Part shown: one piece after another, positions 1 through 64,000 of the stretch | How positions within the stretch are numbered: position 1 is the first letter of the stretch | How the letters are laid out: every line of letters starts with the position of its first letter | Origin: a virus | Lineage: Duplodnaviria > Heunggongvirae > Uroviricota > Caudoviricetes | DNA length: 64,000 nt | Reading direction: 5' to 3' (one strand) | IMG/VR virus record: IMGVR_UViG_3300018080_000113 | Location: 64,097-128,096 of that record | The notes under the pieces: generated by a model | The model's input: the letters and a program-made list of their open reading frames with translations, nothing else | Database searches by the model: none | What the model was told of the DNA's origin: nothing | Position numbers and translations under genes: made by a program

Positions 1-1739
1 CCTACCAGTGCAAGATGATCTTTCTTTGCAGCTGTTAGTTCTACTCCAAGATCTACATAACGATCTACTTGCGCCATATAATCAGACATTTGATTGCGTA
101 ATTCTTCACGTAAAACAGATAGTGTGTTCTCTAGTTTTGATACTTTATTTTCAGCATCACTAAGAGCTACCTTTGCGCTGTTAGCTTCATCTTCTGAAGC
201 CGCACACTTAGCACAAGGTCTATCAAGTTTCAAGTTGCGTGTAATCATTGCTGATTCCATAAGGTTAAATAATTCTCTGGCACTTTGATCGTCCAATGTT
301 GCAATCATATCACAAGTTGGAACTTCAAGCTTATCAGCCTGAACTTCTTCTTGTTTTGTTTCTACAACATCTTTGCCACAGCCAAGAGCTTTAGCCTTAC
401 GTGCTACACAAGCAAGAATAGTTGCTTTGTTGCCTGGGCCTTTGTAACGACCAATTAAACGTTGTGCTGCAGTTACATGCGCACAATCAGGAACAGGGAA
501 TGAACGATCTGGCCCACAGAATGTAGACTTAGACAGTTTGTTTCTCTTCTCTGTTGAAAGCTTTGCGTCTGTTACTTGTTCTTCATTAAAGAGGCCTTCG
601 TCCTTCATTAGATCGAATTCCTTCTCAAATTCAGCATAAGCAGCATCTTGGTCTACTTCTTGGTCAGTAACTTCAAGATTTTCTAATGCATACAAAAAAG
701 CTGTTTCGTCGTTTAGTTCAGCTTCTACTTGGTCTGGATATTTTCCATCGTCACCTTTAATGCTAACAAGTTGTTTTGCAAATTCAGTGGCTTTGTCGTC
801 GTCCAGCTCAGGGCGAAGTGTCTTAACGGCAGTCAGCATTTCTTTCTCAGCGTCAGAAAGAACTACTTCTTCTACTTTATCTGCCATGTTTTTATCCTCC
901 TTATAATCTCTAAATGAGAATGTAAATTTTGGATTCTCATCCATATTCTTCCAGTCTTTAACAGGAACTGTAAATTCTCTTTTGTTGTCATGGTGCCCAA
1001 TTGAAACCTGTGTTAAAGGATCTCCATCCATAACTACAAAGCTAACTTCGTCGTACTTATAAACTCCAGGCACCAATGCACAAACTACTTCTTCGTCTTC
1101 GTCTCCATATTCCTTACCAGGTTCATGTTCGCAAAATCCATCTTGTGCCCAGTTTTGCTGGCACTCAGAACAATATGCATGTCCAGGAGAGCGAAAAGAA
1201 GTAGAGACGGCATCAAAACGACCATCACTGACTTGTTCAATAGTCTTATTGTCTAAAACTGTACCGCTAAGTTTAATATAACCTAAGCCCCTCCATCCAT
1301 CTGAGAATGGAATGCCAGACTTCATAAATCTTTTAGCAGCACTAACTTGTTTTGCAATACTATTAGAACTATCCATTAGTATCTGTACGTCTCTATTATT
1401 CTCTAGTCCATCAGGAATAGTTGGAATATATTCAGCAGCAGTAATAATGCCGACAGGATCTTCATGTGTATTGTGATGTTTTAGGATCTTGGCAGGCTTG
1501 TTGCGCTTAATAAACGTAGCAGTTCCGTCCATCATACGTGATGGCAAATAGAATCTTAAATTATCATTAAGAAAACCGGAATGGGTGGCTTCAAACGTAA
1601 CATCTAAGCCTTGTTTTACTCCAGCCTGAGAATAACTATCAGACTGTACAGTAAGAGAATCCTTCCATTTAGAAACATCTTCTTCTGTTGGCTTTACCAA
1701 TTTAAAGTAATCTCTAAACAGAGCAATATCTTTTGGCAT
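1..1739 (-). CDS. virion morphogenesis protein, 5'-partial at window edge (possible prohead protease/scaffold; acidic coiled-coil C-terminal half)
   Basis: ATG at 1739 with GGAGTG SD 6 nt upstream. Hand translation reads without a stop to position 1, and the ORF track lists no complete minus ORF here, consistent with an ORF running off the edge. It sits directly after the portal/MuF gene. Confidence 0.4.
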   Translation of the reverse strand, partial: MPKDIALFRDYFKLVKPTEEDVSKWKDSLTVQSDSYSQAGVKQGLDVTFEATHSGFLNDNLRFYLPSRMMDGTATFIKRNKPAKILKHHNTHEDPVGIITAAEYIPTIPDGLENNRDVQILMDSSNSIAKQVSAAKRFMKSGIPFSDGWRGLGYIKLSGTVLDNKTIEQVSDGRFDAVSTSFRSPGHAYCSECQQNWAQDGFCEHEPGKEYGDEDEEVVCALVPGVYKYDEVSFVVMDGDPLTQVSIGHHDNKREFTVPVKDWKNMDENPKFTFSFRDYKEDKNMADKVEEVVLSDAEKEMLTAVKTLRPELDDDKATEFAKQLVSIKGDDGKYPDQVEAELNDETAFLYALENLEVTDQEVDQDAAYAEFEKEFDLMKDEGLFNEEQVTDAKLSTEKRNKLSKSTFCGPDRSFPVPDCAHVTAAQRLIGRYKGPGNKATILACVARKAKALGCGKDVVETKQEEVQADKLEVPTCDMIATLDDQSARELFNLMESAMITRNLKLDRPCAKCAASEDEANSAKVALSDAENKVSKLENTLSVLREELRNQMSDYMAQVDRYVDLGVELTAAKKDHLALV

Positions 1740-1757
1740 GCTTTTCACTCCTACTAA

Positions 1758-3998
1758 TTAGTTGCTTGTCCTCATGGTACACGTACAGTGTGGATGCAAC
1801 GGAGGTAATTCTTCATAAATTATAGCATCTGTGGATTTGTATTTCAAAAACTGGTTGTCACAAATCTCACAAGGCTGACTTCCACTTCTAGTAGAACGTA
1901 TTTCTTCAAAACCATTTAGGCGATGACCACTAGATAATCCATAATTGTATGCTCTCATTATTTCACTGTTGTCTATCATACGAGTCCTATGTTCTAATGC
2001 ATCAAAAATAAGCCCTACAAAAACAGCATCTTCTATACGAAGCACTGTTCTTTTGGTAGTGTGCGATTTAATACGACTAATTAAATTATCACGTAGCTTA
2101 TTGACATATTTTTCCACATGATCATGAATTTTTGCATCAATCTTATCAAGTCGCACTTCCCAAACCATTCTACCGGTTTCATTTAACCCAGCCCTATATG
2201 CCTGTTTGGCTTGGCCAATCAATGTATCTCTAGCTTCAGCAAACGACATGTTAATAGAAAGCTCAAGTTTTGACATGGACACGCCATCTCTACGAACTTG
2301 ATTAACTATATCGTTCTTAATGCTACCATAAATACCAGCTAAAGGTCCGCTTTGCTTATAGATAAAGTCCAGAGTATCTTTGTTTATTTTGGCAGATGAA
2401 CGACTTCCATGTTGATTAGACGGTTTGTTTTTATTAGAAACAGCACTGCCGCCAGCAGAAGCATTCTTGGTAGAGTTAGCCTTTATCATTGCTTTTGCTT
2501 CATCTGTGCCAGGCTCATCAATAGATTGTAGGATAATTTTGTCTCTTTCGAAAAGTCCATAGTTTGTATTAGCAAAATCACCATCGCCAGAAGTAAACAT
2601 TTTATTCTTATTGTTAGCAGTTGGCCATCCATCGCCCTGATATGGTTCTAAGCCAATCATTTGACGCATCTCGTCATGTGTAATAGCATTCTTCAGGAAG
2701 ATATCAACAGCATGATTTTCTTTGGCCTGACGAGACTCCATGTCAATTTCTTTGAACTTTAATTTAACCATATTCTCTTCTTCTAACAGTGTAGATTCAG
2801 GAAAAGTAGATTCCATTAAAAGTTCTTGGATGACTAGTGCATAAAACTGAGCACCAAACTCTTTTTGGTCTGCCTTGGTGTCGTCAATAAGATTACGAGA
2901 CATAGTTTGTGCAGTACTGCGATTTGCAGTTCCGCCTTCGCCCATATCAACAGATGACACGCCAAGGCCAGTAAAGATTCTTTGTTTAAAATGCTCAACT
3001 ACTTTGTCTACAGCAACAGGACCAGAAGACACTTGTAGAGGAACAATCTCATGTCTCTCAGGAGTAACCCAGCAACCGTCTGAGGGCATTTGAGATACTT
3101 CTGTCTTAACTATATCAATCTCAGTACTGCCATCTGGAAATACTGCAGCAGGAGCATCTTGTGTTCCAACCTTATAGTGAAACAAGGGGAAAAGATGTTG
3201 ATATACGAGAAGCTCAATATTCTCTTCAATACGACGTAGAGCACGAATATCATCTTTAACAGGAACTAAAGAAGGAGTACCAACAGAATACCCAGGGCGT
3301 TTGTCGAAATAAAAATGAATAACATCCTCAGGACGAAACTCTTTCTCTACTTTACCTTGTAGCTCTTGTTGATACTTAACAATCTTACCAAACTCGTCAC
3401 GTTTAAAACGTACTGTTTCGGCGGGGACTAAAAAGTAACCAGCAACTGGCTCTAATCTTTTGCCATCTGCTGAAACACGTGTCTTGCCGCCAGAAGCAAC
3501 TTGCTTACGAACCTTAACCCAAAAAGCATTGGATGTTCTAACAAGAGAAGCTACTGTTTCAGACATCAATATAGGGAATGGCATACCAGTAGCATGTTCC
3601 ATTTGCTGTAAACGTTTTTTGATATAGCGAATTCTAGGAAGATTTGAACCTACAAATTCATAACCTTCTTTAAGGAATAGGTTTTTCTTTACTCTAAATG
3701 CTCGTCTAACATAGGCTTCAGTATCAATAATTCTGCCAGTCTCAACTAGGTCCCATTCTGGAAACTCCCAGCGAAGAGTAGGCGCTCTGCCTCTACCGAT
3801 ATTTGATGTATATACTTTTGTTGGAGGAGGAAGATGCTTAGGAATGATACTTTTCTTATCAGGAGTACGAAATCCATTATTCTTTGTGTCAGGAGCGTTC
3901 TGGTCTTTCTTAGATATAGTTTTAGCCATTACCGCCAGTTCTCCTCTCGTATTCGGCAATCCAATCTCTAGCTTTTGATAATTCATCTGCTGCAACAT
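1758..3998 (-). CDS. portal-like / head morphogenesis protein; C-terminus carries the SPP1 gp7 / Mu F-family motif (PPLHPHCTCT)
   Basis: 747-aa ORF; first ATG at 3998 (track start 4001 is GTG). The C-terminal HPxCxC motif is typical of Phage_Mu_F minor head proteins. It lies downstream of terL in the morphogenesis operon. Confidence 0.5.
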   Translation of the reverse strand: MLQQMNYQKLEIGLPNTRGELAVMAKTISKKDQNAPDTKNNGFRTPDKKSIIPKHLPPPTKVYTSNIGRGRAPTLRWEFPEWDLVETGRIIDTEAYVRRAFRVKKNLFLKEGYEFVGSNLPRIRYIKKRLQQMEHATGMPFPILMSETVASLVRTSNAFWVKVRKQVASGGKTRVSADGKRLEPVAGYFLVPAETVRFKRDEFGKIVKYQQELQGKVEKEFRPEDVIHFYFDKRPGYSVGTPSLVPVKDDIRALRRIEENIELLVYQHLFPLFHYKVGTQDAPAAVFPDGSTEIDIVKTEVSQMPSDGCWVTPERHEIVPLQVSSGPVAVDKVVEHFKQRIFTGLGVSSVDMGEGGTANRSTAQTMSRNLIDDTKADQKEFGAQFYALVIQELLMESTFPESTLLEEENMVKLKFKEIDMESRQAKENHAVDIFLKNAITHDEMRQMIGLEPYQGDGWPTANNKNKMFTSGDGDFANTNYGLFERDKIILQSIDEPGTDEAKAMIKANSTKNASAGGSAVSNKNKPSNQHGSRSSAKINKDTLDFIYKQSGPLAGIYGSIKNDIVNQVRRDGVSMSKLELSINMSFAEARDTLIGQAKQAYRAGLNETGRMVWEVRLDKIDAKIHDHVEKYVNKLRDNLISRIKSHTTKRTVLRIEDAVFVGLIFDALEHRTRMIDNSEIMRAYNYGLSSGHRLNGFEEIRSTRSGSQPCEICDNQFLKYKSTDAIIYEELPPLHPHCTCTMRTSN

Positions 3999-5916
3999 CA
4001 CGCAGACAATTCTTGATTATAATACCTGATTCTGTAGTTTTTTGCTTAACTTCATCAGTCTTAGCTGTATCTGCAATTTTACCAATGCCAGTATCAATAG
4101 TGCCCTTGTTGGTTTCAGCAAATGCGTCAGAAACTTCACTAACAGTTGGAGGTATATTTGTACCAGGCGGAATCACCATAATAGACCCATCGTCAAGTAC
4201 CTTAAATTTTGTATCGCTAAATTTATTAAGACCATCTTCAAGGATAAACTTGAGCTGTCCTTCATCAAAATTACTATTAACGCCACACTTTAAACCATTT
4301 TTTGATACAGCTTCAAGAATAGCCTTAAGCATCATGATCAATTGAATAATTTTTGATTTGAGCTGTGTATTTCCTGTTTTCTTAATCATCCACCCTGCAT
4401 CTGTTCCCAAAAGATCATAAACCATCTGTGTGGCATAATCGAACCAATCTTGCACATAACGAATAGAGCCTTGCATTATATTACGCATTTGTACAATAGA
4501 ACTAACTAAAGGCTCTGGGTCGAAATATTCACGAGCTTCTTGTGGACGAGTTTGTTTCTCTGGAGGATGGTTCTCATTGCCAGCAGAAAATTCTTTTGAC
4601 CATTTTTCAGACTGAGGAATGTCGTCTTTGCTCCATCTAGTGCCGTCTTGTGAACTACCAGCACGAAGGGGAGGCGGAACTTTACGACGTTTCTTAGCTT
4701 CTTTGGCTCTAAGTTCTGCCCATTGTTGGTTTCTTTCTTCTCTTTCTGCCTCTGACAAAGTTGGAACCCAAGCTTCTTTCATTTCGTCTGCTGCTAACTC
4801 TGTCTCTTCTTGTGGCCATTCAGGTCTTTGTGGATTATATTTCTCGCTATCAGGAGTATCAAATCTTTCTGCTTCTCCTGCAACCCAGCCTCCTTGACCA
4901 GCCATTACGCTGTCAGCGTTAGTACCTGTACTAAAGGATGATGCAAAATTATTATGGCCTGGAGCGGCAACGCCAATATCTGCATCTATAGAGACAGTTG
5001 CTTCAGAAAGAGGAATCTTCATACTCTGCGCAGTAATAATGGTTTCATTGATGTGATCGACTACACATAGCATAGGACCTACCAATAGTTGCACAAGCTT
5101 GTCTAGCCACTGAGCAAGAGCATCCAAGAACGGACTAAGAATTGCACCGACAAGATTAATAATGAAGTTGATATTAAATCTTATATCTAAGTTAAGCTTG
5201 GCAAGATACTGTGTAAGTAAAGCTAGCATTGCCAGCAAGTCTTGTGGGCACAAATACGCTAAAAGCTTTAAAAGCTCACAGATATCTAAGTTCATTCCTG
5301 GATCTTTAAACAAGTTAACAATCTGCTCAATTAGATCTGTACGTAAGCTAATGTTTAAAAGATGCAGCTCTAATAAGTTTCCATCTGGCAATAAGTCTTC
5401 AAGCGATATACGACCAAAACAAGGAATACACTCAGTAAGCATTTTGCCAATATTCTTGGCTTTTGTTTTTGCAGATGTATCAGAACCAAAAATCTTAGTA
5501 TAGTCAAAGTCCTGTTGCCTAGAACGAAGACCGTTCATAAAGGCATCAGGATTATCCATTGCATTGTTCCAGAAAGACTGCCTGTCGTCAGACATTTCTT
5601 TTGCATTGGTATAAGCAGGGTCTTCGCCAGGCACATTGGAAGTTTGGTGCATTCCAGGGTAGTAGTCCATCTGTTCTCTTACGCGCTCAGAGAAGTTTCT
5701 TGTAGAATAAACATCTTTGTAGTGATAAGCGAGAGCATAGTCTTCTTCTGCCCAGTTAGAAGCCTCAAGTTCAAATGTATTAATAACAAGAGCGTAGTCG
5801 TGTTGAGAAAATGGATTTTTAAGATTAGGCGTAAGTTTTATTTCTTGTCCATCTAAAGAAGCAGCTACCTTCTTCTCGTTCGACAAAACATCATTTTTGT
5901 TATCAGTAAATCCCAT
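3922..5916 (-). CDS. virion structural protein, unknown function (possible portal); long disordered acidic/basic central region
   Basis: 664-aa ORF in the structural operon, tightly packed with neighbours (stop/start overlap at 5916). Confidence 0.5.
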   Translation of the reverse strand: MGFTDNKNDVLSNEKKVAASLDGQEIKLTPNLKNPFSQHDYALVINTFELEASNWAEEDYALAYHYKDVYSTRNFSERVREQMDYYPGMHQTSNVPGEDPAYTNAKEMSDDRQSFWNNAMDNPDAFMNGLRSRQQDFDYTKIFGSDTSAKTKAKNIGKMLTECIPCFGRISLEDLLPDGNLLELHLLNISLRTDLIEQIVNLFKDPGMNLDICELLKLLAYLCPQDLLAMLALLTQYLAKLNLDIRFNINFIINLVGAILSPFLDALAQWLDKLVQLLVGPMLCVVDHINETIITAQSMKIPLSEATVSIDADIGVAAPGHNNFASSFSTGTNADSVMAGQGGWVAGEAERFDTPDSEKYNPQRPEWPQEETELAADEMKEAWVPTLSEAEREERNQQWAELRAKEAKKRRKVPPPLRAGSSQDGTRWSKDDIPQSEKWSKEFSAGNENHPPEKQTRPQEAREYFDPEPLVSSIVQMRNIMQGSIRYVQDWFDYATQMVYDLLGTDAGWMIKKTGNTQLKSKIIQLIMMLKAILEAVSKNGLKCGVNSNFDEGQLKFILEDGLNKFSDTKFKVLDDGSIMVIPPGTNIPPTVSEVSDAFAETNKGTIDTGIGKIADTAKTDEVKQKTTESGIIIKNCLRDVAADELSKARDWIAEYERRTGGNG

Positions 5917-6284
5917 TATCCACCCGTAGCAGCAGAGACTACTTCAGTAAGTCCTGTAACAGCAGCTCCGCCTGCTTCTTTCTGAGCTTTAATTGCTTGT
6001 TCTAATACTTTACTTCCAGGAGAAGGAAAACTACCGTCATAAACAGGTAGCGCCAAACCAGTTCCAGGAGAAGTAGTAGAGCCAGCTTGAGCAGTAGGAC
6101 TACCTGTAGTAGCAACTACTTGTCCTGGGTCTACTTTTAGCACCAAGTTTGTTTTACTCATCATTTGCTTAGCATCTTCCCTTGTTGCAAAATCAGTCAT
6201 AATATAAGGGAATATTTTAGCATATGTAATAAAAGTTGCTACCGAATCATAGATTTCTTCACTAATTGGTTCAAATGCCATCAT
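5916..6284 (-). CDS. hypothetical virion-associated protein
   Basis: 122-aa ORF, translationally coupled (ATGA overlaps) within the minus-strand operon. Confidence 0.45.
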   Translation of the reverse strand: MMAFEPISEEIYDSVATFITYAKIFPYIMTDFATREDAKQMMSKTNLVLKVDPGQVVATTGSPTAQAGSTTSPGTGLALPVYDGSFPSPGSKVLEQAIKAQKEAGGAAVTGLTEVVSAATGG

Positions 6285-6691
6285 GGTGTTGGGGCTCCTG
6301 TGTCATTAGATATTTTTGCCAACTCACGAACACATACTTTATACATCTCAAAAGTTATTTCTTCTATTTCGCCAAGACCAAATATCCTCGCCAAAGCTTG
6401 CATAACAGTAAGATGCTGCGCCCTATTAAGAGGCACTGTAACATTTTTGCAACGTTCTTCTATCTGAGCTTCAGTCCTTTTGCATTCTTCAATAACTTTA
6501 GTATATCCATCTACTACTTCTTTTGCTTTTTCTCTTCGAGTATCAATGTCTGATTTTTCTTCTCTATTTGGAGTGTCAGACATATACGGAAGCAAAACTT
6601 CTCTAGGATCAGCAGGAACCCAAGACACACCAGCAGTTTCATTTAATAAAGTTGCATCATTAGGATCTAGAAGCTTTTTGATATCTTTCAT
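6281..6691 (-). CDS. hypothetical protein
   Basis: 136-aa ORF, coupled to its neighbours. Confidence 0.45.
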   Translation of the reverse strand: MKDIKKLLDPNDATLLNETAGVSWVPADPREVLLPYMSDTPNREEKSDIDTRREKAKEVVDGYTKVIEECKRTEAQIEERCKNVTVPLNRAQHLTVMQALARIFGLGEIEEITFEMYKVCVRELAKISNDTGAPTP

Positions 6692-7155
6692 TAAATTACC
6701 GTGTTCTCTGTATATTCTACCTTTAGTACAATATCTGTTTTATTTTGTGCATTGGTATTAGGTGGACAAGAAATGAAATACCAGAAAGGAAAATATGTAG
6801 CCGAATCTCCAACTCCATCAGAGCCAATGTCATCCATATCTATATATTCTCCCCAGTCAATATTATCCCATTCTGCTTCTGTAGGTTCTGTTCCGCCCTT
6901 ATTGAGTTTAATTCCCCAGCCAGTTTCAGTATATCCTACATCTCCATATGGATTTGCATCAACAAGATCAACAGGAGTAATTTTGATATTTGAATACCAC
7001 ACTGCACTATCGTCGTTACGCAAATAAAGAATAATAGGACTTTCGTCTCCTTCTTTGCCGTCATGTGTAGTAGTTATTGGATTAGTTAAGTCTGTGCCTG
7101 TTGTAGCCAAAGACAATAAACCATCAGAATCTCTAAAATATACCTCAAGAGCCAT
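6691..7155 (-). CDS. hypothetical protein
   Basis: 154-aa ORF immediately downstream of terL. Confidence 0.45.
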   Translation of the reverse strand: MALEVYFRDSDGLLSLATTGTDLTNPITTTHDGKEGDESPIILYLRNDDSAVWYSNIKITPVDLVDANPYGDVGYTETGWGIKLNKGGTEPTEAEWDNIDWGEYIDMDDIGSDGVGDSATYFPFWYFISCPPNTNAQNKTDIVLKVEYTENTVI

Positions 7156-7163
7156 TTTGCCTC

Positions 7164-10100
7164 CTAAAAGTTCGAGCGCGAGGGTCGGTCTCTTCTAATT
7201 GTTTGGCGACCTCGCCTGCGCTGCAAAAACTCTGCAATATGTCTATCTTCATCATCAGTATCCCACCCAGGTTTATTTGTGCGAATACCATTTAAGCCAT
7301 TATCCACTCTTGCTGGCAAAGATGCAAACAGTTGTTCTTCAACAACAGTCTTTTGGAACCCTCCATCTAGTCTTCGTTCTTGAGGAGTAGAAACTCTTTC
7401 TTTGGATAGATTTTTGTCTGGAGAACCTTGGTTTTTTAATGTTCTTGGATCTGGAACAGACGCAACCTGTGTATTAACATTTCTAACATGCAAACTATCA
7501 AACTCTAACTGAAATGCAACAACAGCAAGATTAAAAGCATCAAGCCTATGGTCTAGTGCCTTAGGATCGTCAAGACCATAAACAGGAACTTTAGTTGGTG
7601 TAATTCTTTCAATTATATAACTTCTAAGTTGTTTTTCAAGAATATGATCATGAGACGAAAGCCTAATAGAGTTTTGTTCAAACAATCGTACAGAGGCATT
7701 AACCATAAATGGTTTTGCAGGAGACTTCTTTCTTTGTGCACTTACAGGATCACGAGTCTCAATCGAAGCACCTGCATCGTATTTCTTTAATATTCTTAAC
7801 AAATTAGCAGTATCTCTGTCTCCCTCTTTCTTCATGTTCTCATAGGCAGTTTTACGAAGAATCTCATAGTTGGTACTGCCATTACCTGCGTCAATATATA
7901 CAAAATGCGGCTTCCATTTACGATTCATTTCAAGTAGCTTAGATACGCCTGTAAGCTGTGTAAACTCAGAACGCTCAACATGTAAAGAATCCACTACCTG
8001 GAACATGTTTGTAAATGGATTAAACCCTAATACAACAATTTCAGTACCATGTTTCTCATTCCAGTCAGTTCCAATTGTGTATTTCCATGATGGGTTTCTT
8101 TGAATAGTTTTATATTCATAGTCCACAAGAGATCGATCAATATAAGATGGTTTATAAACACCAGCTTCTGCAGTTCCCCATTCGGCCAAATATTCGTGTT
8201 TCCAGTCTTCTTCTGTAAACTGTGCTTTCTCAGCCTCAACCTGACGCCACCAAGGAAGAACTTTATAAGTAAAGTGGAATTCTTTATAGTGCGGGTTCTC
8301 CTCACATAATGTATAGTATGGAGTCTTAAATCCTGTTGGGGTCGAGAAGCCTACAAGAGATGTGTGAGGCGACGTGTGTAGAATCGGCAAGATACCACTT
8401 CGAAGAGCAGTCTCGTCGATATAATCCATTTCCTCACAATTGTGAGTAAACAAACCGCCAGCAAAAAACCTATTTGCTGCTCCAGATGTTAAATTGTAAA
8501 CATCAACTGGCTCGTTACAAAACCTAACATTCTCTCTGATAACCGGAAGAAGAACATAGCCGTCTTTCCATGTTAATTTTTCAACCAACTCATAAGGAGT
8601 TAATAGTCTTTCAGAATATAATTTATCATATAGTTTCTTATGATATTTTATCGTAGACTTAGGAATATTAAGACTTAAAGATATTTTACTTGAAGTTCCA
8701 ACCTGAAGTCTAATTAAACGATTTTTTATCCATCTTTCTGATTTCCAATTTGATTCGTAGTGCCTATATAGCTTCCATGAATTAGCAAGCCTGGTTTTCT
8801 CTGCACTATAACAAAAACCAATTTTCTCAACAAAAGAATCAATGTTTTCTTTTGAGTTATTGATAGAAAGATATCCAACCCATCGATCTTCGTCAGCAAG
8901 TTGTTTAAAAGAAATTGAATATTTTATGTCTATTTCATCTAGCAAAGCACAAATATCAGAGAACCAAAGCTCGATCCATTCTTTTTGTTGGCTTCTCATA
9001 TTTAAAGCTAATGCTCTTGGCGTTCTATTGTTCTTTTGATATTTGACGCCTGTAGATTCAGCAGAAAACAAACCAGACAAGAAAGATGTTTTTAGACATG
9101 ACTTCCCATGTTTAATAAAACCAGGGACTCGAATTGGTTGTAAAACTTTTTTACCATCAGGGTGTAAATCTTTAAAGAACTTATAGGCATAAGAAGATCT
9201 TATCTGTGCACCAAAACCATAAATTCCTCGATCAACATTATTCATCTCTCTAGCAGAAATCTTGTGTTTCTTATCGCCAAGAGACATTAGGTCTATTTGA
9301 ACCTGTTCCAGATCTTCTGGCTGGCCAGACCATCCTACAATATTGCTAGAGATCCAGCCATCTCCATACATAAATCCTAACAATCTAGCAATTACATTTT
9401 CATACCCAAAAGTTAACTCTTTATGATAGAGAGAGACTACGACCTCTCTTGCGTCTTTGGCTTCAATGTCTTCTTTACCATTAAACAAAGGATGATCTGG
9501 AGTGCATTTGATAGTATTTAGTGCAGTAGGAACTGTGACCAAAGTGCCTTTTCTTATTCCTAGGTTTTGTATATCTCCTACGTACACTCCTTTCTCGTCT
9601 CCACCTAAAACAGTATCTTGAAGAGTTAGATCTTCAATAGGCTTAACAGAAAACTTAGATGTATTTACTAGTGTTCCTTTTGGGAAGCAATAGATATCAT
9701 CAGCATCTTGTCCACGACCTGCCAAACCTTCTTTCTTACCTTTGGCGCCACCAGCAAACCCACGTGCACGAGAACCATTACGAAGTTTAATCTCATAGTA
9801 TGGAGCCGCAACATCTCTAATAACAGAATCTTTAAGAATAGGATTAGCAGCAATAAATGCACGAATACGAGTAAAGATTTCTTCAACATGAACTTTTTGA
9901 GGGCCAGTAACAAATATCTTACGATCTGTACTAGTAAAAAGCTTAAATAAGATTTCCATACACACAGAATCAGTTTTTCCCGTTCGTCGGCCAATACGTA
10001 AAACCTTACGTCGGGATGTACAGCGAAGAACTTGTTCTTGGTACCATCTGGCTACCCACGGAAGATTGCCAGGTAATTTAGCAAATTGTTTAGCAAATTC

Positions 10101-10352
10101 AACCTTATCTCTAACAGAACGAAGAATATCTAATTGAGTATCAGTTTTGGTAGCCTTCTCCATTGGAGATACAAGTTCGTTTGAAATACCAGTACAAGGA
10201 ACCATAAAGTTCTTACCAACTGCCTGGCCTTCATAGATATGTTTTTCGTACTTTTTAATCTGTGCACGAACACATTCATGGCATTGCGGAATGACCTTAT
10301 CTACATCAAATGGTAAATTAAGATCTCTTAAGTCAGCTAATTCATCTTTCAT
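7164..10352 (-). CDS. terL: terminase large subunit interrupted by an intein (extein ~645 aa)
   Basis: Walker A VLRIGRRTGKTD. After intein removal the junction reads ...DADDIY/CEEMDYIDE (Walker B-like). A C-terminal nuclease-like region (LDHRLDAFNLAVVAF) follows. Confidence 0.85.
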   Translation of the reverse strand: MKDELADLRDLNLPFDVDKVIPQCHECVRAQIKKYEKHIYEGQAVGKNFMVPCTGISNELVSPMEKATKTDTQLDILRSVRDKVEFAKQFAKLPGNLPWVARWYQEQVLRCTSRRKVLRIGRRTGKTDSVCMEILFKLFTSTDRKIFVTGPQKVHVEEIFTRIRAFIAANPILKDSVIRDVAAPYYEIKLRNGSRARGFAGGAKGKKEGLAGRGQDADDIYCFPKGTLVNTSKFSVKPIEDLTLQDTVLGGDEKGVYVGDIQNLGIRKGTLVTVPTALNTIKCTPDHPLFNGKEDIEAKDAREVVVSLYHKELTFGYENVIARLLGFMYGDGWISSNIVGWSGQPEDLEQVQIDLMSLGDKKHKISAREMNNVDRGIYGFGAQIRSSYAYKFFKDLHPDGKKVLQPIRVPGFIKHGKSCLKTSFLSGLFSAESTGVKYQKNNRTPRALALNMRSQQKEWIELWFSDICALLDEIDIKYSISFKQLADEDRWVGYLSINNSKENIDSFVEKIGFCYSAEKTRLANSWKLYRHYESNWKSERWIKNRLIRLQVGTSSKISLSLNIPKSTIKYHKKLYDKLYSERLLTPYELVEKLTWKDGYVLLPVIRENVRFCNEPVDVYNLTSGAANRFFAGGLFTHNCEEMDYIDETALRSGILPILHTSPHTSLVGFSTPTGFKTPYYTLCEENPHYKEFHFTYKVLPWWRQVEAEKAQFTEEDWKHEYLAEWGTAEAGVYKPSYIDRSLVDYEYKTIQRNPSWKYTIGTDWNEKHGTEIVVLGFNPFTNMFQVVDSLHVERSEFTQLTGVSKLLEMNRKWKPHFVYIDAGNGSTNYEILRKTAYENMKKEGDRDTANLLRILKKYDAGASIETRDPVSAQRKKSPAKPFMVNASVRLFEQNSIRLSSHDHILEKQLRSYIIERITPTKVPVYGLDDPKALDHRLDAFNLAVVAFQLEFDSLHVRNVNTQVASVPDPRTLKNQGSPDKNLSKERVSTPQERRLDGGFQKTVVEEQLFASLPARVDNGLNGIRTNKPGWDTDDEDRHIAEFLQRRRGRQTIRRDRPSRSNF
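8439..9689 (-). mobile_element. intein (~417 aa) with LAGLIDADG homing-endonuclease domain inside terL
   Basis: N-terminal splice block CFPKGTLV starts with Cys, codon at 9689-9687. LAGLIDADG motifs are LLGFMYGDGW and FLSGLFSAES. C-terminal block FTHN is followed by Cys+1, Asn codon 8441-8439. Boundaries were checked by reverse-complement translation. Confidence 0.75.
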
Positions 10353-10403
10353 ATTGTCACCTAAGACAGAATTGTATAGAAATATTATATATTTGTACAG
10401 TGC

Positions 10404-11150
10404 TTATTGATGTAGCATTACGCCTTCTCTACCAAGCATAGACCTAGAACTCATCTGTCCTCTATTCATGGCCTGCAAAGACTGTTGTCTCATGGTAGAT
10501 GCTTTGCGTGTTTGAAATGCAGACATATCATTTGTCCAGTTAAGATTTCTTTTAGATCTTTCTCTTTCAACCATTCTGTCTGGAATCCTGCTAAGAGCCT
10601 GGAATCCTTCGTCAGAACTAATGGCGCCCATAAGCCCACCAGCTATAGCTCCTATTGCAGTTCCTACACCAGGAAGAATCGCAGAGCCAATACTCATTCC
10701 TACTCGCGAACCAATTTCCCAACCAACCTGTCCAACTAAACCGCCAGTTGCTGCTCTAGCCTTCTCTTGTCCACTACCTGGCGTTAGTACGGCTGGCAGT
10801 CCAATAAGTGCAGCGCCGACACCAACTCTTGCAGCAGAGCGTAAAGCACTTACCTTTCCTGGGCCTTTTGATGCTTTTGCTATAGCATTCCTAATATTAA
10901 GATTGTGTGGATCTACTTTTTGCATTCGTCGAAGATTAGAAAGATGTTCTGGGCTTCCAAAGCCGACCTTTCTCCTCCATGGAGCCTTTATTGCTTCTCT
11001 GGTTGTTGGCGCAAACATACTGCTAGCAAAGCCACCACCGCGAGCCATAGCAGAAGGAAAAGAACTTTTAGCAAACTGATGCAGGTCCCAAGATAACTCT
11101 TGACGAATAGTAGAGTTAATCCCATGTGGATTTTGGGAAAACCATTTCAT
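10404..11150 (-). CDS. Gly/Ala-rich hydrophobic protein (possible internal virion/ejection protein)
   Basis: 248-aa ORF with GxxxG-rich segments; in the structural operon. Confidence 0.5.
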   Translation of the reverse strand: MKWFSQNPHGINSTIRQELSWDLHQFAKSSFPSAMARGGGFASSMFAPTTREAIKAPWRRKVGFGSPEHLSNLRRMQKVDPHNLNIRNAIAKASKGPGKVSALRSAARVGVGAALIGLPAVLTPGSGQEKARAATGGLVGQVGWEIGSRVGMSIGSAILPGVGTAIGAIAGGLMGAISSDEGFQALSRIPDRMVERERSKRNLNWTNDMSAFQTRKASTMRQQSLQAMNRGQMSSRSMLGREGVMLHQ

Positions 11151-11153
11151 AGA

Positions 11154-11642
11154 TTAATAGCCTCTATTTGAGGAAAGAACAGAAGAACCAATATGAGCCG
11201 CAGAAGCAGTGCCAATTGCGCCCATTGCCATGCCGCCATATTTATTAACAGCAGTAGCATTACGTCCTATAGCACTACGAGCGCCAGCCATACCCATGCC
11301 AACGCCTCTTGCCATATCTGCACCGTATCCAGCAGCAACTCCGCCAAGTCCAGTTCCGCCTACAAGAGATCTAGCTGCTGCGTTAGTAAGTTTACCTCTT
11401 CCCCATTTGGCTCCTCGAATGCCCATTCCTAAAGCACCACGAGACATTCCTGCAATGCCACCACGTCTACGCGCAAGATTCCCAGCCATCTTTACTCCTG
11501 CTCCACCCATAAGACCACCGCCAAGTGCTCCGCCTGCAGCGCCCATCCAGCCGCCGCCACCAGAACCGCCATAAATACCACCAGCAGCTGCTCCCCAAGC
11601 TGTTCTACCTAAAAGACTCATATCTTCACTCCCTTTGATCAA
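11154..11642 (-). CDS. glycine-rich protein (possible internal virion protein)
   Basis: 162-aa ORF, more than 40% Gly/Ala/Met. Plus-strand Pro/Ala-rich ORFs overlapping it are antisense artefacts. Confidence 0.5.
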   Translation of the reverse strand: MIKGSEDMSLLGRTAWGAAAGGIYGGSGGGGWMGAAGGALGGGLMGGAGVKMAGNLARRRGGIAGMSRGALGMGIRGAKWGRGKLTNAAARSLVGGTGLGGVAAGYGADMARGVGMGMAGARSAIGRNATAVNKYGGMAMGAIGTASAAHIGSSVLSSNRGY

Positions 11643-11665
11643 AGAAAAAGTTGTATACAGTTATA

Positions 11666-13033
11666 TTATACACCATTAGTTGGTTTGGTTGAACTAAACC
11701 CAGAATGCTTACGCCCAGCATTGTGTGCAGCTCTATGTCCAATTCCTACAGCGTCAGTGCTAACTTGTCTGAACTTAGCCATCCTTTTAGCTCTTGCTTG
11801 ATTTGATTGATAGCTACTTTGTTTTGCAGACATAACAGTTCCCCAATCATCAAAGAAATCATTTTCTTGAGAGACAGACGCAACTGAAGGCTGAATGGAA
11901 ATTGGCGTACTAATTTTATCTGCAATAGCAGATTCCATAACTCCTAATTGATTAGACTCAATCGGTTTATTTGATGTCTTGGCAAGACCAAAATCTAACC
12001 ACGAAACACGATTTGTTACCTCGTCGTATAGTACATTACCTCTATGAATATCAGGATTAAAAACACCACGCTGGCCAGCAATAACGGATTCTGCTTTAAT
12101 CTTGTTAACTATATTTTCTGGAACATTTTCCATGCTATTAAGTGTTTTGCCAGGCATATATTCCATATACAAAGAACTAGACTTTTGGTCAAACATATAT
12201 GGAGAAGGAGATATTCTGTCTGACACTTTACCAAGAGCAGCATATTCTGATTTCAATGCCTCTTGTCTTCTGCCAATACTTGGAGCCAAGTCGTCACCAA
12301 AACCAGCAAACTTCTCAGCAATCGAAGAATTAATATCTTTCTTAACATACTGGAAAGTATTTCCTCCTATTTGTGTTTCCATTAACGTAGCAGAACCATA
12401 AAGGCCCTCTCCAAGTTGTTTTATTTCTTTGCCGCTAGCAAGCGCCTCCCTAAAAGATGAACTAGCCTTTAATCGACGTACCGAGTCGTCTGTATTTCTG
12501 AACATTTGTTTGGCCAAAGATTTCATTGGGTCCCAGCCAGAACCAAATTCTGTTAAGGAATGACGCACATGTTGTTTTAGGCCAGAATCTGAAAGACCTT
12601 CAATAGTATTGTGCACATCGTCAAAACCAGAAAACCGCATTCCGTTGATAGCTTCTTTGGCAGCTACGTCATTTGAACCAGTCATTCCTGCGCCAGCAAA
12701 CCAAAGAGCATTGGTCGCTACAGAAGCACCTGTTGCAACACCCCATTGTTTCCAACCTCTCATCCCTGCTGATTTAGCACCAACACGAGCTGCCTCCCAT
12801 GCTGTAGAAGAAGCAGCATTTTGCCAAAAGCTTCCTGGAAAAAGCATATTAGTGCCAACAAAAGCAGCAGAGTAGCTTAATACATTTCCAGACTTTACTT
12901 TAGGTGCTATTTTGCTAAGTTGTTTTAATTTAGGCTTTGGAGTTTCTTTTATTTGTTTATTGCGGAGCCAATCATCATAACCCTTATCACGAAATGTATG
13001 AAGGCTTTCTTCTGGATTTATTAATTTGCTCAA
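11666..13033 (-). CDS. hypothetical virion protein
   Basis: 455-aa ORF. Confidence 0.5.
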   Translation of the reverse strand: MSKLINPEESLHTFRDKGYDDWLRNKQIKETPKPKLKQLSKIAPKVKSGNVLSYSAAFVGTNMLFPGSFWQNAASSTAWEAARVGAKSAGMRGWKQWGVATGASVATNALWFAGAGMTGSNDVAAKEAINGMRFSGFDDVHNTIEGLSDSGLKQHVRHSLTEFGSGWDPMKSLAKQMFRNTDDSVRRLKASSSFREALASGKEIKQLGEGLYGSATLMETQIGGNTFQYVKKDINSSIAEKFAGFGDDLAPSIGRRQEALKSEYAALGKVSDRISPSPYMFDQKSSSLYMEYMPGKTLNSMENVPENIVNKIKAESVIAGQRGVFNPDIHRGNVLYDEVTNRVSWLDFGLAKTSNKPIESNQLGVMESAIADKISTPISIQPSVASVSQENDFFDDWGTVMSAKQSSYQSNQARAKRMAKFRQVSTDAVGIGHRAAHNAGRKHSGFSSTKPTNGV

Positions 13034-13048
13034 AAATAATCACTACCT

Positions 13049-13846
13049 TTATTCAGATTCTTCCCAATCTGCATCTGTAACAAGATCTTCAGACACTTTC
13101 TTAGCGTCTTCTTTGATTTTATCAAGAGATGACAGTTGAGTGCTAGCGACATCGCCCGCAAAGGTAGATTTTAATTCTGCAAGGTAGGTTGAAGCGTCTG
13201 TATCATCAGACTTCTTAAGAGCAGCAGCCTTCTTGTATTTCTCTCTACGGGTAGTGGCCATTGAATCAAGAATCTGCATTCGTTCCTTATGTGCTCTTGA
13301 TTTAGCCTCTAGCAATGGATGAAGAGCAACTGACTCTGACATTGTTTTACCATTATCAACAACTGATGTAGAAAGTAGAGTTGCAGCTTCTTCATCTGCT
13401 CCGCCTGATAAACCAAGATTGGCCCTAAAATCAATAAGGTCACATTCTACTAGTTTATTGATTAGAACCATCTCTGTTGGACTCTCTGGGTCTACAGCAA
13501 GATCTTCCATATAGCTCTTAGTAAGAGACTGCACCATTCTTGTTTCTACAAGACATTGTTTTCCAAGAGGCCAGTTCTTATTATCATGGAAAGGACATAG
13601 TTTGTTAGGACACTTTTGTCCTCCGCAAATCATTGGAATTGCAGCAGAAACTCCATGTTTCATTCTAACAATAGTATTCTTGAACTTTAACGCCTGGTCG
13701 GGTGTCATTGTCGTATGGCTATAGTCAGACAAGTCTGTACCTAAGAAATCAAAGAACTTAGACTTCTCTAGTTTGCCATCAATAAGTGCATGGCCGTCTA
13801 ATACCATTAATTCGCCCTTAGGCTTGCCTGAACCTTCTCCGCCCAT
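13049..13846 (-). CDS. hypothetical protein with Cys cluster (CGGQKCPNKLCPFHD); possible terminase small subunit, unproven
   Basis: 265-aa ORF upstream of the virion proteins and terL. Confidence 0.45.
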   Translation of the reverse strand: MGGEGSGKPKGELMVLDGHALIDGKLEKSKFFDFLGTDLSDYSHTTMTPDQALKFKNTIVRMKHGVSAAIPMICGGQKCPNKLCPFHDNKNWPLGKQCLVETRMVQSLTKSYMEDLAVDPESPTEMVLINKLVECDLIDFRANLGLSGGADEEAATLLSTSVVDNGKTMSESVALHPLLEAKSRAHKERMQILDSMATTRREKYKKAAALKKSDDTDASTYLAELKSTFAGDVASTQLSSLDKIKEDAKKVSEDLVTDADWEESE

Positions 13847-13848
13847 GG

Positions 13849-14292
13849 TTATTTGCGCCCTTCTCCGGTAGTTGCAAATCCTAATGGTTCTCCAGTGTGG
13901 TCTGTTATAAAATCATGATATTCGAAACTTAACTGCGGATTCGCTTTTTTAGGCAACGTGGGCCTATAATCAAACGGAACTGCTCCATCCAACTCATCAG
14001 GAGTTGCAACACCTCTAATAAAAGCTTGTGCATCAAAATGACGTGCAAAGATATAGTATGGCATCTCCATGACGCCTGTAGAGCATCCTAAGGTGATCCA
14101 GCCATTATGAGGGTCATCGCCTAGGATTGTATATACAGTGGACTGTGTGAAGTCTAGGAAGCTATCAGTGCATACTGTTACAGCACCTGAAGGAACTTTG
14201 AATTCACACCTAGAAGTATTGGGATGTACGACCCACCAAGACTCTCCTTCTTTTAATGGATAGTCAATTGGGCTTAGTCTAATCTTTTTCAT
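13849..14292 (-). CDS. hypothetical protein
   Basis: 147-aa ORF. Confidence 0.45.
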   Translation of the reverse strand: MKKIRLSPIDYPLKEGESWWVVHPNTSRCEFKVPSGAVTVCTDSFLDFTQSTVYTILGDDPHNGWITLGCSTGVMEMPYYIFARHFDAQAFIRGVATPDELDGAVPFDYRPTLPKKANPQLSFEYHDFITDHTGEPLGFATTGEGRK

Positions 14293-14589
14293 TTAGTCCT
14301 TGCCTTGTGTTTCTTTAATGTCTTCCATTACGCAAAGGAAGTTTTTCTCTTTTGCGAACTCATATTCTGTATCTTCGTGTTCTGTCTTTAGTCCTGTATG
14401 AGTTGGGACCATTACAATGTCTCCTGCCTTCAATAGAGAATGTTTATTTGCCTCGGGACCAAAAGAAAGAATCTCAACATATTTAATTGTCTCTTCCTCT
14501 TTGGTGACTAGTAAGATGCCAGAGTCGGTAATCTTTTCTTCTTGTTTAATGGGTTTGGTTAGAATCCATTCATTGGTCGGTTTAAGCAT
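14293..14589 (-). CDS. groES: GroES-like co-chaperonin (T4 gp31-like)
   Basis: 98 aa. Pattern ILxKPI..EEKTxSGILL...GP......AGDIVM...G matches the Cpn10 fold. Confidence 0.65.
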   Translation of the reverse strand: MLKPTNEWILTKPIKQEEKITDSGILLVTKEEETIKYVEILSFGPEANKHSLLKAGDIVMVPTHTGLKTEHEDTEYEFAKEKNFLCVMEDIKETQGKD

Positions 14590-14595
14590 ATTGTT

Positions 14596-14883
14596 TTACT
14601 CCTCGTAGTGTTTGCTCCAACTATGATAGAGCCAATTGATCTCTTTGGCAACTGTTTTGGCCTGATCGTTTAAAAAGAATTGTTTGGCCATGGCGGCGTA
14701 GCGACAATCTTCACCATTCTTTTCTGACCAGAATTTAAACTGTTTAACAAACGAATTACGTTCGGTTCCGAGAGCTTCTGCTAAATCTATAAGTTTACTT
14801 AAGACTTTGGGCTTGGCGAATTCTATTAGGGACTCTCTAAGAGCTGCTAGTTTAAGGAGGGTTTCATTGCGTGGGTCATTCAT
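14596..14883 (-). CDS. hypothetical protein
   Basis: 95-aa ORF. Confidence 0.45.
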   Translation of the reverse strand: MNDPRNETLLKLAALRESLIEFAKPKVLSKLIDLAEALGTERNSFVKQFKFWSEKNGEDCRYAAMAKQFFLNDQAKTVAKEINWLYHSWSKHYEE

Positions 14884-14886
14884 GTA

Positions 14887-15261
14887 TCACCTATTGTTTC
14901 TAGTGTGAATAATTTCAAATATCTTATCTACTTTATCTTTAATCTCTTTTATATCCTCTTTTTGGTCACATAAACTCTGATCAAGTCTTGAGAAGTCTTC
15001 TTTTGGAACGTATTGCTTCTCAAAGGATTTTTGTAGTTCTTGTTTAGTAACATAGTCTTGATCAGCTGTCCAGGCTCTAATATCAGAATGTTCTGAACTT
15101 GCCCACACGACAGCTGCCACGGTTAACGAAAGAATTGTAAGAATCAATCCAATCCATTTAGGCCAATCAGGCTGTGACTTCTTAATGGCTATTGCGATCT
15201 TGTCGTCAGTTTCAGTCAAGTTGTTTCCTCCTTTAAAGCCCCAGTTTATAGTCACCCACAT
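14887..15261 (-). CDS. membrane protein (single TM helix)
   Basis: 124-aa ORF with a hydrophobic segment WIGLILTILSLTVAAVVWA. Confidence 0.45.
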   Translation of the reverse strand: MWVTINWGFKGGNNLTETDDKIAIAIKKSQPDWPKWIGLILTILSLTVAAVVWASSEHSDIRAWTADQDYVTKQELQKSFEKQYVPKEDFSRLDQSLCDQKEDIKEIKDKVDKIFEIIHTRNNR

Positions 15262-15321
15262 GACAAGTATATCACAAGAAGATATAAAGAATTAAAAGAA
15301 GGAAAAGAAAAGATAGGAGTC

Positions 15322-15714
15322 TTAGGAATTGCCAAATAGTAAAAGCTTTTTACTCTTTTTATCTTCTGCCAGCGGGATAAAAATTGTAAGTAGGCCATTA
15401 TCAAGAGAAACTTTAGTTTTTGTTAGATCAAGTTCTTTTGCAATTTGTAGCTTGTGATTAAAGCTACATTTAAACTTATCAGGAATTTCCTTTTCTGAAT
15501 TGTCTCCCTTGATATATAGAATCTGTCCATCTGACTCTACAAGTACATCTTTTTCTGAGAGTCCTGCAACTGCCATTGTGACAGTCCAACCAAGAAGTGA
15601 TGAATCATATTTGCCATCATATGCAGGAGATACATCCATTGGTGGTTTTGGCGCTGTTGGGAAGTTAAAAAATAGTTCATCGAACAGTTGAGGGAAATCA
15701 CGATTGAGTACCAT
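15322..15714 (-). CDS. hsp20: small heat-shock protein, Hsp20/alpha-crystallin family
   Basis: 130 aa. Alpha-crystallin core DVLVESDGQILYIKGD ... SLDNGLLTIFIPL. First gene of the minus-strand block. Confidence 0.7.
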   Translation of the reverse strand: MVLNRDFPQLFDELFFNFPTAPKPPMDVSPAYDGKYDSSLLGWTVTMAVAGLSEKDVLVESDGQILYIKGDNSEKEIPDKFKCSFNHKLQIAKELDLTKTKVSLDNGLLTIFIPLAEDKKSKKLLLFGNS

Positions 15715-15877
15715 TGTCTCATCCTCCTATTAGGTTCCCTAAAATATGTAGGGAAGTGTAGGGTCATTATTGACCACTGTCTCCTTATATAAGGAGTACA
15801 TATACATATATAGTCACGATTCTTATAGTGTCAAGATTTAGAATAAAAATATTTTAGAAATAATCAAAAACCTATGT

Positions 15878-15951
15878 GGAAACTGAAATGAAAAATTATG
15901 GTGATACCTTTTCTAGAGAGAAACTGAAAAGAAATATATTTTGGTAATACC
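15878..15951. repeat. two ~32-nt direct repeats (GAAACTGAAA...GGTGATACC / GGTAATACC) in the divergent intergenic region
   Basis: Seen directly at 15878-15908 and 15918-15951, upstream of the GC-rich plus-strand ORF and of the hsp20 operon start. Confidence 0.5.
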
Positions 15952-16041
15952 TAGTATGAAGTGTAGGGGTGGTAGGTGCCCCTCTGTGTTCGGAGCCCAC
16001 GGGGTCCACAACAGCTGCAAGGCGCAGCAGAAGGAGTCGTC

Positions 16042-16362
16042 ATGACTAATCAAAACAACACAACTAACAACAATAACAATACTCTGAGATTCAGTGATTT
16101 AAGTGTACAAGAGAATATTGAAGACACTATCAGGATGATGAGTCCTATTGTTAATGAAGAGGTGACTACTCCTGGTAGTACACCTGTGTACATGAGTGTG
16201 AGGGACGAGTGTACCGTCCCTGATGCTATCAGTGGAGAGGACAGACTAGCGTACGTGTGTACGTTGGTCGTACTTAACAATATGAGTAGCACTGACCTTA
16301 GTGCTGCTCTAGACGAGGCAGAGGAGAGAGTACTGTGGCTCTCACTGGTGAACGGTACGTAG
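16042..16362 (+). CDS. hypothetical protein, GC-rich foreign composition (N-terminus MTNQNNTTNNNNN)
   Basis: ATG 16042 preceded by AGGAGTC. Shares its SD+ATGAC start context and Asn/Thr-rich N-terminus with the 16672 gene. Confidence 0.4.
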   Translation: MTNQNNTTNNNNNTLRFSDLSVQENIEDTIRMMSPIVNEEVTTPGSTPVYMSVRDECTVPDAISGEDRLAYVCTLVVLNNMSSTDLSAALDEAEERVLWLSLVNGT

Positions 16363-16399
16363 ATAGCAGTAGTAGCGGTAGTAGGGCGTAGGTACTCAG

Positions 16400-16580
16400 G
16401 CCTACCTGTGTGTTCAAGTCACACTCACCCTGTATATGTACATGTGTGTACACTAAGGCCCAGTCTACATGGTAGATGGATGGGAGATACACTGGTGTGT
16501 GCATGTATGTACGTATGTGTATCTGTATGTGTATGCATACAGGTACATGCATGGGTATATGTGTATAGGTACGTATGGTA
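16400..16580. repeat. GT/AC-rich alternating purine-pyrimidine low-complexity tract (TGTATG/TGCATG-like units)
   Basis: Seen directly. ORFs across it on either strand are low-complexity artefacts. Confidence 0.6.
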
Positions 16581-16581
16581 T

Positions 16582-16660
16582 GTGCCTATATGTGTATACC
16601 CCTATATAAGGGTACCCCTATATGGAGGGGTGCCTATATGACATGCCCTATATGGGGCAA
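16582..16660. repeat. five iteron-like direct repeats G(Y)RCC(C)CTATAT(R)(R)
   Basis: Copies of CCTATAT at 16584, 16602, 16617, 16633 and 16646 with conserved flanks, immediately upstream of the 16672 gene. Confidence 0.55.
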
Positions 16661-16671
16661 AGGAGTCTATC

Positions 16672-17652
16672 ATGACAACTCTCAATAACAACACCCTCGT
16701 CGTCGCCATCGCCAACGCCCGCAACCTCAACGGTCTGACCCAAGAGGCCAAGGCTGTAGAGAACAAGTGGTGGGGTGACCTATCCCTGGCATGGGATGCC
16801 ATCAGGGAACTAAACCCTGTAGACGACACCACCGGTGAGAGGGATGAGGCTATCGTAGGGCGCTGCTATGGGGAGAGCCATGTGGCAGAGGCCTATGGTA
16901 TCAACTGGATCGAGATGCACTGTGATCGGGAGCTGTGGGACATGGAACAGAGAGATTTGGCCCTCAGGGACATGTATCCTGTAGCAAAGAAGTTGGCCAG
17001 AGAGGCCATCAGTGAGAAACAACAAGATGCAGCCAAACATCTTATGGTAGCCGTAATCAACATGGGCAGGTCCACTGTAGAGGACATGAATAAGTACGAT
17101 GGGGCCAAAAGGATGGATGATAGGGCCAATGAGCTGAAGAGCGACTACACCTCCAGGTGGGAGCGTAGCCGTATGCTCCTAGAGTATATCTCTGAAGGCA
17201 TCAATGACTGGGACGCTAAAACCGTCCTTAAGTATATCAACCTCTGTGACAGGAGGAACAAGCTCGACAAGAAAGATGAGTATCGGATGCTCTTCCCGTT
17301 CTACATTGCCAGCGGTGTACTACTGCATGCCGCTATGGCAGAAAGGGGCTACGGCAAACTCCAAAACAGAAGCAAGGGACTGCTCAATTGGTTCTTGGAG
17401 AAGTATGACCATCATGACGTAGAGGCACAGGTAGTACCCCAAGAGGATGATGAAGTAGTCAAGTTCGGGTTCGATGAGAACCGGGACAGTGACGAAGAGG
17501 CGACCGATAAGGTGGCAGGGAATGCCTTCTCTGTCAATGTGGATAGCATGATAGACCTTAAGGACTATTGTGTTCGAGAGGCAGGAAAGAGAGGTGTTAC
17601 TCCCATGGAGGTGCTAGAGGAGATAGATGAGAGTCAGGTCAACTGGCTCTAG
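16672..17652 (+). CDS. hypothetical protein, GC-rich (~55-60% GC versus ~37% background)
   Basis: 326-aa ORF with AGGAGTC SD; codon usage is clearly atypical for this genome. Confidence 0.55.
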   Translation: MTTLNNNTLVVAIANARNLNGLTQEAKAVENKWWGDLSLAWDAIRELNPVDDTTGERDEAIVGRCYGESHVAEAYGINWIEMHCDRELWDMEQRDLALRDMYPVAKKLAREAISEKQQDAAKHLMVAVINMGRSTVEDMNKYDGAKRMDDRANELKSDYTSRWERSRMLLEYISEGINDWDAKTVLKYINLCDRRNKLDKKDEYRMLFPFYIASGVLLHAAMAERGYGKLQNRSKGLLNWFLEKYDHHDVEAQVVPQEDDEVVKFGFDENRDSDEEATDKVAGNAFSVNVDSMIDLKDYCVREAGKRGVTPMEVLEEIDESQVNWL

Positions 17653-17659
17653 CCCTTAG

Positions 17660-18115
17660 GGCTGTAGGTATTTAGGCCTGCTTGCTGTTCGAGTCAGCAC
17701 AGCTCTATACCACGCTTCGCTCCGCTCCCTTCGGTCGCTTCGCTCAGCTACTCGCTGCAGCTCGCCTCTTGCTTGCGCAAGAGTCAAGCCTCCGCTCAAA
17801 CATCGTAGACAGAGCTTCGCTCCGTCTCAGGCACACCTCTTGCTGTCGCAAGAGTTGCGCCTTCAACTACGCTTCGCATTGAACTCGCTCACTTCGTTCG
17901 CTCAAACATCAATCATCAACTCCGCTTCGCTGCGGCACAGCTCTTGCTTACGCAAGACCTCTGCCTTCGCTTCACTTCATACGGAGCTGACAATTGGACG
18001 TTACCAACTGACGTCTTCGACATCAATTGGACAACTTGAACCCTTCAGGTTCTTCGACATCAGTCGTCGTTATCACTCCTCCTTTCGAGCACATGCGGAT
18101 ATAAGAGCGAGATAG
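17660..18115. repeat. GC-rich array of CGCTTCGC units and three hairpins with stems CTCTTGC / GCAAGAG
   Basis: CGCTTCGCT-like units occur at least 6 times. Hairpins lie at roughly 17768, 17838 and 17942. AGCCCTTAGGGCT hairpin at 17654. Confidence 0.6.
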
Positions 18116-18642
18116 TAGATGTACTTGTAGTCTCTATCCATAGAACTATTCGCTTTGCTTTATGTATTGAGTAGTTGTTATTTGATACCTACAGAGTGGG
18201 TGTTTCGCCCCAAGAAGAAGCTGGGTTGTTTGTCCCGAAACAAGCTCTAAATGCATACACATACAGACAGAGTTTTATCTCCCCCCGTGGAGCAATGTGA
18301 CTCTATTTGTCTAAGTGTTTGTAATCATTAGATAGTGAGTTTGATTGTTTATGCATAGTATTGTTTGATACATGCATGAATTATGTTGTTTTGCTGCGGC
18401 AAACACACTCACTGATGGCACAATCATATATTCCCATACAGTAATATATACTGTACTGCTTACAGAATAACACCGTAAGGGATAAGCCTTATGACTGTTA
18501 GGTAGTTAGGGAGTATTAGGGGAACTGTTTAGAATCATTGGGATTCTGTTCTCCTTAGGTGTTGTAGAAGGAAGGTATTTTACTGTACCTAGGTAGTTTT
18601 CAAGGTATAGTCTATTTGTTACAAACGAACAGGAGGTATCTA

Positions 18643-18789
18643 ATGCCTACAAGGAATGTGGTGAAAGAACTGGTTAAAGATTTCAACTGTCTTGAGTGTG
18701 GGTGTTATGAAACAGTCACAAAGGAAATAGGTGAGCAATTGGAATACAGTTTTGATACGCCCGAAGAGAAAGAATTCTGTTATGGATAA
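18643..18789 (+). CDS. small Cys-containing protein (48 aa)
   Basis: ACAGGAGG SD, ATG 18643; first gene of the plus-strand block. Confidence 0.4.
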   Translation: MPTRNVVKELVKDFNCLECGCYETVTKEIGEQLEYSFDTPEEKEFCYG

Positions 18790-19104
18790 GGAGAATGTCA
18801 TGAACAATGAAATGAAAGTAGTCGAAAGGAGTTCAACAAATGAGTGATGTAATCAAAGCAATCCGTGAAGTCATGGCAATCATCATGGGCTCTGAATCAG
18901 AGACAGCACTCAATCAGCTCAATGATGAGTTACAGGTACAACCAATCACACCATGGAGCGTAGAGTGATGTGGGGAATCGTAGCACTGGTAGTAATCCCT
19001 CTTGCAGTCATCGTATTGTTATGTGATTTGTTCGAAGGCAAGTTTTAATGTGGGCAATATTGTTGATAATTATCGTAATAGTAATGTGCACAAAGGAGTA
19101 ACTC

Positions 19105-19326
19105 ATGGACAACAAATGGACAGCAGAAATGAGTCATGAACGATTCCAAGCAATTCAAACCAGGATTACAGAACAATTCGACCAAGCAGTTGACCCAGTG
19201 TGGGTTGCAGCATTCATCGACCAGGTCGTTGACAATGAACTAGAACTCTACAGTCAAACTCCATGTGACACTTGTGAACACAACTACAGCAACTCGTGTA
19301 TTGAGGCTAACTGTCCTCACATCTAA
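19105..19326 (+). CDS. hypothetical protein with Cys-rich C-terminus
   Basis: 73-aa ORF. Confidence 0.45.
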   Translation: MDNKWTAEMSHERFQAIQTRITEQFDQAVDPVWVAAFIDQVVDNELELYSQTPCDTCEHNYSNSCIEANCPHI

Positions 19327-19338
19327 GGAGATACTGTC

Positions 19339-19575
19339 ATGAACTGGGCATCTATCAAAGAAGCAACAGTCAAAGCAGCAACCGCAACAACACAAATCGT
19401 CCAAGCAATCAACTTCAACATTGATGCCATAGAGTATAAGTGCTTCGGAGACTTAGATGCCAAGGCAGACGTACTCTTCGACGAGTGGGGCAATATCATC
19501 GCAACCAAATCAAGAAATGCCAAAGACTGGACCGTAAGCAAGTTCAAGGAGACTGACAATGACATTCAACGGTAG
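19339..19575 (+). CDS. hypothetical protein
   Basis: 78-aa ORF. Confidence 0.45.
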   Translation: MNWASIKEATVKAATATTQIVQAINFNIDAIEYKCFGDLDAKADVLFDEWGNIIATKSRNAKDWTVSKFKETDNDIQR

Positions 19576-19783
19576 AAAGCTAACCGCCAAAGAGATGCAA
19601 CTGTATATTCAAGGTAGATGTATCTGCTGTGGGCAAGAAAGAAAAACAAATTACTTCTGTAACCCAGATGTTGAGTGTATCAAATGCTACAAGACAAGAA
19701 CTCGCATCCACGACCAAGCATATGACCATCTCTATAAAAGCAAACAATCTCTTCAACAAACTGAAGAAAGTAGGCTTCAGTAA
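19559..19783 (+). CDS. Cys-rich small protein (CICCGQ...CNPDVECIKC)
   Basis: 74-aa ORF. Confidence 0.45.
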   Translation: MTFNGRKLTAKEMQLYIQGRCICCGQERKTNYFCNPDVECIKCYKTRTRIHDQAYDHLYKSKQSLQQTEESRLQ

Positions 19784-19794
19784 AGGATAAGACA

Positions 19795-20409
19795 ATGAGA
19801 TGGTTAATGATTGTAATACTGTTATGCACAGCATGTGAAATGCCAGACGCGAAAGAATCCTTTGCATTTATTACCATTATAGGAGAGGATGGCGAACTAA
19901 AAGCTGGCTCTGGCTTCATGTTAGAAACCGGCTATATTGCGACTGCACATCATGTCGCCAAACACAAAGGCACAATGTTCGTAAAAAACTTTGAAGGAGA
20001 AGAAACAACAGCAACAGTTGCATATGTTAACAGTACATCAGATATTGCACTTATAAAACCTAAAGAAGATGTATGGACACATGCATTAGAGACAGGAAAA
20101 GTAAGTTCAGGGGGACTAAGAAGAGGCTGTATTATTGGCCGAGCAAGCAACGACATATCTTCTCTGGACATAATGACACTTTGTGGAACTATGGGCCTAT
20201 CTGACGACCATGTAAGGATGATTGGGAGCACTGCTAAATCTGGTATGAGTGGAGGTCCATGCATAGTAGATGGCTATGCAGTAGGAGTCATGTCATTCTC
20301 AACAAGACGAAAAGGAAAAGACGAAATCGGTTTTGGATTTGCAACATGTGACACATTTGCACTGTCAACAGATTACATCGAAGTACTCCAACCAGGAGAA
20401 AACGAATGA
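19795..20409 (+). CDS. secreted trypsin-like (S1/chymotrypsin-fold) serine protease with N-terminal signal/lipobox
   Basis: Catalytic triad contexts TAHHV (His), DIALIK (Asp) and GMSGGP (Ser). N-terminus MRWLMIVILLCTAC. Confidence 0.7.
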   Translation: MRWLMIVILLCTACEMPDAKESFAFITIIGEDGELKAGSGFMLETGYIATAHHVAKHKGTMFVKNFEGEETTATVAYVNSTSDIALIKPKEDVWTHALETGKVSSGGLRRGCIIGRASNDISSLDIMTLCGTMGLSDDHVRMIGSTAKSGMSGGPCIVDGYAVGVMSFSTRRKGKDEIGFGFATCDTFALSTDYIEVLQPGENE

Positions 20410-20609
20410 CAATACGTAATAAAGAAACAAAAGAAACAACAGGCTTTTGTCATAATTGCAACGAAGAAGTTACTATCCAAATAGAAGAAGGTGAGGTGCT
20501 AGTATATTCAATCGACGACAAAAAGTTCTGGTCACACTACACACTGCGCTGCTGCAAAGCATGTAGTCAATGTCTCCATCAAACCAACACTGACTGCTAC
20601 ATAGAATAA
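20406..20609 (+). CDS. zinc-finger-like small protein
   Basis: CHNCNEE ... CCKACSQC. Confidence 0.45.
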   Translation: MTIRNKETKETTGFCHNCNEEVTIQIEEGEVLVYSIDDKKFWSHYTLRCCKACSQCLHQTNTDCYIE

Positions 20610-20619
20610 GACAAATACA

Positions 20620-20874
20620 ATGCTACCAAACATTCAAAACCAAATGTACCAACTAATGCAAAACGCCAAAAACAAAACAAACACCAAGTCAGACTCAAAG
20701 GCACTAAGGTACCTAAACGAAGCACTTGAAGGAAAAGAACCTAGCTTCAGAGAAGACCCTGAATTCTGGCTGAACAACCTAGACGCCACGCTAGAAGCCA
20801 TAAGGGACCATATGGACGAAGAAAGAATTAGGATGGTCATCGAAGAACTAGAAGGTTATCTCGAAACAATCTAA
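20620..20874 (+). CDS. hypothetical protein
   Basis: 84-aa ORF. Confidence 0.45.
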   Translation: MLPNIQNQMYQLMQNAKNKTNTKSDSKALRYLNEALEGKEPSFREDPEFWLNNLDATLEAIRDHMDEERIRMVIEELEGYLETI

Positions 20875-20894
20875 AAACACAAAAGGCAAACACA

Positions 20895-21083
20895 ATGAAA
20901 AGTTTAATTATAGTATGCTTATTCGCTCTTTTAGCCGGATGCAACAATGGGCTCGTCGTCCTTGAAGGCTATGAACATGCAACAGTCATCTGTGGCAATT
21001 CACTTATCATCAACGATGGTCATTACAATGACCCAGAAATCAAAGAGATTGTAAAACTCGCAGAAGAACGGTGCCCCAAGTAA
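20895..21083 (+). CDS. small lipoprotein
   Basis: Classic lipobox LLAGC after MKSLIIVCLFA. Confidence 0.5.
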   Translation: MKSLIIVCLFALLAGCNNGLVVLEGYEHATVICGNSLIINDGHYNDPEIKEIVKLAEERCPK

Positions 21084-21271
21084 ACAAGGTAAATACAATG
21101 CAAAAGAAAACGCTCGTCAAGAAAGCAAAGTGGGCTCTTAAACACAAATACTCATCTGTAACAAAAAGCGAAAAGGAAATGCTCGAAGAGTTTTTGACAG
21201 CTCCAACAGACCAAGAACAAATTGTACGAGCTGTTAAAGAAATCATCACAAATATTGCCAACGAGAAATAA
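21071..21271 (+). CDS. hypothetical protein
   Basis: 66-aa ORF. Confidence 0.4.
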   Translation: MPQVNKVNTMQKKTLVKKAKWALKHKYSSVTKSEKEMLEEFLTAPTDQEQIVRAVKEIITNIANEK

Positions 21272-21288
21272 AACAACAGGAGGCAGTC

Positions 21289-21435
21289 GTGCAAGAAGTA
21301 CCAAAGCCCGTTGAAACAACACCATGTGCTCTTTGCAGCAAAGAAACAGCAGTATGGTTTACAAACCAACATGGTAAGAAAGTAGGGCTCTGTGACGAAT
21401 GTGACAAGGTATTTGTACAGATGCTCACAGAATAG
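21289..21435 (+). CDS. zinc-ribbon protein, GTG start (48 aa)
   Basis: AGGAGG SD 5 nt upstream of GTG. CALC ... CDEC motif. Not in the ORF track because it is under 60 aa. Confidence 0.4.
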   Translation: MQEVPKPVETTPCALCSKETAVWFTNQHGKKVGLCDECDKVFVQMLTE

Positions 21436-21560
21436 GAATGCGAATCTAAACCACGCAAATGCGTGGCATAAGCACACACAAAACCGGAGAAAAGCAAATG
21501 AAAAGAACAAATCGTGTGTTTCTTTACAAGAACAACAGGAAAATAAAAAGGAACAAATCA

Positions 21561-21752
21561 ATGAAACTTAGCGTACTATCATTTTCAATACTACACCTAA
21601 TACAACTAGCAATCATTGCCATTATCTTCTCATTCTTCTTCTGGGTTGTCTATTCAGGTGTCTCATGGCTGACAAGTGGAGAAGTAGGCAAAGATGTTGG
21701 TGCCTTCGCAGGAGAGGTACAACAAGGCTTCCAGGAAGGACAGCAACGATGA
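21561..21752 (+). CDS. small membrane protein
   Basis: Internal ATG of ORF 21459..21752 at the start of the hydrophobic segment. Confidence 0.4.
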   Translation: MKLSVLSFSILHLIQLAIIAIIFSFFFWVVYSGVSWLTSGEVGKDVGAFAGEVQQGFQEGQQR

Positions 21753-22492
21753 AACATATCATCTGGTTAATGCTGCTAATGGCAGGATGTTGGCCAGAAT
21801 GCAATCAAGACGACCTTAAGTGGTGTCACTGTCAAAAGGATAGTCACCTACTTCAATGTGAAGCAGACGGATGGTGGGAAGACTGTGACTGTTATGATAA
21901 TGGCGGCACAGGAAGAAATCCTAACCTGCCATATGATTCAGACGAAGGAGGAACAAACTACAGCAGCTTCTTAGAATACTTCCCAAACTGTCAAGAGTCA
22001 TATATTGATGATTGCAACTGGGATGAAATCAAAATTCCTTGTACAAACTTATGTTGGAGACGTTGCCCGGCAGGTCAAGAATGGGACGGTGCAGCATGCA
22101 CAGGATACCCAGAATACCTTGCTCACGAAACAATTCAAGATATGTGCAAAGAATACAATCCTGATTATAGATTTCCAACATTAGAAGAGGTGACATCTCT
22201 AACAACTAAATGTTACCCAGGTACATTTGACTATACATCCGTTAACTATTGTTCTCCATATCAAGAGAGTGCATTAAGATTTGTAATCGACCCGCCATGG
22301 GAAACTGCATTCGATACATGGATAGGACAATTAGATTGGTGTATAGACAAATACGGATTTGAAAAGAAGTCATGTGCATGGATAGGCAAGTTTTATATTG
22401 ACATAAAGCTAGAAACCGAAATGAACTGGCTAGTTGGACATGGTGGTTATGGTTCAGCAATGTCAGGAGGCATGTGCGTAAGGAACAAATAA
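21749..22492 (+). CDS. Cys/Trp-rich secreted lipoprotein, possible DUF1566 (Lcl C-terminal-like) domain
   Basis: Start at internal ATG 21749 (MKHIIWLMLLMAGC lipobox). Motif EYNPDYRFPTLEEVTSL resembles the DWRLPTxxEL motif. Confidence 0.45.
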   Translation: MKHIIWLMLLMAGCWPECNQDDLKWCHCQKDSHLLQCEADGWWEDCDCYDNGGTGRNPNLPYDSDEGGTNYSSFLEYFPNCQESYIDDCNWDEIKIPCTNLCWRRCPAGQEWDGAACTGYPEYLAHETIQDMCKEYNPDYRFPTLEEVTSLTTKCYPGTFDYTSVNYCSPYQESALRFVIDPPWETAFDTWIGQLDWCIDKYGFEKKSCAWIGKFYIDIKLETEMNWLVGHGGYGSAMSGGMCVRNK

Positions 22493-22493
22493 A

Positions 22494-22724
22494 ATGAGCA
22501 GAATGAAATACATCATGGTTGATGGCAATCGACCAGTCATTTTCTTAGATACATGGTTTCATGATGACATGGCTCGCATGATAGGAGCAAAAAGAATTAC
22601 AGGAGCAGGATTCTTTACTATTGTAAATGGCCGTGCTCATTGTTATGGAGAAAGCGCAAGCCTTGGAATAAAAGCCCACAAAGATGATTCATATTGGGTA
22701 AACAATGCTCTTGAAATAGAGTAA
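22494..22724 (+). CDS. hypothetical protein
   Basis: 76-aa ORF. Confidence 0.45.
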   Translation: MSRMKYIMVDGNRPVIFLDTWFHDDMARMIGAKRITGAGFFTIVNGRAHCYGESASLGIKAHKDDSYWVNNALEIE

Positions 22725-22734
22725 AGGAAAAATA

Positions 22735-23115
22735 ATGGATTCTAACAAATTGATAAGTGAAGCAGAAGCAATGTCCAGGGTACTAGATTCACTGGTAGAC
22801 AGATATCTCACACATGCTGTCGTAGAAATGAGGAAAACAATTCACAAGGCAATAGGTTTTAATGACCTAGACCAAGAAGCAAACCAAAACTTAGATGGAG
22901 CAATTTGGTCAACAATTGCCAAAATTTCAGGAGAAGAAACAAAAAAACAAGGGAAAAGATTCATTCAAGAAATGAAGAAAAGGATTCTAGAGAATCCTAC
23001 TAATGTCCCAGATTTTCTGCGTAATTCAATTAATGAACTCAGTGAAACACCAGAGTTCAAAGACAAGAATGACAATACTCCCCCACTAACGACAACCAAG
23101 GTAGAGGAAGCGTAA
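22735..23115 (+). CDS. hypothetical protein
   Basis: 126-aa ORF. Confidence 0.45.
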   Translation: MDSNKLISEAEAMSRVLDSLVDRYLTHAVVEMRKTIHKAIGFNDLDQEANQNLDGAIWSTIAKISGEETKKQGKRFIQEMKKRILENPTNVPDFLRNSINELSETPEFKDKNDNTPPLTTTKVEEA

Positions 23116-23933
23116 TGAAGGTTCTGATTATGCGAGGCATATCAGGCTCAGGCAAGAGCACATATGCTAACAACATTGCCAAACAATCTGACAAAGCAAT
23201 CATTTGTTCTGCTGACAACTTCTGGATTGATGATGTAGGCAATTACAACTTTGACCGAAACAGACTCAGTGAAGCTCATGCATGGTGCTACGCTCACTTT
23301 GTAGGAACACTAACAACTAACTATCATGACATTGTAATTGTGGACAATACAAACACTCAACTATCTGAAATAGCTCCATACATTGCACATGCCAACTATC
23401 ACAATGCAGACATTGAAATTGTTAGGTGTGTATGCCCGCATGAAGAAGCAGCTAAACGTAACGTTCATGGCGTACCTGCAAAGACTGTTGAGTCAATGCA
23501 GAAACGTATGCAATCTCTACCAAGACATTGGCCGAAAGAAACAATTGTAGAAACAGACTTGCCATTTCTGCAAAGACTAACAAACGAGTGCGAGGTAATA
23601 CAACCACTGAAACTAACAAACAAATGTGACCAATGTGACCATTGGGATTGTTGTAGTGACTGTACAGAACTAACAGGAGAAGAAATAGTTCCAGCAGGAT
23701 TCGACAGTAAACTCTGTTGGGATATCCACAAAGAACTAGATAGACTCGAAACAGGTCTAAGTGCTCAATACAAAATTACAAAAGGAAAAATAGAAATAAG
23801 TAATTGCTGGAGTAGATTTGGACCATACGACGCAGTATTGTTACTTGAATGTTTAGAGTCAATTAAAGGTGACAAAACCGACGAAGACATCATAAGAACA
23901 ATCAAAATGAATTTTGGAGGAAGCCCATTCTAA
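23115..23933 (+). CDS. P-loop kinase (polynucleotide-kinase / AAA_33-like N-domain) with Cys-rich C-terminal domain
   Basis: GISGSGKST Walker A in the first 15 residues, followed by a downstream Asp (CSADNF). Confidence 0.55.
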   Translation: MKVLIMRGISGSGKSTYANNIAKQSDKAIICSADNFWIDDVGNYNFDRNRLSEAHAWCYAHFVGTLTTNYHDIVIVDNTNTQLSEIAPYIAHANYHNADIEIVRCVCPHEEAAKRNVHGVPAKTVESMQKRMQSLPRHWPKETIVETDLPFLQRLTNECEVIQPLKLTNKCDQCDHWDCCSDCTELTGEEIVPAGFDSKLCWDIHKELDRLETGLSAQYKITKGKIEISNCWSRFGPYDAVLLLECLESIKGDKTDEDIIRTIKMNFGGSPF

Positions 23934-24141
23934 AGGAGCAAACATGAGTCTACTTCTAATTGTTGGCAACTACTTCCTATGGTCTCTATTTACCTTGGTA
24001 AGTGGAGTCATAGGAGGATATGGTCTTGCAGCAGGCTTTGATGGTTTCAAGAGAACAAAGCTGTGGCTTAAGAACAACAAGAATTCTAACTATGTAAGTG
24101 GGCTAGAGGAAGAAATGCTCGCAGGAGGAGCAAAGACATAA
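23914..24141 (+). CDS. small membrane protein
   Basis: 75-aa ORF with a TM segment. Confidence 0.4.
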   Translation: MEEAHSKGANMSLLLIVGNYFLWSLFTLVSGVIGGYGLAAGFDGFKRTKLWLKNNKNSNYVSGLEEEMLAGGAKT

Positions 24142-24142
24142 C

Positions 24143-24562
24143 ATGACAGACCCAATCATCAGTCAGATGGATAGCCTAGACGAAGGCAACAGACCTACCG
24201 ACATGGATGATGAAGGAGGATTGGCAGAAGACTTAACGCTTCCACCAAAGAAATACGAGAAGCTTGATGTCAATGGTCAAGAGTATGACCTGCGTAAGAG
24301 AAATGAAGTACACGAGGCACAAGAAGCAACGGAGGACTATCGAGAAGACTTAAGATATGGCGAACTCGATGAGTACGAAGAAAAGTCAACTGAACCATTT
24401 GGAGGTGGCCGATCAAGATTGTTCTATGACGAACTAAGAACCAGAATGGCCTGTGACTATCATGATGGTAAACATGATTTATCATGGGAACAACAAGATG
24501 CTGAGTGTAAACGAATCATTAAGATTCGTATCGCAGAATTCAAAGCTGAAAGTAAAGGATAA
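24143..24562 (+). CDS. acidic protein
   Basis: 139-aa ORF. Confidence 0.45.
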   Translation: MTDPIISQMDSLDEGNRPTDMDDEGGLAEDLTLPPKKYEKLDVNGQEYDLRKRNEVHEAQEATEDYREDLRYGELDEYEEKSTEPFGGGRSRLFYDELRTRMACDYHDGKHDLSWEQQDAECKRIIKIRIAEFKAESKG

Positions 24563-24771
24563 TGAGTAACGACTGGGAAAAAGACAGAAGAAGACAACGT
24601 CGAGCACATAAGAAACGTGACAAACAAGGTGACAAAGGTCATAAGGCAGGACTAAAGCAACAACATGAAGAAGAGTACCTGTATGATCTCGAAGAGATTT
24701 ACCAGGAATGGGAGGAGGACGAAGAAGATGCAGAATATGTTGATATCCACCACTACGAAGAATCTAATTAA
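24562..24771 (+). CDS. small basic/acidic protein
   Basis: 69-aa ORF. Confidence 0.4.
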   Translation: MSNDWEKDRRRQRRAHKKRDKQGDKGHKAGLKQQHEEEYLYDLEEIYQEWEEDEEDAEYVDIHHYEESN

Positions 24772-24790
24772 TGACATCAACTTAGACCTT

Positions 24791-25087
24791 ATGCCAAATA
24801 TGCCAACACAAGTTGACTTTGGTATGATGCCATCTGCTGATTCAACAAAAGTCTTCGGTGCTCTACAGTATGGGTACCGGAGAGGACACTTTACTGCACA
24901 AGAGCTAAACAGTGCATTGGGTAATGGCAAAGCTCTTACCAAGCTAGTCGATAGGCCAGATAATGCATACGGTCACAATATAGTCATCAAGACTGCATGG
25001 GATAATGTGCACGAAGAAGAAGACGAGTACCATGTAGAGCGTGAGAGAACTCGGGAACAAGCAACAGCAGACCGAGAAGAACTGTAA
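24791..25087 (+). CDS. hypothetical protein (start uncertain)
   Basis: Internal ATG of ORF 24665..25087, downstream of the preceding gene's stop. Confidence 0.35.
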   Translation: MPNMPTQVDFGMMPSADSTKVFGALQYGYRRGHFTAQELNSALGNGKALTKLVDRPDNAYGHNIVIKTAWDNVHEEEDEYHVERERTREQATADREEL

Positions 25088-25115
25088 GACCAGCCTACAA
25101 AGGCAGGAGAGAACG

Positions 25116-25385
25116 ATGTCAAAGAAGAAAGTAAAGAAACAAAAGACAGAAAAGAAAAAGCCAAACATCTTCATGAGAGCTTCAAAGAGTATTAGCTCAA
25201 CAGTTAGCTCATGGAATGGAGAACGTAAGCATCGTAAGGTTAAGAAGCAAGAAATGAAAGAGTTGGCTATGTGTCTTGCCGATGACATAAAAGTACAGGC
25301 CGACAAGATAGCACTGCTTGAACTCGCAAAAAGACAAGAAAAGAGAGCAGCAGAACTTCGTCTGATGGCAGAGGAAATTGTCTGA
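25116..25385 (+). CDS. Lys-rich basic protein
   Basis: Internal ATG with GGAGAG SD (track ORF 25041..25385). Confidence 0.4.
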   Translation: MSKKKVKKQKTEKKKPNIFMRASKSISSTVSSWNGERKHRKVKKQEMKELAMCLADDIKVQADKIALLELAKRQEKRAAELRLMAEEIV

Positions 25386-25870
25386 TGATATTTCACATCT
25401 TTGGAGGGCAATGTTCAGGCAAGACATCAGTTGTAAACAAGTTAGACCCTGAACGGTTTGCACACTGGGATATTCTTGAAGACTTCTACATTCCCAAAGG
25501 CATTATCAAAGACAATCAGATGGATTGGGACAGTTGGAGAGAACATAAAGACGAAATTGGAAAAGACATTAAGGAATTTGCTGTACAAAACTCCAACAAA
25601 CACTTATTGATTGAGTCATCAGGGCTTAACAAGAAAATAAACGAAACAATTAAACAACTTGGAACTGTAACGCCAATAAACATGGGTGTTCCATCAGAGA
25701 AAGAGAGCATTAAGAGAGCTAAGGCTCGTGGGTTTAGCTCCAAGCAAGTCAAAGACTTCAATAGTGCTGCTCGCTTCAGATTTGCCAGACTCTCAGAAAT
25801 ACTACCAAGTATGTTGTCTATTGATGAAGCAGTAGCTCTTATCATAGAGAAAGAAGAGACCGACAAATGA
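25385..25870 (+). CDS. P-loop NTPase/kinase-like protein
   Basis: Walker A GGQCSGKTS at the N-terminus. Confidence 0.5.
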   Translation: MIFHIFGGQCSGKTSVVNKLDPERFAHWDILEDFYIPKGIIKDNQMDWDSWREHKDEIGKDIKEFAVQNSNKHLLIESSGLNKKINETIKQLGTVTPINMGVPSEKESIKRAKARGFSSKQVKDFNSAARFRFARLSEILPSMLSIDEAVALIIEKEETDK

Positions 25871-25948
25871 TTGCATTAATGGTAGCAGTATCGTTGGTAT
25901 CAACCATCATCATAATCTTGATAGTTAAGAATACAAAGGAAGAGACAG

Positions 25949-26518
25949 ATGTTAAAGAATTGGCAGCCGAAGAAAGCAGCCATCAGGATCAGGAAGACGT
26001 ATGACAGGGTAGACTTTCATGATACCTATGTCATAAAGACAGAAAAAGACATTCAGGATATTATTGCTCATATTCAAAGTCATCCAGATTCTTACTGTAG
26101 GAATATGGCTCGTGAAGATGGATTGACAGGTGTTCCAGACCTAGAAATTGACACAGAAACACAAGAAGCAGTTCCAAATGAACCTGACGTTCCAATCAAA
26201 GCAGTAGTTCACTATACATTCGTTACCAAGCAATACCAGAAGAAGAGCTATCCGATCATTCCAGCTGTATTAATCCTTATCGCAGCAATCATTCTTATCA
26301 ATGTGGTTATGCTATCAGACATAGCCAAAGCAGAGAGGCTTCGTGGCATGTGCAAGGTCTATTACCGACATGGTGAGGCTACTCACATTATGCTCGGAGA
26401 GAAAGAATTCGATCTCAACAACATGACACAAGAAGATATGGTGTTCCTCAATCCATGGGAAAGAGAAATACTACAAAACACTGACATATCTGAATGTCTT
26501 CGGATAGACAGGAGATAA
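25949..26518 (+). CDS. membrane protein
   Basis: 189-aa ORF with a central TM helix. Confidence 0.45.
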   Translation: MLKNWQPKKAAIRIRKTYDRVDFHDTYVIKTEKDIQDIIAHIQSHPDSYCRNMAREDGLTGVPDLEIDTETQEAVPNEPDVPIKAVVHYTFVTKQYQKKSYPIIPAVLILIAAIILINVVMLSDIAKAERLRGMCKVYYRHGEATHIMLGEKEFDLNNMTQEDMVFLNPWEREILQNTDISECLRIDRR

Positions 26519-26519
26519 C

Positions 26520-26876
26520 ATGGCCAACATCTTCTTCCTGTTGGTAATTGCATTTGGAGGAACATTCGGCTTAGTGTGGACTATCCACTATTTGCCTAAC
26601 TACAAGACACTGTTTGGATTTACATTCAGTCCAAGGCTAATGATTTGTAAGGCATTGGCTCCATTAGATGCAACACTAACACTAATCCTAACTGCTGGTG
26701 CATGGATTGGGGTAACTTCGGCAGTTACAGGAATTAACATGATGGTTTACAACGTTCTAACCGGTATTGGTATCAGTTGTGGTGTAGTGTTTGTCAAGAA
26801 AGTCATGATTCCCAAATGGGAAAGAGAATACAAACAAATGCGAAACGATTCAATAACAGTCAAAGAAGGATTCTAA
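26520..26876 (+). CDS. multi-pass membrane protein
   Basis: 118-aa ORF. Confidence 0.45.
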   Translation: MANIFFLLVIAFGGTFGLVWTIHYLPNYKTLFGFTFSPRLMICKALAPLDATLTLILTAGAWIGVTSAVTGINMMVYNVLTGIGISCGVVFVKKVMIPKWEREYKQMRNDSITVKEGF

Positions 26877-27092
26877 ATGTTCACCAAAGACGATTTGATT
26901 GCTATGCTTCTAATAATAGCTTTTTAGCTGCAGGGTCCATACTAGAAATACTAGCTGCCCAAAGCGAAGAGCACAAAAGAGAAGCTATTAAAAGGTGTGC
27001 GCCTTATCAAATGCAAATGTATGATGATCAAGTAACAGTATATGTTTAAGCCCAAAAGGACATAGTATAATCATAAACAAACAGGAGGAAGA

Positions 27093-27368
27093 ATGAGAAA
27101 CTTGTTGCACCAGTTTAAGCGTGCCGCAGGACACATGAAGAGCATCATCATGAAGCTCATGTCCAAGATGACAAAGGGAGCAACAGTATCAGCACGAGCC
27201 CTCGTAGAGGGTGTAACAGTTGCGGTGGCAGTACCGCTGGCAATTATACTGCTTGCTGTAAATGTTATTTGTCTTGTATTGTTTGCGGCATTTGGAGGTG
27301 TGCCTGCTGAAATTGCTCGTAACAAACGTAACAACGTAACAGTTCCAGTTGCAAGCACTGTTCATTAA
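27093..27368 (+). CDS. membrane protein
   Basis: 91-aa ORF with AGGAGG SD. Confidence 0.45.
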   Translation: MRNLLHQFKRAAGHMKSIIMKLMSKMTKGATVSARALVEGVTVAVAVPLAIILLAVNVICLVLFAAFGGVPAEIARNKRNNVTVPVASTVH

Positions 27369-27370
27369 AT

Positions 27371-27697
27371 ATGTCATACATTCGCAACTTAATATCACGT
27401 ACTTGTGACTTCTTTAGAGGAACACTTCATGTCGTAGGTACGTTGATAGGAATAAAATGGACAGGAGAATGGGGCGCACAAGGTCTTGTTATAGCCGGTT
27501 GGACATTCCTTATTGGTATACCAGTCGGCATGTTGTTGCTAGGCCCTACAACATTCTCTTTGGCAGGCTGGTTGTTTACAGTCTTAACAGTACTGATGAT
27601 TACAAACATGGACGATGCATTGATCATGATGAGTAATTATCTAACCTATGGTGTTGATGGCGAAGTCACAGACCCATATGAAGAAGAACAATGCTAG
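27371..27697 (+). CDS. membrane protein
   Basis: 108-aa ORF. Confidence 0.45.
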   Translation: MSYIRNLISRTCDFFRGTLHVVGTLIGIKWTGEWGAQGLVIAGWTFLIGIPVGMLLLGPTTFSLAGWLFTVLTVLMITNMDDALIMMSNYLTYGVDGEVTDPYEEEQC

Positions 27698-27867
27698 AAC
27701 TAATAATTCTCTATCTTGTTATTGGCATGATATTCAGCTTTTACCTAATCAACACAATTGAAGAAGCAGGCGGAGAAAAAGCATACAAAAGCGAAATGAT
27801 ATTTCCTGTGTTTTTTCTAGGTCTCGTGTGGCCAGTGTTGCTAGTGTTAAAAGTTACAGTCAAGTAA
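27694..27867 (+). CDS. small membrane protein (57 aa)
   Basis: ATGA overlap with the upstream gene; two hydrophobic segments. Confidence 0.3.
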   Translation, partial: LELIILYLVIGMIFSFYLINTIEEAGGEKAYKSEMIFPVFFLGLVWPVLLVLKVTVK

Positions 27868-28051
27868 ACATTCCGTTATTGTCACAGCATAATTTTACCT
27901 AGCAAACAAGTGAGTCTGTGAAGCTTATAAGTTATCACGAAAGCATTTTTTGTTAATTATTTCATTGTTTTACGAATAAATAGGAATGGTAATATACCGC
28001 AATAGACAGAGCGTGTAAGAATTTGCACGCAATTAGACAGAGGAGAAACAG

Positions 28052-28714
28052 ATGGCAGGAAGAGTAAAGGTCAAAGGCGTAATCGGAAACACACACTACA
28101 TGAAGCCTCACATGATTTGGGAAACAAAGGAACGTCAAGGCGAAAAGAAAAAAGTTCCGTTTATTACATTCAAGATGTGGGCAGATGATTACACTTTGCC
28201 ACTAATCCAAGGAAACAATGGCAAACAACGATATGACCGTTCTCCTATTCAGGTCATTCTTCCAGAAAGTCAACGTGGAATAAGTTTGTTCAAAAATCTT
28301 GCAGCGGGTCGTCATGTATTGATTTATGGCAAATTAACACACAGGCCTAACAGTGTTCTTGACCAAGAAAAGGCACAAGCAGCACTTGATGCATTTACCA
28401 AAGACAAAGACTACAAGAAATATGAAATTGCAACGAAAGAAGCAACAACAGTATATGCTAATCCAGTTATTTACATGGAAGACATTGAGTTCTTGGATGA
28501 ACAACCACTATATGTGGCAGAACGTGTAATAAACGTTCTTAAAGGAGAATGTAACGTTATTACTGACGAACAAGCGAATCAGTACTTCTCAGCATTTGAG
28601 AAATACTGGGAAGGTCTTCGCAAGACAACAGAAGAACGTATTGTCGAAGACAAGACTACCAAAACAGAACCAGTTCCCGAACCTACTGACCCAGACGATC
28701 TCGGACTTCAGTAG
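28052..28714 (+). CDS. single-stranded DNA-binding protein-like (OB fold with acidic C-terminal tail DPDDLGLQ)
   Basis: N-terminal MAGRVKVKGVIGN pattern, acidic tail, and GGAG SD after a 180-nt intergenic region. Confidence 0.45.
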   Translation: MAGRVKVKGVIGNTHYMKPHMIWETKERQGEKKKVPFITFKMWADDYTLPLIQGNNGKQRYDRSPIQVILPESQRGISLFKNLAAGRHVLIYGKLTHRPNSVLDQEKAQAALDAFTKDKDYKKYEIATKEATTVYANPVIYMEDIEFLDEQPLYVAERVINVLKGECNVITDEQANQYFSAFEKYWEGLRKTTEERIVEDKTTKTEPVPEPTDPDDLGLQ

Positions 28715-28891
28715 CACTCCTTCCTTCCTTAAACAGCTATTCCAATCAAGGATAAAGTTTATTTATACTAAACAGATAGACATATTACACATAGCATCGT
28801 GTCTAGAATCACTGTCTATCAAGCACAAGCTAGGTGACGCTGGAAGTCCTAGCATTCTACTAACAACATTACAAACAACATGGAGGTCTAG

Positions 28892-30844
28892 ATGAGGCAA
28901 TTGGCAACCAACAAAGTTCGCATCCATTCATGGTCTAAACAAGGATGGAAAGCTAAAACTGCCACAGAAGAACAACGTACACAAATGACAGTTGTACGTC
29001 ATAGGGCTCCATACCGGTCTAATGAACTTACAGGCTTCTACTCAAAGGGCAAAGACCTTGACCTGTTAGATGAAGTACAGGCACAAATTCAAATAGGCTT
29101 AGCGTCTGATGCAATGGATGCTCTTCCAGATCCTTTAAGACAAATGCTTCAGGCTCCTGACGTATGGCATATTGCCAATGGCAAAATAATGAAGATTGTA
29201 GATCCTATCACACAAGCTCAAGATGGCGAGTGGGGTGCCGACAGTAATGAGGCTGACATCGATGTACTTGGAGAAGGAAGAAGTGCAATTCGTATGCTGC
29301 TGGAAGACACACAGGTCATTCAAGCAGATGCGTCTGAAGAAGACTACCAAGACGCAATGGGAGAGCTTCTTGAAACTAACAACGGAGAAATAATCCCAAG
29401 CTCACCAATGGTACGAGTTAACATGGCAGTCCAGTTTATAGGTGACAATGGAGAAGACGACAGCGAAGGAGATTATGACGGAGACGACGTCGTAACCCAA
29501 TTTCAAGAGCCTACTCCAGTTGTACCTCATATCTCTGACGAGATAGCTGACCAAATCAAAGCAATTCGAGATGAATACATTGACAAGATTGAGAATGCAT
29601 CTACTGATGCCGAACGTGAAATTCTCTTGCTTACTATGGACCAAAAGATTGACCAAGTAGCTAGCAGAGAACTATGCAACAAACTTGATAGTCCATATTG
29701 TGGATACAAATACAGTCCACCGAGACGTAAACATGAGTTCATTGTTACAGGACAAGAATCTCATCTGACTGAAGCAGCACAAGAACGTGAAAAGTTCTTT
29801 TACACACTGCTGGCAGAAGCATCTTCCTGTAAGAGCATGGAAGCTATGCATGGTCCTATTGTAGAAGAGACTTATATCGATAAACTGAATGGAGAAGAAA
29901 AGGTCAAGAGAGGGCGTCCTGGAGGCTTTGCAGGGCATGTTCGTGGCATGTATCAACATGATCGTGATCTAGCACGTGAATGGAGCATAACAGGAGACGA
30001 CAGTGCTTTTGAAAAGCAACGTACTGAACTGATACGTAAACTTCGTGAGGAAGGAAAAGACGAAGAGACTGTTCGTAGAAGTGTATTCGCATGGTTTGAC
30101 AGAATAGCTGGAGTAATTCCTGCCGAATACAAAGACGGCAAGCTTACCAAAGAGGGCAAAAAGTGGAAAGATTCTATCTGGAGACAGAAAAGAACTGACG
30201 CACTGAAGGACCTCTTTCTAACCAAGGCACAATGGAATGGTGTCTACAAGATGATGGGACTACAGAAGGAACGCATCAAGCTCAACGTTAACACTAACGA
30301 CAATGAGCGTAAGGCTATTGCCATATTGCAAAAGTACTTTGAGCGTATCACCAATCTTCAAGATTTAAAGGCATACCGTCAATGGGCCGAGAAGAGAAAG
30401 TTTATCTATAAGACAGAAGAGAAGACATGGACTGATGATAATGGTCGAGAGCGTACCAAAACAGTCCGCAAGTGGAACACTTATGACTTCAATATGTCGA
30501 TGGTTGATTATCTCTCCACAAACAATGCTGCCAGATGGTGGAAAGGGTTGATGAAGAAAGAACATTACCTACAAGACAGAATTTCATTGTTTAACAAGTT
30601 AGACGATAACATTATTACAGCTCAAGACACAGAGCTTGATGAAGTATCTGTCTCTTGTCCTTATCCTAAATGTGAGGGCATGGCCATTAACAAGCCAAAG
30701 TTTGCAGAACTAAAAGATGGCAAAGGTCATTTGTTTGTTGAATGTGAATGTGGACGTAACGTATGGCTGCTGGGCCACAAAGAATCTGGCTCTGACATTA
30801 AAACCATGGAGGAAGCAGTAAATGCATATAGCAATATGGAATAA
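28892..30844 (+). CDS. large hypothetical protein with C-terminal zinc ribbon (possible replication-associated)
   Basis: 650-aa ORF; C-terminus CPYPKC ... CECGRN. Confidence 0.55.
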   Translation: MRQLATNKVRIHSWSKQGWKAKTATEEQRTQMTVVRHRAPYRSNELTGFYSKGKDLDLLDEVQAQIQIGLASDAMDALPDPLRQMLQAPDVWHIANGKIMKIVDPITQAQDGEWGADSNEADIDVLGEGRSAIRMLLEDTQVIQADASEEDYQDAMGELLETNNGEIIPSSPMVRVNMAVQFIGDNGEDDSEGDYDGDDVVTQFQEPTPVVPHISDEIADQIKAIRDEYIDKIENASTDAEREILLLTMDQKIDQVASRELCNKLDSPYCGYKYSPPRRKHEFIVTGQESHLTEAAQEREKFFYTLLAEASSCKSMEAMHGPIVEETYIDKLNGEEKVKRGRPGGFAGHVRGMYQHDRDLAREWSITGDDSAFEKQRTELIRKLREEGKDEETVRRSVFAWFDRIAGVIPAEYKDGKLTKEGKKWKDSIWRQKRTDALKDLFLTKAQWNGVYKMMGLQKERIKLNVNTNDNERKAIAILQKYFERITNLQDLKAYRQWAEKRKFIYKTEEKTWTDDNGRERTKTVRKWNTYDFNMSMVDYLSTNNAARWWKGLMKKEHYLQDRISLFNKLDDNIITAQDTELDEVSVSCPYPKCEGMAINKPKFAELKDGKGHLFVECECGRNVWLLGHKESGSDIKTMEEAVNAYSNME

Positions 30845-31304
30845 TCAAAAGTTCTATGAAGCTGGAGATACTGTTCCTGAATCACTCATTGTTTCTACAG
30901 TTCCTTGTGGAGACGTTATATTGTCTACAGGAGAATACAACCCCGAAGGGGAAGAGGTTCTTGTGTCGGCCGAGGCATATCTGATTGATAGAAAAAGATA
31001 TGATCTCGGGAATGACTACACTTTAAAGGCTGTAGTTCGTGACAACATGTTGATTCCTAAGCTTAGGAGGTCAAAGGGCCAAGAACAATATGTAACAACA
31101 AGATTGATTAAACCATCACAACGACATCAGCCTGTTCGTGTTGGTGACATGTTAGAGCATTGGCCTATGCTAGAAAAGATGTGGACTGACAAAGAAGAGG
31201 CTGTTGAAGAGATTGTTGAAGAAGCCCTTTGTGCAATTGAAGAAGCAAGCGAAATCACAGAAGATTTTGCACTAACAAATAATGTCGAAGAAATCGACGA
31301 ATAA
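30822..31304 (+). CDS. hypothetical protein with acidic C-terminus
   Basis: 160-aa ORF with GGAGGA SD. Confidence 0.45.
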   Translation: MHIAIWNNQKFYEAGDTVPESLIVSTVPCGDVILSTGEYNPEGEEVLVSAEAYLIDRKRYDLGNDYTLKAVVRDNMLIPKLRRSKGQEQYVTTRLIKPSQRHQPVRVGDMLEHWPMLEKMWTDKEEAVEEIVEEALCAIEEASEITEDFALTNNVEEIDE

Positions 31305-31322
31305 ACAAGGAGAAAAGAAAAA

Positions 31323-32699
31323 ATGAAATTACTTATTGTCTTGATCGGATTGTTCTTGATCATTGGATTTGCGGTATTGAAGTTCGTTATCATGCCGCTG
31401 CAAAAGAAGAAACTTAGTTGGAAAACATGGGCTGCAGGTACATGTGCAGGTCTTATCTCGTTGGTTCTTAGTGGCTCATTTTTCTATGCCGAACCAGGAT
31501 ACAGTTATCTAGTTCAGTACCCAACAGGTACTCAAATTGCAGTGACAACACCAGGTTATCATATGTATTGGTACGGTACTGTTTTGGACTTTAAGAAAGT
31601 TGTAACGGTTCGGCTTACCAATGAAAAGGATAATGATTCAGAAACTGCAACAGTCAATGATAACAGTGTAGTTGTTCGGTTTAATGATGCTGTTGTAGCA
31701 CAGATTAGTTCAAGTACTAGGTTTAGGATTCCTGAGGACCCTGCTTTGTTTAAGAAACTTGCTGTTGACTACAGGTCATTGAATAATTTGGTTCAGAGTT
31801 CATTGGTTCCAGTAACGAAAGAAGTTATTCGAAATTCAGCACGTGAGTTGTCGGCACAAGACTATGTAACAGGGCAAGGCGGTCAATTTGAACAGAATGT
31901 TCTTGATCAACTTGAGAATGGTATTGTTGTTTTGCGCATTGAAGATGAGAAGGTTCCAATTAAGGTCACTGATGCTGATGTGCCTCGTGATGTACAACTT
32001 GAAGCAGAAAATATTAAAGCTGCCATTGTACAGAAAAATACTGATCGTGGTGTAGATGAATCTAGCAGGACTTATCGTCGAGTAATTAGAGTAAAGAATG
32101 CTGACGGTTCGCTGAAACGTAAGAAGCATCCTTTGGTTCAGTATGGCATTCAAGTAACTCAATCTACTATCGAAGGAGTTGTTCCTGAGAAGAAGTTCCA
32201 AGAGATGTTGGCACACCAACGAGACGCAGCAGCACGTTCAGCAGTTGCAAGGCAAGAAGCCAAACAAGCTGAATATGAGAAACAAAAGGTTATTGCTCGT
32301 GGTGAGACTGAGAAAGCTCGTGTAAAGATGGAGCAAGAGAAAAATCAGGTTGAGAAGCTTGTGTCAGCTGAGACTCAGAAGAAGCAAGAAGAAATTCTGC
32401 TTGATCAAGCTCGTATCAATAAAGAGAGAGTTGAAGTTGAGGCCAAGGCATTGTTGACAATGGCAACTGCCGAAGCAGATGCACGTAAGGCAAAGATGCT
32501 TGCGGACGGTGCTCTTGAACAAAAACTTGATAGTTGGGTCAAGATTAATCAAGCATGGGCAGCAGCTGCCGCAAACCATCAGATGGTTCCAACCACAGTT
32601 ATTGGTGGCGATGGTGACAATCCAAGTTCTAATGATTTCATTAACTTGATGACTGCAATGTCTGCACAACAGTTGAATCTTAAACCTGTTGTGAAGTAA
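31323..32699 (+). CDS. SPFH/band-7 (HflC/prohibitin-like) membrane protein
   Basis: N-terminal TM helix, an SPFH-like core, then a long Ala/Glu/Lys/Gln coiled-coil tail (QEAKQAEYEKQKVIARGETEKARV...). Confidence 0.55.
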   Translation: MKLLIVLIGLFLIIGFAVLKFVIMPLQKKKLSWKTWAAGTCAGLISLVLSGSFFYAEPGYSYLVQYPTGTQIAVTTPGYHMYWYGTVLDFKKVVTVRLTNEKDNDSETATVNDNSVVVRFNDAVVAQISSSTRFRIPEDPALFKKLAVDYRSLNNLVQSSLVPVTKEVIRNSARELSAQDYVTGQGGQFEQNVLDQLENGIVVLRIEDEKVPIKVTDADVPRDVQLEAENIKAAIVQKNTDRGVDESSRTYRRVIRVKNADGSLKRKKHPLVQYGIQVTQSTIEGVVPEKKFQEMLAHQRDAAARSAVARQEAKQAEYEKQKVIARGETEKARVKMEQEKNQVEKLVSAETQKKQEEILLDQARINKERVEVEAKALLTMATAEADARKAKMLADGALEQKLDSWVKINQAWAAAAANHQMVPTTVIGGDGDNPSSNDFINLMTAMSAQQLNLKPVVK

Positions 32700-32771
32700 A
32701 GTTAAAGCATGGCGAGACTCCTGGGTATGAGTTTATAAACTGCCCCATTTTATATCAAAGGAGGGAAACAG

Positions 32772-32954
32772 ATGAAAATAACAGCGAGGAAAAGGACTCG
32801 TTGTAAGTGTGGATGCTGGGTAAATCCAGGTGATATTATTACATGGAGTTCAGAAACAAAAAGAACTACTGGCTGTAAACATTGCGGACAAACCGGCTAT
32901 CCTCCAGACTGTCCTGATTCTGATGATATAAGGTGGGATAGATTGGGCAATTAA
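32772..32954 (+). CDS. zinc-ribbon small protein
   Basis: CKCGC ... CKHCGQ; GGAGGG SD. Confidence 0.45.
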   Translation: MKITARKRTRCKCGCWVNPGDIITWSSETKRTTGCKHCGQTGYPPDCPDSDDIRWDRLGN

Positions 32955-32966
32955 CTATTCATTTTC

Positions 32967-33339
32967 GGGTCTGACACGGTTTAGACTTTATTGTGACGGG
33001 TGACAATGCATGTCTCGGGGTGGGTATCACCGAGTTAAAAAGATAACCAAAACAGTAATTGGCGAAGATTACTACCCAATGCAGGCTGCTGCTTAAGCAC
33101 CTGCCGTCAACGCTAGCAAGTGTTACATAACTAGTTGAGGCGTCATTTTATGTAATTGCTCTCAAGGAGTTACCGGATGTACTTGAGAAAAGACTAAATA
33201 TCCTGTCCCTAGAATATGATTGTTTTGTTTGTTTTATCAATTATATGAGAGGGTGGCTCGGTAAAGAAAACATTCTAAACATGTGAATGATTTGCATTTA
33301 GATCAATGAAGGACCTCGGTTCGACTCCGAGCAGATCCA
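32967..33339 (+). ncRNA. ssrA: tmRNA (SsrA), one-piece; predicted tag GEDYYPMQAAA-stop
   Basis: 5' GGGTCTG pairs with 3' CAGATCC, giving a G3:U70 alanine identity pair. The 3' end is GGAC + T-arm (CTCGG TTCGACT CCGAG) + acceptor + discriminator A. GTGACGGG lies near the 5' end. An A-rich run precedes the tag frame 33061-33096, which ends GCT GCT GCT TAA. Confidence 0.7.
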
Positions 33340-33523
33340 AAATCAATGTTTTGTATTAGTTTCCAGTTTCTCTATAAGAACTGGTGGTGGAGGCGATGGG
33401 AAACCTGAGCCCTTGTCGTGAACTGGGTGCGACATAAAACAATACGGTGCGAAACCAGAGGCGAACGTCTTAATCCTCGACAGTAAAATCAGGCGTGACT
33501 ACTAGGAGAGACTAGTTCTTTAT

Positions 33524-33624
33524 ATCCAAGTAGCTCAATTGTCCCGGAATACGGATTTGGCAGAGCAACAGCAGCCTAAAAATGGCTGTTGTATGGGTTA
33601 CAGGTTCAAGTCCTGTCTTGGATA
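33524..33624 (+). ncRNA. extended tRNA-like RNA (101 nt), unresolved
   Basis: Acceptor ATCCAAG/CTTGGAT. D-arm GCTC...GAGC with a 17-nt D-loop insertion. 9-bp anticodon-like stem. T-arm ACAGG TTCAAGT CCTGT. Confidence 0.35.
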
Positions 33625-33841
33625 CGATGTCATACTCTAGTATGCTGGAGACTCTTGATAAATACGCATACTTTCTCATGATTGCTTGGTGAAGCAACTT
33701 AGACATAAAGAAGCAGGACCTATACAAGCCACTACTTATAAAAAGCGACTGAGGACCAGTAGATTTTGTCAGTGGGTTCAGACAAAGTTGGCTAACCACC
33801 TTCTAGCTTAAGCTTCTTTATGTCTGTGAGATTTTAATTTA

Positions 33842-34013
33842 GTCAGAGTAGTGGAATGGTATACATGGCGAGTTAGCTACTCGTGAGCGGAACCAACTAG
33901 TCATTATTAAAGTTGTTTATATTATTGTATGTGCATGCTAGCTAGACACATACAACTTTTAAAATACATTGATTAGGAAGCTAACGTTGCAGGTTCGAAT
34001 CCTGCCTCTGACA
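33842..34013 (+). ncRNA. 172-nt tRNA-like RNA (class II-type D-arm), paralogue of the 38381 locus
   Basis: Acceptor GTCAGAG/CTCTGAC. D-arm GTGGAATGGTA. T-arm GCAGG TTCGAAT CCTGC. About 100 nt of internal insert. Confidence 0.4.
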
Positions 34014-34026
34014 CAAAGGAGAGAAC

Positions 34027-34401
34027 ATGTGGTGTGAAGTATACTTTAAGGTGATAGTAGCAGGAGGTAGAGACTTTAAGAATTATAACCTTTTAGAAAA
34101 GAAACTTGATGTGTTATTGTCCAACAAGGTGTCAGATCATACTATTGTTATTGTGAGTGGCGGTGCGAATGGTGCCGATAAGCTTGGGGAAAGATATGCC
34201 AAAAAGAGGAACTATAAGGTAGATAAGTTTCCAGCTGATTGGGATAAATATGGAAAACGTGCTGGGTATCTTAGAAATGAAGAAATGGCTAAGCATGGTG
34301 ATGTTCTTGTAGCATTTTGGGATGGCGTGTCTCGTGGAACTGGCCACATGATTAACATTATGAAAAGGCTTAATAAGCCTGTAAAGATTGTAAGATATTG
34401 A
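34027..34401 (+). CDS. DUF2493-like SLOG-family (DprA/LOG-like Rossmann) protein
   Basis: Pattern VIVAGGRDF ... IVSGGANGADKLGERYA ... PADWDKYGKRAGYLRN ... VAFWDG.SRGT. Confidence 0.5.
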   Translation: MWCEVYFKVIVAGGRDFKNYNLLEKKLDVLLSNKVSDHTIVIVSGGANGADKLGERYAKKRNYKVDKFPADWDKYGKRAGYLRNEEMAKHGDVLVAFWDGVSRGTGHMINIMKRLNKPVKIVRY

Positions 34402-34402
34402 T

Positions 34403-35113
34403 ATGACATTTGAAATTGGACAAGAAGTAAAAACAACAGGCATTGGTGGCATATTCCCCAACTATAAGGCTTGGGCAGAAAACTTTGGGCTTAAAAATTA
34501 TCGCCCAAACAAATATCCTAATCAGGCTAATGTAGTTGTGATAGCAACTGGTAAACATTTAAAAGAAGATAAGTACGGAACTATTTATGGCATTACTCAA
34601 AATGGAATCGATTATATTATAGATGGTCGCTTTCTTCGAGCATTGACTGAAGAAGAAATGCTTGTCAGTACAAAAATAACATTACCTTCTCCAAATCCTT
34701 CTTGTCCTTCTACAAAAATTGATTCATCTCTTTGGTTTAAAAAGTCTATCTGTCATGCTATGACATTTGAGTTTCCTAATGGAGATGTTATTAGTGTGCC
34801 TGGTCCAAAAGAGGAAATTAGAGAAGAATATAAAGTTGAGAAACTAGAATACAGAGACCGTACTGATTCTTTTGTTTTGTTTGATTATTTTATGCCGCGC
34901 GCACAGATGATGAAGCTATCTAATGGTGAAACTCTAAGGTTTTTAAATATACAAGCACGACAGATTATTAAAGAATATAGAGTAAGAATTAATTTAGAAA
35001 CTCCTCGTATTCTTTCATATACTGTCTACAGAGTGACTGTCCTTCGACAAGAAAACAATAAAGAAAACTCATATAAAACTAGTTTTCCAGTACTAAAAGA
35101 ATTTCTTGGATAA
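34403..35113 (+). CDS. hypothetical protein
   Basis: 236-aa ORF. Confidence 0.5.
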   Translation: MTFEIGQEVKTTGIGGIFPNYKAWAENFGLKNYRPNKYPNQANVVVIATGKHLKEDKYGTIYGITQNGIDYIIDGRFLRALTEEEMLVSTKITLPSPNPSCPSTKIDSSLWFKKSICHAMTFEFPNGDVISVPGPKEEIREEYKVEKLEYRDRTDSFVLFDYFMPRAQMMKLSNGETLRFLNIQARQIIKEYRVRINLETPRILSYTVYRVTVLRQENNKENSYKTSFPVLKEFLG

Positions 35114-35504
35114 AGGAGAAAAAACAATGATAGGAACATTATTTTTGATCGCACTAGTAATTGTGATAACTATTGCAGTAGCAGTAAGAACAAAGACAAC
35201 AGAATATAGTGGAATTAGAGGAATTTGCGAGATTGCTATTCTACTGGGAGGCATAGTTTTAACAGTTATGATTATCATGATTCCATTAATGAGATGCGAG
35301 AGCGATCAAGACATTGTAGGCTTTAAAGAAATACGCAGAACAATCAACGAAGCAAGACTGAATTCTACTTATGAAATAGAAGGCAAAGGACTTGCTATTC
35401 TTATTGCAGAACAAAATGGAATGCTTGCAAGGGCAAAAGAAGCAAACAGAACATGGGATCTGTGGTGTTCAGATGAAGTTGACAATATTCAACCTTTGAA
35501 ATGA
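35106..35504 (+). CDS. membrane protein
   Basis: 132-aa ORF with two TM helices. Confidence 0.45.
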   Translation: MDKGEKTMIGTLFLIALVIVITIAVAVRTKTTEYSGIRGICEIAILLGGIVLTVMIIMIPLMRCESDQDIVGFKEIRRTINEARLNSTYEIEGKGLAILIAEQNGMLARAKEANRTWDLWCSDEVDNIQPLK

Positions 35505-35631
35505 GGTAGCAGTATGGACAAAGTAATCTGCGAAGAGTGCAAGTACGTATATATTGGAGACTGCTACAAATTCATCAGAAAGATAGAGGAACCGGGGGAG
35601 GTAAGCTGATGGAATTTTTGAGGAGAACAAA

Positions 35632-35958
35632 ATGATTTATGTGTTATTGATAATTTGGTTTGTTTGTATATTTATTATGATTCAAAACTATTTTGTTTCT
35701 ACAATTGAAAGAAAATGGATAGAGTGTATTCTAGATCTTAATTTAGAAATAATTGATAAGTGTTTCGAAAAAGAACTTTATCCACATAGAATATTTGGTT
35801 CAAATTGGTCAAATGACAATCATAAAATGATGCCTAGCTCTAGGCGTATGTTCTTTTTGCCAAACTATTGGTTTAAAACAAGAATAGAAGATACCAAAGA
35901 TTTTCAAGAATTTGAGAGACAGGCCAAAGTTATCCTTGATACAATAGATGAAATATAA
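35632..35958 (+). CDS. hypothetical protein with N-terminal TM helix
   Basis: 108-aa ORF. Confidence 0.45.
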   Translation: MIYVLLIIWFVCIFIMIQNYFVSTIERKWIECILDLNLEIIDKCFEKELYPHRIFGSNWSNDNHKMMPSSRRMFFLPNYWFKTRIEDTKDFQEFERQAKVILDTIDEI

Positions 35959-35983
35959 AACAACCAACAGCAGGAGGGTGTCG

Positions 35984-38011
35984 ATGAAAAGAATTATTGT
36001 GTTTCTAGTTTTAATGACAATGCCAACAATTGTGTTTGCGCAGCAAGATCCTGATGACGATGGAATTGTAACAGAAGTATGTACTCCTGTAGACAACTGT
36101 CCAGAGATTGCTAACGCAGAACAAGAAGATTGGGATTCTGACGGTGTAGGAGATGCTTGTGCAGATGTGGATGATGATGGAATTTTCGACGATGTAGACA
36201 ACTGTCTTGAGACTCCTAACATGACTCAATCAGATTGTGATTTAGATGGTATTGGAGATGAGTGCGATAGCACTCCAGGTTGTGATACTGAAACTGAAGA
36301 TACTGATGTAGATACAGATACAGAAACGCCTGTAGGAGACTGCACAACAGTAGACAGTAATGTCTTTGAGCCTATTACAGATAATGTCAGAGATCATATA
36401 CTCTCAATCATCAATAATCCTGATTTTGATAGAGATCTTAACGCTTTCATGACGACTGGAGATTCTCTTTCAGAAGGTGGCGGGGAATATGCCGGGTTCC
36501 TCGGCAATTGTTCTTTTCCTCATTGGCCAATAACTAATGGAATTCCAGACGAGCTGCAAACGTGGGACAAAGCAAAAGATTTGAGCTGTTTTCCAGATCT
36601 TGTAAATTCTGTGGACTTTTTCAATGAGGGTGTTTTTACAGATGGAGACAACTCATACACTCGTGAGAGTATTGCTGACTATCCGTCAATGACTGCTACA
36701 TGGCCATTGACAGGCGATCCTACATACCTCCAACAAGAGATTGATTATACTAATGCTCAATTTGCATTAGTGACGTTTGGTACCAACAATGCTTCTTTGA
36801 TTGATGTGGGCAACCAAGCTGCTGTGGACGGTGTTGTAGATGACATTATGATATTGTCTGAGGAGCTTATTGCACAGGGTGTTGTTCCCGTATTGATCTC
36901 ATTGCCCCCAAGAGCTGATGGTTATTTTTGGCAGAGTGAAGCTATTTCAGAAACTTTGAGAGAAGCTGCTGCAATCTATGAATTACCTTTTGCAGACTGG
37001 CACATGGCTGCTTTGCCTCTCGATAATTATGGAGCTGGAAGTGATGGCGTACACCCTCTTTCATATACTTATAGCAGGACATGTACATTTGATTCGACTG
37101 CAATGGAAAATGGAATGGTAATGCACAATTATGTAGCATTGCAGGTATTGGACAATGTTTATGAAGCTGTCATTGGTTCTGTGGATGGAGATGCGGATAC
37201 CGATGCAGATGCAGATTCAGATGCGGACAGCGACGTTGATAGTGATACGGATACAGATACGGACACAGACACGGATACGGATACGGATACCGACACAGAC
37301 ACGGACACGGACACGGATAGCGGTTCTGGTGATATTTGTGACCAACCTTGGGAGCCAATGGTAACACTTTCATTTAATGATGGTTGGGGTGGGCATTTTC
37401 ATCTTGCCAGACCTGAAATGAACTCTAGAGGAATGGTTGGAACCTTCTATCCGCCTATTTACAATCTGCTGAAAAACAATTCACCAGCCCTTTTAGTAGA
37501 CGATGATTTGATTACATTGGTAGCTGAGGGGCATGAGATTGGCTCTCATACGTGGTCACACCCATCTGACACTGGAATCAGCGAAGAGGATCTCCATTAC
37601 GAACTGGGAGACTCTAAGAGCTATCTTGAAGATCTGCTGGGGGTGGAGATTGTAAGCTTTAATGCTTCTATGTGGGGAATGTCAGACCTTACAAAGAGCA
37701 TTATTCCAATGTATTATGAGAACAATAGGAATTACAGCACTGCATTGAATTTCCAAAATGGTGATGTTTACGATCTTCATGGAACCATGGTAAGTGCTTC
37801 CAATGAAGTTGAGTTTCTGACTGACAAAGTTGACAATGCGATCAACCAAGAAGGTTGGTTGATTCTGTACTGGCACAATATCACAGCAGGATATACAGGC
37901 TGGACATATGAGATTGATAAGTTTGTTGGCGTTCTCGATCATATTGAAGCCAGTGGTATCAATGTGGTTACCGTCAAAGAGGGCGTTGCTAGAATGAACT
38001 GCCCTGAGTAG
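35984..38011 (+). CDS. secreted multi-domain carbohydrate esterase: signal peptide, thrombospondin type-3-like Ca-binding repeats, SGNH/GDSL hydrolase, (TD)n linker, polysaccharide deacetylase (CE4/NodB)
   Basis: ATG 35984 after AGGAGGGTG (MKRIIVFLVLMTMPTIVFAQQ). Repeats of DNCPxxxNxxQxDxDxDGxGDxCD. GDSLSEGG motif. NodB motifs LSFNDGWGG and GHEIGSHTWSHP. Confidence 0.65.
   Translation: MKRIIVFLVLMTMPTIVFAQQDPDDDGIVTEVCTPVDNCPEIANAEQEDWDSDGVGDACADVDDDGIFDDVDNCLETPNMTQSDCDLDGIGDECDSTPGCDTETEDTDVDTDTETPVGDCTTVDSNVFEPITDNVRDHILSIINNPDFDRDLNAFMTTGDSLSEGGGEYAGFLGNCSFPHWPITNGIPDELQTWDKAKDLSCFPDLVNSVDFFNEGVFTDGDNSYTRESIADYPSMTATWPLTGDPTYLQQEIDYTNAQFALVTFGTNNASLIDVGNQAAVDGVVDDIMILSEELIAQGVVPVLISLPPRADGYFWQSEAISETLREAAAIYELPFADWHMAALPLDNYGAGSDGVHPLSYTYSRTCTFDSTAMENGMVMHNYVALQVLDNVYEAVIGSVDGDADTDADADSDADSDVDSDTDTDTDTDTDTDTDTDTDTDTDTDSGSGDICDQPWEPMVTLSFNDGWGGHFHLARPEMNSRGMVGTFYPPIYNLLKNNSPALLVDDDLITLVAEGHEIGSHTWSHPSDTGISEEDLHYELGDSKSYLEDLLGVEIVSFNASMWGMSDLTKSIIPMYYENNRNYSTALNFQNGDVYDLHGTMVSASNEVEFLTDKVDNAINQEGWLILYWHNITAGYTGWTYEIDKFVGVLDHIEASGINVVTVKEGVARMNCPE
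37189..37322 (+). repeat. Asp-rich hexanucleotide microsatellite (GATACG/GACACA)n encoding (TD/DA/DS)n linker inside the esterase gene
   Basis: About 20 near-perfect 6-nt units seen directly. Confidence 0.8.
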
Positions 38012-38380
38012 TATGCAAAGAATCTGTTAGGAGCTAGGCTTAGAAGCAGCCATGCTTTAAAGAGTTTCAGTTAAGCTAAGGCCTGTTACCCGATACTGTT
38101 GCTACAGTGGGTCTCTCATAAATATGCAGGATAAGAGCTGAAGAGTTATAACTTGTCTCAGTATGGGTGAGGAGAGCAACTACCATATGTTAAGCAGAGA
38201 ATCTGCGGAGTAAATAACTCGATTGAATTTGGCGTGACAGCACACTATCAGATCGGTCCTGAGTATGACCTAATAACTGCTCTGTTTTCCTAGGTGAGGG
38301 ACGCTGAGAACAGAGCTGAGCCTGCGGGCGATGACGCGAATTCGGACGCGAAAGACCCAAGCTGGATGTACCAGACAGGC

Positions 38381-38552
38381 GGGTGGAATGCCCGTTATTT
38401 ATCCAGGTGGCGGAATGGTAGACGCTAAATGGTTAGGACATCCAAATTCATGAGCAACCAATAAATAGGCCGAGTCATGAAGGAGGACCGTCGCAGGGCC
38501 TTGATTAATTACCAAGGTGTCGCTCGAAATGGTCCGTGCAGGTTCGAGTCCT
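38381..38552 (+). ncRNA. 172-nt tRNA-like RNA with class II-type D-arm and an internal Y-RNA-like module (GGCCGAGTCATGAAGG)
   Basis: Acceptor ATCCAGG/CCTGGAT. D-arm GCGGAATGGTAGACGC. T-arm GCAGG TTCGAGT CCTGC. About 80 nt inserted between the D-arm and a CCTTG-ATTAATTAC-CAAGG hairpin. Confidence 0.45.
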
Positions 38553-38748
38553 GCCCTGGATATTATTCTCTAAGATAAGGATTAGATTATGAATATGTTA
38601 TTTTTGGTGCCTACAATTGTAATGGTTATTCTAAAGCTTGCTAGTCTGGTTACGTGGTCGTGGCCTTTTTGTTTATTTCCAGCTATGATTTATATTGTAA
38701 TTATTGCTCTTGTAGTAATATTTGATGGTTCAAACATAGGATAAAGAA

Positions 38749-39213
38749 ATGTACAATCCAGACGAAGATGGAATAACTCATATCAATGCTTACTCAAAAG
38801 GCAAAACACAAACAGGTAGATTTTTAAGCAATTTTGCTCATTTTGAGTTTGAATGTAAAGATGGTAAGTTTGCTTCCATTGAAGGGTATTGGTATTGGCT
38901 TGGTGCTGACCATCCTGACAAAGATAAACTGCGTATAGTATCTGGATATACGGCTAAAAAGATTGGAAGAGAATTAAAAAGTAAAGATTGGCCAACAGAC
39001 CCAGATTTTAAAGAGAAAATTCTTAAGGCTTGTTGGCAAAAGGTAAAACAGAATTTTATTGTTAGTCATCGGCTTAGAGAATCTACTCTTCCTATTGTTC
39101 ATTATTATAGTTATGGTTCGCCACCAAAGGTTGTTGTTCCTAAAGAAGGAAAATGGATTTGGGACTGGTATGAGAAAGCTCGTGAATATCTAAAGAAACA
39201 TCCTGAGGTATAG
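38749..39213 (+). CDS. hypothetical protein
   Basis: 154-aa ORF. Confidence 0.5.
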   Translation: MYNPDEDGITHINAYSKGKTQTGRFLSNFAHFEFECKDGKFASIEGYWYWLGADHPDKDKLRIVSGYTAKKIGRELKSKDWPTDPDFKEKILKACWQKVKQNFIVSHRLRESTLPIVHYYSYGSPPKVVVPKEGKWIWDWYEKAREYLKKHPEV

Positions 39214-39215
39214 CA

Positions 39216-39518
39216 ATGGCACATCATTATCTTGAAGAAGGAGAAGCTATGGGAGCAAACATGCATTTAGAAGGAGTCAAAACTTTTGGCGATAAAGAAA
39301 AAGCAATGAAACGTATTTATGATACATGCAAGGAATATGGCATAGATATGCCGGACGAAGTACGCTGTTTCTTTAAAGATGAAGATGGATTTACTACTCC
39401 ATTAGAACAACATGGCTGTTGTACAAAACTTAATGAAGAATACAGAGATGGTTTTGAAGTTGATGTTGCTAAAATACCACTAAGTATTAAAACTATTCGA
39501 TTCTTTATTTCCTATTAA
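39216..39518 (+). CDS. hypothetical protein
   Basis: 100-aa ORF. Confidence 0.45.
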   Translation: MAHHYLEEGEAMGANMHLEGVKTFGDKEKAMKRIYDTCKEYGIDMPDEVRCFFKDEDGFTTPLEQHGCCTKLNEEYRDGFEVDVAKIPLSIKTIRFFISY

Positions 39519-39536
39519 AACTGAAAGCGAGAAGAA

Positions 39537-39806
39537 ATGAGAAATACACCAGACGATTGGGATCAATACTATTATCTTTGTCCTGACTGTGGAAAGAAAT
39601 ATCATGCTTCAGGAGAAACAGTGTGTGATTGTGTTCTTTGTGATGTTTGTGGACAATGGTTTCCTCCATTAGATATGGCCAATGAAGAATGTTGTAAATC
39701 TTGTCAAGAAGAATATGATCAAGCAAACACTACGAAAAAACAATATGTCGTTATTGGGGGAATCCTTTTCGAGGGTATACAGGAACTACAACCTTTACTA
39801 GTTTGA
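39537..39806 (+). CDS. zinc-finger protein
   Basis: CPDCGKK ... CDCVLCDVCG. Confidence 0.45.
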   Translation: MRNTPDDWDQYYYLCPDCGKKYHASGETVCDCVLCDVCGQWFPPLDMANEECCKSCQEEYDQANTTKKQYVVIGGILFEGIQELQPLLV

Positions 39807-39947
39807 AAATTGTAGGCCATTTTGACAATGAAGTAGACTTAAAGCTCTGCATAGAAGAGAAATGGGATGAACATGGAGGGCTTCTCCAGATCTTTGAGAT
39901 TGTAGGTGGCAAACTGGTAGAAAGTATTATTTAAAGGAGTAAATAAA

Positions 39948-40268
39948 ATGGACTATCTGTGTATTAGCTTGATTCATTTCTTATTCTATCTTATCTTTAT
40001 TATTCTTTTCTGTATGTATGAGCTAATTAGATATAGTTATTATTTTATTACTGATCAAGAAAGACCAGAATCAATTGTATGTAAAATTGGCAAATATGTT
40101 GATAACAATCTTTTAGACTTATACGGTTCTTATACAAGTGCCGTGGTACTATTTGTAATTATACTTTTAGTTTCTTCATTAGTAATCTGGCCTGTAGTAG
40201 ATCTATTTGTTATTTGGATATCAACTGTAGCTAGTCTTAGGTATTGGTATAAAAATAGAGACGTATAA
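39948..40268 (+). CDS. membrane protein
   Basis: 106-aa ORF with two TM helices. Confidence 0.45.
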   Translation: MDYLCISLIHFLFYLIFIILFCMYELIRYSYYFITDQERPESIVCKIGKYVDNNLLDLYGSYTSAVVLFVIILLVSSLVIWPVVDLFVIWISTVASLRYWYKNRDV

Positions 40269-40306
40269 ATTTAACAGTTTGGCGCGAGCAAATTTAAGGA
40301 GAAAAT

Positions 40307-40798
40307 ATGTCTGAAATTAAGTATCTTATTGGAGATGCAACAGAGCCTGTAGGATCTGGACCTCGTATGATTTTACATGTTTGTAATGATATTGGAGGAT
40401 GGGGAAGAGGATTTGTTTTAGCGCTTAGTAATAAGTGGGAAGGCCCAGAAAGAGAATATCGTATTTGGGCAACGGGCCAAAATCCAGAATATCCTAAGTT
40501 TCAACTTGGAGAAATTCAAGCAGTAGAAGTAAAACAAGATCTTTTTGTTGTTAACATGATTGGCCAACATGGAGTAACTTGGGTTGGAGATATTCCTCCT
40601 GTAAGATATGACAGAATTCGTCAGTGTCTTAATAAAGTTGTTAAGATGGCGAAATATATATCAGAAGATACCGTTATTCATATGCCTCGCATTGGATCAG
40701 GCTTGGCAGGCGGAACATGGCAAGTGATTGAAGGCCTAATCAAAGAAACACTCATTGGGGCAGGGATTGATGTTTTTGTTTATGATTTGCCGGAATAA
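40307..40798 (+). CDS. macro-domain protein (ADP-ribose binding / processing)
   Basis: LIGDATEP ... VCNDIGGWGRGF ... IGSGLAGG matches the macro-fold signature. Confidence 0.65.
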   Translation: MSEIKYLIGDATEPVGSGPRMILHVCNDIGGWGRGFVLALSNKWEGPEREYRIWATGQNPEYPKFQLGEIQAVEVKQDLFVVNMIGQHGVTWVGDIPPVRYDRIRQCLNKVVKMAKYISEDTVIHMPRIGSGLAGGTWQVIEGLIKETLIGAGIDVFVYDLPE

Positions 40799-40844
40799 TA
40801 GAATTGAATAGAATTAAACTGAACAGAACCGAAAGGAAAAGAAC

Positions 40845-41285
40845 ATGACAGAAATTACTTTTTATGACCTCGTAAAGATCTTTGGTGTAGCTCAAGCAAC
40901 AGATGCAGTAGAAAGCCATGTCGACAGACAATATGCAAAGCTTTGCCAAGAATCACCTAGAACAGAAGATACAGAAACTCGTATTCGTATCTTCAAAGAA
41001 GACCCTTTTACTTTTGTGCAAGCTATGGCACTGGACGATAGTGGATTTAACAAGACTAGACCCGTTCAGCCTATTTATGGAGACACGGGACCTATGAAAG
41101 ATCCTCAGGGCAAATACAACGTTAAGTGTTCGAACGGAAGTTTTGAAATTAATGTTGGAGACTATCTTATCTTGTCTACTGACAATAAAAACAATCATCA
41201 AAACATTGAAGTCATGTCTCAAAATCAATTCAAGACTTCGTATGTTAGAAGCGAAAATGTGTCTAGTTTCAAAATGCCACTTTAA
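40845..41285 (+). CDS. hypothetical protein
   Basis: 146-aa ORF. Confidence 0.45.
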   Translation: MTEITFYDLVKIFGVAQATDAVESHVDRQYAKLCQESPRTEDTETRIRIFKEDPFTFVQAMALDDSGFNKTRPVQPIYGDTGPMKDPQGKYNVKCSNGSFEINVGDYLILSTDNKNNHQNIEVMSQNQFKTSYVRSENVSSFKMPL

Positions 41286-41287
41286 AA

Positions 41288-41514
41288 TGGCTACTTATAG
41301 ACTTGCAGAACATCATCCTGCAATGAAAGCTCTTAATGAGTTGTGGCAGAAAGCAGACGAACTTGGCATTAATATATGCGTCATTAGTGAATGCGCTATA
41401 GTCACAATAAATGGAAAAGATTTTAAATTACAGGATATAGAAAATAGTGATTATCCTATGACTGAATTTCCTCCTAGTTGTGAATTTAAACTTACATACG
41501 AAAAAGAGGAGTAG
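41288..41514 (+). CDS. hypothetical protein
   Basis: Internal ATG of ORF 41143..41514, just after the upstream stop. Confidence 0.35.
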
Positions 41515-41517
41515 ATA

Positions 41518-42384
41518 ATGTTTGATAGTCTTGGCGACCGCATGAAGAAATATGAGAAGACTGAAACAGGCAGAAAATTTATGCCTTTGCTTCCTGTAGT
41601 AGCAAGAATAGACGGAAAGGCTTTTCATACTTGGACCAAAGGACTTGATAGACCATTTGATGCTGACATGATTCAAATCATGCAGAATACTACCAAAAAA
41701 CTTGTTGAAGAAACTAGTGCTAAGGTTGGTTATACACAAAGTGACGAGATCTCTCTTGTGTTCTATTCAGATGATATTGAAAGTCAAATATTCTTTGATG
41801 GCAAAATCTTTAAGATGACTAGTGTACTTGCTAGTATGACTACTGCTATTTTCAACGAAAAAATTCTTAGTTTAGCAGGTAATTTGTACAATGATTCTAC
41901 TTGTTACGAAACAGAGACAACAAGAAGACTTAATAAAATAGTTACAAAACCAATGGCATTATTTGATTGTAGAGTGTGGCAAATGCCTACAAAGGAAGAA
42001 GTTTGTAACTATCTAGTTTGGCGCGAGCAAGACGCAGTAAGAAATAGTATTCAATCTGTAGGCCAAGCCAATTTTTCTCAGAAACAATTGCATGGTAAAA
42101 GCCAAAAAGAAATTCAAGAAATGTTGTTTCAAGAAAAAGACATCAACTGGAATGACTGCTTAATAGCTGAGAAGAGAGGAACTTACTTTCAGAAGCGTCA
42201 AGTAGAAAGGATGTTCTCTGTGAATGAACTTACAAAGCTTCCTGAGAAACATGAGGCTAAAAAGAATCCTTATCTTAAAGTTCTTCGAAATGACATTGTT
42301 ACTTTAAACATGCCTAGACTTGCTTCTATTGATAATAGGATAGAGGTTGTTTTTGATGGAGCTGAGCCAGTTATAAAAAGGTAA
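41518..42384 (+). CDS. Thg1-like tRNA-His guanylyltransferase / 3'-5' polymerase (TLP)
   Basis: N-terminal RIDGKAFHTWTK and metal-binding YTQSDEISLVF are the Thg1 hallmark blocks. Confidence 0.65.
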   Translation: MFDSLGDRMKKYEKTETGRKFMPLLPVVARIDGKAFHTWTKGLDRPFDADMIQIMQNTTKKLVEETSAKVGYTQSDEISLVFYSDDIESQIFFDGKIFKMTSVLASMTTAIFNEKILSLAGNLYNDSTCYETETTRRLNKIVTKPMALFDCRVWQMPTKEEVCNYLVWREQDAVRNSIQSVGQANFSQKQLHGKSQKEIQEMLFQEKDINWNDCLIAEKRGTYFQKRQVERMFSVNELTKLPEKHEAKKNPYLKVLRNDIVTLNMPRLASIDNRIEVVFDGAEPVIKR

Positions 42385-42388
42385 GTCA

Positions 42389-42574
42389 ATGTTAAATAAA
42401 GATTGTGAAGACTGCATGTCTTACGAACTAAAGATAACAAAAGAAATATGTCCTAAATCACAAAAAGAATGTGGGCATCATTGTGATCATTCTTGGACGC
42501 ATGATATATGTTGCTGGTGTGGCAAAGAATGGGGAGAACAATCAGATGTGCTTGATAATAACCGAAGAGTCTAA
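42389..42574 (+). CDS. Cys/His-rich small protein
   Basis: 61-aa ORF (CEDC ... CGHHCDH ... CCWC). Confidence 0.4.
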   Translation: MLNKDCEDCMSYELKITKEICPKSQKECGHHCDHSWTHDICCWCGKEWGEQSDVLDNNRRV

Positions 42575-42956
42575 GATTAAAACCACACGAATCAAACGCA
42601 AACGAGAAGATATTGTCGCGTACAAAGTAGTTACAGTAGATTATGAAAGTCCGTTTTATCGTGACTTCGTGTGGTCCAAGAATGGCACCGTGTTGTCTGG
42701 GCGGAAAAGCGCTAGAAGAACAAATCGCGAAAACAGAGCGATGGAAATCCATAGCGGCGTGCACTTGATCACGGAAAGACCTGAAGTTGTGAACGGCAAA
42801 CTAGCGTGTCCGTGTCCGTATCCGTGTCTGTGTCCATATTATATTGTGTTAAAAATACGAGTTCGTGCTGAAGATTTGATTGCAGTTGGCATGTGGAACG
42901 TTGAAAGATCTATGGTTGTTACAAAATGTGAAGTTTTAGGTGTTGTAAATGAATAA
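42552..42956 (+). CDS. hypothetical protein (start uncertain)
   Basis: Internal ATG of ORF 42471..42956; contains the inverted microsatellite copy. Confidence 0.4.
   Translation: MIITEESKIKTTRIKRKREDIVAYKVVTVDYESPFYRDFVWSKNGTVLSGRKSARRTNRENRAMEIHSGVHLITERPEVVNGKLACPCPYPCLCPYYIVLKIRVRAEDLIAVGMWNVERSMVVTKCEVLGVVNE
42806..42835. repeat. inverted partial copy (~30 nt) of the 37260-37320 (GACACG/GATACG) microsatellite
   Basis: GTGTCCGTGTCCGTATCCGTGTCTGTGTCC is the reverse complement of units in the esterase-gene repeat. Confidence 0.6.
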
Positions 42957-43251
42957 CATTCTAAAAGACAGAGAATGTACAGGATGTGGATGTCTATTTG
43001 TTCCTTATGACAACCGTATTAACAATATAACAGACAAAAGATGTCCATATTGTGGTGGTGGCAGAGGACATGTAGTTAAGATTCCTGCTCAACGTATCAA
43101 AGAACTTCAAGATAAGGTTGAATCACTAGAAGGAGACTTAGAGACTTTTGCAGCTAACGCTTTAGAACGGATGAACGATCTTCAAAGAGAAATTGACAAG
43201 TTAAGACAAAGAGATGCAGATGGGCCAGACTGGAAAGATTGTAGCTACTAA
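42949..43251 (+). CDS. zinc-ribbon plus coiled-coil protein
   Basis: CTGCGC ... CPYCGGG. Confidence 0.45.
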   Translation: MNNILKDRECTGCGCLFVPYDNRINNITDKRCPYCGGGRGHVVKIPAQRIKELQDKVESLEGDLETFAANALERMNDLQREIDKLRQRDADGPDWKDCSY

Positions 43252-43265
43252 AGGAGCAAACTAAA

Positions 43266-43493
43266 ATGGGATATTGGCAAAAAGAACCTGATCTTCTATT
43301 TAGAAAAGGCATGGATATGTTTGGCAAGTTTGACTGGGAAAACTATACATACATGGGCAAAGATAAAGAAGATGCTGTTGTGACAGCATTCCTAGATGAC
43401 AATAATCTAGTAGAAATGACAATAACTTCTGCATGTGTTGGATTCTCATATACTTTTCAGAAAAGACCAAGAGTAAAAACCAATGATAATTAA
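43266..43493 (+). CDS. hypothetical protein
   Basis: 75-aa ORF. Confidence 0.45.
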   Translation: MGYWQKEPDLLFRKGMDMFGKFDWENYTYMGKDKEDAVVTAFLDDNNLVEMTITSACVGFSYTFQKRPRVKTNDN

Positions 43494-44679
43494 ATCAATC
43501 TTAGATACAGATTTATATAAACTTACGATGGGCCAAGCTATTGCCCAAAAGTTTCCTCATGCCAAAGCTCAATATAAATTCATTAATCGTGGCGGAACCA
43601 AATTTCTCCGTAGCACTGCAAGAGAGCTTAAGCAAGAAATTCAAAATATGGCAAGTCTTAAGCTTAGTGCAAATGAAAAGGACTGGCTTAGAGCAAACTG
43701 TTCATACTTCAATCCTGTTTATCTAGATTTCTTGGCAGGGTATAAATATGACCCTTCTGAAGTAGATGTTAGATTCTATAGTACATCATCAGAAGACGAT
43801 GGGTCTGATATGGCATTAGGAGATATTGATATTACAATTACAGGGCCTTGGTATCGCACTGTTTATTGGGAAGTTCCATTGATGGCAATTGTCTCTGAGC
43901 TATACAACAGGAACAGTAAACAACCTAGTTATTGTGACATTGAAACTGTTGTAGAGAAAAGCAAAACATTGACTAGCAACGAATGTTTCTTTGCTGACTT
44001 TGGTACGAGAAGAAGATTTAGCCAACAACACCATGACAAAGTAGTAAAAACTTTAGACAAACAGATGGGTACATTTGTCGGTACAAGCAATGTTCATTTG
44101 GCAATGCAATATCAAGTTAAACCAATTGGGACTCAGGCACATGAATGGTTTATGTTCCATGGTGCAAAATATGGTTATCGCGAAGCTAATAGAATAGCAC
44201 TTAAGAACTGGGTTGACGTTTATCATGGTAGTCTTGGTATTGCATTAACAGATACTTTTGGTACTGATGATTTCTTTAAGAGCTTTGGCTCAAAATATTC
44301 AAAACTATTTGATGGCATTCGTCACGATAGTGGCGACTGGAATACATTTGCAAAAACTACTATTGCACATTATTTGAAAAAAAACATTAACCCTAATACT
44401 AAAACGATTGTATTTTCAGATGGTCTTAATGTAAAAAAAGTTCTTGAAATAAATAAAGCTTATGACAGAAGAATCAAATGTTCTTATGGTATTGGCACAA
44501 ACCTTACTAACGATATTAAAGATGGAGCAAAACCACTTAATATGGTTATCAAAATGACAAGCTGTAAGCCTTATGAAGAACATAATTGGTTGCCGGTTGT
44601 TAAGTTGTCTGACGACAAGGGCAAACATACAGGCGCTTCTGAAGAGATTGAATTGTGTAAAAAAACATTGAGGCTATAA
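43483..44679 (+). CDS. pncB: nicotinate phosphoribosyltransferase
   Basis: Blocks match E. coli PncB: ILDTDLYKLTM, GPWYRTVYWEVPLMAIVSE, DFGTRRRFS, GTSN, IGTQAHEWF, GIALTD, RHDSGD, FSDGLN, YGIGT, KLSDDKGK. Confidence 0.85.
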   Translation: MIIKSILDTDLYKLTMGQAIAQKFPHAKAQYKFINRGGTKFLRSTARELKQEIQNMASLKLSANEKDWLRANCSYFNPVYLDFLAGYKYDPSEVDVRFYSTSSEDDGSDMALGDIDITITGPWYRTVYWEVPLMAIVSELYNRNSKQPSYCDIETVVEKSKTLTSNECFFADFGTRRRFSQQHHDKVVKTLDKQMGTFVGTSNVHLAMQYQVKPIGTQAHEWFMFHGAKYGYREANRIALKNWVDVYHGSLGIALTDTFGTDDFFKSFGSKYSKLFDGIRHDSGDWNTFAKTTIAHYLKKNINPNTKTIVFSDGLNVKKVLEINKAYDRRIKCSYGIGTNLTNDIKDGAKPLNMVIKMTSCKPYEEHNWLPVVKLSDDKGKHTGASEEIELCKKTLRL

Positions 44680-44946
44680 ATGAAATCTACTGATATTTTA
44701 ATGAAGTCACCAGGTTATATAGTAACTGGATTTACACGAAACACAAACGCAAGAGGATATAAAGAATTAGAAATAGACGATATTATTCAATTCTCTATTA
44801 GAGTAAGAACAAATTCACGTTATTCTTCAGATGTAATTATATCTTGTCTTAACAAAGGTATTAGTTGGGCAAACAATCAGGGTTTATTTGCATTAAATAT
44901 TGGAATATTGGAACTTAAGGAGATTGATGATGGAATATTGCTATAA
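44680..44946 (+). CDS. hypothetical protein
   Basis: 88-aa ORF between pncB and nadE. Confidence 0.4.
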   Translation: MKSTDILMKSPGYIVTGFTRNTNARGYKELEIDDIIQFSIRVRTNSRYSSDVIISCLNKGISWANNQGLFALNIGILELKEIDDGILL

Positions 44947-45715
44947 GATTGCAGAATGGATTAAAGATTATTTTCAAGAAACAGGGAAAACAAAAGCTAT
45001 TGTTGGTATTTCAGGTGGAATTGATTCAGCAGTTGTGGCTTCTCTTTGTGTAAAAGCTTTAGGCAAAGAAAATGTTCTTGGTGTAATTATTCCTATTGAA
45101 TCATCAATTTATGATGGCTTAGATGCTATGAAAGTAATAGAAAAGCTTGGTATTGATCATATTGAAGTTCATGGTGATTCTCCATTTTATAAAACGTGGC
45201 AAAAGATTATTGATTCTACAATCGGTCTTGCTAGAGAAAATAAACTTATAAAGAATCACAAACTAGTCAAAGGAAATGTTAAAGCACGCATAAGAATGAC
45301 AACTCTATATGCTATTTCTGAAATGACTAACGGGTTGGTTGTTGGCACTACAAACAAGACAGAAGCTCTTATTGGATATGCCACCAAATATGGTGACGGC
45401 GGTGTTGATATTGAACCAATCATGGATTATTACAAAACAGAAGTTTTTGAAATGGCACGTTATCTTGATGTTCCTGTGAGTATTATCAATAAGAAACCAT
45501 CGGCAGGACTGTGGGACGGACAAACTGATGAAGATGAGCTTGGAATGTCATATGCAGAAATTGATATGGCCCTTAAGCTTATCAAAGGCGAACCTTTCTA
45601 TGGCGTACAAAAAACACAGTCTTGGTCTTTGTTTAAAGAAACAGTTGCTAAAGTTGAGAAACTTATCCAAACAACAGAACATAAAAGAAATCTTCCTCCG
45701 TATTATAAGAGGTAA
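44927..45715 (+). CDS. nadE: NH3-dependent NAD+ synthetase
   Basis: PP-loop SGGIDSAV, TTNKTEALIGYATKYGDGGVDIEPI and AGLWDGQTDEDELG. Track start 44900 is TTG; first ATG is 44927 after AAGGAG. Confidence 0.85.
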   Translation: MMEYCYKIAEWIKDYFQETGKTKAIVGISGGIDSAVVASLCVKALGKENVLGVIIPIESSIYDGLDAMKVIEKLGIDHIEVHGDSPFYKTWQKIIDSTIGLARENKLIKNHKLVKGNVKARIRMTTLYAISEMTNGLVVGTTNKTEALIGYATKYGDGGVDIEPIMDYYKTEVFEMARYLDVPVSIINKKPSAGLWDGQTDEDELGMSYAEIDMALKLIKGEPFYGVQKTQSWSLFKETVAKVEKLIQTTEHKRNLPPYYKR

Positions 45716-45730
45716 CAATAAGGATTCAAA

Positions 45731-46270
45731 ATGAAAACTCTAATCGTAGTAGACGCACAAAAAGATTTTATGCCTGGTGGAAACTTAGCAGTCCCAAATG
45801 GTGATGAAATTGTTCCATATATTAATAACATTAAAAAGAACTATGATTTAGTTATTTGGACAAAAGATTGGCATCCACAGAATCATTGTTCTTTCTTGGC
45901 ACAAGGTGGTATTTGGCCTGAACATTGTGTTCAAATGAGTCAAAATGCTGCATTGCATGGCAATCTAGAAGTTCTTGGTGAAGACTATGTTGTTACTAAA
46001 GGATGCAATCAAAAGTTTGATAGCTATAGTGCATTCTTTGACGATGGCGGAACCGATACGGGCTTAGAATCTTTACTCGTTAGCAGAGGAATAACAGAGA
46101 TTGACATCTGTGGCTTGGCACTTGAATATTGCGTAAAATTTACTGTATTAGATGCGTTGAAACTTGGACACAAGGTAAATCTACTTACGTCTGGTTGTCG
46201 TGGAATTGACAACAATGATGTTGCTTCTGCTTTAACAGAAATGAAAACTAAAGGTGCAAACATTATCTAG
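45731..46270 (+). CDS. pncA: nicotinamidase (isochorismatase family)
   Basis: LIVVDAQKDF (catalytic Asp), DWHPQNHCSF (metal site), VVTKG (Lys), DICGLALEYCV (Cys). Confidence 0.8.
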   Translation: MKTLIVVDAQKDFMPGGNLAVPNGDEIVPYINNIKKNYDLVIWTKDWHPQNHCSFLAQGGIWPEHCVQMSQNAALHGNLEVLGEDYVVTKGCNQKFDSYSAFFDDGGTDTGLESLLVSRGITEIDICGLALEYCVKFTVLDALKLGHKVNLLTSGCRGIDNNDVASALTEMKTKGANII

Positions 46271-46279
46271 GAGTACAAA

Positions 46280-46822
46280 ATGACAATAATAGGTTTGCTG
46301 GGCGGTACGTTTGATCCTCCTCATCTTGGTCATCTTGCAGTAGCAAGAATAGCATTGTGGACTGGCGATATTGATGCAGTATGGATGCTTCCTTGTTGGG
46401 AACATGCTTTTGGCAAAAAACCAAAAGACTTTCATCATAGAGCAAGTATGTGTCAACAGATGGTAGAAGAAGAGAAAGATGTTCTTGTTTGTACCGATGA
46501 GGCAGAAATTAAATCAAAATGCGCAATGGACATTCTGACCTATATTATAAAGAAAAATCCTGACAAAGAATTTAGATTGATTCTTGGTACTGATAATTAC
46601 TGGAAAATGGATCAATGGGAAGATAGGCCTGGAGTTTATAAACTAGCAAGGCCTCTTTGGGTCGAACGCTCTGGCGAGTCTAGAATTCCTGAAAGGGTTT
46701 GTTTTCTTAGTAATGACATTAGTTCTACAAAGGCAAGACAAGCTCTTACTGATGGAGAGCCAGTAAATGAAATGCTGCACGATAAAGTAATTAAATATAT
46801 TGTGCAAAATAAGGTTTATTAA
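46280..46822 (+). CDS. nadD: nicotinate/nicotinamide mononucleotide adenylyltransferase
   Basis: GGTFDPPHLGHL nucleotidyltransferase motif and C-terminal ISSTKAR. Confidence 0.8.
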   Translation: MTIIGLLGGTFDPPHLGHLAVARIALWTGDIDAVWMLPCWEHAFGKKPKDFHHRASMCQQMVEEEKDVLVCTDEAEIKSKCAMDILTYIIKKNPDKEFRLILGTDNYWKMDQWEDRPGVYKLARPLWVERSGESRIPERVCFLSNDISSTKARQALTDGEPVNEMLHDKVIKYIVQNKVY

Positions 46823-46823
46823 A

Positions 46824-47048
46824 ATGGTATATGCAGTTAATGCTAACCAAACAGCTAGAGCGGCATTATCTGAAGAGATGAAGCCTGTCTTTGGCCAAAT
46901 TGCTGAAGTTGCTTCAGAGGGGTTGTTTGCTACTCAAATAAGAGTAGAACCAAAAAACTTTCTTCGTTTTAAAAGAGAGTTAGAAAGAAGAAGATTTGAA
47001 GTTGAAGGACACATGAACGTTTTATATATTGAATGGCATACAGTATGA
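46824..47048 (+). CDS. hypothetical protein
   Basis: Internal ATG of ORF 46800..47048, right after the nadD stop. Confidence 0.4.
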   Translation: MVYAVNANQTARAALSEEMKPVFGQIAEVASEGLFATQIRVEPKNFLRFKRELERRRFEVEGHMNVLYIEWHTV

Positions 47049-47053
47049 GCTAA

Positions 47054-47126
47054 GGGCGTATGGTGAAATTGGATATCATAAAAGATTTCTACTTTTTTGT
47101 TCTGGGTTCAAATCCTAGTGCGCCTG
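47054..47126 (+). tRNA. tRNA, anticodon TTC (Glu-like); weak D-stem and U37
   Basis: Acceptor GGGCGTA/TGCGCCT. Anticodon arm AAAAG-ATTTCTA-CTTTT. T-arm CTGGG TTCAAAT CCTAG. Confidence 0.45.
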
Positions 47127-47131
47127 CTGAA

Positions 47132-47204
47132 GTCTGCGTGGCCAAATTGGTACGGCATCTGACTGCAAATCAGAAGATTGTGGGTTCAACTCCCTCCGCA
47201 GACT
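47132..47204 (+). tRNA. tRNA-Cys (GCA)
   Basis: Acceptor GTCTGCG/CGCAGAC. Anticodon arm TCTGA-CTGCAAA-TCAGA. T-loop TTCAACT. Confidence 0.75.
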
Positions 47205-47224
47205 CTAAAAGATAAGGAGTTGGC

Positions 47225-48007
47225 ATGTATGAAGACAGGAAAAGACAAAATAAACGTTGGCATCAAGCACTATTAACAAGTAGACTTAATGATCAACGTG
47301 TGTTAAATCCTAAACTGAATCATGGTTCTATTTTAGTTTTGTCAGGACCTAATCCAGAAGAAGCTATTAAGTACTATGCCAAGTACAAAATGTATAGAAA
47401 CTGTATTCTTGTAGAGAGCAATAGAAAAACATTTGCTGAAGCTTATTTTAACTTCGACCCACTAGGTCGCCACATAGAGCTGATACGTGACGACATTTTT
47501 GTTGCAGCCAAAAGACATTCAAATGAGTTAAGAGGCATAGATTTTGATTTTTGTACTACGTTAAAAGAAGAATTAGTTAAAAAGATAGCAATTACAGTAG
47601 CAAGGTTAGAAAAACCTTGTATTTGGTTTAGAGTTACTAGTTGTCATAGAGGAATCAAAGGAGAAAAACTTAGAGAGAAACAAAATTCGATAGTTGAAGC
47701 TATTAAGAAACTTTCTGATTATCAACTAGTAGATGAAGCATTTGTAAACTATAGGGACAAGATCCCAATGAATACATGGCAAGTAGTCATGCGAAACAAC
47801 AGAAAGATGGAGGACGGAACAATGCGTACACTTAGAGAAATGACACATGCAGAGAAAGACATGGCTCGTGCACTCGTAGACCGAAAATACGACCAAAAAC
47901 AAAACACTAACTATAGCGATGACGACATTGCTCGTGTACTTCAAATGAGCCCTTACTCTGTATCGGCACTGAAAGCACATGTGACAATGCGTGACCAAAA
48001 TAACTAG
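47225..48007 (+). CDS. hypothetical protein with C-terminal helix-turn-helix (sigma region-4 / LuxR-like)
   Basis: 260-aa ORF ending ...DDDIARVLQMSPYSVSALKAHV. Confidence 0.5.
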   Translation: MYEDRKRQNKRWHQALLTSRLNDQRVLNPKLNHGSILVLSGPNPEEAIKYYAKYKMYRNCILVESNRKTFAEAYFNFDPLGRHIELIRDDIFVAAKRHSNELRGIDFDFCTTLKEELVKKIAITVARLEKPCIWFRVTSCHRGIKGEKLREKQNSIVEAIKKLSDYQLVDEAFVNYRDKIPMNTWQVVMRNNRKMEDGTMRTLREMTHAEKDMARALVDRKYDQKQNTNYSDDDIARVLQMSPYSVSALKAHVTMRDQNN

Positions 48008-48014
48008 TGAGAGT

Positions 48015-56675: not shown

Positions 56676-56863
56676 AACTTATTAATTATAAATGTAATAA
56701 ATGTGGTCGTGAAATTGAACGTATATGCCAAGATAGCGAATGGAAAAATATGGTAGATAATGAGGAATATGTTGATCTTGGTTTTTGTGAATGTGGTGGT
56801 ACCTTAAAGAGATTTAACTTTAAGAACAACAAACAAAACTGGAAATTTTTCGATGAGCGCTAA
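56672..56863 (+). CDS. zinc-ribbon small protein
   Basis: CNKCGR ... CECGG. Confidence 0.4.
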   Translation: MKLINYKCNKCGREIERICQDSEWKNMVDNEEYVDLGFCECGGTLKRFNFKNNKQNWKFFDER

Positions 56864-57113
56864 AGAAAAACCAGTCAATTATGAAAAAATATATCAGCAT
56901 CTAGAAGACAATGGATGGGAAAACAATTGGTCAGACTGTCGAGGCAGACAATATATAAAAGAATCTATTGTGATTGATGTAGATAAAACAATTCAAAAAG
57001 TTAGTTTTAGTACAGGTTGGTCCTGGGAAGAAGAAAAACTTAATGTAAATTTTTCAGTACCATTCAAGGATTTTAAAAAAAACTTTACAAAAAATAGATT
57101 TACTTTTTGCTGA
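56853..57113 (+). CDS. hypothetical protein
   Basis: 86-aa ORF. Confidence 0.4.
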   Translation: MSAKEKPVNYEKIYQHLEDNGWENNWSDCRGRQYIKESIVIDVDKTIQKVSFSTGWSWEEEKLNVNFSVPFKDFKKNFTKNRFTFC

Positions 57114-57148
57114 TTTGTTAAGAACATATAGCGAAAGTGATATCTAAA

Positions 57149-57222
57149 GGGCCTGTAACTCAGCTGGTCAGAGTACCCGATTCATAACCGGGTAGTCCTT
57201 GGTTCAAGTCCAAGCGGGCTCA
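57149..57222 (+). tRNA. tRNA-Met/Ile2 (CAT)
   Basis: Acceptor GGGCCTG/CGGGCTC. D-stem ACTC/GAGT. Loop TTCATAA. T-arm CTTGG TTCAAGT CCAAG. Confidence 0.8.
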
Positions 57223-57234
57223 ATAAGGAACAAA

Positions 57235-57432
57235 ATGAGCAATATTCTTAATGTAGTAACAAAATCTTTAGGAGATCCTGGTATCAGCCAAGCAAGACTT
57301 ATATCTATACTTGAAGATGCCAAAAGAGAAGATAAAGAAGGGCTTAGTAAGCTTTTAAAAAACTTTTATGCAATTGAACTTTCTAAAGGTGTACCGTCAA
57401 GTAGATATGATTTACTTAAGGGATATATGTAA
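57235..57432 (+). CDS. hypothetical protein
   Basis: Internal ATG of ORF 57199..57432, placed after the tRNA. Confidence 0.4.
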   Translation: MSNILNVVTKSLGDPGISQARLISILEDAKREDKEGLSKLLKNFYAIELSKGVPSSRYDLLKGYM

Positions 57433-57435
57433 TGA

Positions 57436-57509
57436 GGCCACATAGCCCAATTGGCAGAGGCAAGGGACTTAAAATCCCTAAAGTAAGAGTTCGAATCTCT
57501 TTGTGGCTA
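57436..57509 (+). tRNA. tRNA with anticodon TAA on a short-variable-arm (class I) scaffold
   Basis: Acceptor GGCCACA/TGTGGCT. Anticodon arm AGGGA-CTTAAAA-TCCCT. T-arm AAGAG TTCGAAT CTCTT. Confidence 0.65.
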
Positions 57510-57525
57510 TAAAGGAGTAAAACTA

Positions 57526-57708
57526 ATGGCAAGAGATAATTGTATAGCTAGTTTCATATTGAGATATGGAAGTATTGATGGCGCTCATCATAAGCAATGG
57601 GTTTTGGATCAAGTCTTAAAGGTTTTGCTTGAAGACAAATACGAAGAAACGATTAAAGAATATGAATCTGATGGAGAATACGAGTGGAACAAAGGAATTG
57701 CACCATAA
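57526..57708 (+). CDS. hypothetical protein
   Basis: 60-aa ORF. Confidence 0.35.
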   Translation: MARDNCIASFILRYGSIDGAHHKQWVLDQVLKVLLEDKYEETIKEYESDGEYEWNKGIAP

Positions 57709-57719
57709 AGGAGAATAGC

Positions 57720-58415
57720 ATGAGAGAAAACGAAGACCTAAAAGAAACTGAAGCTAAAACGGAAGAAGAAAAACCTAAAAGTGCAGTCGAAGCTCTAAAA
57801 GAAGCTTTCGATGACTATGTAGTTGAGTCTAGTCATCTTGTTTCGTACCCTTCAGCAATGCTTAGAACAAAATGTAAAGAAGTAAATATTGAGAAAGATG
57901 ATTCTGATTATTCTTATCATGAAGTTATTGATGATATGACAAAATTTCTTTTTGATTTTAATGCTCTTGGTCTTGCTGCTAACCAAGTTGGACATGATAT
58001 GCGTATTGTTGGTATTTGGGCCGACCAAAAGAAACTTCCTCTCTTTATGATTAATCCTAAAATCACAGACAAGGGCGGAACAATGATTGGTCCAGAGGCT
58101 TGTTTGAGTTTTCCTGGTGTTTTAGTTGATGTTAAGCGTTCAGCATCAATTACAGTAGAATATTACGATACTGACGGCGAGAAACATACTGAAGATTACT
58201 TCGGCAAAGAAGCAATCGTTATTCAACATGAAATTGATCATCTTGAAGGTATTACTCTTGTCCAAAGTGCCTCTAGGGTTTATCGAAGTAAAATCATGAA
58301 AGACCTAAAAGCTGGTAAGCGAAAGATGGTTAAATACGCAAAACTTCAAAAGAAAACAAGAAAACTTGAAGAATTTCTCAAAGAAGCTGACCGGCCAGCA
58401 GCAGAGGCTACATAG
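57720..58415 (+). CDS. def: peptide deformylase
   Basis: GLAANQVG, EACLSFPG and QHEIDHLEG are the three PDF motifs. ATG 57720 after AAGGAG. Confidence 0.75.
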   Translation: MRENEDLKETEAKTEEEKPKSAVEALKEAFDDYVVESSHLVSYPSAMLRTKCKEVNIEKDDSDYSYHEVIDDMTKFLFDFNALGLAANQVGHDMRIVGIWADQKKLPLFMINPKITDKGGTMIGPEACLSFPGVLVDVKRSASITVEYYDTDGEKHTEDYFGKEAIVIQHEIDHLEGITLVQSASRVYRSKIMKDLKAGKRKMVKYAKLQKKTRKLEEFLKEADRPAAEAT

Positions 58416-58440
58416 ACCTGTGATAGAATTACCATAGGAG

Positions 58441-58713
58441 GTGATTCGTGTGGCATTTGAAAAAACCCCATTAGCAAGTAAAAAGTTTATTGCATTTTTC
58501 TTCTCTCTATTAGTGCTAGCAGGTGTTTTAGTAACAGCATTGCTTACTCAAACATTCGGTTGGGCAATGGTTGCTTTTATGAGTGTAGGAATCCTTGGTG
58601 TATGCACCTTGGCAATTGGATACATTCTGCCTCAGGCAGCATTAGATAAGTTTATAAGAGGAGTAGCTGGATTGAAAGGGACATTTGATGATTCTAGAGA
58701 ACATACTGAATAA
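58441..58713 (+). CDS. membrane protein (GTG start; the true start may be the GTG at 58450)
   Basis: AGGAGG at 58435-58440; two TM helices. Confidence 0.4.
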   Translation: MIRVAFEKTPLASKKFIAFFFSLLVLAGVLVTALLTQTFGWAMVAFMSVGILGVCTLAIGYILPQAALDKFIRGVAGLKGTFDDSREHTE

Positions 58714-59071
58714 GTTTAAAACTTATCCTTGGTGGAAGAAAGCTTTGTTATTTGTTCCTTTTCTTCTTGCTGTAATTGTTGTGGCATTATTCGTAACAAA
58801 TAAAGATTCTGTTAGTAACGACAAGCTAGTTAGTCATAGTAAAGGAAAAACTGATAAAGAGATTGATGATTTTGCTAAATCTATGAAAAGCTTGAAAAAG
58901 CAACGTAAAGAAATAGCTAAGAAACGAGAAGAAATTAGAAAGGAACTGACAGATGCAAAAGATGATTATATTTCTGTTGCTAATGACATTGACAATGCTG
59001 ATTCCAACAATCTCGATGTCGTCGCCCAAAAACTTAGAGCTGACGCCGCCAATAACAGACACGGATCTTGA
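58685..59071 (+). CDS. membrane protein with coiled coil
   Basis: 128-aa ORF. Confidence 0.4.
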   Translation: MMILENILNKFKTYPWWKKALLFVPFLLAVIVVALFVTNKDSVSNDKLVSHSKGKTDKEIDDFAKSMKSLKKQRKEIAKKREEIRKELTDAKDDYISVANDIDNADSNNLDVVAQKLRADAANNRHGS

Positions 59072-59453
59072 TTTAGATATTGTTTTACCGCTGGAAATCA
59101 AACATACAGTAGACGGACAGCTTCTGTATTCTTATATTCCTGACAGTTTTAGACTGGTCCTTAAGATCTATAAAAACTACACAGTATTAGCAGAAGCACA
59201 TGTTCTTCTAATGAATGATTTAGACACTCTTGAAAAAGATAATGCTTTGCTTCTTAATGGATTGAGTAAGTGTATTGTGGTCTTAGAGAAAACAGATGAA
59301 GACAGAGAGTTTATTTACGATCTTAGAGAATCTGATCTTGCACAAATGGAAAACAATAAACGGAAACAAACAATCAAAACAGTTTTGTTTACTAGCGGTG
59401 GAGTAGCCGTAGGAGTTGGTATTGGTATTTTAATTGGTATTTTTGCTATATAA
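58953..59453 (+). CDS. membrane protein (start uncertain; overlaps upstream ORF)
   Basis: 166-aa ORF with N- and C-terminal hydrophobic segments. Confidence 0.35.
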   Translation: MQKMIIFLLLMTLTMLIPTISMSSPKNLELTPPITDTDLDLDIVLPLEIKHTVDGQLLYSYIPDSFRLVLKIYKNYTVLAEAHVLLMNDLDTLEKDNALLLNGLSKCIVVLEKTDEDREFIYDLRESDLAQMENNKRKQTIKTVLFTSGGVAVGVGIGILIGIFAI

Positions 59454-59468
59454 AAACGAGGTATAAAA

Positions 59469-59648
59469 ATGAAAAATGGCGATACGGTTTTGGTAATGTT
59501 GTCTGATGGCAAATGGCAAAAAGGAGTAGTTAGTATAGTACTTAAAAAATTGGTAGATGGCATTAATCTAATGACACTAGACCAATTTGACGGTGCTCTT
59601 ACGATCAATTGGAATAATATTGTATGTGTTAAAGAAGTAAAGAAATAA
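59469..59648 (+). CDS. small hypothetical protein (59 aa)
   Basis: ATG 59469; not in the ORF track because it is under 60 aa. Confidence 0.3.
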   Translation: MKNGDTVLVMLSDGKWQKGVVSIVLKKLVDGINLMTLDQFDGALTINWNNIVCVKEVKK

Positions 59649-59743
59649 ACAAAATCATGTTATCTGTTGTTATGTGCTTGTTATTATTGTTTATTTCTAT
59701 TATCATTTTTATTATGACATGTTCATTGAAAAAATAAATTTCT

Positions 59744-59815
59744 AGCGGAGTCGACGAGTGGTTCAGTCGGGGGTCTCATAAGCCCCATACGTGGGTTCGA
59801 ATCCCACCTCCGCTA
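59744..59815 (+). tRNA. tRNA-Met (CAT), second copy
   Basis: Acceptor AGCGGAG/CTCCGCT. Anticodon arm GGGGT-CTCATAA-GCCCC. T-arm GTGGG TTCGAAT CCCAC. Confidence 0.75.
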
Positions 59816-60015
59816 CTTGAGTTGTTATAGTAGCAATCATCATATAGTAGGCCTAAAATGTATGATGCCCATAAACTATAATAGTTTCGGTGTTTTCACG
59901 ACTCACGAAAAGATTTGTAAGAACCTAGGAATCTTACAATGAATTCAAAACACCATCTAGGGAAGGTATACCGTAACTGGTAGCGGGCGGGGCTGATATC
60001 TGATATAATACCTAT

Positions 60016-60501
60016 ATGAGAAAACGTACAGGAATTATATCTACAATATCAACTGAGAAACTAGAACAAATAGTTTTAAGTTCTTTGTCGTTAAAAGACG
60101 TACTAAGAAAACTTGGTTATGGTCCTAATTCAGGATCAATGTTTTATAGGCTTAAAGAGAGACTAGAGAAAGAAAATATTTCGACAATTCATTTCTCAAA
60201 GTGTCTATCTATAAAAGCTCAGAAATATAAGCTTTGTGATATCTTAGTAAAAGACTCCAAATATACTAATATATGGAGACTAAAGAAACGGTTAATAAGC
60301 GAAAAGATTCTTGAAGAAGTTTGTTCTATCTGTGGACTAAAACCATGGTGGAATGGTAAAGAATTAAAACTTCAACTAGATCACATTAATGGTATTTCAA
60401 ATGACCACAGATTAGAAAATATTCGACTTGTTTGTCCAAATTGCCACTCTCAAACAGAAACATTTTGTGGTAAAAACAACAGTCGATACTTGGCGGATTA
60501 G
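60016..60501 (+). CDS. HNH homing endonuclease
   Basis: QLDHINGISNDHRLENIRLVCPNCHS HNH motif; its 3' end abuts tRNA-Tyr. Confidence 0.65.
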   Translation: MRKRTGIISTISTEKLEQIVLSSLSLKDVLRKLGYGPNSGSMFYRLKERLEKENISTIHFSKCLSIKAQKYKLCDILVKDSKYTNIWRLKKRLISEKILEEVCSICGLKPWWNGKELKLQLDHINGISNDHRLENIRLVCPNCHSQTETFCGKNNSRYLAD

Positions 60502-60576
60502 CCCGTTAAGGAGACGGAGCAGACTGTAAATCTGCTTGGCCTATGCCACTGGTAGGTTCGATTCCTACATCCGCCA
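60492..60576 (+). tRNA. tRNA-Tyr (GTA), class II with long variable arm
   Basis: Acceptor GGCGGAT/ATCCGCC. Loop CTGTAAA. Variable hairpin GGC-CTAT-GCC. T-arm GTAGG TTCGATT CCTAC. Confidence 0.8.
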
Positions 60577-60720
60577 CTTCTCAGCAACTCTGTGCCTTCG
60601 GGCTCTGTAGGTTCAAGTCCTACCCTTCCCACAAGTAATGATATATGGTTTAGGTGGTCTATAACGCCGCCACTCCTGGCGGAAACATGGGTTCGAGCCC
60701 AACCATGAAGCATAAAGGTT
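60577..60720 (+). other. tRNA-like fragments (orphan T-arm GTAGG TTCAAGT CCTAC; degenerate tRNA-like with TTCGAGC loop), unresolved
   Basis: T-arm consensus is present but no complete cloverleaf could be built by eye. Confidence 0.3.
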
Positions 60721-60735
60721 TTATATCTGTATTAT

Positions 60736-60818
60736 GGGAGCGTAGCCGAACTGGTATAGGCACAGGGTTTAGGCCCCTGGGTGGCAACACCGTGAGAGTT
60801 CGAGTCTCTCCGCTCCTA
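60736..60818 (+). tRNA. tRNA-Leu (TAG), class II
   Basis: Acceptor GGGAGCG/CGCTCCT. Anticodon arm CAGGG-TTTAGGC-CCCTG. Variable hairpin GGTG-GCAA-CACC. T-arm GAGAG TTCGAGT CTCTC. Confidence 0.8.
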
Positions 60819-61016
60819 CTAGATAGATTCATAAATAAGGTCAATGCAGAACGCCTGATGCATAAGGTCAATTCTGGGAAGGGATAGACACAACAGCTTG
60901 CACGCTGGGGCAATTCGAAACTGTAAAGCAGCTTCTGGCCAATCTAGCTTTACGTACCTAAAGTGTCGGAATCTATCTTATAAAACCATTTTTCCCAAGT
61001 GGTGAAAATGGTTTTT

Positions 61017-61088
61017 GGGGCCTTAGTTTAATTGGGAAAACACAACCCTTGCACGGTTGAGTAGAGAGTTCAAATCTCTCAGGCTCCA
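61017..61088 (+). tRNA. tRNA-Ala (TGC)
   Basis: Acceptor GGGGCCT/AGGCTCC with G3:U70. D-stem GTTT/AAAC. Anticodon arm CAACC-CTTGCAC-GGTTG. T-arm GAGAG TTCAAAT CTCTC. Confidence 0.8.
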
Positions 61089-61127
61089 CAATTGTCGGTT
61101 CGAACCCGACTGGAGACTCAAAATGTT
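61089..61127 (+). other. orphan T-arm/acceptor fragment (GTCGG TTCGAAC CCGAC TGGAGAC) directly after tRNA-Ala
   Basis: Mini-helix-like duplicate of a tRNA 3' half. Confidence 0.3.
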
Positions 61128-61133
61128 TTGTAT

Positions 61134-61205
61134 GGGCAACTAGCTCAATGGTAGAGCATTCGCTTGATAAGCGAAAGGTTCCTGGTTCGATCCCAGGGTT
61201 GCCCA
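61134..61205 (+). tRNA. tRNA-Ile (GAT)
   Basis: Acceptor GGGCAAC/GTTGCCC. D-arm GCTCAATGGTAGAGC. Anticodon arm TTCGC-TTGATAA-GCGAA. T-arm CCTGG TTCGATC CCAGG. Confidence 0.85.
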
Positions 61206-61217
61206 CAAGGAGAACCA

Positions 61218-61445
61218 ATGTCTAGATCAAGGAAAAAGATTTCTATTTGTGGAGCTACTACTGGTCGTTCTGAAAAACATGACAAGAGAATAGCAAATAG
61301 AATATTTCGAAGAAAAGAAAAAGCAGCAATTCATCACGAAAAAGACCCACCTGAAAATATAAATGAAGTATCTGATATTTGGCTATTTGATAAAGATGGT
61401 AAATTTTATTTTGACGAAGAATGGCCGAAAAGAATGAGAAAGTAA
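61218..61445 (+). CDS. hypothetical basic protein
   Basis: Internal ATG of ORF 61164..61445, with AAGGAG SD, after tRNA-Ile. Confidence 0.45.
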   Translation: MSRSRKKISICGATTGRSEKHDKRIANRIFRRKEKAAIHHEKDPPENINEVSDIWLFDKDGKFYFDEEWPKRMRK

Positions 61446-61559
61446 AATTCCTTTATAGAAACGAAATTCAAGAAAAATTTTTGTGCGGAAAAACAGTTTT
61501 GTAGTATAGTATAGAGTGCTTGCGTAGAATTAGAAAAGAAATAGGAAGGTATAATTACT

Positions 61560-63761
61560 ATGAAAATGAGAGAAAGCGACAGAGAAGTTCAACGTGGCGG
61601 AGATCTTACTGAAACAATGTTTGGAATCTCCAACAAAGATTCAGCACATATCCTAACTATTCTTAGAGATAAACTATATTCAAACAAAATATTAGCAGTA
61701 GTACGAGAATACTGTACTAATGCTCAAGATGCTCATGCAGAGATCGGTATTACAGAACCAATCGTTGTTTCGCTTCCAAATACTCTTAATTCTACATTTA
61801 GAGTAAGAGATTACGGCCCAGGCCTGTCAGAAGATGATATTAGAAATATTTATGTTATGTATGGCGCAAGCACAAAAAGACAAAGCAACAAAGTTGTTGG
61901 TCAGCTTGGTTTAGGCTGTAAGGCTGCTTTTGCGTATACTGACAAATTTAATATTACCTCTTGGCAAAATGGCGAAAAGAAAGTCTATTGTGCCTATATT
62001 GATGAAACTGGTGTTGGTAAGATTGCATTGTTGGCATCAGACACTAGCAATGAACGAGATGGCATTGAAATTCAAATTCCTGTTAAACAAGTTGACTATT
62101 ATTCTTTTGGGCAAGAAACAAGAGAATTATTGAAGTTTTTTGAACCTATTCCAAGATTGTATGGAGGAAACCAAGAACCTCTAGAAAAAACTAAGTATAG
62201 TCTTGAAGGCCAAGTAGATTCGATAAAGTTTGGCATGGTTGATAGCAACAACCAGAATGCTTATAATTCTCGTTCTTATTTTCATACAACTGTAATTATG
62301 GGTGGCGTACCGTATAAAGTAAACAGTAACGAAATTAGATCAACAATAGAACAAGATAACAATCAAAACTACTATGACTATGAAAAATTCTTTCGTTTGG
62401 GAGTACATTTTTTCGTAAACATTGGAGATGTAGATGTAGCTGCTCATAGAGAGGCACTTGAATATACAGATAGAACAAAGAAAGTACTTCTGTCGTATTT
62501 TATGAAAGCAAGAGATGAAGCTTTAAAAATAAAAGCAAAACAGGTTTCTGCTGTCAAAACATACAAAGAAGCAAATGAACTTTATTGTTCTATTCAATGT
62601 GATGGAGTATTCTGGAGAGATATTGTTATCAACCATTCTTGGAACAATAAAAAACTAGATGGAAAGATTATTCCTGACAATGATGTCCTTACTATTTGGT
62701 ATCCAATTAAGAAAAGCAATGGACACCGATGGGTAAAAATAAATAGTATACCTTGTGGTTCTGTAAATTTGTTCATGGTTGACAATGTAAAAGGATGGAA
62801 ACAAAAGATGGGAAATTGGCTAGAATATAAGCCAAATTTATCTTTTTCTAAAGTCTTTATTTTAGAACGCACAACTGAAGATGACAAAGAATGGAATGAT
62901 TTTTATGAAGAAAGATGTATTGATGAGTATGAAATAACACCTATCTCTAAATGCATCGTACCAAAAGAAGAATTAGATAAAATTAGAGGCACAAAAAGAA
63001 TTGCTAAGCGAATATCTTTTAGTCATGTTGGCAATGTTTTTGTATTGAAAGATAGGCAGAACAGAGAATATTCTACAACCAAATCAAAAGACTGGGAAAG
63101 AATCAAAGAAATACCGGACTCTGAAAAACACTATGTGGTATTAGATAGATTTTTTGTTATGTGTAATGGTACAGAAATAACTATTAGACAATTTGAGAAA
63201 ATGTTAGCCATAGCAGAAAGCCTTAATTTCAAAATTGATAAAGTTTATGGAGTAAAAGCAAGCCAAGAAGAAAAGCTAGACGATACTTGGAAGCCATTGA
63301 TTCCAGAAATAAAAGCTGTTATTCAAAAATCAAATATGTTACAAAGTTATATAAACATTGATAATTTTGAGAAAGAAACTCCATTGCAGCTTTTTTCGTT
63401 TATAGGTTTAAAAGCAGAATTTCCAAAAGGATCTATTGCAGATAAGCTAATTAAAAAAACAACTAAGCTAGTAGAAGATATACGAGCAAACAACAGTATC
63501 GAACGTAACAAAGATATTTTTGTGTTGCTTGGTCTATGGGACCAATTAACCAGAATAAAACCAGACTATAGCTTAAAGGAATTAATTCAGGATGCAAAAA
63601 ACACCTATCCATTAACTGCAAAACTTGGTATTTTCCCTGGTGCTAAAGGAGGATATGGCTATAGTCTTAATTATCGTTTAAGCAAAGTTGCAGCACCTGA
63701 TATGCAGATAAGAGATGTAGCACCAAGCATTGTTGATTATGTAACATTAATTGGAAAATAA
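61560..63761 (+). CDS. rIIA: rIIA-like protein with N-terminal GHKL-type ATPase fold
   Basis: 733 aa, the same size as T4 rIIA. N-box-like REYCTNAQDAH, G1-like VRDYGPGLS, G2-like GQLGLGCKAAF. Confidence 0.5.
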   Translation: MKMRESDREVQRGGDLTETMFGISNKDSAHILTILRDKLYSNKILAVVREYCTNAQDAHAEIGITEPIVVSLPNTLNSTFRVRDYGPGLSEDDIRNIYVMYGASTKRQSNKVVGQLGLGCKAAFAYTDKFNITSWQNGEKKVYCAYIDETGVGKIALLASDTSNERDGIEIQIPVKQVDYYSFGQETRELLKFFEPIPRLYGGNQEPLEKTKYSLEGQVDSIKFGMVDSNNQNAYNSRSYFHTTVIMGGVPYKVNSNEIRSTIEQDNNQNYYDYEKFFRLGVHFFVNIGDVDVAAHREALEYTDRTKKVLLSYFMKARDEALKIKAKQVSAVKTYKEANELYCSIQCDGVFWRDIVINHSWNNKKLDGKIIPDNDVLTIWYPIKKSNGHRWVKINSIPCGSVNLFMVDNVKGWKQKMGNWLEYKPNLSFSKVFILERTTEDDKEWNDFYEERCIDEYEITPISKCIVPKEELDKIRGTKRIAKRISFSHVGNVFVLKDRQNREYSTTKSKDWERIKEIPDSEKHYVVLDRFFVMCNGTEITIRQFEKMLAIAESLNFKIDKVYGVKASQEEKLDDTWKPLIPEIKAVIQKSNMLQSYINIDNFEKETPLQLFSFIGLKAEFPKGSIADKLIKKTTKLVEDIRANNSIERNKDIFVLLGLWDQLTRIKPDYSLKELIQDAKNTYPLTAKLGIFPGAKGGYGYSLNYRLSKVAAPDMQIRDVAPSIVDYVTLIGK

Positions 63762-63771
63762 GGAGAGAAAA

Positions 63772-64000
63772 ATGAGTTATCCATACATTATGACAGACAC
63801 ATCAGTAACAGTAATTATTGATTTAAAACCATCAACAATTTTGCCAGAAGAAAATGGCTATACAGAAATTCGCAATGCTATTATTGGTCAAGACTGGGAT
63901 ACTGTTGCCAAGCTTGTCGATAAAGAAAAACTAATCTCTAACTTTTCAATAGGTAATATTGAAGTAAAAGATGGTTGTGTATATTTTCATGGAGAAGAAA
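63772..64000 (+). CDS. rIIB: rIIB-like protein, 3'-partial at window edge
   Basis: ATG 63772 after AAGGAGAG; immediately follows the rIIA-like gene as in T4. Confidence 0.35.
   Translation, partial: MSYPYIMTDTSVTVIIDLKPSTILPEENGYTEIRNAIIGQDWDTVAKLVDKEKLISNFSIGNIEVKDGCVYFHGEE

Follow-up and report, generated by a model that had tools for sequence, protein, structure and literature searches.

Depletion of NAD+ is among the commonest strategies by which bacteria resist phages. Three phage pathways that restore NAD+ have experimental proof: NARP1, NARP2 and NARP3. NARP1 and NARP1-AP are built on Adps and Namat, to which the macrodomain phosphatase Adpp may be added, and a macrodomain gene occurs in 15% of NARP1 operons. 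In NARP2, NadV/NAMPT and an NMN adenylyltransferase resynthesize NAD+ from nicotinamide (Nam) and thereby counter NADase defenses (Osterman et al. 2024), while NARP3 is formed by PnuC and NadR (PMC13464706). The deamidating Preiss-Handler route has been described in phages at the computational level. Li et al. 2024 (Microbiome, PMC11662467) reported clusters of its genes in "NAD-jumbo phages", such as pncB, nadD and nadE in Kuafu_71, mentioned phage pncA, and took the clusters to make NAD+ independently, supplying phage NAD+ consumers and complementing host pathways. For phage X1, the idea that pncB, nadD and nadE act against NAD depletion has already been raised (PMC13384950), and Pseudomonas phage PA5oct up-regulates the pncA-pncB1-nadE operon of its host. 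Literature searches yielded no experimental data on any phage Preiss-Handler enzyme or cassette, counter-defense included.

The concept of a phage-encoded deamidating pathway is therefore already known computationally, and the locus described here adds a variant that has a new gene order, pncA and a conserved small accessory protein. The original prediction had presented it, if functional, as a third route of NAD+ reconstitution. This claim of novelty falls, since phage Preiss-Handler clusters were already on record, the third place belongs to NARP3, and the cassette recurs in our census of viral loci (see below).

Gene content and enzyme assignments

We analyzed a 64-kb stretch of DNA (the window), in which five tightly packed genes lie on the plus strand between positions 43483 and 46822 (3.3 kb), in the order PncB, an 88-aa ORF (orf88), NadE, PncA and NadD (Table 1). 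The predicted position and strand of the four salvage genes were thus confirmed. Each of the four enzymes matched curated profiles, PncB, NadE and PncA above the trusted cutoffs and NadD just under, so that every family assignment was upheld and the set leading from Nam through nicotinate (NA), NaMN and NaAD to NAD+ is complete on paper. Adjacent genes are separated by anything from a 17-nt overlap to a 15-nt gap, Shine-Dalgarno-like motifs occur within the cassette, and no internal plus-strand terminator was predicted within it. Judging by sequence, the cassette is probably transcribed as a unit and in part translationally coupled. Solved structures of matching function were found as relatives for each of the four enzymes. 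Furthermore, the window retains the catalytic residues intact, and their conservation in the 31-71 distinct phage homologues compared for each enzyme suggests that catalysis is under purifying selection. All four proteins would be expected to be active enzymes.

Table 1. Genes of the cassette and two upstream neighbors, with positions in the window.
Feature	Positions	Strand	Length (aa)	Assignment	Pfam match	Location
pncB	43483..44679	+	398	nicotinate phosphoribosyltransferase (NA + PRPP -> NaMN)	NAPRTase_N + NAPRTase	cassette
orf88	44680..44946	+	88	conserved small accessory protein, predicted SH3-like / FeoA-like beta-barrel		cassette
nadE	44930..45715	+	261	NH3-dependent NAD+ synthetase (NaAD + ATP + NH3 -> NAD+)	NAD_synthase, E 2e-76	cassette
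pncA	45731..46270	+	179	nicotinamidase (Nam -> NA + NH3)	Isochorismatase, E 2.3e-25	cassette
nadD	46280..46822	+	180	nicotinate-mononucleotide adenylyltransferase (NaMN + ATP -> NaAD)	CTP_transf_like, E 1.2e-14	cassette
macrodomain protein	40307..40798	+		BT1257 / SCO6735 type		2.7 kb upstream of cassette
SLOG/YspA protein	34027..34401			SLOG/YspA		9 kb upstream of cassette

PncB scored 424.9 bits against NCBIfam TIGR01514 (cutoff 269.55) and 468 bits against PRK05321 (cutoff 379), and its best solved relative was the P. gingivalis NAPRTase 2im5 (E 4.5e-102). Residue H220, embedded in AHEW, aligns with the histidine of the HEW motif of 2im5, which we take to be the autophosphorylated residue, and is shared by 70 of the 71 phage PncB homologues. 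The TIGR01514 score above cutoff identifies the protein as a nicotinate phosphoribosyltransferase, in agreement with the initial assignment. Two other identities were considered and set aside: NadV/NAMPT, for which a PHROG nicotinamide phosphoribosyltransferase gave a weak and partial match (E 6.6e-15) while the NAPRTase equivalog was above cutoff, and quinolinate phosphoribosyltransferase, which the same equivalog rules out.

PncA exceeded the cutoff of NCBIfam PRK11609, the nicotinamidase/pyrazinamidase model (177.6 against 174), and its best seven PDB matches were all nicotinamidases or homologues thereof. The triad D8/K90/C134 and the metal site D46/H48/H65 align with the catalytic triad and Zn site of P. 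horikoshii PncA, and of 53 phage homologues at least 50 keep these residues. NadD carries GGTFDPPHLGH and SSTKAR, corresponding to the (H/T)xGH and ISSTxxR motifs. Its score against TIGR00482, the best equivalog, was 108.1, 4 bits under the cutoff of 112.45; its best NCBIfam matches were NadD models without exception, and bacterial NadD accounted for 15 of 15 PDB sequence matches. The protein is predicted to adenylate NaMN rather than NMN, a preference that is not readable from sequence.

NadE belongs to the short-type family PRK13980 (271.8, cutoff 255) and is a single-domain protein, in which profile searches found no glutaminase (CN-hydrolase) domain; both results bear out its prediction as an NH3-dependent enzyme. 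Its ATG start at 44930 is preceded, 8 nt upstream, by the Shine-Dalgarno motif AAGGAG, and the gene call in locus L004 agrees. The SGGIDS P-loop is present, and all 56 phage homologues have it unchanged. The best PDB matches were 2e18 and 3fiu, with P. horikoshii NadE at E 1.7e-50 and 3fiu second, close after, at 1.4e-47.

The Francisella tularensis enzyme (3fiu), which we take to act as an NMN synthetase, reportedly prefers NaMN. Under a chemistry of this type, NadE would convert NaMN to NMN and NMN would then be turned into NAD+, with NA, NaMN and NMN as intermediates. The short, NH3-dependent NadE of the cassette, its closeness to 3fiu and the score of NadD just below the equivalog cutoff are all in line with such a route. 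However, the partner adenylyltransferase is NadD-like, with relatives that are all of the NadD type and no NadM, whereas the partner of the Francisella enzyme is NadM. NadD-type enzymes generally prefer NaMN. We consequently hold the Francisella-type chemistry to be improbable, and the last two steps are predicted to be the adenylation of NaMN by NadD followed by the amidation of NaAD by NadE.

The small gene orf88 follows the stop codon of pncB directly, and its last 17 nt overlap the beginning of nadE. It had been described as inserted between pncB and nadE, but it is not a chance insertion, since other cassettes of order PncB-ORF-NadE-PncA on independent contigs hold its closest homologues in this slot. 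The longest contig with orf88 measures 140,323 bp. It is a conserved component of this cassette subtype, which is a new point. It may serve NadE as a partner or regulator, though this is a guess.

Phage setting and recurrence of the cassette

The assignment of the element to a phage is supported by hallmark genes in the window (portal, TerL and RIIA), by 11 tRNAs and one tmRNA, and by a syntenic 198-kb relative in IMG/VR, all of which bear out the phage origin that had been proposed. The portal shares about 30% identity with the portals of the Bacillus phage 0305phi8-36-like, Moorella and Acinetobacter ME3 jumbo phages, and no deposited phage related to the source phage at the DNA level was found. 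Jumbo phages are defined by genomes of more than 200 kb; here, 64 kb of genome is visible and the closest relative contig spans 197,730 bp. In that relative (locus L005), PncB-NadE-NadD are syntenic with macrodomain, Thg1 and Ro60 genes at about 50% identity.

Could the genes be recently captured host passengers, or part of an assembly chimera, without function in the phage? The proteins are typical cellular enzymes, and the closest bacterial PncB sequences (52-53%) are about as similar as the closest viral one (55%). Against this, the GC content of the cassette (0.34-0.38) and its strand agree with the flanks, and the cassette lies between phage genes and phage tRNAs. Misassembly is unlikely because an independent assembly, Logan SRR6963352, contains the identical cassette. 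Synteny is kept in the relative described above despite its divergence, no close bacterial donor was evident, and catalytic residues are kept across diverse phage homologues. We therefore consider this explanation very improbable.

The neighborhood of the cassette is an island of RNA repair and translation (Thg1-like protein, RNA ligase, Ro60, macrodomain, tRNAs, tmRNA and peptide deformylase) and is not characterized by recognized anti-defense genes. A macrodomain gene and a SLOG gene had been said to travel with the cassette. Both genes exist, but their association is weak in the first case, where 8 of 85 other viral loci have a macrodomain homologue at most 10 kb from PncB, and unsupported in the second, with a SLOG homologue near PncB in 1 of 85 and the SLOG gene of the window itself 9 kb away. 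The macrodomain protein had no Pfam match; phmmer aligned it with 2afc/2fg1 (BT1257) at E 7e-51 and with 5e3b ('Macrodomain protein') at 7.6e-43, and its N-terminal part weakly matched ADP-ribose 1''-phosphate phosphatase. Its link to the cassette is loose, and the route from Nam does not need this protein.

The census of PncB loci revealed that the four-gene cassette is recurrent and not unique to the source phage. Viral loci (n=85) consisted of the best 80 of 452 IMG/VR contigs with a PncB relative, together with 5 other viral loci. The complete set of four genes was found within 6 kb in 31 of these 85 loci. De-replication at 60% PncB identity sorts the 31 into 7 lineages, which show 6 gene orders; in one representative of the largest group, the flanks carry a phage DNA polymerase, a thymidylate synthase and members of PHROG families. 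The cassette is also found in GenBank MT835470. Among the 80 closest bacterial pncB loci, none has the four genes within 6 kb, and pncA occurs within that distance in 4, nadE in 1 and nadD in 0. The difference between viral and bacterial loci indicates that the pathway has been repeatedly consolidated in phages.

Proposed role and relation to described pathways

We propose that the cassette is a phage-borne and self-contained deamidating NAD+ salvage pathway, whose likeliest benefit would be a NARP2-like resynthesis from nicotinamide released by NADases; on balance we judge this reading probable. PncA would convert nicotinamide to nicotinate, PncB would combine nicotinate with PRPP to form NaMN, NadD would adenylate NaMN to NaAD, and the ammonia-dependent NadE would amidate NaAD to NAD+. 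The cassette could in this way sustain the NAD+ pool of the infected cell from host PRPP, ATP and ammonia alone. NAD+ would be rebuilt independently of ADPR from the nicotinamide freed by TIR, SIR2, SEFIR and RES effectors, and its resynthesis would serve the NAD+ needs of the phage as well. We purely infer the counter-defense role, and the sequence does not separate it from a general boosting of NAD+.

The four enzyme families, their catalytic residues and the predicted chemistry from Nam to NAD+ are those of bacterial deamidating salvage; here, however, the enzymes are encoded by a phage in one 3.3-kb cassette, which also holds the conserved 88-aa orf88 in the space separating pncB from nadE. 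Clusters of NAD-jumbo phages likewise group pncB, nadD and nadE on a phage genome, whereas the present cassette includes pncA, so that its input can be nicotinamide, as well as orf88 and a different gene order. By analogy with NARP2, the cassette would rebuild NAD+ from nicotinamide, PRPP and ATP without ADPR, and in principle it may also work against aRES and other non-canonical NADases. It differs from NARP2 in taking four steps through deamidated intermediates and ammonia instead of two steps through NMN, and in having an NAPRTase-equivalog PncB, with no NadV among the scanned ORFs of the window. Like NARP1, NARP1-AP and NARP3, it is predicted to be a phage NAD+-restoring module, and as in NARP1 a macrodomain gene lies nearby. 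In contrast to NARP1-AP, this macrodomain is of the BT1257/SCO6735 type, 2.7 kb away and unneeded for a route that starts from Nam only. The Pfam scan of about 76 window ORFs detected no PRPS-like (Adps) or second phosphoribosyltransferase (Namat) of NARP1, and no PnuC or NadR of NARP3.

A general auxiliary metabolic module is a possible, though clearly less probable, explanation. The cassette would then supply NAD+ to NAD+-consuming reactions of the large phage, which may include NAD+-dependent ligation, Tpt1-type RNA repair, ADP-ribosylation or the redox demand of a long infection, or to a salvage-deficient host. Its position within the RNA-repair and translation island favors this explanation and counts against counter-defense, Li et al. 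2024 (PMC11662467) interpret such clusters as feeding phage NAD+ consumers, and the PA5oct induction of host pncA-pncB1-nadE suggests a general NAD+ demand in jumbo-phage infection. However, no NAD-dependent ligase, Sir2, ART or Tpt1 was found among the roughly 76 Pfam-scanned ORFs in the 64 kb visible, and the presence of PncA points to nicotinamide, the product of NADases, as the input rather than environmental niacin. Note that such a module is compatible with counter-defense, the two not being mutually exclusive.

The deamidating route is costly in ATP, with three ATP-dependent steps in addition to PRPP, and it takes more steps than the NadV route, which is likewise found in phages. Cost and length count against NARP2-like resynthesis, the explanation that we nevertheless prefer. 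A more ambitious proposal is that the five genes form a fourth phage NAD+ reconstitution pathway that would beat nicotinamide-releasing NADase defenses, including the NARP1-defeating aRES, with orf88 as a dedicated new component (for example pairing with or regulating NadE, or inhibiting NADases directly). We regard this proposal as doubtful.

That the four genes cluster within 6 kb in 31 of the 85 viral loci and in none of the 80 bacterial loci clearly points to selection for a pathway that is complete and portable. If the deamidating route does counter defense, each of the major salvage chemistries of bacteria would have been taken up by phages. The viruses that reconstitute NAD+ would then gain hundreds of large uncultured members, a figure that derives from the 452 IMG/VR contigs encoding a PncB relative, and one more ADPR-independent module would be available for arming therapeutic phages.

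Identity and arrangement of the cassette enzymes

The cassette lies within a run of same-strand genes at 43266-47048 (orf75, pncB, orf88, nadE, pncA, nadD, orf74 and tRNA-Arg, in that order), in which neighbours are spaced from a 17-nt overlap to a 15-nt gap. Pfam and NCBIfam profiles, PDB relatives and signature residues agree in placing the four enzymes in the families named by the original prediction. PncB matched the NCBIfam equivalog TIGR01514 (nicotinate PRTase) with 424.9 bits against a cutoff of 269.55, NadE matched PRK13980 (NAD+ synthase; 271.8 bits, cutoff 255) and PncA matched PRK11609 (nicotinamidase; 177.6 bits, cutoff 174), while NadD was the sole enzyme of the four under its threshold (TIGR00482; 108.1 bits, cutoff 112.45). 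A reading of PncB as a NadV or a quinolinate PRTase found no support in the NCBIfam profiles. All signature residues of PncA (D8/K90/C134 and metal ligands D46/H48/H65) are present, as are H220 of PncB, the SGGIDS motif of NadE and the GGTFDPPHLGH and SSTKAR motifs of NadD. The nadE start, an ATG at 44930 with AAGGAG ahead of it, agrees with an independent gene call, and the product is a single-domain protein of 261 aa and therefore of the ammonia-dependent type.

The best-supported reading of this gene set is a self-contained pathway that would lead from nicotinamide (Nam) through NA, NaMN and NaAD to NAD+ and would draw on the host's PRPP, ATP and ammonia during infection. PDB sequence searches with the four enzymes returned matches all of the expected function. 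NadE is also closely similar to 3fiu, the Francisella NMN synthetase, a likeness that raises a Francisella-type order of reactions (NaMN to NMN to NAD+) as a minor alternative to the NaAD route.

A scan for intrinsic terminators at 39.5-50.5 kb predicted none on the plus strand inside the cassette. The number of sigma-70 promoters and intrinsic terminators in that region was lower or no higher than that of shuffled sequence and is uninformative on operon boundaries.

Features of the window, in order of position
Feature	Position	Strand	Profile or model match
Terminase large-subunit ORF	7164-10352	-	PHROG TerL, residues 640-957 only
ORF in GC spike	15976-16362
GC spike	16001-18000
ORF in GC spike	16672-17652
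tmRNA	32967-33342	+	Rfam, 97.3 bits
SLOG/YspA protein	34027-34401	+	PF10686 (formerly DUF2493)
RNA-repair/translation island	40307-58415	+
Macrodomain protein	40307-40798	+
Thg1-like tRNA-His guanylyltransferase	41518-42384	+
pncB	43483-44679	+	Pfam NAPRTase_N + NAPRTase
orf88	44680-44946	+	phrog_5068
nadE	44930-45715	+	Pfam NAD_synthase
pncA	45731-46270	+	Pfam Isochorismatase
nadD	46280-46822	+	Pfam CTP_transf_like
Ro60/TROVE with vWA domain	48129-49742	+
tRNA-like element (126 nt)	50245-50370	+	Rfam tRNA, 52.6 bits
tRNA-like element	50789-50857	+	Rfam tRNA, 29.6 bits
Separate vWA protein	51254-51919	+
RNA ligase	52168-53478	+
Two calcineurin-like phosphoesterases	54847-56197	+
First of these, a metallophosphoesterase	54847-55431	+
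Peptide deformylase	57684-58415	+

Recurrence of the four-gene set and of orf88

A profile-guided scan of IMG/VR recovered 452 contigs with a PncB relative, the best 80 of which were analysed alongside five other loci, three from GenBank phages and two from an earlier scan. Iterative HMM searches over all ORFs of these 85 viral loci placed PncA, PncB, NadE and NadD inside 6 kb in 31 of them, and inside 3 kb on one strand in 28. When de-replicated, the four-gene loci, including that of the window, formed 7 clusters at 60% PncB identity (9 at 70%) and displayed six different gene orders. GenBank MT835470, which comes from human faeces, falls in one large four-gene group. A representative of this group has a phage DNA polymerase, a thymidylate synthase and a NUDIX protein in its flanks, along with PHROG families. 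The 735-kb megaphage LR756501 carries PncA, NadE and PncB inside 8 kb. In contrast, among the 80 bacteria whose PncB is most similar (for the most part Bacteroidota, plus some Halomonadaceae), pncA lies inside 6 kb of pncB in only 4 genomes, nadE in one and nadD in none. Together with the catalytic residues kept across the phage homologues, the viral recurrence and the bacterial contrast argue that the packing of the whole predicted pathway as a portable cassette is recurrent, phage-specific and under functional constraint.

The 88-aa orf88, regarded in the original prediction as an inserted ORF, does lie between pncB and nadE, and it appears to be more than a stray. Pfam and NCBIfam assigned it no family, its sole match being a PHROG family of unknown function, and a word-indexed protein search matched only the query itself. 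An exhaustive phmmer search retrieved 13 weak relatives, including a handful of 79-94 aa. Six retrieved proteins (P0002, P0004, P0005, P0008, P0009 and P0011) were discarded as long repeat proteins with a short motif match only. Pattern scans of IMG/VR and JGI metagenomes with orf88 alignments, one of them too divergent for use, found nothing. Three relatives with 33-40% identity (P0003, P0012 and P0007) are encoded directly upstream of a NadE gene and overlap it, and loci L168 and L169 present the order PncB-orf-NadE-PncA of the window, at identities of 52-56% for NadE, 65-69% for PncA and 50% for PncB. Since three relatives adjoin NadE and the order is shared, these comparisons argue that orf88 belongs to this cassette subtype as a conserved component. 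No recognised NAD-metabolism gene adjoins two other homologues or the one in Brevibacillus phage Jenst.

Phage relatives, host clues and surrounding genes

The phage nature of the element is borne out by a portal protein, a large terminase, RIIA, 11 dispersed tRNAs and a tmRNA, the last with an ARAGORN-predicted tag peptide GEDYYPMQAAA. The terminase ORF is unusually long (1062 aa), and its restricted TerL match therefore indicates that either the N-terminus is extended or an element is inserted. The GC spike (0.50, against ~0.38 for the window) is located at the switch from minus-strand structural genes to plus-strand genes, and spans two ORFs without Pfam match and several ORFs that are rich in Leu/Ser/Ala and look spurious.

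A megablast search with the cassette over 50,697 phage records gave zero DNA matches, and its relatives among them are therefore at protein level only. An identical cassette occurs in an independent assembly (Logan SRR6963352), and its GC content is that of its flanks. The portal shares ~30% identity with the portals of Bacillus phage 0305phi8-36-like, Moorella and Acinetobacter ME3 jumbo phages. The closest relative, the 198-kb IMG/VR contig L005, shares with the window a syntenic macrodomain, Thg1, PncB, NadE, NadD and Ro60 at 47-58% amino-acid identity. Two segments of L005 (6997-9261 and 11152-11484) differ from the window: an RtcB-like ORF, recognised by eye, and a 268-aa isochorismatase-like protein occur upstream of pncB, and a non-homologous 110-aa ORF occupies the position of orf88. 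The isochorismatase-like protein, divergent and weakly matched (Pfam E 2.5e-4, below cutoff, with DPQHDF, PPHC, KG and SHC motifs visible), is found in place of the pncA of the window; the nicotinamidase and small-ORF slots therefore appear exchangeable.

In a neighbour-joining tree of PncB, the window, L005 and locus L037 form a small viral clade nested in a large clade of viral and bacterial sequences mixed, with no donor identified. The nearest proteins to PncB are from Bacteroidota and Halomonadaceae (50-53% identity), and the nearest relative of the macrodomain is BT1257, a Bacteroides thetaiotaomicron protein. Shine-Dalgarno-like motifs (GGAG/GAGG/AGGA, 5-18 nt upstream) precede 39 of 58 plus-strand genes at 19-64 kb, against 9.6% of random positions, a frequency unusual for Bacteroidota hosts. 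The host clues thus conflict.

The original prediction had a macro domain and a SLOG/DUF2493 protein travelling with the cassette. Both genes are real, the first matching BT1257 (E 7e-51) and 5e3b (7.6e-43; deposited as 'Macrodomain protein'), but the association is weak for the first and unsupported for the second: a macrodomain homologue occurs near pncB in just 8 of the 85 other loci, and the SLOG/YspA gene, 9 kb upstream of the cassette, has a homologue near pncB in just one of 85. No other NAD-related families or NAD+ consumers were found among the ~76 ORFs scanned in the window. Of the 85 viral loci, 31 have homologues of the metallophosphoesterase inside 10 kb of pncB, most of them belonging to one large lineage in which (as in L058, 7724-9234) two phosphoesterases directly precede pncA and a NUDIX gene lies just downstream of nadD. 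These neighbours could link ADPR or nucleotide processing to the cassette.

The cassette is set in an RNA-repair and translation island with interspersed tRNA genes. Two tRNA-like elements uncalled by ARAGORN, the longer with a ~55-nt insertion, follow the Ro60/TROVE gene at a distance of 0.5-1.1 kb. They could represent a tRNA that contains an intron, or a tRNA-like Y RNA of the YrlA type that partners the phage Ro60.

Precedents and proposed role

The label of a 'third' NAD+ reconstitution route is outdated, as NARP3 already names a PnuC/NadR pathway (PMC13464706). Li et al. 2024 (PMC11662467) described 174 'NAD-jumbo phages' whose salvage or Preiss-Handler pathways are complete, including an explicit pncB-nadD-nadE cluster and mention of phage pncA. 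A role of pncB, nadD and nadE against NAD+ depletion has already been put forward, as speculation, in a 2026 phage genome paper (PMC13384950), and the Aravind-group surveys cover NadV/NadM/NadR systems only. Because of these precedents the kind is already known computationally and is no conceptual surprise; what is added is a variant that includes pncA, has a gene order of its own and carries a small conserved accessory protein. No experiment that tests the deamidating route in a phage came up in literature searches.

The selective advantage of the cassette may reside in counter-defence, but a general NAD+ supply that keeps the cell working fits equally well. The latter agrees with a neighbourhood of Thg1-like, RNA ligase, Ro60, tRNA, tmRNA and peptide deformylase genes, and with phage PA5oct, which induces the host pncA-pncB1-nadE operon; jumbo phages want NAD+ regardless. 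As to counter-defence, aRES defeats NARP1 by making ADPR-1''-phosphate. Like NARP2 (NadV/NAMPT and NMN adenylyltransferase), the cassette would need nicotinamide and not ADPR, and because of this it would in principle act against canonical NADases and also against aRES. The cassette remains a good and directly testable candidate.
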